Shown piece after piece: positions 1-32,269 of a stretch of DNA of 32,269 bases (the first letter of the stretch is position 1; every line of letters begins with the position of its first letter). Below the pieces are notes generated by a model. That model had not been told where the DNA came from and made no database searches. It worked only from the letters and a program-made list of their open reading frames with translations. The DNA is from Thermoanaerobaculia bacterium (lineage in GTDB: Bacteria; Acidobacteriota; Thermoanaerobaculia; Multivoradales; UBA5704): contig DATNKQ010000484.1 in NCBI GenBank assembly GCA_035603315.1, positions 1-32,269 on the forward strand, read 5' to 3'. A program made the position numbers and the translations under genes.

Positions 1-47
1 CTCTCTTGGCAGCGGTCGTCCTCATCTATAGCCTCTTCTACCTCGGC
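1..47 (+). repeat. Exact 47-bp direct repeat, copy 1 (identical to 472-518), flush with the window edge
   Basis: Base-by-base comparison: ctctcttggcagcggtcgtcctcatctatagcctcttctacctcggc occurs at 1-47 and at 472-518. The next base differs (g vs t). Confidence 0.95.
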
Positions 48-1379
48 GCCGGCATCCGCTTCGACGTCGCTCCGCTCGCCTTCTACTGGCAGCTCGTGGA
101 CCCGGCTCTCCTGCGGACCGAGCTCTGGCGGAGCGTCCTCCACCTCCATTCCCAGCCGCCGCTCTTCAATCTCTTCCTGGGTGGCGTCCTTCAGCTTCCG
201 GCGGCCTGGCAGGCGACGGTCTTCCGCCTCGTCTATCTCGGACTGGGCCTCGCGCTCGGCGCCTCCCTCCTGGCGCTCCAGGCTCGGCTCGGCGTCGGAC
301 GGCGGCCGCGGCTGCTGCTGACGGCGCTCCTCGTGTGCTCGCCCGCCTGCGTCCTGACCGAGAACCAGCTCTTCTACACCTATCCGGTGATGGCGGCCCT
401 CGCCGCCTCCGGCCTCTACCTCCATCGCTTCCTCGACCGCCGCAGGCTGGTCGACGGCCTCGTCTTCTTCTCTCTCTTGGCAGCGGTCGTCCTCATCTAT
501 AGCCTCTTCTACCTCGGCTGGCTGCTGAGCGTGGCCCTCGCCGTAGGCTGGCTGGCGCACAGGCTGCGCCGGAAAGTGGCGGCGGCCGCCGCCCTGCCGG
601 TCCTCCTCTGCCTCCTCTGGTACGCGCGCGGATACGCTCTCTTCGGCAGCCTCTCCGCCAGCAGCTGGCTGGGCATGAGCCTGGCGCAGACGGTCACCCG
701 GCTGATCCCGCCGGCCGAGCGCTGCGGACTGTTCGCCGAGGACCCGGCCGAGGCGATCCTCGGCGTCCCGCCCTTTTCCCCGCTCGCCGCCTACGCCGGC
801 CGGGTGCCCCTGCCGCCGGTAACGGGTGTCGCCGTCCTCGACGAGCCCTTCAAGAGCACCGGCGCCCCCAACTTCCACCATCTGGCCTACGTCGGCATCG
901 GCCGCGCGTACGCCCGAGGGGCGCTGGCCCTCATCCGCCGCCATCCGACTCTCTACTTGCGCGCCGTGGCCGCCGCCCATCTCGTCTACTTCCGCTCCCC
1001 CGCCGACAGCGCCTGGCTGGGCGAGAACCGCCGGCGGATCGCAGGTTTCAGCCGCTGGTTCGATCGTCTCGTCTACGGCCAGTGGGAAGCGTTTCAGGGC
1101 CGTTTCGGGCCGCGGTGCGTGGCCTGGGTCCCCCTGCTCCTCTTCCCGCTCCTCCTCGTCTCCGCCGGCCGGCGGGCCTTCCAGGGCCTGCGCCGGCATG
1201 ACGACCTGGCGTCGTCCCTGACGATCGCCTTCATCGTCTTCACCATCCTCTACGTGACCGCCGTCGGCAACCTCGTCGAGCTCGGCGAGAACAACCGCTT
1301 CCGCCTCCTCGTCGAGCCGTTCCTATTCATTCTCTTCGGCCTCCTCCTTCCGCTACGATCCTCGCGGTGGACAACGTAG
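1..1379 (+). CDS. Polytopic membrane protein, GT-C / PMT_2-like glycosyltransferase candidate; 5' end probably outside the window
   Basis: The frame is open from base 1; track ORF 6..1379 merely starts at an internal TTG. Many hydrophobic helices are present (LIYSLFYLG, LVYLGLGLALGASLLAL, VPLLLFPLLLV, AFIVFTILYV). Stop TAG is at 1377-1379. The family call rests on overall architecture only; no catalytic motif was verified. Confidence 0.55.
   Translation, partial: LLAAVVLIYSLFYLGAGIRFDVAPLAFYWQLVDPALLRTELWRSVLHLHSQPPLFNLFLGGVLQLPAAWQATVFRLVYLGLGLALGASLLALQARLGVGRRPRLLLTALLVCSPACVLTENQLFYTYPVMAALAASGLYLHRFLDRRRLVDGLVFFSLLAAVVLIYSLFYLGWLLSVALAVGWLAHRLRRKVAAAAALPVLLCLLWYARGYALFGSLSASSWLGMSLAQTVTRLIPPAERCGLFAEDPAEAILGVPPFSPLAAYAGRVPLPPVTGVAVLDEPFKSTGAPNFHHLAYVGIGRAYARGALALIRRHPTLYLRAVAAAHLVYFRSPADSAWLGENRRRIAGFSRWFDRLVYGQWEAFQGRFGPRCVAWVPLLLFPLLLVSAGRRAFQGLRRHDDLASSLTIAFIVFTILYVTAVGNLVELGENNRFRLLVEPFLFILFGLLLPLRSSRWTT
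472..518 (+). repeat. Exact 47-bp direct repeat, copy 2
   Basis: Identical to 1-47. The offset is 471 bp = 157 codons, so both copies encode SLLAAVVLIYSLFYLG in the same frame. Confidence 0.95.
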
Positions 1380-3127
1380 CGATCGCCCGCGTGCTCGAAG
1401 AGGTGGCGGACGTGCTGGAGATCCAGGACGCCAACCCCTTCCGCATCCGCGCCTACCGCAACGCCGTGCGCACCGTCGAGACGCAGACCGTCCCCCTGGA
1501 GCGCCTGGTCGCCGAGGGCGCGCCGCTGACGCGCCTGGCCGGGATCGGCAAGGAGATGGAGAGCCACATCCGCGAGATGGTGACAACCGGCACCCTCGCC
1601 TACCGCGACGAGCTGCTGGCGGCGGTGCCGCGGTCGCTCCTCACCCTCATGCGGCTGCCCGGGGTCGGGCCGAAGAAGGCGAAGCGGCTCTTCGACGAGC
1701 TGGGGGTGGGCTCGGTGGACGAGCTCGAGGAGGCCGCGAAAGCGGGCCGGGTGGCGACGCTTCCGGGCTTCGGCGCCAAGAGCCAGACGAAGATCCTGGC
1801 TGGCATCGCCGAGTACCGGCAGCATGCCGGGCGCACCCTCTTGGCCGAGGCCGAGCGCCACGTCGAGCCGCTCCTCGCCTATCTCCGTCAGGCGCCCGGG
1901 ATCGAGCGGCTGGAGGTTGCCGGCAGCTACCGGCGGCGGCTGGAGACGATCGGCGACGTCGACCTGCTGGCCACCGCCTCCGAGCCGGGGCCGGTCATGG
2001 AGCGCTTCCTCCACTACCCGCAGGTCGACCAAGTGCTGATGTCCGGTGGGACGCGTAGCTCGATCACGCTGGGCTCCGGCCTCCAGGTGGACCTGCGGGT
2101 GGTGCCGCCCGAGTGTTACGGGGCGGCCCTCCTCTACTTCACCGGCGCCAAGGAGCACAACGTGAAGCTGCGGCGGCGGGCCGTCGAGCGCGGCCTCCGC
2201 ATCTCGGAGTACGGGGTCTTCCGCCTGCCGCCCGGCACGGCGGAGACCGGAGCCGAGGCGCCGCGGCAGGAGGCGGGCGAGCGTCTGGCCGGGCGTGAGG
2301 AGGAGGACGTCTACGCCGCCGTCGGCCTCTCCTTCATCCCTCCGGAGCTGCGCGAGGACCACGGGGAGATCGAGGCCGCGGCGAGCGGGAAGCTGCCGCG
2401 GCTCATCGAGCTCGCCGACCTCCGCGGCGACCTGCAGATGCACTCCACCTGGTCGGACGGCCGCAACACGCTGGAGGAGATGGTCACCGCCTGCGCCGCG
2501 CGCGGCTACGAGTACATGGCGATCACCGACCACAGCAAGGCGCTGGCGATGGTGCAGGGGCTGGACGCCGCTCGCCTGCGCGAGCAGTGGAAGGAGATCG
2601 ACGAGATCCGCGCGCGCCACCCGGAGATCCGGCTCCTGCGCAGCATGGAAATCGACATCCTGGCCGACGGCAGCCTCGACCTCGAGGAGGAGATGCTCGC
2701 CGGCCTTGACCTCGTCGTGGTGTCGATCCACTCGCGCTTCGAGCTGCCGGCGGCGGAGCAGACGGCCCGCGTCCTCGCCGCCCTGAGGCATCCGGAGGTC
2801 GACGTCCTCGCGCATCCCACGGGGCGCCTCATCAACCGCCGCAAGCCGATCGAGCTCGACGTCGAAGCCGTGCTCGCGGAGGCCGCCCGGCGGGGCGTCG
2901 CGGTGGAGCTCAACGCCAGCCCCGACCGGCTCGACCTCAAGGACGTCCACCTCCGCCTGGCCCGCGAGCTGGGAGTCCGGATCGTCATCAGCACCGACGC
3001 CCATCGCACCTCCGAGCTCGACAACCTGCGCCGCGGCGTCGAGCAGGCGCGCCGCGCCGGCCTCGTGGCCGGCGACGTGCTGAACACGCTGCCGCTCGAC
3101 CGTTTCCTGGAAGCGATCCGGAGGTAG
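1367..3127 (+). CDS. polX: DNA polymerase / 3'-5' exonuclease PolX (family X polymerase plus PHP domain)
   Basis: HhH motifs are present (LAGIGKEM, LPGVGPKKAKRL, LPGFGAKS). The Pol-beta nucleotidyltransferase motif is AGSYRRRLETIGDVDLL. The C-terminal PHP domain shows LQMHSTWSDG, ITDHS, SIHS and ISTDAH. The GTG start overlaps the upstream stop by 13 nt. Confidence 0.93.
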   Translation: MDNVAIARVLEEVADVLEIQDANPFRIRAYRNAVRTVETQTVPLERLVAEGAPLTRLAGIGKEMESHIREMVTTGTLAYRDELLAAVPRSLLTLMRLPGVGPKKAKRLFDELGVGSVDELEEAAKAGRVATLPGFGAKSQTKILAGIAEYRQHAGRTLLAEAERHVEPLLAYLRQAPGIERLEVAGSYRRRLETIGDVDLLATASEPGPVMERFLHYPQVDQVLMSGGTRSSITLGSGLQVDLRVVPPECYGAALLYFTGAKEHNVKLRRRAVERGLRISEYGVFRLPPGTAETGAEAPRQEAGERLAGREEEDVYAAVGLSFIPPELREDHGEIEAAASGKLPRLIELADLRGDLQMHSTWSDGRNTLEEMVTACAARGYEYMAITDHSKALAMVQGLDAARLREQWKEIDEIRARHPEIRLLRSMEIDILADGSLDLEEEMLAGLDLVVVSIHSRFELPAAEQTARVLAALRHPEVDVLAHPTGRLINRRKPIELDVEAVLAEAARRGVAVELNASPDRLDLKDVHLRLARELGVRIVISTDAHRTSELDNLRRGVEQARRAGLVAGDVLNTLPLDRFLEAIRR

Positions 3128-3242
3128 GCGGGGCGGAAAACTTCCTGCCCGCCGCCGCGTAGAGAGCCTCTGCGCTAGACTAGCGCGTCGCGTCCGACCG
3201 CCGATCCGGCTCGAGGCCAACGCTCGTTCGAGGTGCCGCTCG

Positions 3243-4790
3243 ATGATCCGCAAGCTCGCCCCCATGATTTGGTTCCTCGCCGCCCTGCCGGTCCTGGGGC
3301 AGGACCTCCGGTCCTTCGAGGCGAAGACGACGGTCCACGTGCTGGCGAACGGCTGGACCTTCTTGATCGTCGAGCGGCGGGAGGCGCCGGTCTTCTCCTT
3401 CGCCACCATCGCCGACGTCGGCTCGGCGCAGGAGGTGAGCGGCATCACCGGGCTGGCCCACATGTTCGAGCATATGGCGTTCAAGGGCACGGAGAACATC
3501 GGCACCTCCAACTACCCCGAAGAGAAGAAGGCGCTGGATGCCCTCGAGACGGCCTATCAGGCTTACACGACCGAGCGCCTCTCCGCCCATCCCGACGCCA
3601 AGAAGGTGGAGCGGCTGCTCGCCGAGTTCAAGGCCAGGCAGGCGGAGGCCGACCGCTACGTGGTCAAGAACGAGTTCGACGACATCCTGAACCGCGAGGG
3701 CGGAGTCGGGCTCAACGCCTCGACGGGCGCCGACGTCACCCAGTACTTCTACTCGCTGCCCGCCAACAAGACGGAGCTCTTCGCCTTCCTCGAGTCCGAA
3801 CGCTTCTTCCACCCCGTCTTTCGCGAGTTCTACGAAGAGCGCGACGTGGTGCAGGAGGAGCGCCGGATGAGCCTCGAGAGCCGGCCGATCGGGCGCCTCG
3901 TCGAGCAGTTCCAGACCACCTCCTTCGAAGCCCACCCGTACCACCACCCGACCCTCGGCTGGGTGAGCGACCTGGAGTCCTTCTCCCGCACCGACGCCGA
4001 GCGCTTCTTCCAGGCCTACTACGCGCCGGCGAACCTGGTGACGGCGATCGTCGGCGACGTCCACGCCAAGGAGCTGATCCCCGTTCTGGAGACCTACTTC
4101 GGCCGCATCCCGGCGCGGCCGAAGCCGGCGCCCCTGCGCACCGTCGAGCCGCCGCAAGTGGCCGAGAAGACCGTCGTCCTCACGGACCCCGCGCAGCCCA
4201 TCTACCTCGAGGCCTACCACAAGCCGGCGCACACCGATCCCGAGCAGGCCGTCTACGAGGCCATCGACGACATCCTGTCGAACGGCCGCACCTCGCGGCT
4301 CTACCGCGCCCTCGTGCGCGACCAGAAGATCGCCATCCAGGTGCAGTCCTTCTCCGGCTTCCCGGGGGAGAAGTACCCCAACCTCTGGGCCGTGTTCGCC
4401 ATCCCCGCCGTGGGCGTGACCAACGACAAGGTGCAGGCATCGATCCGCACCGAGATCGAGCGTCTCAAGCGCGAGGAGGTCAGCGACGAGGAGCTGGCGC
4501 GCTTCAAGACGCGGGCCAAGGCCGAGCTGGTGCGCTCGCTGCGCAGCAATCAGGGGATCGCCGACCAGATCGCCAACGCCCAGCGGCTCTACGGCGACTG
4601 GCGCGAGCTGTTCAGGAACATCGATCGCTACGACCGGGTGAGCAAGGCCGACATCCGCCGGGTGGCCGAGCGGACCTTCCAGGCGACCAACCGCACGGTG
4701 ACGATGATCGTCACCGCGCCCGCCGCGGCGCCCGCCGCCCCGGCGGCGGACGGCCAGCCGGCACATCCGCCGGCGCCGGGGGCGCGATGA
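3243..4790 (+). CDS. M16 (pitrilysin/insulinase) family zinc metallopeptidase, catalytic subunit
   Basis: HxxEH zinc motif HMFEHMAFKGT. Signal-like N-terminus MIWFLAALPVLG. GAGGTG lies 8 nt upstream of the ATG. Confidence 0.9.
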   Translation: MIRKLAPMIWFLAALPVLGQDLRSFEAKTTVHVLANGWTFLIVERREAPVFSFATIADVGSAQEVSGITGLAHMFEHMAFKGTENIGTSNYPEEKKALDALETAYQAYTTERLSAHPDAKKVERLLAEFKARQAEADRYVVKNEFDDILNREGGVGLNASTGADVTQYFYSLPANKTELFAFLESERFFHPVFREFYEERDVVQEERRMSLESRPIGRLVEQFQTTSFEAHPYHHPTLGWVSDLESFSRTDAERFFQAYYAPANLVTAIVGDVHAKELIPVLETYFGRIPARPKPAPLRTVEPPQVAEKTVVLTDPAQPIYLEAYHKPAHTDPEQAVYEAIDDILSNGRTSRLYRALVRDQKIAIQVQSFSGFPGEKYPNLWAVFAIPAVGVTNDKVQASIRTEIERLKREEVSDEELARFKTRAKAELVRSLRSNQGIADQIANAQRLYGDWRELFRNIDRYDRVSKADIRRVAERTFQATNRTVTMIVTAPAAAPAAPAADGQPAHPPAPGAR

Positions 4791-6319
4791 GCACGAGGGG
4801 AGACGAGGGCACCGAGATGCAGACGACGGACGATCGCTCGCGCGGCTTCCTGGGGCGCGGAAAAACCTTGCTCGCAAGCATCGCCGGCTTGAGCCTGGCG
4901 CTCCTCCTTCCCGCCGCCTCGGCGGCGCAGGTCAAGAGCGCCGGCCAGCTCCACTACCCGCCGCTCCCCGCCTTCGCCATCCCGCAGCCCGAGCGCATCG
5001 TGCTCGACAACGGCATGGTAGTGATGCTCCTCGAGGACCACGAGCTGCCTCTCGTCGACGCCGTCGCCCTCATCCACACCGGCGCCCGCCTGGAGCCGGC
5101 CGAGAAGGCCGGCCTGGCCGAGCTGACGGGGAGGGTCCTGCGGACAGGCGGCACCTCGATGATGACCGGCGACCAGCTCGACGACTACCTTGAGGGCAAG
5201 GCGGCGGTGATCGAGACGTCGATCGACGAGGACTCGGGCAGGGCCACCATGAGCTCGCTCAAGGCCGACTTCCCGCAGGTGCTCAAGGTCTTCGCCGACG
5301 TGCTCCGCCACCCGGTCTTCACCGAGCCGAAGATCCAGGTGGCGAAGAACCGGATGCGGGCGGAGGTGGCGCGCCAGAACGACGAGCCGGACGACATCGT
5401 CTTCCGCGAGTTCGCCAAGGTGGTCTACGGCAAGGACTCTCCCTACGCGCGGACGCCGACATTCGCCAGCCTCGGCAGGATCGAGCGCCGCGACCTGGTG
5501 GCCTGGCACGAGACCTACTACCACCCGGAGCGCGTCGTCCTCGGCCTGACCGGCGATTTCCGGCGCGACGAGGCGCTCAAGCTCGTCCGCGAAGCCTTCG
5601 GCGACTGGCCGCGCGGCGCCGCCGTCCCTACGGTCGACGTCCCCTACCGCAAGGAGCCGGCGCCCGGGGTCTACTACGCCGAGAAAAACGACATGACGCA
5701 GTCGGACGTCATCATGGGCGGCCTGGGGATCGTCCGCAACAACCCCGACTTCTTCGCCGTCGAGGTGATGAACCACGTGCTGTCGGGCGGCTTCGCCTCG
5801 CGTCTGTTCGCCAACGTGCGCTCCAAGAAGGCCTTGGCTTATGCCGTCTTCGGGCAGGTGGGAGACGGCTGGGATCACCCCGGCCTCACCTCCCTCTTCC
5901 TCACCACCAAGACGCAGACGACCGGCGCCGGCATCGAGGCCCTGCTGGTCGAGGCCCGCAACATGACGGCCGAGCCGCCCACCGACGACGAGGTGGCGAA
6001 GGCGCGGCAGGCGATCCTCAACTCCTTCGTCTTCAACTCCGACTCCAAGCGCAAGGTCCTCACCCAGCAGCTGCGCTTCGAGTACTTCGGCTATCCGCTG
6101 GACTGGCTCTCCCGCTATCGGGCGGGCGTCGAGGCGGTGACGACGGCGGAGGTCCGGGCGGTGGCGGCGAAGTACCTCCACCCCGACCAGTTCGCCATCC
6201 TCGTCGTCGGCCCCTCCAAGGGGACCGACAAGCCGCTTTCCACCTTCGGTCGGGTCATCCCCGTCGATCTCACGATCGCTCAGGCCCCGCATCCGGCCAC
6301 GCGGCCGGGTCACCCCTAG
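4787..6319 (+). CDS. M16 family peptidase-like protein lacking HxxEH (non-catalytic partner)
   Basis: ATGA start/stop overlap with the upstream M16 gene. Signal peptide LLASIAGLSLALLLPAASAAQ. It has the M16 look, but AELTGRVLRTG occupies the HxxEH position. This CDS is the C-terminal part of the track ORF 3233..6319. An alternative start is ATG 4817. Confidence 0.85.
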   Translation: MSTRGDEGTEMQTTDDRSRGFLGRGKTLLASIAGLSLALLLPAASAAQVKSAGQLHYPPLPAFAIPQPERIVLDNGMVVMLLEDHELPLVDAVALIHTGARLEPAEKAGLAELTGRVLRTGGTSMMTGDQLDDYLEGKAAVIETSIDEDSGRATMSSLKADFPQVLKVFADVLRHPVFTEPKIQVAKNRMRAEVARQNDEPDDIVFREFAKVVYGKDSPYARTPTFASLGRIERRDLVAWHETYYHPERVVLGLTGDFRRDEALKLVREAFGDWPRGAAVPTVDVPYRKEPAPGVYYAEKNDMTQSDVIMGGLGIVRNNPDFFAVEVMNHVLSGGFASRLFANVRSKKALAYAVFGQVGDGWDHPGLTSLFLTTKTQTTGAGIEALLVEARNMTAEPPTDDEVAKARQAILNSFVFNSDSKRKVLTQQLRFEYFGYPLDWLSRYRAGVEAVTTAEVRAVAAKYLHPDQFAILVVGPSKGTDKPLSTFGRVIPVDLTIAQAPHPATRPGHP

Positions 6320-6339
6320 GCCCCCCAGGTCCCTCGACG

Positions 6340-7401
6340 TCATCCGCGCGTCTCCTTGAGCAGGGCGACGACCCTGCTCTCCAGCTCCTGGAGACTCGCG
6401 GCCTCGTCCGATGCCGCGGCCATCGCTTTCCTCCCGGCTTTGAACAGCTTCCCCTCGCCATAGGCCGCGACGACGGCGGGGTGGATATAGAACTTGCGGC
6501 AGGTGGCCGGGCGGTTGCGCAGGGCATGGGCGACCTGCTTGACCGCTTCAACGACGTTCCTCATCGCCTCCTCCGCGGAGTGAAAGCGGTCCATGCGGGC
6601 GAGGGCGAAGAACGCCAGCACCGTTCCTCCCCAGGTGCGGAAGTCCTTGGCGGTGAAGTCCTGGCCGGCGACCTCGCGCAGATAGTCGTTGACGTCCTCC
6701 GAGCCGACGCCGCGCGACTCGCCATTCTCGTCGAGGTACTCGAAGAGCTCTTCCCCCGGTAGCTCCTGGCAGCGCTGGACGATGCGGGCAAGGCGGCGGT
6801 CCCGGACATCGACGCGGTGCCGGACGCCGCTCTTACCGCGAAAGTTGAAGCGGATCGTCGCGCCGGAAACGTCGACGTGCTCGCTGCGAAGGGTGGTCAA
6901 CCCATAGGAGCCGTTCTGGCGCGCGTACTCGTCATTGCCGACGCGGATGAGGGTCTCGTCCAGCAGCTTCACCACGGCGGCGAGCACCTTCTCGCGCGGC
7001 AGGCCCGGACGTCCGAGGTCTCCCTCGACGCGCTCGCGTATCGACGGCAGGGTCTCGGCGAAGGTGATCATGCGGTCGAACTTGGTCTCGTTGCGGGCCT
7101 GGCGCCAGTCGGGATGGTAGCGATACTGCTTGCGGCGCCGCGCATCCCGCCCCGTCGCCTGCAGGTGACCGTTGGGCCGCGGACAGATCCAGACGTCGGT
7201 CCAGGCTGGCGGGATGGCGAGCGACTGGATGCGGATCCTCTCTCGGGCGTCGCGGATGGCCTTTCCAGCAGGATCGAGATAGGTCCAACCGCTGCCGCGA
7301 CGGCGCCGCCGGATGCCTAGCATGGAGTCCCTCACGTAGCGCAGGCCGGCAGCTCGCGCGGTCTGCACGAGGTCGGGAGTCGTGAGGGTGGGATCGACCA
7401 T
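6340..7401 (-). CDS. Bacterial type IB DNA topoisomerase (poxvirus-like TopIB)
   Basis: This CDS is the C-terminal 354 codons of the track ORF 6340..9897. Family-typical segments: IPPAWTDVWICP, GRDARRRKQYRYH, LIRVGNDEYARQNGSYGLTTLR, FRGKSGV, TAKDFRTWGGT. The tyrosine motif CRKFYIHP is near the C-terminus. AGGAGGAGC lies directly before ATG 7401. Confidence 0.85.
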   Translation of the reverse strand: MVDPTLTTPDLVQTARAAGLRYVRDSMLGIRRRRRGSGWTYLDPAGKAIRDARERIRIQSLAIPPAWTDVWICPRPNGHLQATGRDARRRKQYRYHPDWRQARNETKFDRMITFAETLPSIRERVEGDLGRPGLPREKVLAAVVKLLDETLIRVGNDEYARQNGSYGLTTLRSEHVDVSGATIRFNFRGKSGVRHRVDVRDRRLARIVQRCQELPGEELFEYLDENGESRGVGSEDVNDYLREVAGQDFTAKDFRTWGGTVLAFFALARMDRFHSAEEAMRNVVEAVKQVAHALRNRPATCRKFYIHPAVVAAYGEGKLFKAGRKAMAAASDEAASLQELESRVVALLKETRG

Positions 7402-7540
7402 GCTCCTCCTGCCCATGCGGCTTGGCTTCCGCGGGTTTGTAAGAAGTACACGATCTCGGGCGGCCGTCTTCTCGACCGTCCGGAGACGGCTCCCGCTCCT
7501 TGCAGCGGTCGTGCCGTGGTCGGAGCGGGCATTCCGGCCA

Positions 7541-7556
7541 TGGCATACGACGTGCA
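7541..7556 (+). promoter_or_regulatory. Candidate sigma-54 (-24/-12) promoter for the kinase/activator pair
   Basis: TGGCATacgacGTGCA has GG and GC at the canonical 12-nt register, with two departures from TGGCAC-N5-TTGCA. It lies about 30 nt upstream of GGAGG (7573-7577) and ATG 7585. Confidence 0.4.
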
Positions 7557-7584
7557 CCGGGGAGGCGAGTCTGGAGGTCAAGCG

Positions 7585-8643
7585 ATGGTTGAAACGACGG
7601 ATGGGGAAGCGGAGGCTCACCCCGCGGCCGCGGAGCTGGAGCTGGCCGCGGCGCTCACGCCCGGCGTGCTGGTGCTCGAGGAGAGCGGCAGGGTGCTCTC
7701 CGCTGACGAGCAGGCCCTGCGCCTTCTGGAGGCCCAGGACTTGGGCGAGCTTGCGAGCCGGGGCGAGGAGATGCGATCGCTCCTCGCAGCCGCCACGGCG
7801 ACGACGGAGGGCCGGCCGTCGCTCGTGCCTACCGGCAGCGGTGGGCGGCAGCTGCTCTGCCAGTGGAGCCGCGGGGAGCGAGCCGGCGTCCGGATCCTGC
7901 TCGTGAGCGATCCGGAAGCTGCGCGCTCCCTGGCCGCCGACCTCCGGCTGGCCGCCCACCTGCGCGCGCTCTCCCAGATCTCCCCCGCGGTGGCGCACGA
8001 CCTGCGGGCGCCGATCAACGCCATGGTGTTCAACATCGAGATCCTCAAGGAGACGATCGCCGCCGGCAAGGCGATGGAACCGGCCGCGCGCGAGCGCCAG
8101 CTGCGCTACGTGGGGGTCCTGAAGGACGAGCTCGCCCGCCTCCACCAGGCGCTGGAGATCTTCCTCGCCCAGACCTCGGCGCGGGGCGACCGAACCGAGA
8201 CGCTGGACCTGCGAGAGGCGGTCGGGGAGCTCTCCGCCCTGCTGGTGCCGCCGGCGAGGAAGCTCCAGGTTCAGATCGCCTCCGCCCTGCCCGAACAGTC
8301 CGTCCCGGTCGCCGCGAACCGCTACTCGCTGCGCCAGGCGCTCCTCCAGGTGGGCCTGGCGGCCCTCCCCGGGGTGGCGCGCGGGGGCACTCTCGAAGTC
8401 CGGCTGGAGAGCCGTAACGGACGTGCCCTCCTGGCGATCGGCAGCTCGAACGGCGCGGAAAGAGCGCCCTCCCCGAGCTTCGACCTCCCAGTTGCCGGCG
8501 CCTACGATCCCTTGCGGCTGCAAAACGCCCGCGCGATCCTCGTGGAGCAGGGATGCGCGCTGCGGACCGCCCAAGGCGCCGGCGGCTTTGAGGTAGAATG
8601 GCCGGTCTCGGGAAAGGACGTACCGGTTTCGGGAAAGGATTGA
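7585..8643 (+). CDS. Cytoplasmic PAS-like + DHp sensor histidine kinase-like protein with a degenerate ATP-binding (CA) domain
   Basis: H-box SPAVAHDLRAPINAM, with the His codon at 7996-7998. PAS-like N-terminus (GVLVLEESGRVLSADEQALRLL). No TM segment. The start was chosen at ATG 7585 (GGAGG 7 nt upstream); the track start is GTG 7516. No N, G1 or G2 box is recognisable (see findings). Confidence 0.75.
   Translation: MVETTDGEAEAHPAAAELELAAALTPGVLVLEESGRVLSADEQALRLLEAQDLGELASRGEEMRSLLAAATATTEGRPSLVPTGSGGRQLLCQWSRGERAGVRILLVSDPEAARSLAADLRLAAHLRALSQISPAVAHDLRAPINAMVFNIEILKETIAAGKAMEPAARERQLRYVGVLKDELARLHQALEIFLAQTSARGDRTETLDLREAVGELSALLVPPARKLQVQIASALPEQSVPVAANRYSLRQALLQVGLAALPGVARGGTLEVRLESRNGRALLAIGSSNGAERAPSPSFDLPVAGAYDPLRLQNARAILVEQGCALRTAQGAGGFEVEWPVSGKDVPVSGKD
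8602..8643 (+). repeat. Imperfect 21-bp tandem duplication (x2) at the 3' end of the kinase gene
   Basis: ccggtctcgggaaaggacgta / ccggtttcgggaaaggattga match at 17 of 21 positions. They encode PVSGKDV-PVSGKD-stop. Confidence 0.8.
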
Positions 8644-8646
8644 GGA

Positions 8647-9984
8647 ATGCCCCACGCACTCGCGGTCGACGACGATCCCAACTTCCTTTCCGCGCTCGCC
8701 GAACTCATCGAGGGGCAGGGATTCACCACCAATACCGCGAGCACCCTGCGGGACGCCCGCACCCAGGTCAGCCACAAAACGCCCGACGTAGCGCTGGTGG
8801 ACCTCTATTTGCCGGACGGCAGCGGCATCGACCTGCTCAAGGACCTCGAGCTCGGCACCGCGACCGAGGTGGTGCTGATGACCGGCCATGCGGACGTCGA
8901 GAGCGCCGTCCAAGCCCTCCGCCTGGGCGCCAGCGACTACCTGACGAAGCCGCTCGACATCGGTCGCCTGAAGAGCATCCTGGCCAACGTGGCGAGCGTC
9001 CAACCGGGGCTGCCGATCGGCGGGCCGGCGCCGGAAGAGACCAAGGAGCAGGGCCGTCTCGGGCTCCTCCTGGGCGCCTCTCCTCCCATGCAGTCCCTCT
9101 ACGACATGCTCATTCGCGTCGCCCCCACCGACGCCACCGTCTTCCTGGTCGGCGAGAGCGGGACCGGCAAGGACCTGGCGGCCCAGACTCTCCATCACCT
9201 CAGCCGCCGCAGCAAGGGACCGTTCCTGCCGCTCAACTGCGGCGCCATCTCGCCCACTCTCATCGAAAGCGAGATGTTCGGCCACGAGCGCGGGAGCTTC
9301 ACCGGCGCCGCGCGGCGCCACAAGGGTTACTTCGAGCGCGCCCATGGCGGCACTCTCTTTCTCGACGAGATCAGCGAGATGCCGATCGAGCTGCAGGTCA
9401 AGCTCCTGCGGGTGCTGGAGACGGGAACCGTCTCCCGCATCGGCGGCGATCAGCCGGTGGAGGTCGACGTCCGGGTGTTCGCCGCCACCAACCGCGACCC
9501 TCAGAAGGCAGTCGAGGAGGGCAAGCTGCGGGAGGACCTCCTCTACCGTCTGCAGGTGTTTCCCGTCCTGATGCCGGCCCTGCGCGAGCGCGGCGCCGAC
9601 ATCGAGCTCCTGGCCGGCGCCTTCCTGGACCAGCTCAACGAGCGCCAGGGAACCGCCAAGCGTTTCACCGACGAGGCCATGGACCGCCTGCGCAGCCATT
9701 CGTGGCCGGGCAACGTCCGCGAGCTCAAGAACGTCGTGCACCGGGGCTTCATCATGGCCGAGCTGGAGATCTGCCCGCGCTGCCTGCCGCGAGAGGTGGG
9801 CGGCGACGCCGGAGGGCTCCGCAGCCTGCACTTCCAGGTGGGGACGTCGATCGCCGAGGTGGAGCGCCGGCTCATCACCGCCACCCTGGAGCTCCACGGC
9901 GGCAACAAGCGGAAGACCGCCGACATCCTGGGCGTCAGCCTGAAGACGCTCTACAATCGGCTCAACACCTACCGCGAGGAGTAG
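8647..9984 (+). CDS. Sigma-54-dependent response regulator / enhancer-binding protein (NtrC family)
   Basis: REC domain (AVDDDPNF, VALVDLYLPDGSG, TGH). AAA+ domain with Walker A GESGTGKD, sigma-54 contact loop GSFTGA, and FLDEI. C-terminal Fis-type HTH (GNKRKTADILGVSLKTLYNRL). Confidence 0.93.
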   Translation: MPHALAVDDDPNFLSALAELIEGQGFTTNTASTLRDARTQVSHKTPDVALVDLYLPDGSGIDLLKDLELGTATEVVLMTGHADVESAVQALRLGASDYLTKPLDIGRLKSILANVASVQPGLPIGGPAPEETKEQGRLGLLLGASPPMQSLYDMLIRVAPTDATVFLVGESGTGKDLAAQTLHHLSRRSKGPFLPLNCGAISPTLIESEMFGHERGSFTGAARRHKGYFERAHGGTLFLDEISEMPIELQVKLLRVLETGTVSRIGGDQPVEVDVRVFAATNRDPQKAVEEGKLREDLLYRLQVFPVLMPALRERGADIELLAGAFLDQLNERQGTAKRFTDEAMDRLRSHSWPGNVRELKNVVHRGFIMAELEICPRCLPREVGGDAGGLRSLHFQVGTSIAEVERRLITATLELHGGNKRKTADILGVSLKTLYNRLNTYREE

Positions 9985-10103
9985 GGGACCAAACGCTGGA
10001 ACCGCTCACGACGGCTCCCCCTTGAGGAGCCGGCAAGGAGGTTGTATACTCCCCTCCCGTCCGACGACTCAGTCCGACCTGGCATCTGTTTCCAAGGGGA
10101 TTG

Positions 10104-10119
10104 TGGCACAGAAACTGCT
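10104..10119 (+). promoter_or_regulatory. Sigma-54 (-24/-12) promoter upstream of the BON-domain gene
   Basis: TGGCACagaaaCTGCT has GG (10105-10106) and GC (10117-10118) in the canonical 12-nt register. It is intergenic, correctly oriented, about 85 nt upstream of ATG 10205, and directly downstream of the sigma-54 activator gene. Confidence 0.7.
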
Positions 10120-10204
10120 TTCGAACATTTCTGTACGACGAGCGCAGCCGCGCCACAACCCCGCATGTTGACATACAGGTTCGACCGCGGAGGAGGATAG
10201 AGAC

Positions 10205-10540
10205 ATGAACCACGACCCTTCATCGCAGCGCGTCCCGGTGGTCATTCTGGCGCTGGCGGCCCTCGTCGGGCTCCTGGTGGTGACGTCTGCCTGCCGGTCG
10301 ACGGTGCCCGCCGGGGTGCAGCTCAAGGACAGCGAGATCACCGCCAAGGTGAAAGCCAAGCTGGCCACCGACGGCGACATCAATCCCTTCAACATCGACG
10401 TCGATACCAACGAGGGCGTCGTGACGCTTCAGGGGCGGGTGGCGAAGGAAGAGGCCCGGACGAAGGCCGAGGATCATGCTCGTCACACCGAGGGCGTGAA
10501 GAGAGTTATAGACTTGATCAAGGTAGGCGACCGGACGTAG
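10205..10540 (+). CDS. BON-domain (OsmY-like) envelope protein, probable lipoprotein/secreted
   Basis: GGAGGAGGA lies before the ATG. Signal segment VVILALAALVGLLVVTSAC. BON pattern ITAKVKAKLATDGDINPFNIDVDTNEGVVTLQGRV...GVKRVIDLIKV. Confidence 0.85.
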   Translation: MNHDPSSQRVPVVILALAALVGLLVVTSACRSTVPAGVQLKDSEITAKVKAKLATDGDINPFNIDVDTNEGVVTLQGRVAKEEARTKAEDHARHTEGVKRVIDLIKVGDRT

Positions 10541-10594
10541 GCCGACCGCCGAAATCATCCTTTCATTCAGTCAATTCACAAGGGAGAAAGACAA

Positions 10595-10849
10595 ATGAAG
10601 AAGGCACTCATCCACCTGTCCATGCTCTGCCTGCTGGCCTTCCTGCTGATGCCGCTCGCCGGCTGCAACAAGAAGGAGGAGAACATGGAGGTCGAGGAGC
10701 AGAGCTCCGCGACCACCGAGACCACGAGCACGACCACCGAGATGACCAGCACGACGACCGAGATGGGCACCTCGATGGGCACCGATTCGGGCATGGGCAT
10801 GGGTACCGAGACGGGCACGCAGGGCACCCAGCCGCCCCCGGCTCACTAA
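10595..10849 (+). CDS. Small lipoprotein with a Thr/Ser/Met/Gly-rich low-complexity mature region
   Basis: GGGAG lies upstream of the ATG. Signal peptide with lipobox LMPLAGC. The mature region is about 60 aa (TTETTSTTTEMTSTTTEMGTSMGTDSGMGMGTETGT...PPPAH). A terminator follows directly. No homolog is recognisable by eye. Confidence 0.6.
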   Translation: MKKALIHLSMLCLLAFLLMPLAGCNKKEENMEVEEQSSATTETTSTTTEMTSTTTEMGTSMGTDSGMGMGTETGTQGTQPPPAH

Positions 10850-10886
10850 AGACGCTCGCAGGTCCAGCTCCGTTGGCAGATGCACG

Positions 10887-10916
10887 GGCGCTCGTGGTGC
10901 GAGCGCCTTTTTCTTC
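10887..10916 (+). terminator. Rho-independent terminator after the BON/lipoprotein pair
   Basis: GGCGCTCG (10887-10894), 5-nt loop tggtg, CGAGCGCC (10900-10907), then TTTTTCTTCT. Confidence 0.7.
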
Positions 10917-10945
10917 TCCCCAGCCTGGATCTCCGATCGGCGTTC

Positions 10946-11638
10946 CTAGGGGCGGGCTGGCGCCCGCCCCGGACCGTCCACCTGTTCCAGGAACTCTCCG
11001 GCCGCGCGGCGGAACTCGTCCGTCCATTCGTGTCCCCCCTCGTAGGCGACGGGACGAACGTCGATCCCCTGGCGCCGCAGAGCGTCGATGTCGGCGGCCA
11101 TTTTGGCCTCGTCGAACCACTCCTCGCGATTGCCGCGGCCCAAGAGAACGGGCGGGAAGCCGCTCAAGCTCCCGGCCGCGAGTTCCGGCGGGAGGTCGCC
11201 GCCGAGGACGATCACGCCCTGGCACGGATGGCCGCTGCGGGCAGCGGCGCGATAGGCCATCGCCGCTCCCTGCGAGAAGCCGGCATAGATCAGGCGCTCC
11301 GCGGCGCCCGTCTCGCGCTTCACCTCGGCGACGACGGAGGCGACGTAGCGGATGTTGTCCGCGATCGCCCGCTCGCGGTCCAGCTTGGTCATCCAGCTGG
11401 CGACGACCTCGTTCGCCCGGCTGTAGAACGGATGGAGCGCTTGCACCGCGCAGAGCAGCCAGCGGGAGGCGCCGGGGATGCGGCGGAGCTCGTCCAGATG
11501 CCGCTCCGCGCTCTCCCCGTAGCCATGGAAGCCCACCAACAACCGCGGTGCGCCGGCGATCGACGGCAGCCGCTCCAGGAGATAGGTGCCATGGACGAGG
11601 GCCGCGATGTGTCGAGTCTCTTTTCCGCCTTCCGCCAT
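10946..11638 (-). CDS. Alpha/beta hydrolase, phospholipase/carboxylesterase-type
   Basis: Nucleophile elbow GFSQGAAMA (GxSxG). FHGYGES near the N-terminus. A C-terminal GGHEW supplies the likely catalytic His. Confidence 0.8.
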   Translation of the reverse strand: MAEGGKETRHIAALVHGTYLLERLPSIAGAPRLLVGFHGYGESAERHLDELRRIPGASRWLLCAVQALHPFYSRANEVVASWMTKLDRERAIADNIRYVASVVAEVKRETGAAERLIYAGFSQGAAMAYRAAARSGHPCQGVIVLGGDLPPELAAGSLSGFPPVLLGRGNREEWFDEAKMAADIDALRRQGIDVRPVAYEGGHEWTDEFRRAAGEFLEQVDGPGRAPARP

Positions 11639-11654
11639 GTTCCTTGTCCTTTCT

Positions 11655-12401
11655 TCAGATCGCGTACTGCGCCAGGAGGATGCAGACGAATCCGGCGACG
11701 AAGCTCCACGCGGTGCCGTGCTTGCCGGAGGCTTCCAGGCTCTCCGGCAGCAGCTCGGCGAGCACGAGGTAGGTCATGGCGCCGGCGGCGAAGCCCAGCC
11801 CGTACGGCAGCAGGGGGCGGCTGATCGACAGCAGCAGGACCGCGGGGACGACGGCGATCGGCTGCGGCAGCGACGAGAGGACCGAGTAGCCGAAGCAGCG
11901 CCAGAAGCCGACCCCTTCCGCCGCCAGCGGCAGGCTGATGGCGAGCCCCTCGGGAATGTTGTGGATGCCGATGGCGATGGCGATGAACACTCCCATGCCC
12001 ACCTTCCCCGAGGCGTAGCCGACGCCGACCGCGACTCCTTCCGGGAAGCTGTGCACGAACATGGTGCCGAGGATGAGGAGCGCCCGGCGTCCGCCGGCGC
12101 CCTGGAGCCCGGCGACGGTCCACTGCTTGTCCTCGAGGTAGCGGTCGCCGAGCCAGAAGAAGCAGGCGCCGGCCAAGAACCCCGCCGCCAGCTGCCACGG
12201 CCGCCTGGTCTCCAGACCCGGCAGCACGAGGTCGAAGAAGGAGACCGACACCATCATCCCGCCGGCGAGGGCGTAGCCGCTGCCGATCACGGAAGCCGGC
12301 AACCGCGCGGTGAAGAGCACCGGCAGGGCGCCCAGGCCGGTCGCCAGCATGGTGAGCACGGCGGCCACCAGGGCCTGGACGAGGATGGAGTCCCAGGCCA
12401 A
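11655..12401 (-). CDS. ZIP family divalent metal (zinc) transporter
   Basis: Signature motifs HSFPEGVAVG and HNIPEGLAIS in a polytopic protein. The TTG start lies 18 nt after the trpA stop. The start is uncertain. Confidence 0.85.
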   Translation of the reverse strand: MAWDSILVQALVAAVLTMLATGLGALPVLFTARLPASVIGSGYALAGGMMVSVSFFDLVLPGLETRRPWQLAAGFLAGACFFWLGDRYLEDKQWTVAGLQGAGGRRALLILGTMFVHSFPEGVAVGVGYASGKVGMGVFIAIAIGIHNIPEGLAISLPLAAEGVGFWRCFGYSVLSSLPQPIAVVPAVLLLSISRPLLPYGLGFAAGAMTYLVLAELLPESLEASGKHGTAWSFVAGFVCILLAQYAI

Positions 12402-12419
12402 GCCTTTAGCGTCCCGTCA

Positions 12420-13241
12420 CTAGGCCCGCCGCCGCTCGGCCCGCCGGCGCAGCGGCGCCGCCAGCTCGCGCACCCGTTCCTCCACTGCCGCCGCGAGGTC
12501 GGGCTTGCCTCCGTGCTCCTCGACCAGGCGGACGAGCGCGCTGCCGACGACGACGGCGTCGGCCATCTCTCCCACCGCCGCCACCTGGGCCGGCGACGAG
12601 ATGCCGAAGCCGACCGCCAGCGGCAGGTCGAGCCGGCGACGCAGCCGCTTGATCTCGCGGGCGAGCTCCGCCGGCAGCTCGTCTCGCTCGCCGGTGACGC
12701 CGGTGCGCGAGACGTAGTAGACGAAACCGCTGGCGGCCGCGGCCACCCGGTTGATCCGCTCGCGGGTGCTGGTGGGGGCCAGGAGATAGATGGCGTCGAC
12801 GCCCTGGCGGCGGAGGGCCGGGACGAGGCACCGCTCCCCCTCCTCCGGCGGCAGGTCGACGCAGAGGACTCCGTCGACGCCGGAGGCGGCGGCCTGCTCG
12901 GCGAAACGCTCCACGCCGCGGGCGAGGAGGGGGTTGAAGTAGGTGAAGAGCACGATCGGCACCCCCAGGCGGTCGCGGTGGCGGGCGACCAGCTGCAGGA
13001 TGCCCGAGAGCTTGGTGCCCGCCGCCAGAGCGCGGGTGGCGGCGCGCTGGTTGACCGGCCCGTCGGCGATCGGATCGGAGAACGGCACTCCCAGCTCGAT
13101 GACGTCGGCGCCGCCGGCGGCGAGCGCCTCGACGAGGTCGGCGGTGGCGTCGAGGCTGGGGTCGCCGGCCATGAGGAAGGGGATGAAAGCCGTCCTCCCC
13201 TCCTCGCCGCAGCGAAGGAAGACCTCGTCGATGGCGCTCAT
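12420..13241 (-). CDS. trpA: Tryptophan synthase alpha chain
   Basis: [18 protein letters not shown] and GFGIS motifs. The ATG at 13241 is preceded by GGGAGGGAGG. ATGA overlap with the trpB stop. Confidence 0.93.
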
Positions 13242-14512
13242 CGCCTCCCTCCCTGCGAGAGCCGCAGGACGGCGGCCGGGCTCTCGTCGCGAGCGGCTTG
13301 CCCGCCGCCCGTGGCGGCCTGGTCGTAGGCGAGAACCGACTCGACGTCCTTGTCGCCGCGGCCGGAGAGGTTGACGAGGACGATCCGCTTGCGCGACAGC
13401 CGGGGGGCGCGCTTGACCACCTCGGCGATGGCGTGGGCGCTTTCCAGGGCGGGCAGGATCCCCTCGATGCGCGCGAGCAGGTGGAAGGCGGCGATCGCCT
13501 CGGCGTCGGTGGCGGAGGAGTACTCGACCCGGCCTTCGTCGTGGAGAAGCACGTGCTCGGGGCCGATGGCCGGGTAATCGAGGCCGGCGGAGATCGAATG
13601 GGTGGCGGCGATCTGCCCCTCGATGTCCTGCAGCACCATCGTGCGGGTGCCGTGGAGGACCCCCAGCGAGCCGCCGGCGAAGCGGGCGGCGTGCGCCCCG
13701 AGCGCCGTCCCCCGCCCGCCTGCCTCGACGCCGATCAAGCGCACCCGGGAGTCGCCCAGGAAGGCGGTGAAGAGGCCGATCGAGTTGCTGCCGCCGCCGA
13801 CGCAGGCGACCGCGAGGTCGGGGGCGTCGACCTTGGCCTGCCGGCGCAGCTGCAGCTTGGCCTCGTCGCCGATGACGCGGTGGAAGTCGCGCACCATGCG
13901 GGGGTAGGGATCGGGACCGAGCACCGAGCCCAGCACGTAGTGGGTGGTGCGGACGTTGGTGACCCAGTCGCGCAGCGCCTCGTTGATGGCGTCCTTCAAG
14001 GTGCAGCTGCCGGCGTCGACCGCCACCACCTCCGCGCCGAGCAGGCGCATGCGGTCGACGTTCAGGCGCTGGCGCCGCATGTCCTCGCTGCCCATGTAGA
14101 CGGTGCAGGAGAGGCCGAGCGAAGCGGCGGCGGTGGCGGTCGCCACCCCGTGCTGGCCGGCTCCGGTCTCGGCGATCACCCGCCGCTTCCCCATGGCCTC
14201 CGCCAGCAGGCACTGGCCGACGGCGTTGTTGATCTTGTGAGCGCCGGTGTGCAGCAGGTCCTCGCGCTTGAGGTAGATGCGGGCGCCGCCGAGCTCGGCG
14301 CTCAGGCGGGCGGCGAAGAAAAGCGGTGTCGGGCGGCCGGCGAAGTCGCGCAGCACCCCTTCCAGCCGGCGCCGGAAGCCGCGCTGGCGGCGCGCCTTGT
14401 CATAGGCGCGGGAGAGCTCGGCGAGCGGCGCCATCAGGGTCTCGGGAACGAAGCGACCGCCGTAGAGACCGAAATAGCCCGCCGGGTCAGGACGGGGGCG
14501 TGCCTTGGCCAT
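13238..14512 (-). CDS. trpB: Tryptophan synthase beta chain
   Basis: [14 protein letters not shown]-terminus, PLP-lysine motif HTGAHKINN, and GGGSNSIG. Confidence 0.95.
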
Positions 14513-15119
14513 TCCTCACCTCCGCGAAAAGCCGTTCCAGGAGCTCGCGGTCCTTGATGCCGGGAGACGACTCCACGCTCGAGCATACGTCAAGCGCGTG
14601 CGCTCCGCTTTCCTCCATCGCCCGGCGGACGTTGCCGGGGTTGACGCCGCCGGCGAGGAAGACCCGCCGCGCGGCGCAGATCGCCGCCACCGACCCGTAG
14701 GGCCAAGAAACCCCGGTGCCGCCGTAGAGCGATCCATGGCGGACGTCGAAGAGCAGCGCCCAGGCCCGCGAGTAGGGCGCCAGGGCCTCCGGGCCCGGAT
14801 CCCCGCCGGTGCGGAAGGCCTTGATCGCCCGCGCCGCGAAGGGGCCGACCTCGGCCGGCCCCTCGTCGCCGCTGAACTGCAGGAGATCGAGCCCCACCTC
14901 CGCCGCCACCTCCTCGACCTCGGCCGGCGGGCGGTCCACGAAGACTCCCACCAGAGGGACCTTGCCGGCGGCGGCCGCCGCGATCTCGCGCGCCTGGCCG
15001 AGGGCGACGCAACGCGGGCTCCGGGGATAGAAGTTCAATCCCAGGTAGGAGGCGCCGAGCTCGATGGCCAGGAGAGCGTCCGCGGGGCGGGTGACGCCGC
15101 AGATCTTGACCCCCGTCAT
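14487..15119 (-). CDS. trpF: Phosphoribosylanthranilate isomerase
   Basis: [11 protein letters not shown]-terminus, LQFSGDE, and [14 protein letters not shown] overlap with the trpC stop. The 3' end overlaps the trpB start by 26 nt. Confidence 0.9.
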
Positions 15120-15907
15120 CCCGCCAGCTCCTGGAGCTTGGCCCCGGGGTCGGCGGCGAGCAGCAGCGACTCGCCGACCAAGAAGGCGTCGAAACCGCCC
15201 TCCCGCAGCCGGTCGACGGCGGCGCGGCCGTCGATGCCGCTCTCGGCGACCTTGAGAGCTGCGGGCGGCAGCTCGGACAGGAGGGCGATCGAGTGCCCGA
15301 GATCCACCTCGAAGGTGCGAAGATCCCGGTTGTTGACCCCCACGAGCTCCCAGGTCCCGCCGGCGAGCTTCGCGAGGTCGTCCCGGCCGTGGACCTCGAT
15401 CAGGGGGACGAGGCCGAGCCCGCGGGCGAGGCCCGCGTAGCGCGCCATCTCGGCCGCGTCGAAGAGCGCGGCGATCAGCAGCACGGCGTCCGCCCCCGCC
15501 TCCCGCGCCCACCGCAGCTGCACCGGGTCGACGACGAAGTCCTTGGCGATCGCCGGCAGGCCGGAGGCCCGCCGGCAGGCGGCGAGCAGCTCATAGCCGC
15601 CGTGGAAGAAATCGGGCTCGACGACGACCGACAGGGCCGCCGCGCCGTTCGCCGCGTACTGCTCCGCCTGCTTGATCGGATCCACCCTCCCGGCGAGCGA
15701 GCCCAGCCGCGGCGAGCCCATCTTGACCTCGGCGATGACCGCCCGGCCTCGCCGCCGCTCGAGGGCGGCGAGGAATGCGTTGTCCGCCGCGGACAAGGGC
15801 TCGCCGGCCGCCAGGGCCGTTGATACCGCCAGGCCATCGCCCGTTATCCGCTCGCGCCGCCTCTCGGCGATGCGCCGCAGGATGTCGGTCGCGCCGCTTC
15901 CGATCAC
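15116..15907 (-). CDS. trpC: Indole-3-glycerol-phosphate synthase
   Basis: IAEVKMGSP, IAKDFVVDP, LIEVH, VGVNNRDL and ESG motifs. The GTG start at 15907 forms a GTGA overlap with the trpD stop. Confidence 0.9.
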   Translation of the reverse strand: MIGSGATDILRRIAERRRERITGDGLAVSTALAAGEPLSAADNAFLAALERRRGRAVIAEVKMGSPRLGSLAGRVDPIKQAEQYAANGAAALSVVVEPDFFHGGYELLAACRRASGLPAIAKDFVVDPVQLRWAREAGADAVLLIAALFDAAEMARYAGLARGLGLVPLIEVHGRDDLAKLAGGTWELVGVNNRDLRTFEVDLGHSIALLSELPPAALKVAESGIDGRAAVDRLREGGFDAFLVGESLLLAADPGAKLQELAG

Positions 15908-16929
15908 GGAGAGAAGCTCCGCAGCTCTTCGAGCTTGGCCGCCGCGGCCCCCGCGGCCAGCACCTCGCGGGCCCGCTCGACGCCTTCCGCCAGCCCCGGC
16001 TCCAGGCCCCCCACGTAGAGGGCGGCTCCGGCGTTGAAGGCGGTGACGTCCGCCAGCGGGCCGCGCTCGCCGGCGAGCACCCGGCGCATCGCCGCGGCGT
16101 TCTCCTCCGGCCCGCCGCCGGCCAGGTCGCTCAGGGTGGCTCGGGCGAAGCCGAAGCTCTCCGGCTCCAGGGTGTAGCTGCGGACCTCGCCGTCCAGCAC
16201 CTCGCTGACCCGGGTCGGACCGGTGGTGGTGATCTCGTCCAGCCCGTCGGCACCGTGGACCACCATGGCGTGCTCGGTCCCGAGGTCGGCCAGCACGCGG
16301 GCCACCAGCGGCACCAGATCCGGCGCGTACACCCCCAGGAGCTGGCGGCTGGCGCCGGCGGGATTGGTCAGCGGCCCCAGCAGGTTGAAGATGGTGCGCA
16401 CCCCGAGCTCGCGGCGCACCGGCATCACCTCCCGCATCGCCGGATGGAGGAGGGGCGCGAAGAGGAAGGCGATGCCGATGCCGTCGAGGGCGCGGCCGGC
16501 GGTCGCCGCGTCGGTCTCGATCTTCACCCCCAGGGCCGCCAGCACGTCGGCGCTCCCCGAGCGGCTGGAGACCGAGCGGTTGCCGTGCTTGGCGACGGCG
16601 AGCCCTGCCGCCGCGGCGACGAGGGCCGCCGCGGTCGAGATGTTGAAGGTGCCGCACCCGTCGCCGCCGGTGCCGCAGGTGTCGAGGACGCGGGGACGGG
16701 AGTGGGGGATGGGCACGACCCGCCGGCGCATGGCGACGGCGGCGCCGCAGATCTCCGCGGCCGCCTCCCCCTTCATGCGCAGCGCCACCAGGAGCGCGGC
16801 CTTGAGCGGCTCGCTCAGCTCGCCGTCCATCAGCCGGCCGAAGAGCTCCTCGGTCTCCTGGCGGGAGAGGTCCTGGCCGGCGGTCAGGCGGGAGAGCGCC
16901 TGGCGGGCGTCGATCGTCCCCGCCGTCAT
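15904..16929 (-). CDS. trpD: Anthranilate phosphoribosyltransferase
   Basis: DTCGTGGDG, AKHGNRSVSS and NLLGPLTNP motifs. ATGA overlap with the trpG stop. Confidence 0.93.
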   Translation of the reverse strand: MTAGTIDARQALSRLTAGQDLSRQETEELFGRLMDGELSEPLKAALLVALRMKGEAAAEICGAAVAMRRRVVPIPHSRPRVLDTCGTGGDGCGTFNISTAAALVAAAAGLAVAKHGNRSVSSRSGSADVLAALGVKIETDAATAGRALDGIGIAFLFAPLLHPAMREVMPVRRELGVRTIFNLLGPLTNPAGASRQLLGVYAPDLVPLVARVLADLGTEHAMVVHGADGLDEITTTGPTRVSEVLDGEVRSYTLEPESFGFARATLSDLAGGGPEENAAAMRRVLAGERGPLADVTAFNAGAALYVGGLEPGLAEGVERAREVLAAGAAAAKLEELRSFSP

Positions 16930-17573
16930 GACCGCGCGGCCTTGGCGGCCCGCACCGGTCGAGCGACGGGCGCCGCCGTCTCCTCTCGCCTCGCGGCGCC
17001 GGAGCGGGCGCAGAGGTCGAGGAAGTTGCCGAGGAGACGCGGCCCGGCGTCGGTGAGCACCGACTCGGGATGGAACTGCACTCCCCAGTAGGGGAGCTGG
17101 CGGTGGCGGAGGCCCATGAGCGTCCCGTCGTCGTCGCTCCAGGCGAGCGGCTCGAGCTCGGCGGGAAGCGTTTCCTCGCGCACCGCCAGGCTGTGGTAGC
17201 GGGTGGCCTCGAAAGGATCGGGAAGGCCGGAGAAGAGGCCAGCGCCGCCATGCCGGATGGGCGAGGTCTTGCCGTGCATCAGGCGGGGCGCCCGCTCGAC
17301 CACCGCCCCGAAGGCCACCCCCAGGGCCTGATGACCGAGGCAGACGCCGAGGAGCGGCACCGCGGCGCGGCGCTGGATGAGCTCGACGCACACCCCCGCC
17401 GCCTCGGGGCGTCCGGGGCCCGGCGAGAGGACGATGCCGGCGGGCTGCCGTGCCAGTAGGGCGGACGGCGAAGCTGCGTCGTTGCGGACCACCTCGACCT
17501 GCGTCCCCGCCGCCGCCAGCATCTGCACCAGGTTCCAGGTGAACGAGTCGTAGTTGTCGATCATCAGGATCAC
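16926..17573 (-). CDS. trpG: Anthranilate synthase component II (glutamine amidotransferase)
   Basis: ILMIDNYDSFTWNL, catalytic GVCLGHQ, and VQFHPES. The GTG start forms a GTGA overlap with the trpE stop. Confidence 0.93.
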   Translation of the reverse strand: MILMIDNYDSFTWNLVQMLAAAGTQVEVVRNDAASPSALLARQPAGIVLSPGPGRPEAAGVCVELIQRRAAVPLLGVCLGHQALGVAFGAVVERAPRLMHGKTSPIRHGGAGLFSGLPDPFEATRYHSLAVREETLPAELEPLAWSDDDGTLMGLRHRQLPYWGVQFHPESVLTDAGPRLLGNFLDLCARSGAARREETAAPVARPVRAAKAARS

Positions 17574-19069
17574 GACGATTCCTCCTCGCCGCCGCCGGCT
17601 GGCTTCTGCCCCGCTCCGCTCCTCCGCGGGCGCCGCCCCTCCAGCCGCTCGGCGAGCGCCACCGCGGCCAGGAGTGCCGCCGCCTTATTCTCGGTCTCCC
17701 GCTCCTCGGCGGCGGGATCGGAGTCGGCGACGATGCCGGCGCCGGCGGTCACCGAGGTCTCGCCGCCCCGAACGACCAGCGTGCGGATGGTGATGCAGGT
17801 GTCGATGTCGCCCGAGTAGGAGAGGTATCCCACGGCGCCGGCATAGGGTCCTCGCGCCTCCGGCTCCAGGGCGTCGATGATCTCCATGGCGCGGATCTTG
17901 GGCGCGCCGGAGACCGTGCCGGCGGGGAAGCAGGCGAGGAGAGCGTCCAGGGCGTCGCCTCCATCGAGCTCCGCCTCGACGCTCGATACCAGGTGCATGA
18001 CGTGGCTGTAGCGCTCCACCTGGAGGAAGGTCGGCACGCGAACGCTGCCGGCGACTGCCACCTTGCCGAGGTCGTTCCTCCCCAGGTCGACGAGCATGAC
18101 GTGCTCGGCCCGCTCCTTGGGATCGGCGAGCAGGTCGGCGGCGAGCAGGCCGTCCCCCTCGTCGTCGGCGCCGCGCGGCCGGGTGCCGGCGATCGGGCGA
18201 GTCTCCAGCCGGCGGCCGGTCTTGCGCACCAGCATCTCGGGCGATGCCCCCACCAGGGCCGCCTCGGGCGCCTCGAGGAGGACCATGTAAGGGCTGGGGT
18301 TGACCATGCGGAGCGCCCGGTAGAGCGCCAGCGGCTCCACCCGCTGGGGCACCTTCCACCGCCGGGCGAGCACGACCTGAAAAATGTCGCCGGCGGCGAT
18401 GTGCTCCTTGGCCGTCAGCACGGCCCGCCGGAAAGCCGGCCCGTCGAGGCTGGGCGGCGGCGCCGGCAGCGCCCGCGCGGGTCCCGCCGGCATCGCCACC
18501 GCGCCGCCCGGCTCTCCCTCCGTGAGCAGGCGCGACAGCCGCGCCAGCTCGCGCTCGGCGGCGGCGGCGACGACGTCTCCCTCGATCTCGTTGGCGACGG
18601 CCAGCACCCGCTGGCGGGCATGGTCGAAGATCACCAGGGTGTCGAAGCGGGCGAGGAGGGCGATCGGCAGGCCGAAGGGGTCGGGAGGCCGCGAGGGAAG
18701 GTGTTCCACCAGACGCGCCAGGTCGTAGCCGAAGTAGCCGACGAGGCCGCCGGTGAAGGGAATGGGACCGGGCTCGGCCACGACGGCGCCGATCACCCGC
18801 CGCAGGGCGTCGAGCGCCGGCCCCGGCAGCCGCTTGCGCCGCCCGTCGCGCTCGACCTCCAGGTGGTCCTCGTAGAGGCGGTAGATCTCCCGCGGGCCGG
18901 CGCCCAGGAAGCTGAAGCGCGAGACCCGCTCGCCTCCTGCCACGCTCTCCAAGAGGAAGCGGGTCGGCGAGACGCTCGCCAGCCGCCGATAGACGCCGAG
19001 CGGAGTCAGGCTGTCGGCCAGGAACTCGCGGATGTGAGGCACCGCGCGGCGGGGAGTCGGAGCGGTCAT
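17570..19069 (-). CDS. trpE: Anthranilate synthase component I
   Basis: RFLLESV, SPYMVLL, GTVSGAPK and GAGIVADSDP motifs. The ATG at 19069 forms an ATGA overlap with the aroDE stop. This CDS is the C-terminal part of the track ORF 17570..20650. Confidence 0.93.
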   Translation of the reverse strand: MTAPTPRRAVPHIREFLADSLTPLGVYRRLASVSPTRFLLESVAGGERVSRFSFLGAGPREIYRLYEDHLEVERDGRRKRLPGPALDALRRVIGAVVAEPGPIPFTGGLVGYFGYDLARLVEHLPSRPPDPFGLPIALLARFDTLVIFDHARQRVLAVANEIEGDVVAAAAERELARLSRLLTEGEPGGAVAMPAGPARALPAPPPSLDGPAFRRAVLTAKEHIAAGDIFQVVLARRWKVPQRVEPLALYRALRMVNPSPYMVLLEAPEAALVGASPEMLVRKTGRRLETRPIAGTRPRGADDEGDGLLAADLLADPKERAEHVMLVDLGRNDLGKVAVAGSVRVPTFLQVERYSHVMHLVSSVEAELDGGDALDALLACFPAGTVSGAPKIRAMEIIDALEPEARGPYAGAVGYLSYSGDIDTCITIRTLVVRGGETSVTAGAGIVADSDPAAEERETENKAAALLAAVALAERLEGRRPRRSGAGQKPAGGGEEESS

Positions 19070-20616
19070 CTCGCCGGCGCCATCCTTGCGGCCGGCGCCG
19101 GCAGACCGAGGAGCTCGCGGGCGAGATCGCGCGGCATCTCGCGCCCCGTCATGCGGCGGAACTGGCCCAGCGCCTGGTCGAGGAGCACCTCGCGGCCGTC
19201 GATCGCAACCGCGCCTTGCGCCGCCGCCGCCGCGAGGAGCCGGGTCGGCGGCGGGAGCTCCGCCTCGCCGCCGGCGTCGTCCACCCCGCCGTCCAGCGGA
19301 TACACGAGGTCGATGACCACCGCCCCGGGCGCCAGGCAGTCGACGGCGAAGGGAAGCGGGTCGTCGGGCTCGCGCCCCAGGGGGGTGGCGTTGACCAGCA
19401 GCTCGAAGCCGGCGGGGTCGACGTCGGCGAGCGGCAGGAAGGGCAGGTGGAGATCGGCGGCGGCGCGCTCGCCGGCTTCCGCGCTGCGGTTGGCCAGGGT
19501 CACCCGCGCGCCGCTGGTCGCCAGGCCGACCGCCGCCGAGCGCCCGGCGCCGCCGGCGCCGACCACCAGCGCGCGCTTGCCCCGCGGGTCGATGCCGCGC
19601 TCCGCCAGCGGCAGCACCACCCCTTCGGGATCGGTCGATTCGGCCTCCCACACGCCGGCGTTCCAGACCAGGGTGTTGGCGGCGCCTATGCGACCGGCGA
19701 GCGGGCTCTCGGCGCCGGCCACGGCCAGCGCCGCAGCCTTCCAGGGCGCCGTCACCGAAAGACCGCGGATCGGCATCCCGAGCGCCTCTAGCACGCCCCC
19801 CTCGACCACCTCCAGCCAGAAATCGCCGAAGGCGGCGGTGTGGAAGGGGAGGTAGAGGGCGGGTATGCCGAGCGCCCGGTAGGCGCCGTTGTGGAGGCGC
19901 GGCGACAGCGAGTGCGCGACCGGGTTGCCGACGATGCCGAAGAGCTTCTCGACCGGCGGCAGGTCGGGGAGGCCGTAGTCGCGCTGCAGTCGGCGGAGCG
20001 AAATCTGCCCCGGCGCCCCAGCCACCCGGCCCACGGCGCCGTAGACGACGGGCGCCCCCAGGCGCGGAGCGATGAGGCGGGTCCAGGCGCCGGAAAGGCC
20101 GGAGGCGAAGGCGGCGACGTCGGCCCGCTGGAGCGCCTGGAGCAGCAGGAGAGGGGCGAGCTCCTCGCCCGGCTGCACTGCGGCGGGAACCAGCTTGTAG
20201 AGCAAGGCCTCGGCCGCCAGCATGCGGTTGAAGCGCGACTGCAGGCCCGCTAGCCCCGGCGCCGCGCCGTGCCAGGAGACGATGCGGCGCTCCGGCGCCA
20301 CCGCCTGGAGCAGCTCGGGGGCGAGGTCCCGCTCGCTTTCGAGGTCGACGAGGTCGTAGCGGGAGGCGGCCTCGAGGAGCCGCCGGCGCCGGCGATCGGC
20401 CGAGCTCTCGAAGGCACCCCCCTCGCCCCGGCTGCGCAGGGTGTAGAGGAGCTTGCCCGGGAAGCGGGCGCGGAGCGGCGCGGGATCGAGGTCCCCCGTC
20501 AGGTCGGCGCGCACCTCCAGCCAGTCCGCTCCCGTCAGCGGTCCGAGGCCGGCCGCGGAGGGAGCCGTGGTGAGGGTGGCGACCAGGGTCGCCTTCCTGG
20601 CTTCGCTCAAAAGCAA
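19066..20616 (-). CDS. aroDE: Bifunctional type I 3-dehydroquinate dehydratase / shikimate 5-dehydrogenase (AroD-AroE fusion)
   Basis: The N-terminal half has type I DHQase landmarks (WLEVRADL, RSRGEGG, VSWHG, LYKLV with the putative Schiff-base Lys, APGQIS). The C-terminal half is AroE-like (GIVGNPVAHSLSP, LSVTAPWK, Rossmann VVGAGGAGR, NATPLG). Only TTG starts are available (20616 or 20610), and 20610 has the better spacing to AAGGAG. Confidence 0.85.
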   Translation of the reverse strand: MLLSEARKATLVATLTTAPSAAGLGPLTGADWLEVRADLTGDLDPAPLRARFPGKLLYTLRSRGEGGAFESSADRRRRRLLEAASRYDLVDLESERDLAPELLQAVAPERRIVSWHGAAPGLAGLQSRFNRMLAAEALLYKLVPAAVQPGEELAPLLLLQALQRADVAAFASGLSGAWTRLIAPRLGAPVVYGAVGRVAGAPGQISLRRLQRDYGLPDLPPVEKLFGIVGNPVAHSLSPRLHNGAYRALGIPALYLPFHTAAFGDFWLEVVEGGVLEALGMPIRGLSVTAPWKAAALAVAGAESPLAGRIGAANTLVWNAGVWEAESTDPEGVVLPLAERGIDPRGKRALVVGAGGAGRSAAVGLATSGARVTLANRSAEAGERAAADLHLPFLPLADVDPAGFELLVNATPLGREPDDPLPFAVDCLAPGAVVIDLVYPLDGGVDDAGGEAELPPPTRLLAAAAAQGAVAIDGREVLLDQALGQFRRMTGREMPRDLARELLGLPAPAARMAPAR

Positions 20617-20643
20617 AAGCTCCTTCCGGACCCGGAAGGAGCT
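20609..20643 (-). terminator. Intrinsic terminator (attenuator) in the 5' leader of aroDE-trpEGDCFBA
   Basis: Minus strand: AGCTCCTTCCG (20643-20633), loop GGTC, CGGAAGGAGCT (20628-20618), then TTTTGCTTTTG. This gives an 11-bp perfect stem. No upstream minus-strand gene exists for it to terminate. Confidence 0.75.
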
Positions 20644-20700
20644 GGCTCACGGTGCTGGCGGATAGCTCGTCCCGGGTCGCGGCCGGGACGCCGCCCGGCC
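20631..20700 (-). promoter_or_regulatory. Overlapping alternative helices (anti-antiterminator and antiterminator) of the trp attenuator
   Basis: H0: GGCCGGG 20700-20694 / CCCGGCC 20687-20681. H1: CGTCCCGG 20690-20683 / CCGGGACG 20675-20668. H2: CCCGGGACGAGCT 20676-20664 / AGCTCCTTCCGGG 20643-20631, with 12 of 13 positions paired including one G-U. Each helix shares bases with the next. Confidence 0.6.
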
Positions 20701-20771
20701 TAGATCGCCTGAAGGTGAGCGCACCACTGCCAGCTCAGGGAATCGAAGCGGCGGCGGTGCGGTGCGTTCAT
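20700..20771 (-). CDS. trp operon leader peptide (trpL-like), 23 aa, with two Trp codons
   Basis: Hand translation of the minus strand gives ATG(20771) MNAPHRRRFDSLSWQWCAHLQAI TAG(20702-20700). The TGG codons are at 20732-20730 and 20726-20724. AAAGGG lies 8 nt upstream of the ATG. The ORF is too short to appear in the track. Confidence 0.7.
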   Translation of the reverse strand: MNAPHRRRFDSLSWQWCAHLQAI

Positions 20772-20794
20772 CGTCGGGACCCTTTGGCCGGTCG

Positions 20795-20823
20795 ATTACA
20801 GCAGGGCGACCGAAGCCTGTCAA
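20795..20823 (-). promoter_or_regulatory. Near-consensus sigma-70 promoter for the trp leader/operon
   Basis: Minus strand: TTGACA (20823-20818), a 17-nt spacer, then TGTAAT (20800-20795). The -10 element ends 23 nt upstream of the leader ATG. Confidence 0.65.
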
Positions 20824-20878
20824 GACGATCCTGCTACGCTTACCGAGCGCCGGCGCGCCGCGCCGGACGAGCGGGCAG

Positions 20879-21613
20879 ATGCGAATCGCCATCGTCTCCG
20901 ATATTCACGGGAATCTCACGGCCTTGGAAGCGGTCGTAGCCGATCTTCGGCGCCGGGCCCCCGACCTCATTCTCCAGGGTGGCGACCTCGCGGCGAGCGG
21001 GGCGCGCCCTGCCGAAGTCGTCGATCGCATTCGGGAGCTCGGCTGGGCGGGAGTTTGCGGCAACACCGATGAGATGCTGTGGGCCCCCGAGCGCCTGTCG
21101 GATCTCGCGCGAAAGCACCCTCAACAGCAAGGGCTCTGGCGAGTCGTCCAGGAGATTGCGGCCCGCACTCGCGAGTGGCTGGGCGAGGAGCGGATCAACT
21201 GGCTGCAAAGCATCCCCCGCGAGGTCCGCCGCCATCCGGTCGCTCTCGTCCACGCGAGCCCCGGCGATCTTTGGGTGGCGCCATCGTTCGAAGCCAGCGA
21301 TGCGGAGCTCGGCGCGGCCTACCGCTCGCTGGCGGCGCCCGTCGTCGCCTACGGTCATATCCACCGGCCCTTCGTCCGGAAGGTCGGCTCGCAAATCGTC
21401 GCCAACACCGGCAGCGTGAGCCTCTCGCACGATTCCGACCCGCGAGCGTCGTATCTCCTCATCGACGACCTCGAGGTCACCGTTCAGCGCGTCGAGTACG
21501 ACGTCGAGCGCGAGGCGGCGGCGCTTCTCGACTCGGGCCTGCCGCAAGCGGAATGGCTGTGCGCATTGCTGCGAGCGGCTCAACCCCTCCCACTGCCAGA
21601 GCCGAGCGACTGA
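20879..21613 (+). CDS. Metallophosphoesterase (calcineurin-like, YfcE/MJ0936-type)
   Basis: Ordered motifs VSDIHGN, QGGDL, CGNTDE, LVHASP and YGHIHRP. The start was set at ATG 20879 (MRIAIVSDIHGN) rather than track start 20762, which would run through the trp promoter/leader. Confidence 0.88.
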   Translation: MRIAIVSDIHGNLTALEAVVADLRRRAPDLILQGGDLAASGARPAEVVDRIRELGWAGVCGNTDEMLWAPERLSDLARKHPQQQGLWRVVQEIAARTREWLGEERINWLQSIPREVRRHPVALVHASPGDLWVAPSFEASDAELGAAYRSLAAPVVAYGHIHRPFVRKVGSQIVANTGSVSLSHDSDPRASYLLIDDLEVTVQRVEYDVEREAAALLDSGLPQAEWLCALLRAAQPLPLPEPSD

Positions 21614-21634
21614 TCCGCTGCCAAGCCCGATGGT

Positions 21635-21949
21635 ATGCTGCCGGGCATGGCGGACAAGGACAAGGCGGCGGGGATGAAGTCGGCGTACGAGCTCGCCCTC
21701 GAGCGCATGGAACGCCAGGGGATCCAACGCCCCGAGTCGCTGTCCGACGAGGTCCGCGAGAAGGTGGCCGAGGCCCGGCGGCAGGCGGAGGCGAAGCTCG
21801 CCGAGATCGAGATCCTCCATCGCGACCGGCTGAAGGGGATTTACGACCCGGCCCAGCGCAAGGAGGAGGAGGAGACCTACCTCCTCGAGCGACGGCGCAT
21901 CGAAGCCGAGCGCGACAAGAAGGTCGAGAAGCTCCGCGGCTCCTCCTGA
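21635..21949 (+). CDS. Small highly charged, probably coiled-coil hypothetical protein
   Basis: The 104-aa ORF has a Glu/Arg/Lys-rich composition with coding-like codon usage. It has no TM segment and no recognisable motif. An alternative start is ATG 21647. Confidence 0.5.
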   Translation: MLPGMADKDKAAGMKSAYELALERMERQGIQRPESLSDEVREKVAEARRQAEAKLAEIEILHRDRLKGIYDPAQRKEEEETYLLERRRIEAERDKKVEKLRGSS

Positions 21950-21984
21950 CGCGAAGCCAGCGCGCAACCCCCCTCCCAACCGAT

Positions 21985-23613
21985 CTACCCGAACGCCGCC
22001 GCGAACCTTCGCACGGCGCCGGCGCTGCCGCAGACGTAGACGGTGTCGCCGCCGCCGAAGCGGAAGTCGGGGCCGAGGTCGACCAGCACCTCCTCGCCGC
22101 GTTCCACGGCCACGATCGAGCAGCCGGTGCGCTCGCGGACGCCCAGGTCCGCGGGATGGCGGCCGGCGAGCGCCCGGGCCGGGATCTTGAGGATCTTGAG
22201 CTGCGGATCGACCGAAACCGCCTCCTCGCCCAGGAGCTTGCGGGCAAGCATCTGGCCGGAGACCTGGCTGATCGACAACGCGAACGAGGCGCCGGCGCGG
22301 TGGATGCGCTCGACGTTGGCCGCCTGATTGACGCGGGCGATCACCGGCACCAGGGGCGCCGACTCTTTGAGGATGACGGTGGCGAAGAGGGTGGCGCTGT
22401 CGGTGTCGAGGGCGAGGATCACCGCCTTGGCCGTCGCCACCCCGGCCGCCTCGAGCAGGCGAGGATCGAGGACGTCTCCCACCAGGTCGACGCCTTCGCC
22501 CGGCCGGCGGTCGATGACCAGCACCCGCTCGCCCACCGCGGCCAGCAGCTCGACCACCTTGCGGCCCACCTCGCCGAAGCCGCCGACGACGAACGGGCCC
22601 TGGCGGGCAGGCGCGGCGGCGCCGCGCGCCAGGTCGGTAACCCGCTGCACGCTGTCGCCGCTCCCCACCACGATGAGGACGCTCTCCGGCTGGAGGCGCA
22701 TCCCCGGCTCCAAACGGGTGCGCAGGTCGCCGCCCACCCATTCGCCGATCACCGTGGCGCCGGTCCGGGCGCCGATCCCGGACTCGCCCAGGGTGCGGCC
22801 GGCGAGCGCGCTTCCCGGCTCGATCCGCACCTCGGCCACCTCGATGTTGCTCCCGAGCTGCTGCACCTCGGCGAGGCGCGGGCTGATGCGGGGGCTGGCG
22901 CGGGCGGCCAGGGCCGCCCCCAGGATGTGGCGCGGGGTGAAGACCGCGCTCGCCCCGGCATAGATCATGGGCTGGCGATAGAACGGCTCCTCGACCAGGG
23001 CGAGGACGGTGCCGGCGAACCCCGACTGCCGCGCCGCCAGGAGGAGGGCGGCGTTGGCGTCGTCGCCGCCGTTGGCGATGAGGGCGCGCGCCGCCGGCAG
23101 GCGCGCCGCCTGGAGCGCGGCGTCATCCATGGCGCGATGGACGACCCGCTGCCCGGCCTCGAACAGCCGCCGCGCCGCCGGCTCGTCCTCCTCCAGGACG
23201 AGGGTGGGCACGCGGGCCGCGGCGAGCTCGGCCAGGAGGGTCTCGACCGCCGGCCCGTAACGGTAGATGAGCACGTGCCCCGCCAGGCCGGCCTCCGCCC
23301 GCTGCGGCAGGCGGGTCTCGAAGCGCTCCTCGAGGAAGGGGAGGAGGTAGATGGGGACGACGAGCAGGAGGAGGAAGATGCCGGCGAACTGCACGGCGAC
23401 GACGTAGAGCACCATCGCCGGGTGGCTCCAGCGGGCGTCGGCGCCGTAGCCGGTGGTGGTGAGCGTCTCCCCCGCCCACTCGACGCTGTCCCAGAACCCT
23501 CGCGGCCGCCCTTCGAGGAGCGCCATCCCCGCCATGTAGAGGAGCGCCGCCGAGATCACCAGGAGGGGGATCCCCAGGACGAGGAGCGCGAGCCGCCGCT
23601 GAGAGCGCTTCAC
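21985..23613 (-). CDS. Two-TM potassium channel with tandem RCK (TrkA-N/TrkA-C) gating domains
   Basis: Selectivity filter TLTTTGYGAD lies between two TM helices. The cytoplasmic region has Rossmann-like FVVGGFGEVGRKVVELL and TrkA-C-like segments (VRIEPGSALAGRTLGESGIG; KIPARALAGRHPADLGV). Confidence 0.88.
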   Translation of the reverse strand: MKRSQRRLALLVLGIPLLVISAALLYMAGMALLEGRPRGFWDSVEWAGETLTTTGYGADARWSHPAMVLYVVAVQFAGIFLLLLVVPIYLLPFLEERFETRLPQRAEAGLAGHVLIYRYGPAVETLLAELAAARVPTLVLEEDEPAARRLFEAGQRVVHRAMDDAALQAARLPAARALIANGGDDANAALLLAARQSGFAGTVLALVEEPFYRQPMIYAGASAVFTPRHILGAALAARASPRISPRLAEVQQLGSNIEVAEVRIEPGSALAGRTLGESGIGARTGATVIGEWVGGDLRTRLEPGMRLQPESVLIVVGSGDSVQRVTDLARGAAAPARQGPFVVGGFGEVGRKVVELLAAVGERVLVIDRRPGEGVDLVGDVLDPRLLEAAGVATAKAVILALDTDSATLFATVILKESAPLVPVIARVNQAANVERIHRAGASFALSISQVSGQMLARKLLGEEAVSVDPQLKILKIPARALAGRHPADLGVRERTGCSIVAVERGEEVLVDLGPDFRFGGGDTVYVCGSAGAVRRFAAAFG

Positions 23614-23655
23614 GGGGGGATTCTACGGCCGGCGCGGCGGGGGGCTCTGGACCGC

Positions 23656-24018
23656 TCAGTAGGGCATGTCCTCTTCGTCCAGCCCGAAGTGGTGGCCGAG
23701 CTCGTGGATCACCGTGTCGCGGACCTCGCGGATGACCTGCCGGCGGTTCTCGCAGTGGCGGAGGATGGGGCCGCGGTAGATGGCCACCCGGTCGGGGAGG
23801 GCCAGGTAGTGCGAGTCGCGCTCCGCCAACGGCACCCCCTGGTAGAGGCCGAAGAGCTCGTCCTCCTCGGGATCGAGCCCGAGGTCCTCCAGATCTTCGA
23901 GGGCGGGCTCCTCCTCGACGACGACGGCGACGTTTTCCAGCAGGTCGGCGAACTCCTCCGGCAGCCCGTCCAGGGCCTGCTCGACGAGAGCCGCGAACTC
24001 CTCCGGGGGCACGCGCAC
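23656..24018 (-). CDS. Zincin-like metallopeptidase family protein (small acidic HExxH protein)
   Basis: HExxH motif VIHELGHHFG near the C-terminus, and an acidic N-terminal region. The GTG start lacks a clear SD, so the start is uncertain. Confidence 0.75.
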   Translation of the reverse strand: MRVPPEEFAALVEQALDGLPEEFADLLENVAVVVEEEPALEDLEDLGLDPEEDELFGLYQGVPLAERDSHYLALPDRVAIYRGPILRHCENRRQVIREVRDTVIHELGHHFGLDEEDMPY

Positions 24019-24138
24019 GGGAGGAGCTTAGCGGCCGCCGGCCGCCGCCGGCAATCTCGCGCCCCGGAGGCCCGTGGACGGGGTGGCATAATCTCCACGC
24101 CGCGCTTCCCCTGCCCCGATCCTGCGCTCAACGACGCG

Positions 24139-25530
24139 ATGATTCCCTCCCCCCGCGCTCACCGTCCCACGTGGCCCATGGCGGCCGTCCTGTTGCTTGC
24201 GGCCCTCCATATGCTGGTCTTCGACCGCGGCCTGGGGGGCGACGGCTGGGCCAGCTTCGCCGCCCTCGAGTCGATCGTCGACGACGGCGATCTCTGGCTC
24301 GAGAACAACCAGCGCGGGGTGATGAACGGCCTCGTCCGCAGCCCGTCGGGGCACCTCGTTATGCAATACCCGCCGGGTATCCTCATCCTCGACCTCCCTC
24401 CCTTCCTCGCCGGCCGGGCGGCCGACGCCATCCTCCCCACCCGCTGGCATGGGAACGGCGCCGAGCTCCCCCCGGCCGGACGGGTGCCGCGCCGCGTCTT
24501 CCTCTCCGCCGCGGCGATCGTCCTGGCCCGCAATGCCGCGACCCTCTTGGGCCTCCTCTGGCTCGCCCTCGCTCTGCGGCGCCTAGGTTTCGGAGAGAAG
24601 ATCTCGGCGGCCGCCACCGCTCTCGCCTTCTTCGGCGGGCCGCTCCTCTTCTACTCCCTGGTGGCGATGACCCATGCCCCCGCCTTCGCGCTGGCGAGCC
24701 TGCTGCTCCTCCTCCTCGTCCGCCAGCGCGAGACGGGGAGTCTCCGGCTCGCCGTGGCGGTGGGGCTCGTCGCCGGACTGGCGACCCTCGTGCGCTTCGG
24801 CGCCGTCGCCCTCCTGCCCGCCGCGCTCCTCGGCCTGGCCTCGGCGTCGGGCGGGGAACGCCGGCAGGCCGCCGGAACCCTCCGCGTAACGGCCGCCCTG
24901 GCCGCCTTTGCGCTGCCTCTCCTCCTCCTTCCCTTCTACTGGCGGGCGAGCTCCGGCACCTGGGGGCCGCCGGGATACGGGGGCGCCTTCCACGTCACCG
25001 CCGCCTCGCCCTGGAACGTCCTCCTCTCGCCCCGCCACGGCCTCTTCCTCTTCCACCCGGCCCTGCTGCTGGCGGCGGCCGGGCTCGCCGGCTGCGCTTG
25101 GACCGAGGCCCGAACGAAGGGCGCACCGCGCTCACCATCGCAGGTAGGGATAGGAACGATCGCGCTCCTCTGGTTCGTCGGGGTGGCCCTTCTGCACGGC
25201 TGGTGGTCGGAGTGGGCGAACGCTGGCGGTTTCGGGCAGCGTTTCCTCATCGATGCCCTCCCCTCCGCCGCGCTCGGCTTCGCCTGGCTCCTTGCCGGGC
25301 CGGGCGGCAGGCTCCGGCGGCCGGCGCTCCTTGCCTGCTGCGTGGCTGCCGCCTTCGGCTACCTCCTCTTTTTCGCCGCCGTCGCGGGTCTCGTCCCCGC
25401 TCCCGCCCCCTATCCCTGGCCGCAGCGGCTCGCCGACTACCGGCCGCTGATCGAGAGACCGCCCCGGCCGGGCGAGGTCTGGGCGGGGCTCGAACGGGCC
25501 TCCCTCCTGGTGCGCTCGCTCCGCAGGTGA
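24139..25530 (+). CDS. Polytopic membrane protein, GT-C-fold glycosyltransferase-like
   Basis: This CDS is the C-terminal part of the track ORF 21079..25530. It has at least 10 hydrophobic helices and an acidic first loop (ALESIVDDGDLWLENN). The start is ATG 24139 or 24178. The function call is by architecture only. Confidence 0.55.
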   Translation: MIPSPRAHRPTWPMAAVLLLAALHMLVFDRGLGGDGWASFAALESIVDDGDLWLENNQRGVMNGLVRSPSGHLVMQYPPGILILDLPPFLAGRAADAILPTRWHGNGAELPPAGRVPRRVFLSAAAIVLARNAATLLGLLWLALALRRLGFGEKISAAATALAFFGGPLLFYSLVAMTHAPAFALASLLLLLLVRQRETGSLRLAVAVGLVAGLATLVRFGAVALLPAALLGLASASGGERRQAAGTLRVTAALAAFALPLLLLPFYWRASSGTWGPPGYGGAFHVTAASPWNVLLSPRHGLFLFHPALLLAAAGLAGCAWTEARTKGAPRSPSQVGIGTIALLWFVGVALLHGWWSEWANAGGFGQRFLIDALPSAALGFAWLLAGPGGRLRRPALLACCVAAAFGYLLFFAAVAGLVPAPAPYPWPQRLADYRPLIERPPRPGEVWAGLERASLLVRSLRR

Positions 25531-25547
25531 TGCCGTAGACTGAAACC

Positions 25548-25925
25548 ATGGGGGTACGGCTCGACAAGTGGCTGCAGGTGGCGAGGATGTTCAAGACCCG
25601 CACGCAGGCGACCCATGCCTGCGACCTCGGGCGGGTGCGGGTCAACGGCAGCTCCGCGAAGCCGCATCGCAACCTCGCCGTGGGCGACCGGATCGAGGTG
25701 ACGCAGGGCGATTGGGATCGGGTCCTCATCGTCCGGGAGCTGCGCGACCGGCCGGTCGCCAAGGCGGAGGCGGCCGGCCTCTACGAGGACCAGAGCCCGG
25801 CGCGCCCACAGGCGGACCCCTTCGCTCGTCTCCTGCGCCGGCCGCCGGTGCAGCGGGAGCCGGGGGCCGGACGCCCCACCAAGAAAGCGCGGCGGGAGAT
25901 CGAGCGCTGGAAGGGTGAGGAGTAG
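25548..25925 (+). CDS. hslR: S4-domain RNA-binding heat-shock protein 15-like (ribosome-associated)
   Basis: S4 motif VRLDKWLQVARMFKTRTQATHACDLGRVRVNG, followed by a basic C-terminal tail. Confidence 0.8.
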   Translation: MGVRLDKWLQVARMFKTRTQATHACDLGRVRVNGSSAKPHRNLAVGDRIEVTQGDWDRVLIVRELRDRPVAKAEAAGLYEDQSPARPQADPFARLLRRPPVQREPGAGRPTKKARREIERWKGEE

Positions 25926-25936
25926 GCTGCCGAAGC

Positions 25937-27067
25937 TTAGTCGCCCAGGAACTCGCCGACGGGGGCCAGCGGCTCGATGTGGTCGCAGAAGATCTTGAAG
26001 ACCACCATGATCGGCACCGCCAGGATCGCCCCCACGATCCCCCACAGCCAACCCCAGAAGGTCAGGCCGAGAAAGAGCACCACCGGGTTCAGGGTCAGGC
26101 GCCGGCCGAGGACGAGCGGGCTGACGATGTAAGCCTCGAGGACGTTGAGGACGAGGAAGGCGCCGACCGGCAGGAGGGCGTGGAGGAGGTCGGGGAAGGT
26201 CAGGAAGCCGACGATCGCGAACACCCCGTAGCAGGTCAGAGGGCCGAGGTAGGGGACGAAGTTGACGAGCGTCACCAGGGCGCCCCAGAGCAGCGGGTTG
26301 GGCAGCCCGATGAAGTACATTGCCGCCGCCGCCGCCAGCCCCAGCCCGACGTTGATCATGGCGATCGTCGACAGGTAGGTGGAGATCTCGCTTTCGATCT
26401 GGCGGGCGATGTCGACCGCCCGTCGCTTGTCCTCGAGGCTCGGCAGGACCTTGATGAGCTTGCGCAGGAAGAGGTCGCCCGAGGCGAGGAGGAAGAAGAG
26501 CAGGATGAACATCATGGCCGCGTCCGCCAGGAGCTCGGTCGTCTGGCTGAAGATGCGGGCGCCGAGCGAGGGGGCGTTGACGGCCACCGCCTGGCCCGGC
26601 GCGGGATTGGAGCCGACCTGGGCGATCTTCTCGACCTGCTCGGTGGCCCGGCCCAAGGTCTGCACCGGCCGTTTGAACTCGCGCAGCCGCGCCTCGACCT
26701 TGCGCAGGCTTTGCGGCGCCTTCGCCATCCAGTCGTAGGCGGGGCCGGCGAGCTGGTAGACGCCGCCGACGAGAGCGCCCAGAAGGATCGCCAGCACCAA
26801 CCCGGCGCCCAGCGGCTCCGGGATGTGGAGGCGCTTCAAGCCGCGCACGACGGGCGAGAGGACCAAGCTGAAGAGGATCGCGAGGACGATCGGCAGCAGG
26901 AACGAGCGCGCGAAGTAGAGAGTGTAGAAGCCGGCCAGGATGAAGAGGCCGGAGAGCGAGATGTTGCGGATGCCGAACGGGCCGCGCAGAGCCTCCCGCA
27001 GCTTCAGGAGGGTCGGCCGGGGGAGCTCCTCCTCGGGAGGCGGCTCGCGCAGGGGTTCGATCGCCAT
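25937..27067 (-). CDS. AI-2E family transporter (UPF0118/PerM-like)
   Basis: Polytopic protein with family-typical PNPLLWGALVTLVNFVPYLGP and LNPVVLFLGLTFWGWLWGIVGAILAVP. AAGGAG lies 6 nt upstream of the ATG. Confidence 0.85.
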   Translation of the reverse strand: MAIEPLREPPPEEELPRPTLLKLREALRGPFGIRNISLSGLFILAGFYTLYFARSFLLPIVLAILFSLVLSPVVRGLKRLHIPEPLGAGLVLAILLGALVGGVYQLAGPAYDWMAKAPQSLRKVEARLREFKRPVQTLGRATEQVEKIAQVGSNPAPGQAVAVNAPSLGARIFSQTTELLADAAMMFILLFFLLASGDLFLRKLIKVLPSLEDKRRAVDIARQIESEISTYLSTIAMINVGLGLAAAAAMYFIGLPNPLLWGALVTLVNFVPYLGPLTCYGVFAIVGFLTFPDLLHALLPVGAFLVLNVLEAYIVSPLVLGRRLTLNPVVLFLGLTFWGWLWGIVGAILAVPIMVVFKIFCDHIEPLAPVGEFLGD

Positions 27068-27110
27068 GAACGGCTCCTTGCCGGCGCGCGCCGCTTTCCC
27101 CGGGGAAGAG

Positions 27111-27275
27111 TCAGGCCCGCCGGACGAGACCCATGATAAGGGAGACCACGAAAACCACCAGGAAGAGGAAGAACAGGACCCTGGCGATCTCGGCCGCGCC
27201 GCTCGCGATCCCGCCGAAACCCAGAACCGCTGCGACGAGGGCGACGGCGAGGAAGATCACGGCCCATCTCAGCAT
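27111..27275 (-). CDS. DUF1328 / UPF0391 small membrane protein (YtjA-like)
   Basis: [42 protein letters not shown] is the family hallmark. AAGGAGG lies upstream of ATG 27275. The 19-aa N-terminal extension in the track ORF is rejected. Confidence 0.85.
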
Positions 27276-27334
27276 GGCATTCCTCCTTCGTAGGCCGGCG
27301 CTCTGCAGCCGCGCCGAGGTTGACCGACGCACAG

Positions 27335-27350
27335 AGCAAGCAGTGTGCCA
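27335..27350 (-). promoter_or_regulatory. Sigma-54 (-24/-12) promoter upstream of the DUF1328 gene
   Basis: The minus strand reads cTGGCACactgcTTGCT. Both conserved blocks (TGGCAC and TTGC) are intact with the canonical 5-nt spacing. It is intergenic and about 60 nt upstream of ATG 27275. Confidence 0.75.
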
Positions 27351-27359
27351 GAAGCGATC

Positions 27360-28466
27360 TCAGGACGGCTCGACGACGGCGAGTGTCGCGGCCTCCTCCG
27401 GGAGGTCTCCCTGGTAGAGGCGGGAGTGGAAGTAGCTCTCCGTCCAATGGCGGGCGAAAACCTGGATGGCGGCGGCGGTGGGGACGGCGAGCAGCATGCC
27501 GAAGAAGCCGAAGAAGCTGCCGCCGACGATGATCGAGAGGAGCACCCAGACCGGATGGAGGTCGACGCTCTTGCCGAGGATGCGGGGGGAGAGGAAGGCG
27601 CCCTCGAGGAGCTGGGTGCCGGCGAAGAGGGCGACGACCCCGAGCACGCGGGCCTCGCTCTGGTACTCCGCCCAGCAGAGGAGCGCGGCCGGCAGCAGGC
27701 CGACGGCAAGCGACATGTAGGGGATGACGTTGGCGAGGCCGGCGGTGATGCCGATGACGAGACCGAGCGGCACCCCGAGCGCCACCAGGCCGATCGAGTT
27801 GAGGACCGCCAGGATGGCAGCGACGGTGAGCTGGCCGCGCAGGAAGCCGTAGACGGCAGCATCCACCTCACGGGCGCGCTCCAGAGTAACGGCGCGGTAG
27901 GGGACCGGCACCAGCTGGAGCATCCGCACCTTGAGCGCCGGGAAATCGACCAGCAGGTAGAAGGCGAAGACCGGCACGAAGATGAGATCGAGGACGAGGA
28001 GGAGCAGGCGCACCAGGCTCCCCAGGAGGCCGGCGATCCAGGCCGAGACCGCCGTCGCCACCCGCGGCACCGCCTCGGTCGCCCGCGAGCGGACCATCGC
28101 CACCGGCTCGGGGAAGCGCCGCTCGATCCCCTGGAACCAGGGCAGGAAGCTGGCGCGCAGGCGCGCGGCGTAACCGGGGAGGCGCTCGCTGAGGTGCCGC
28201 ATCTGCTCCGACATCGCCGGCACCAGGTAGAGGAGGAAGCCGGCGAGCGCCATGGCCGCGAGCAGGAAGATGGCGACGACCCCGAAGAGGCGCGAGCGGC
28301 CTCGGCACTCGAACCAACCGACCGCGGGATCGAAGACGTAGGCGAAGCCGAGGCCCAGGAGCAGGGGCAGGAAGATCTCGCGGAAAGCCATGAGCACGAG
28401 GAGCACGGAGATCAGGCCGCCGGCGAACACGATCAGCCGGAGGAAGGCGGGCGAGGGCTTGGTCAC
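27360..28466 (-). CDS. AI-2E family transporter (second paralog)
   Basis: Family-typical GITAGLANVIPYMS and LHPVWVLLSIIVGGSFFGFFGMLLAVP. The GTG start forms a GTGA overlap with the dinB stop. Confidence 0.85.
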   Translation of the reverse strand: MTKPSPAFLRLIVFAGGLISVLLVLMAFREIFLPLLLGLGFAYVFDPAVGWFECRGRSRLFGVVAIFLLAAMALAGFLLYLVPAMSEQMRHLSERLPGYAARLRASFLPWFQGIERRFPEPVAMVRSRATEAVPRVATAVSAWIAGLLGSLVRLLLLVLDLIFVPVFAFYLLVDFPALKVRMLQLVPVPYRAVTLERAREVDAAVYGFLRGQLTVAAILAVLNSIGLVALGVPLGLVIGITAGLANVIPYMSLAVGLLPAALLCWAEYQSEARVLGVVALFAGTQLLEGAFLSPRILGKSVDLHPVWVLLSIIVGGSFFGFFGMLLAVPTAAAIQVFARHWTESYFHSRLYQGDLPEEAATLAVVEPS

Positions 28467-29542
28467 GGCGGTGCCTCCTGTCGGTCGAAGAGTGGGAGCT
28501 GCGCCAGCCGCCCGCGCACCAGGTTCGAGGCGGTCACGCCGAGGAGGCGCACCGGCCGCTGCGGCGCCTCGGTGCGCCGCAGCAGGTCCCGGGCATGGCT
28601 GAAGATGGAGCCGGCGTCGGCCACCGGGAAAGGCAGGGTGCGCGAGCGGGTGACGGTCTGGAAGTCGGCGTAACGCACCTTGACGGTGATGGTGCAGCCG
28701 GCGAAGCGGCCGCGCGCCAGCGCCGCCGCCACCTGCCCCGCCATGCGCTCGATCTCCCCCTCCATCGCGGTGAGGGCCCCGAGGTCGACGGCGTAGGTGC
28801 TCTCGACGCTCAGGCTCTTCTGCTCGCTGTGGACCTCGACCGGGCGCTCGTCCTCCCCGCGGGCGAACTCGAAGAGCGTGCGGCCGTTGCGCCCGAAACG
28901 GGCGGTCAGGTCAGCGAGCGGGAGCGACCGCAGCCCGGCGATCGTCTGCGCTCCCATCTCCGTTAGGGCCTTCTCCGTCGCTGGCCCCACGCCATGGAGG
29001 CGCCGCACGGGCAGCGGGTCGAGGAACGCCTGGACCTTCGCCGGCGGGACGACGGTCAAGCCGTCCGGCTTGTCGAAGTCGGAGGCGATCTTCGCCACCA
29101 GCCGGTTGGGTCCCACCCCGACACTCACCGTCAGGCCCCGCTCCTCGCGCACCCGGCGGCGGATCTCGCGCGCCGCCGCGGTGGCGCTGCCGAGGCGCTC
29201 CAGGCGGTCGGTCAGGTCCAGGTAGGCCTCGTCGAGCGACACCGTCTGCACGACCGGCGTCAGCTCGCGGTAGATGGCGAAGATCTGCTCCGATTCCCGG
29301 CGGTAGCGGCGGAAATCGGGGGGGATGAAGACGACCTCGGGGCAGAGGCGGCGGGCGCGAGAGGAGGGCATCGCCGAGTGGATGCCGAAGCGGCGCGCCT
29401 CGTAGCTCGCCGCCGCCACCACCCCGCGCTGCTCGGGAACGCCGCCGATCACCACCGGCAGGCCGCGCAGGGCGGGGTCGTCGCGCATGTGCACCGCCGC
29501 GTAGAAGCAGTCCATGTCGCAGTGCAGAATCCGCCGGATCAT
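28463..29542 (-). CDS. dinB: DNA polymerase IV (Y-family translesion polymerase)
   Basis: MIRRILHCDMDCFYAAVHMRDDP, VVIGG and SLDEAYLDLT motifs. The start was set at ATG 29542 rather than track start 29620. Confidence 0.92.
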   Translation of the reverse strand: MIRRILHCDMDCFYAAVHMRDDPALRGLPVVIGGVPEQRGVVAAASYEARRFGIHSAMPSSRARRLCPEVVFIPPDFRRYRRESEQIFAIYRELTPVVQTVSLDEAYLDLTDRLERLGSATAAAREIRRRVREERGLTVSVGVGPNRLVAKIASDFDKPDGLTVVPPAKVQAFLDPLPVRRLHGVGPATEKALTEMGAQTIAGLRSLPLADLTARFGRNGRTLFEFARGEDERPVEVHSEQKSLSVESTYAVDLGALTAMEGEIERMAGQVAAALARGRFAGCTITVKVRYADFQTVTRSRTLPFPVADAGSIFSHARDLLRRTEAPQRPVRLLGVTASNLVRGRLAQLPLFDRQEAPP

Positions 29543-29681
29543 GGTCTTCGATTGGAGTCCCGAGCCCCTATTCTGCACCAGCGCGCTGTTAGAATGAGCG
29601 CAATCGAGACAAGAGGGCACCGGCCTCGCCGCGCCGGCGCCCGGGCCGAGAGGTCGTCAAGACGGCGAAGTCGAAGAAAGG

Positions 29682-32269
29682 ATGAGCCAGAAGAGCCCCC
29701 AGGGTCGCTTCCCGCCGCCGGACCGCCGTCCCGCCATCCGTCTCCGCACGCTCGCACCCACCGCCCTCGCTCTCTCCCTGCTTTGGGCGCCGGCGTCCCT
29801 CGCTCCCGCCGCGATCGGCGACGCCCTGCCAAGCCTGGCGCCTGGTCTCCACTTCGCCCATGGCCTCCAGGGCGGGGAGAGCCAGCGGTTCCCGGTCTCG
29901 CTGGACGCCGGCCAGTTCCTCCGCGTCGTCGTCACCGAAGAAGGGATCGACGTCGAGGTGCGCCTCCTGGACTCCGAAGGACAACCCGCCGCGCGCGTGG
30001 ACGGCCCCCGCTTCCCGCGCGAGCCCGAGGACCTGGCGGCGGTCGCCGGGCGGCCCGGCCCCTACACCTTGGAGGTCCGCTCGCTGGGCGTCAAAGATCC
30101 CGCCGGACGCTACCGCCTGGAGGTCGATGGGCCGCGGCAGCCGACCGCGGACGACCGCGCGCGCGCCGAGGCCGTGCGGCTCAGCCAGGCGGCCGTCGAC
30201 GGCATGCTTACGCCGGGCGACGAGTCCCGGCGCCGGCAGATCGCCCTGCGGGAAAGAGCGCTGCCCCTCTGGCGCCGCCTGGGGGAGCGCCGGCGCGAGG
30301 CCGACACGCTCTACCAGCTCGGCACCGCCCGCTACCGCCTGCGGCAGTACGACGAGGCCGGCTGCGACCACCATCTGGCCATCGCCCTGTGGCGGCAGCT
30401 CGACGATCCGTCCAGCCTCGGCGAGACCTTGCGCGAAGCGGGCCTGGTCGACCGCATTCTCGGCCGCACCGACGAGGCGGCGCACCACCACACCGAGGCG
30501 TTAACGATCGCCCGCCGGCTCGGCTCCCGCCACCTGGAGGAGCTGGCGCTCAACGGCCTCGGCAGCAGCGAGGTGGACCTGGGAGAGGCGAGGACGGCCA
30601 TCGCGCCCCTCACCGAAGCGCTGGCGATCGCCCGCGAGCGCCGGGACGGCGTCGTCGAGGCGAGCTCCCTGATCAACCTGGGAGCCGCCTACGACGAGCT
30701 GTCGGAGCCGCAGCGGGCGATCCCCCTCTACGGCGAAGCCCTCACCCTGGCGCGCCGGCTGAAGGACCGCGACGACGAGGTGACCGCCTTGAACGACCTG
30801 GGGACCGCCTACGAGGCCCTGGGCGATTGGGACCGCGCCCTCGACGACTTCGAGCAGGCGCTGGCGATGAACCGCCGCCTGGGAGACCGCGCGCAGGAGG
30901 CCGCCACCCTGAACAACCTGGGCCTCGTCTACCAGCATCTGGAGCGGACGCCGGAGGCGCTCGACGCCTACGGACAGGCGATCGCCCGCGCCGCCGAGAC
31001 CCACCAACCGGGGACGGAGGCGACGGCCCTCGACAACCTGGGGTTTCTCCACCTCGCCGGGCGGGAGCCTGAGAAGGCGCTGGCGGAATGCCGACAGGCC
31101 CTGGTGCTCGCCGCCGGCCGCCGCGAAACGGAGGCCGCCGCCCACCAGGCCCTGGGGCGAGCGTATCGCCAGCTCGGACAGCTCGCGGCGGCCCGCGCCG
31201 AGCTCTCTCAAGCCCTGGCCTTGAGCCGCGACCGCGGCTTCCGGCTCCGCGAGGCCGACGTCCTGCGCGACCTCGCGCAGGTGGCGCGCGCCGAAGGCGA
31301 CCTCCCCGCGGCTCTAGCTTTCGTCCGCAGCGCCGCCGGCATCGTCGAATCGCTGCGCGCCCAAGTGGCGAGCCCCGATCTCCGCGCCTCCTTCCTCGGC
31401 TCGCGGCGGAGCTGCTACGAGGACTACGTCGACGTCCTGATGGCTCTCGACCGCGCCCAGCCCGGGAAGGGATACCTGGGGGAGGCCCTGCGGGTGAGCG
31501 AGCAGGCGCGGGCGCGGAGCCTCCTCGAGATCCTCAACGAGGCCGGCGCCGACCTCCTGCGCGGCGCCGATCCCACCCTCCTCGAGCGCGAGCGCCGGGC
31601 GCGGGAGGAGATCTCCGCCAGCGCCCTCTTCAGGCTGCGGCTCCTCGGCGGTCCGGCGTCCCCGGAGCAGGCCGCCGAGGCCGCGCGGCGCCTGGAGGCG
31701 GCCGTCGAGGAGCACGACCGGATCGAGGCCGAGCTGCGCTCGGCCAGCCCGCGCTACGCCGCCCTCACCCAACCGGAGATCCTCACTCTCGCGCAGGTCC
31801 AGCAGGGGGTGCTCGACCGCGAGACGCTGCTCCTCGAATACGCGTTGGGAGACGAGCACAGCCATCTCTGGGTGGTGGCGGCCGACGCCATCCACGGCTT
31901 CGAGCTGCCGCCCCGGGCGGCCATCGAAGCGGAGGCTCGCAGCTTCTATGCCCTCTTGACTGCTCGCAACGACCCGCCGCCGCCGGGAGAGAGCGCGGCG
32001 GCGGCGCGGCAGCGAGTGGAGCGGGCCGACCGTGGGTTGGCCCAAGCGGCGACAGGGCTCTCGCGGACGGTCCTCCCGCCAGCAGCCGCCGGCCTGCTGG
32101 CCGACCGCCGCCTGGTGGTGGTGAGCGACGGGGCGCTCCAGTACATCCCTTTCGGAGCGCTACCCTGTCCCACCGACCCCTCCACCGGCGGCGCAGAGGA
32201 CGTCCCGCTCGTCCGCCGTCACGAGGTGGTCAGCCTCCCCTCCGCCTCCGTGCTGGCGGTGCTGCGGCG
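29682..32269 (+). CDS. Secreted TPR-repeat / CHAT-domain protein (3' end outside the window)
   Basis: This is an open frame with codons at positions divisible by 3. It is absent from the track because no stop occurs before the window end. From ATG 29682 it has a signal-like N-terminus (TALALSLLWAPASLAPAAIG) and a beta-rich module of about 100 aa. Many TPR units follow (TLYQLGTARYRLRQYDEA; TALNDLGTAYEALGDWDRALDDFEQAL; ATLNNLGLVYQHLERTPEAL). A CHAT-type region then begins (LVVVSDGALQYIPFGALP, VVSLPSASVL). Confidence 0.8.
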   Translation, partial: MSQKSPQGRFPPPDRRPAIRLRTLAPTALALSLLWAPASLAPAAIGDALPSLAPGLHFAHGLQGGESQRFPVSLDAGQFLRVVVTEEGIDVEVRLLDSEGQPAARVDGPRFPREPEDLAAVAGRPGPYTLEVRSLGVKDPAGRYRLEVDGPRQPTADDRARAEAVRLSQAAVDGMLTPGDESRRRQIALRERALPLWRRLGERRREADTLYQLGTARYRLRQYDEAGCDHHLAIALWRQLDDPSSLGETLREAGLVDRILGRTDEAAHHHTEALTIARRLGSRHLEELALNGLGSSEVDLGEARTAIAPLTEALAIARERRDGVVEASSLINLGAAYDELSEPQRAIPLYGEALTLARRLKDRDDEVTALNDLGTAYEALGDWDRALDDFEQALAMNRRLGDRAQEAATLNNLGLVYQHLERTPEALDAYGQAIARAAETHQPGTEATALDNLGFLHLAGREPEKALAECRQALVLAAGRRETEAAAHQALGRAYRQLGQLAAARAELSQALALSRDRGFRLREADVLRDLAQVARAEGDLPAALAFVRSAAGIVESLRAQVASPDLRASFLGSRRSCYEDYVDVLMALDRAQPGKGYLGEALRVSEQARARSLLEILNEAGADLLRGADPTLLERERRAREEISASALFRLRLLGGPASPEQAAEAARRLEAAVEEHDRIEAELRSASPRYAALTQPEILTLAQVQQGVLDRETLLLEYALGDEHSHLWVVAADAIHGFELPPRAAIEAEARSFYALLTARNDPPPPGESAAAARQRVERADRGLAQAATGLSRTVLPPAAAGLLADRRLVVVSDGALQYIPFGALPCPTDPSTGGAEDVPLVRRHEVVSLPSASVLAVLR

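Follow-up and report, generated by a model that had tools for sequence, protein, structure and literature searches.

The minus-strand leader of the aroDE-trpEGDCFBA operon in the window (the whole 32,269-nt stretch of Thermoanaerobaculia DNA that was analysed) is likely to be a ribosome-mediated leader-peptide attenuator through which the supply of charged tRNA-Trp governs expression of the operon. A Trp attenuator of this kind had been proposed in a first-pass annotation made from the sequence alone, and the proposal gained support from the conservation of the leader in relatives, from an RNAalifold consensus, from controls in which the pairing partners were slid and from the close energies of the competing folds. 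By Pfam, the genes downstream form a minus-strand tryptophan operon in which an aroD-aroE fusion is followed by trpE, G, D, C, F, B and A, and public gene calls on identical contigs give the same operon content. Most adjacent operon genes overlap by 4 nt in the public gene calls, a ZIP transporter gene and an Abhydrolase_2 gene follow close behind trpA, and this spacing suggests that aroDE through the Abhydrolase_2 gene may be co-transcribed. The aroDE product is 514 aa long from TTG 20610 in the public gene calls. The host genome has a G+C content of ~72%, and Trp accounts for 0.53% of the codons in the operon's own genes. The features of the leader and operon are as follows; the hexamers, the ribosome-binding motif and the Shine-Dalgarno sequence were read in the sequence, and the genes from aroDE to trpA were assigned by Pfam.

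20818..20823, minus strand: putative -35 hexamer TTGACA
20795..20800, minus strand: -10-like hexamer TGTAAT, at a 17-nt spacer from the -35 hexamer
20780..20785, minus strand: AAAGGG, purine-rich ribosome-binding motif of the leader ORF, 8 nt 5' of its ATG
20700..20771, minus strand: trpL-like leader ORF, 23 codons plus TAG, MNAPHRRRFDSLSWQWCAHLQAI (from sequence and conservation)
20724..20732, minus strand: regulatory Trp codons TGG-CAG-TGG (W14 and W16)
20702..20782, minus strand: P0, long imperfect hairpin of the minimum-free-energy fold
20681..20700, minus strand: helix H0 (A:B), GGCCGGG / CCCGGCC, -15.5 kcal/mol
20668..20690, minus strand: helix H1 (B:C), CGTCCCGG / CCGGGACG, -15.3 kcal/mol
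20631..20676, minus strand: helix H2 (C:D), candidate antiterminator, CCCGGGACGAGCT / AGCTCCTTCCGGG, -22.7 kcal/mol
20618..20643, minus strand: helix H3 (D:E), candidate terminator and sequestering hairpin, AGCTCCTTCCG / loop GGTC / CGGAAGGAGCT, -20.4 kcal/mol
20620..20627, minus strand: aroDE Shine-Dalgarno sequence GGAAGGAG, within the 3' arm of H3
20608..20617, minus strand: U-rich tract TTTGCTTTTG, its final three bases (TTG, 20610-20608) being the aroDE start codon
10946..20610, minus strand: predicted regulated operon (Pfam, and public gene calls converted to window coordinates)
20610-19066, minus strand: aroDE
19069-17570, minus strand: trpE
17573-16926, minus strand: trpG
16929-15904, minus strand: trpD
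15907-15116, minus strand: trpC
15119-14487, minus strand: trpF
14512-13238, minus strand: trpB
13241-12420, minus strand: trpA
12401-11655, minus strand: ZIP transporter gene
11638-10946, minus strand: Abhydrolase_2 gene

Promoter, leader ORF and their conservation

The upstream elements lie exactly where the first-pass annotation had placed them, with TTGACA at 20823-20818, TGTAAT 17 nt further on at 20800-20795, AAAGGG at 20785-20780, the leader ATG at 20771 and the TGG codons at 20732-20730 and 20726-20724, so that transcription would start near 20788. The spaced hexamers recur in relatives: each of the 15 genome loci with a leader, and L007 and L009 besides, has TTGACA in the corresponding position, and in the relatives with a leader it is followed, after 17 nt, by TGTAAT, TCTAAT, TGTAAG, TGGAAT or TCGAAT. 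A sigma-70 consensus scanner rejected TGTAAT, in which position 2 is not the canonical A. Similarly, the leader ATG of the relatives is preceded by CGGGAA, CGGAAG or a similar motif 8-11 nt upstream. The leader ORF is absent from the public gene calls; it contains two Trp codons among its 23, with one His codon nearby, and W16 stands seven codons ahead of the stop.

This leader architecture was present in 15 of 23 related aroDE genome loci and in 39 metagenome contigs, with a shared layout of TTGACA promoter, 20-35-codon ORF, four mutually exclusive helices and U-tract. The family leaders carry 1-3 Trp codons 6-11 codons before the stop, and 54 of 55 members have an ORF that begins with ATG and has Trp in the same relative position; the remaining peptide varies freely, in contrast to the ORF, ATG and Trp codons, which are kept. 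The AroDE proteins at these ~55 leader loci are 56-69% identical to that of the window. The leader is missing where neither trp nor his genes follow aroDE (L001, L009, L018 and L022), and at L007 the promoter leads directly, with no leader ORF, into a hairpin and Shine-Dalgarno sequence before aroDE-trpEGD.

One feature of the leader region that the first-pass annotation did not contain is the hairpin P0, in which the leader ribosome-binding site, AUG and early codons (20782-20744) pair with the Trp codons and the tail of the ORF (20738-20702). Of 49 family members, 37 have the leader AUG paired with the tail of the ORF, compared with 21% of controls with a shuffled ORF body, and the leader-ORF region of the window has a folding z of -0.59 relative to shuffles. 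On the modelled fold, P0 would probably restrict translation of the leader to an early time window.

The same folding statistics bear on whether the arrangement could have arisen by chance, as a GC-rich intergenic region with a short ORF and CCGG/CCCGGG palindromes in which only the last hairpin is functional, either as ribosome-binding-site structure or as a stabiliser of the mRNA 5' end. Shuffled DNA of 72% G+C also folds strongly, as seen in the z of -0.59 for the leader ORF and of -2.4 for the stretch from stop to terminator (20612-20702), and two TGG codons in 23 are not rare enough alone, so a single such ORF does not exclude chance. The conservation of Trp in 54 of 55 members, set against 0.53% of codons in the operon's own genes, points to more than chance, however, as the full set of elements has kept its order and spacing in ~55 loci across the AroDE divergence given above and is absent where aroDE stands alone. 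These comparative data already contradict a chance origin, which we regard as scarcely credible.

Competing helices and the proposed relay

Downstream of the leader ORF, five segments (A to E) pair with their neighbours only, A:B forming H0, B:C forming H1, C:D forming H2 and D:E forming H3. H0 (20700-20694 / 20687-20681) and H1 (20690-20683 / 20675-20668) were recovered at the positions first assigned to them. The 5' arm of H0 begins on the last base of the stop codon, and the helix is conserved, with C-to-U changes in its 5' arm that retain G-U pairs. In the window, H1 can be extended by pairing of GGCGG (20695-20691) with CCGCC (20661-20657), giving an extended helix of -23.4 kcal/mol; in the unbiased 15-sequence set 98% of its cells pair, with C-G in place of a U-A pair in two members. 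For H2 (20676-20664 / 20643-20631), the coordinates and the pairing of 12 of 13 positions, one of them G-U, agree with the first-pass annotation, but its two outermost pairs are not conserved, C20665-G20642 being unpaired in 42 of 52 aligned sequences and U20664-A20643 in 39 of 52. On folding, H2 is lengthened by G20678-C20629 and A20677-U20630, and its conserved core is GACCCGGGA-c-GAG / CUC-c-UUCCGGGUC. The C arm and the terminator loop change together, with C-G replaced by U-A in L012, L039 and L052, matched 1-nt deletions in L067 and L081, and one pair that varies (AU:5, GC:5, GU:3); this covariation supports the H0+H2 state because the loop has no role in the terminator itself.

In alignments of the related upstream regions, the short ORF, the Trp codons and all four helices were conserved, with some compensatory changes in both states, most helix pairs being invariant and few covarying. 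The consensus structure that RNAalifold returned independently was H1+H3. In the alignments, 0 of 500 shuffles attained the covariation score observed for H1+H3. For H1+H3, 96.5-97.2% of cells pair, and for H0+H2 84-89%, values to be read with the make-up of the data in mind, since 36 of the 52 aligned sequences were retrieved by a pattern fixing parts of B, C and D and the 15-sequence genome set is unbiased and small. Both states beat by far the controls in which partners were slid by 1-3 columns.

The very strong conservation of the blocks GCCGGG, GUCCCGGC and CCCGGGACGAG, with so few covarying positions, is also what might be seen if they formed the binding site of an RNA that senses a ligand, a protein or a tRNA directly, in the manner of a riboswitch, TRAP-bound leader or T-box, with the ORF being incidental. 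We consider such an RNA very improbable. Every block is explained by the chain of complementarity, in which E is the Shine-Dalgarno sequence, D its complement and C, B and A follow in turn, whereas a directly sensing RNA leaves unexplained both the conservation of ORF, ATG and Trp codons amid a variable peptide and the tracking of his genes by His codons that is described below. Rfam searches of the whole window gave no match at the gathering threshold, T-box included, and at E <= 10 the region 20400-21000 gave only three noise matches (VA RNA, p27_CRE and snoR9). On these searches we rejected assignment to the T-box leaders and likewise to Trp_leader (RF00513) or any other curated leader family, to which the resemblance is one of working only.

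H3 (20643-20633 / 20628-20618) stands as first described and was found independently by a terminator scanner, which gave 11 pairs, a 4-nt loop and the tail TTTGCTTTTG. The first-pass annotation had read the tail as TTTTGCTTTTG; the U-tract is indeed present, with 7 U among the 10 nt after the stem, but the first T of TTTTGCTTTTG is the last base of the stem. In the family, 96% of cells pair in H3, compensatory changes occur in its lower stem, and the U-tract is kept as TTTT(C/G)GTTT(T). By its sequence form, a G+C-rich hairpin and U-tract 5' of the first gene, H3 is a candidate intrinsic terminator, and in 32 kb of ~72% G+C DNA the scanner found just one other site that is as strongly terminator-like. 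A further complementarity raised in the first-pass annotation, between the Trp-codon segment (20736-20721) and the region before the terminator (20655-20639), is present in the window (z = -2.2) but is specific to it, the family having a mean z of +0.24 with 2 of 49 members below -1.64, and no role for it was supported.

The 3' arm of H3 is also the Shine-Dalgarno sequence of aroDE, which had been missed earlier. The TTG start lies 9 nt after GGAAGGAG and, unusually, within the U-tract, and in relatives the Shine-Dalgarno sequence is GGAAGGAGG or GGGAGGAGG, followed by a TTG or ATG start 7-10 nt on. At the sequence level, the relatives and the window alike thus have the mark of a translational attenuator, a Shine-Dalgarno sequence within a helix predicted to depend on ribosome position. 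Because the 3' arm of H3 is the Shine-Dalgarno sequence and the start codon is in the U-tract, control is probably exerted at both the transcriptional and the translational level, which are compatible.

The same overlap would allow control to be translational only, with H3 hiding the Shine-Dalgarno sequence of aroDE, no termination taking place and the effect spreading by translational coupling, which the 4-nt gene overlaps would permit. The U-tract could then have been conserved as a spacer between Shine-Dalgarno sequence and start codon, and the hairpin of L007, which comes right after the promoter, is hard to square with a strong constitutive terminator. However, H3 has the canonical form of an intrinsic terminator, rare in these 32 kb, and the T4-N2-T3/4 pattern is retained across the family but reduced in L007, where TTTT is followed by CCGTCGG. 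We consider purely translational control unlikely.

The energies of the leader-peptide attenuator that we favour are closely balanced. The two global states of the window have -48.5 and -51.6 kcal/mol, ~3 kcal/mol apart, and H2 and H3, which share 20643-20631 and are mutually exclusive, have -22.7 and -20.4 kcal/mol. In folding with the ribosome position masked, a check proposed with the first-pass annotation, equilibrium alone does not discriminate between ribosome positions. With a ribosome at the stop codon, H1 formed first and then H1+H3; before E is transcribed, H2 was favoured at equilibrium with the ribosome at Trp or at stop alike, and in the full-length RNA H1+H3 was favoured for both positions. 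The switch must therefore be kinetic, and the model depends on the assumption that the helices fold in the order of their transcription. The untranslated leader is predicted to fold as H0+H2, which is the ON state.

The geometry fits the relay first proposed, in which a ribosome at the stop leads to H1+H3 and a stall further upstream to H0 and H2. Across the family, counted from the first base of the stop codon, the core of A starts 3-10 nt and B 12-21 nt further on, and 21-44 nt separate the last Trp codon from the H0 5' arm (13 nt in the outlier L125, which has its Trp near the stop); ribosome footprint values from the literature were used in judging these distances. The leader combines a conserved ORF with ATG and ribosome-binding site, cognate codons, competing helices and occluding geometry, as a leader-peptide attenuator would. 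In the proposed mechanism, transcription would begin from TTGACA/TGTAAT and a ribosome would translate the 23-codon leader. When Trp is plentiful, the ribosome would follow the polymerase to the UAG and occupy A, so that B could bind C directly after its synthesis; D would be left to E, the hairpin and U-tract would form, and transcription would stop just before the start of aroDE, with the Shine-Dalgarno sequence hidden in any transcript that reads through. When Trp is scarce, the ribosome would stall at W14 or W16, 28-34 nt 5' of A, so that A:B would form first, C would be free to capture D and E would remain single-stranded; the polymerase would read through, with the ribosome-binding site of aroDE open. 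The analysis establishes the elements, their conservation, some covariation, the close energies and the distances; we infer from this arrangement in which kinetic order the helices fold, that transcription ends at the U-tract and that tryptophan sets the outcome.

Codon content and operon content

The codons of the homologous leaders differ with the genes that follow, a pattern in the relatives that the first-pass annotation did not include. Among the last 13 codons, 3-4 are His in leaders that precede aroDE-his or his(-trp) operons and 0-2 in those that precede trp-only operons. The two ranges do not overlap (25 vs 10 distinct tails; Mann-Whitney p = 6.6e-7), and the split is also seen within one cluster of leaders that are at least 80% similar. 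At L068, the operon joins aro, his and trp genes. This tracking of his genes by His codons gives independent comparative support, from sequence comparison, for the reading that the regulatory codons are what is sensed.

Taken more broadly, the data lean somewhat towards a reading in which the leader of the window is the Trp-only member of an undescribed, re-programmable Thermoanaerobaculia family, a five-segment relay that has the first gene's Shine-Dalgarno sequence as its anchor and codons that match the cargo of the operon. Such leaders would have Trp alone before aroDE-trp or trpE, and Trp plus 3-4 His before aroDE-hisZG and his(-trp) supraoperons, where they would act as dual Trp/His sensors, both transcriptional and translational and ON by default if untranslated. 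To our knowledge, the combination of Trp and His in one leader has no earlier description; this concerns the relatives and not the leader of the window. The family would be a natural experiment in attenuator design: complementarity ties every arm of the RNA relay to the Shine-Dalgarno sequence, so that the relay hardly changes, and the codons are swapped as operons change between trp and his+aro. It might also serve synthetic biology as a compact element for amino-acid-responsive control in high-G+C hosts. For the trp operon of an uncultured soil Acidobacteriota lineage, the analysis gives a concrete regulatory annotation that takes in the promoter, the leader peptide, the switch and the terminator, and it leaves unchanged how attenuation itself is understood.

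Comparison with known systems

The trp attenuator of E. coli and Salmonella (trpL, Rfam Trp_leader RF00513) resembles the window leader in having a short leader ORF whose two Trp codons come late in the frame, alternative helices, and a hairpin and U-tract before the first gene, and in the choice of antiterminator or terminator by ribosome position. There is no homology of sequence or structure between the two (no Rfam match at E <= 10). The window has five segments and four helices, in contrast to four and three in E. coli, and its Trp codons lie 5' of the switching helices rather than inside segment 1. Also unlike E. coli, the terminating ribosome would act by covering the first segment, read-through and not termination is predicted for a leader that is left untranslated, and the terminator has the first gene's Shine-Dalgarno sequence as its 3' arm. 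The his attenuator of Salmonella and E. coli is a multi-helix relay (A:B, B:C, C:D, D:E, E:F) with 7 His codons in a row. It shares with the window leader the use of more than three mutually exclusive helices to pass ribosome position to a distal terminator, and relatives of the window leader likewise have runs of His codons before his genes. It differs in the parity of segment number, from which a different default state is predicted, and in its 7 His codons compared with 3-4 in the relatives, the leader of the window being Trp-only.

Leaders that respond to several amino acids are known for thr (Thr+Ile) and ilvGMEDA (Ile+Leu+Val), and in B. subtilis the aromatic supraoperon joins hisC to trp genes; in a similar way, relatives of the window leader mix Trp and His codons before aro+his operons, which in L068 also include trp genes. 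In the literature searched, we found no description of trp or his operon attenuation in Acidobacteria, nor of regulation in the Acidobacteriota lineage of the window.

Among high-G+C bacteria, trp leader peptides are reported for the Actinobacteria Corynebacterium glutamicum and Streptomyces venezuelae (cited in PMC4833913; analysed in PMC1262725). These are classical Trp-codon attenuators of trpE-type operons in high-G+C genomes, predicted by comparative genomics as ours was (PMC4833913, PMC1262725). In contrast, the window belongs to the Acidobacteriota (Thermoanaerobaculia), its first gene is an aroD-aroE fusion and its leader is of an unrelated sequence family. Expression platforms that sequester the Shine-Dalgarno sequence also occur in Actinobacteria (PMC1262725). 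With these and with translational attenuation of the ermC or cat type, the window leader shares a final hairpin in which the regulated gene's Shine-Dalgarno sequence is buried and from which a stall in the upstream ORF would release it; the window leader differs from the ermC/cat type in that the stall would come from a shortage of charged tRNA rather than from an antibiotic, and in that the hairpin is also terminator-like. The leader most likely works by a textbook mechanism, with the sequence family and the phylum being new.

Leader elements and the operon behind them

A minus-strand read of the window placed the promoter, the leader ORF, its Trp codons and four overlapping helices where the first-pass annotation had put them when it proposed a leader-peptide Trp attenuator. 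The segments downstream of the ORF are termed A to E, so that H0 is A:B, H1 is B:C, H2, the putative antiterminator, is C:D and H3, the putative terminator, is D:E; P0 is a long hairpin across the ORF itself.

20823-20818, minus strand: -35 hexamer TTGACA (sequence read)
20800-20795, minus strand: -10-like TGTAAT, 17 nt beyond TTGACA
20785-20780, minus strand: AAAGGG, 8 nt 5' of the ATG at 20771
20771..20700, minus strand: leader ORF MNAPHRRRFDSLSWQWCAHLQAI-TAG, with TGG codons at 20732-20730 and 20726-20724
20782-20744 with 20738-20702, minus strand: P0 (fold), its 5' arm holding the leader's ribosome-binding site, start codon and opening codons, its 3' arm the Trp codons and the end of the ORF
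Downstream of the ORF, minus strand: H0-H3, four overlapping inverted repeats (sequence read)
10886-10908, plus strand: terminator-like site GGGCGCTCG-TGG-TGCGAGCGCC, then TTTTTCTTCTC, within a stretch of lower G+C (10000-11000, 63% G+C)

H3 was picked up independently by a terminator scanner, which reported a stem of 11 bp, a loop of 4 nt and TTTGCTTTTG as the tail; the U-tract originally described as "TTTTGCTTTTG" is present, with the correction that its first T is the final base of the stem. Apart from H3, the 32-kb window, whose G+C content is about 72%, has a single strong terminator-like site of canonical form, the plus-strand one listed above. As a sigma-70 -10 element TGTAAT was rejected by the promoter scanner, position 2 not being A, and we retained the putative promoter solely on the evidence of its conservation in the family. 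All leader loci have a perfect TTGACA separated by a fixed 17 nt from a -10 of the TnTAAT type (TGTAAT, TCTAAT, TGGAAT or TCGAAT), again lacking the A usually found at position 2, which hints at a promoter preference of the lineage.

Downstream of the leader, Pfam matches gave the order aroD-aroE fusion (aroDE), trpE, G, D, C, F, B and A. Three soil-metagenome contigs encode an identical protein, and in their public annotation aroDE starts at TTG 20610; from aroDE to trpA most neighbours overlap by 4 nt, with an overlap of 26 nt between trpF and trpB. Since trpA is followed after only 18 nt by a ZIP metal transporter gene, and this after 16 nt by an Abhydrolase_2 gene, both may share the trp transcript; the whole run of genes spans 10946-20610 on the minus strand. 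No second leader or his operon was found within the window. In the whole window no Rfam family reached its gathering threshold, and around the leader site hits up to E = 10 were only noise; the element lies outside all curated RNA families.

Conservation and covariation among relatives

An AroDE protein scan of one genome per species yielded 24 loci at 46-75% identity, nearly all from metagenome-assembled genomes of Thermoanaerobaculia or Acidobacteriota, and in 15 of them the upstream architecture is that of the window. These 15 genome loci share TTGACA with a TnTAAT-like -10 17 nt further on, an ATG-initiated ORF 20-35 codons long in which 1-3 Trp codons lie 6-11 codons upstream of the stop, and a segment A (GCCGGG) that begins 0-7 nt past the stop. 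After A come B (GUCCCGGC), C (CCCGGGACGAG), a spacer of variable length, D (CCUCCUUCCGG), a short loop and E (CCGGAAGGAGG), followed by UUUU(C/G)GUUU and a TTG or ATG start codon. Metagenome contigs, scanned with a sequence pattern, contributed 39 further true instances, mixed with chance matches. An alignment of related upstream regions had been proposed as a check on the attenuator, and it supported the proposal: an ATG ORF with Trp at the expected place is conserved in 54 of 55 instances, and the helices carry some compensatory changes.

The sole exception (L098) has the Trp/His frame and no ATG, and looks like an indel; its contig, in which hisZ and hisG matches occur on both strands in mirror order (1584-3190 and 5223-3682), may be a palindromic misassembly with indels. 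Another contig (L033) carries two paralogous leaders, both of the Trp type, at 2047-2109 and 6343-6404, with the tails GWRGLIQNRMS 5' of aroDE and GWWRRSVHRVA 5' of trpE.

In the window the helix energies are -15.5 (H0), -22.7 (H2) and -20.4 kcal/mol (H3), with -15.3 kcal/mol for H1, or -23.4 with an extension specific to the window. Under constraint the H0+H2 state folded at -48.5 kcal/mol and the H1+H3 state at -51.6, so that the alternatives compete. We aligned 52 sequences over the stop-to-start region (A1), and because the search pattern behind 36 of them constrains parts of B, C and D, the counts were redone on the 15 genome-derived sequences (A2). For H1+H3, 96.5% of cells were paired in A1, with 6 pairs altered on both sides and none of 500 shuffles matching the observed value; in A2 the figure was 97.2%, with a covariation score of 0.192 against 0.152 for shuffled alignments and 0/500 shuffles as high. 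H0+H2 cells were paired at 84.4% in A1 and 88.8% in A2, and RNAalifold applied to A2 yielded H1+H3 unprompted.

The most telling changes link arm C to the terminator loop. The base 5' of CCCGGG in C covaries with a loop base (AU:5, GC:5, GU:3); in three loci (L012, L039, L052) ACCCGG has become AUCCGG opposite a change of CCGGGU to CCGGAU or CCGGAA; and in two others (L067, L081) a one-base deletion in C is mirrored by one in the loop. These changes support H2 as the putative antiterminator; the loop plays no part in the terminator itself. The core of H2 as first drawn holds, and its two outermost pairs are not conserved: the window extension is GAGCU/AGCUC, of which GAG/CUC alone is common to the family. 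Variation in H0 is mainly C-to-U in the 5' arm with G-U pairs retained, a pattern that fits an RNA made from the minus strand.

The aroDE Shine-Dalgarno sequence GGAAGGAG sits within the 3' arm of H3, here and throughout the family, and the near-invariance of the blocks would then have a simple reading as a chain of complementarity anchored on it: E has to be a Shine-Dalgarno sequence, D has to pair with E, C with D, B with C and A with B. The additional complementarity noticed between the Trp-codon segment and the region before the terminator fell away as a family feature when RNAduplex scores were compared with dinucleotide shuffles for 49 members (z = -2.2 in the window, family mean z = +0.24), and in the window we treat it as incidental.

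Ribosome position, folding order and the likely dual role of H3

The first-pass annotation had proposed a relay in which a ribosome stalled at Trp leaves H0 and H2 to form, and one reaching the stop codon leads to H1 and H3. Measured distances, set against ribosome footprint values from the literature, fit this logic. Counted from the first base of the stop, the A core starts 3-10 nt downstream (window, 4 nt) and B 12-21 nt downstream (window, 14 nt), so that a ribosome terminating there would hold A within its mRNA channel and have B at or beyond its leading edge. In the window 28-34 nt separate the Trp codons from A downstream of them; the corresponding distance for the last Trp codon in the family is 21-44 nt, with one outlier (L125) at 13 nt. 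The final His codon of most His-type relatives is 15-19 nt upstream of A, and a ribosome on it would be just clear of A.

Folds were also computed with ribosome masks. With A masked, as by a ribosome at the stop codon, the fold was H1 as soon as C was present and H1+H3 for the complete RNA; a ribosome placed at Trp instead left H0+H2 as the best fold until the end of D. The switch cannot be confirmed on thermodynamic grounds alone: until E has been made, H2 is favoured in both ribosome states, and at full length H1+H3 is favoured in both. Equilibrium folding was therefore set aside as a test of the logic, and discrimination must come from the order of co-transcriptional folding, in which H1 would form before D exists and would then have to be displaced. 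For a leader that is not translated the predicted structures are P0, H0 and H2, with read-through as the outcome, which would distinguish it from E. coli trp. Sequestration of A in untranslated RNA by the 5' transcript end (CGGCC, 20790-20786) was considered and dropped, the pairing being confined to the window and the bases possibly lying upstream of the transcription start.

Two features were absent from the first-pass annotation. With the Shine-Dalgarno sequence in its 3' arm, and the U-tract ending in the aroDE start TTG 20610, H3 is both a terminator-like and a sequestering hairpin. The other is P0: in 37 of 49 family members the minimum-energy fold pairs the leader AUG with the tail of the ORF, against 21% with a shuffled ORF body, and the folding energy of the region is unexceptional for such G+C-rich RNA (mean z = -0.59). 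One relative (L007, about 3910-4000) has the TTGACA promoter followed immediately by the hairpin, the Shine-Dalgarno sequence and a shortened U-run TTTTCCGTCGG, and it precedes aroDE-trpEGD without a leader ORF or segments A-C. This locus may be a degenerate attenuator or else a constitutive hairpin at the ribosome-binding site; it shows that the hairpin can exist without the switch and tempers any claim of a strong terminator. Dual control, in which transcripts terminate at the U-tract and those that read through have their Shine-Dalgarno sequence masked, is the most likely arrangement. Overall, we regard a functional ribosome-mediated Trp attenuator as highly probable, and hold the specific order of the relay with moderate confidence.

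Leader codons, operon content and known attenuators

Twelve leaders precede aroDE-trpE or trpE directly, and 27 precede aroDE-hisZ-hisG or hisZ-hisG; by NCBIfam, hisG and hisA-hisF scored above their cut-offs, and hisZ was the best match yet below its own. Trp codons are kept in all leaders. Among the last 13 codons, trp-only operons have 0-2 His codons (10 distinct tails) and operons with his genes invariably 3-4 (25 distinct tails), two ranges without overlap (Mann-Whitney p = 6.6e-7). This separation persists inside one cluster of leaders at least 80% similar, as in the tails AWGWCAPHRSVS 5' of aroDE-trpE and AWGWRAHHHSVS 5' of aroDE-hisZG. It is the strongest non-experimental evidence available that the codons act as regulatory signals, and the window leader, with two Trp codons and one nearby His codon, reads as the Trp-only version. 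For the His-rich relatives we lean slightly towards true dual Trp/His sensors. The loci grouped as his-type (L002-L006, L008, L013-L015, L017, L029, L035, L039, L050, L052, L068, L078, L087, L093, L098, L105, L106, L109, L111, L117, L131) have their leaders some 100-200 nt 5' of aroDE or hisZ.

His codons in the leaders are mostly CAU rather than CAC (92:45), against 6:32 in the operon genes of the window, a preference that may reflect AUG pairing in P0, rare-codon sensitivity, or both. In favour of CAU as purely an RNA-level, AUG-pairing feature are the existence of P0, the over-use of CAU and one leader (L043) in which a 1-nt difference causes the conserved CAUCAUCA to be read Val-Ile-Ile-Thr instead of His-His-His, the ORF ending at a later TAG; this shift is either a sequencing error or RNA-level conservation of CAUCAUCA. 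We consider the explanation partly true and reject it as the whole, because the His count splits the operon types even among close relatives that share the 5' region.

Leader presence accompanies the joining of aroDE with trp or his operons: standalone aroDE genes in four loci (L001, L009, L018, L022), including the closest AroDE relative (L001, 75% identity), have no trp or his genes after them and no leader before them. In one locus (L068, minus-oriented) the his genes behind a Trp+His leader continue on the same strand into trpE and trpG.

Near 381: leader
507-1511: hisZ
1646-2269: hisG
7154-8779: hisAF
About 9000-9800: hisIE
10152-11609: trpE
From 11693: trpG

Neither a second leader nor a terminator was recognisable between hisIE and trpE, and the locus looks like a his-trp supraoperon. 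The gap of about 350 nt 5' of trpE is repetitive and rich in CCAGGCC/CGCCAG. No leader was recognisable between aroDE and trpE in a further locus (L020).

In the literature searched we found no description of trp or his operon attenuation in Acidobacteria, nor of mixed Trp/His leaders. What stands out is a relay of five segments tied to the Shine-Dalgarno sequence, a hairpin that is both terminator-like and sequestering, a further hairpin (P0) covering the start site of the leader itself, and, in the relatives, regulatory codons exchanged along with operon cargo. Every sequence-level defining feature of the classical attenuators that could be tested is present in the window element, which would work like the trp and his attenuators of enterobacteria. 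The same likeness extends to the trp leaders of Actinobacteria (PMC1262725, PMC4833913).
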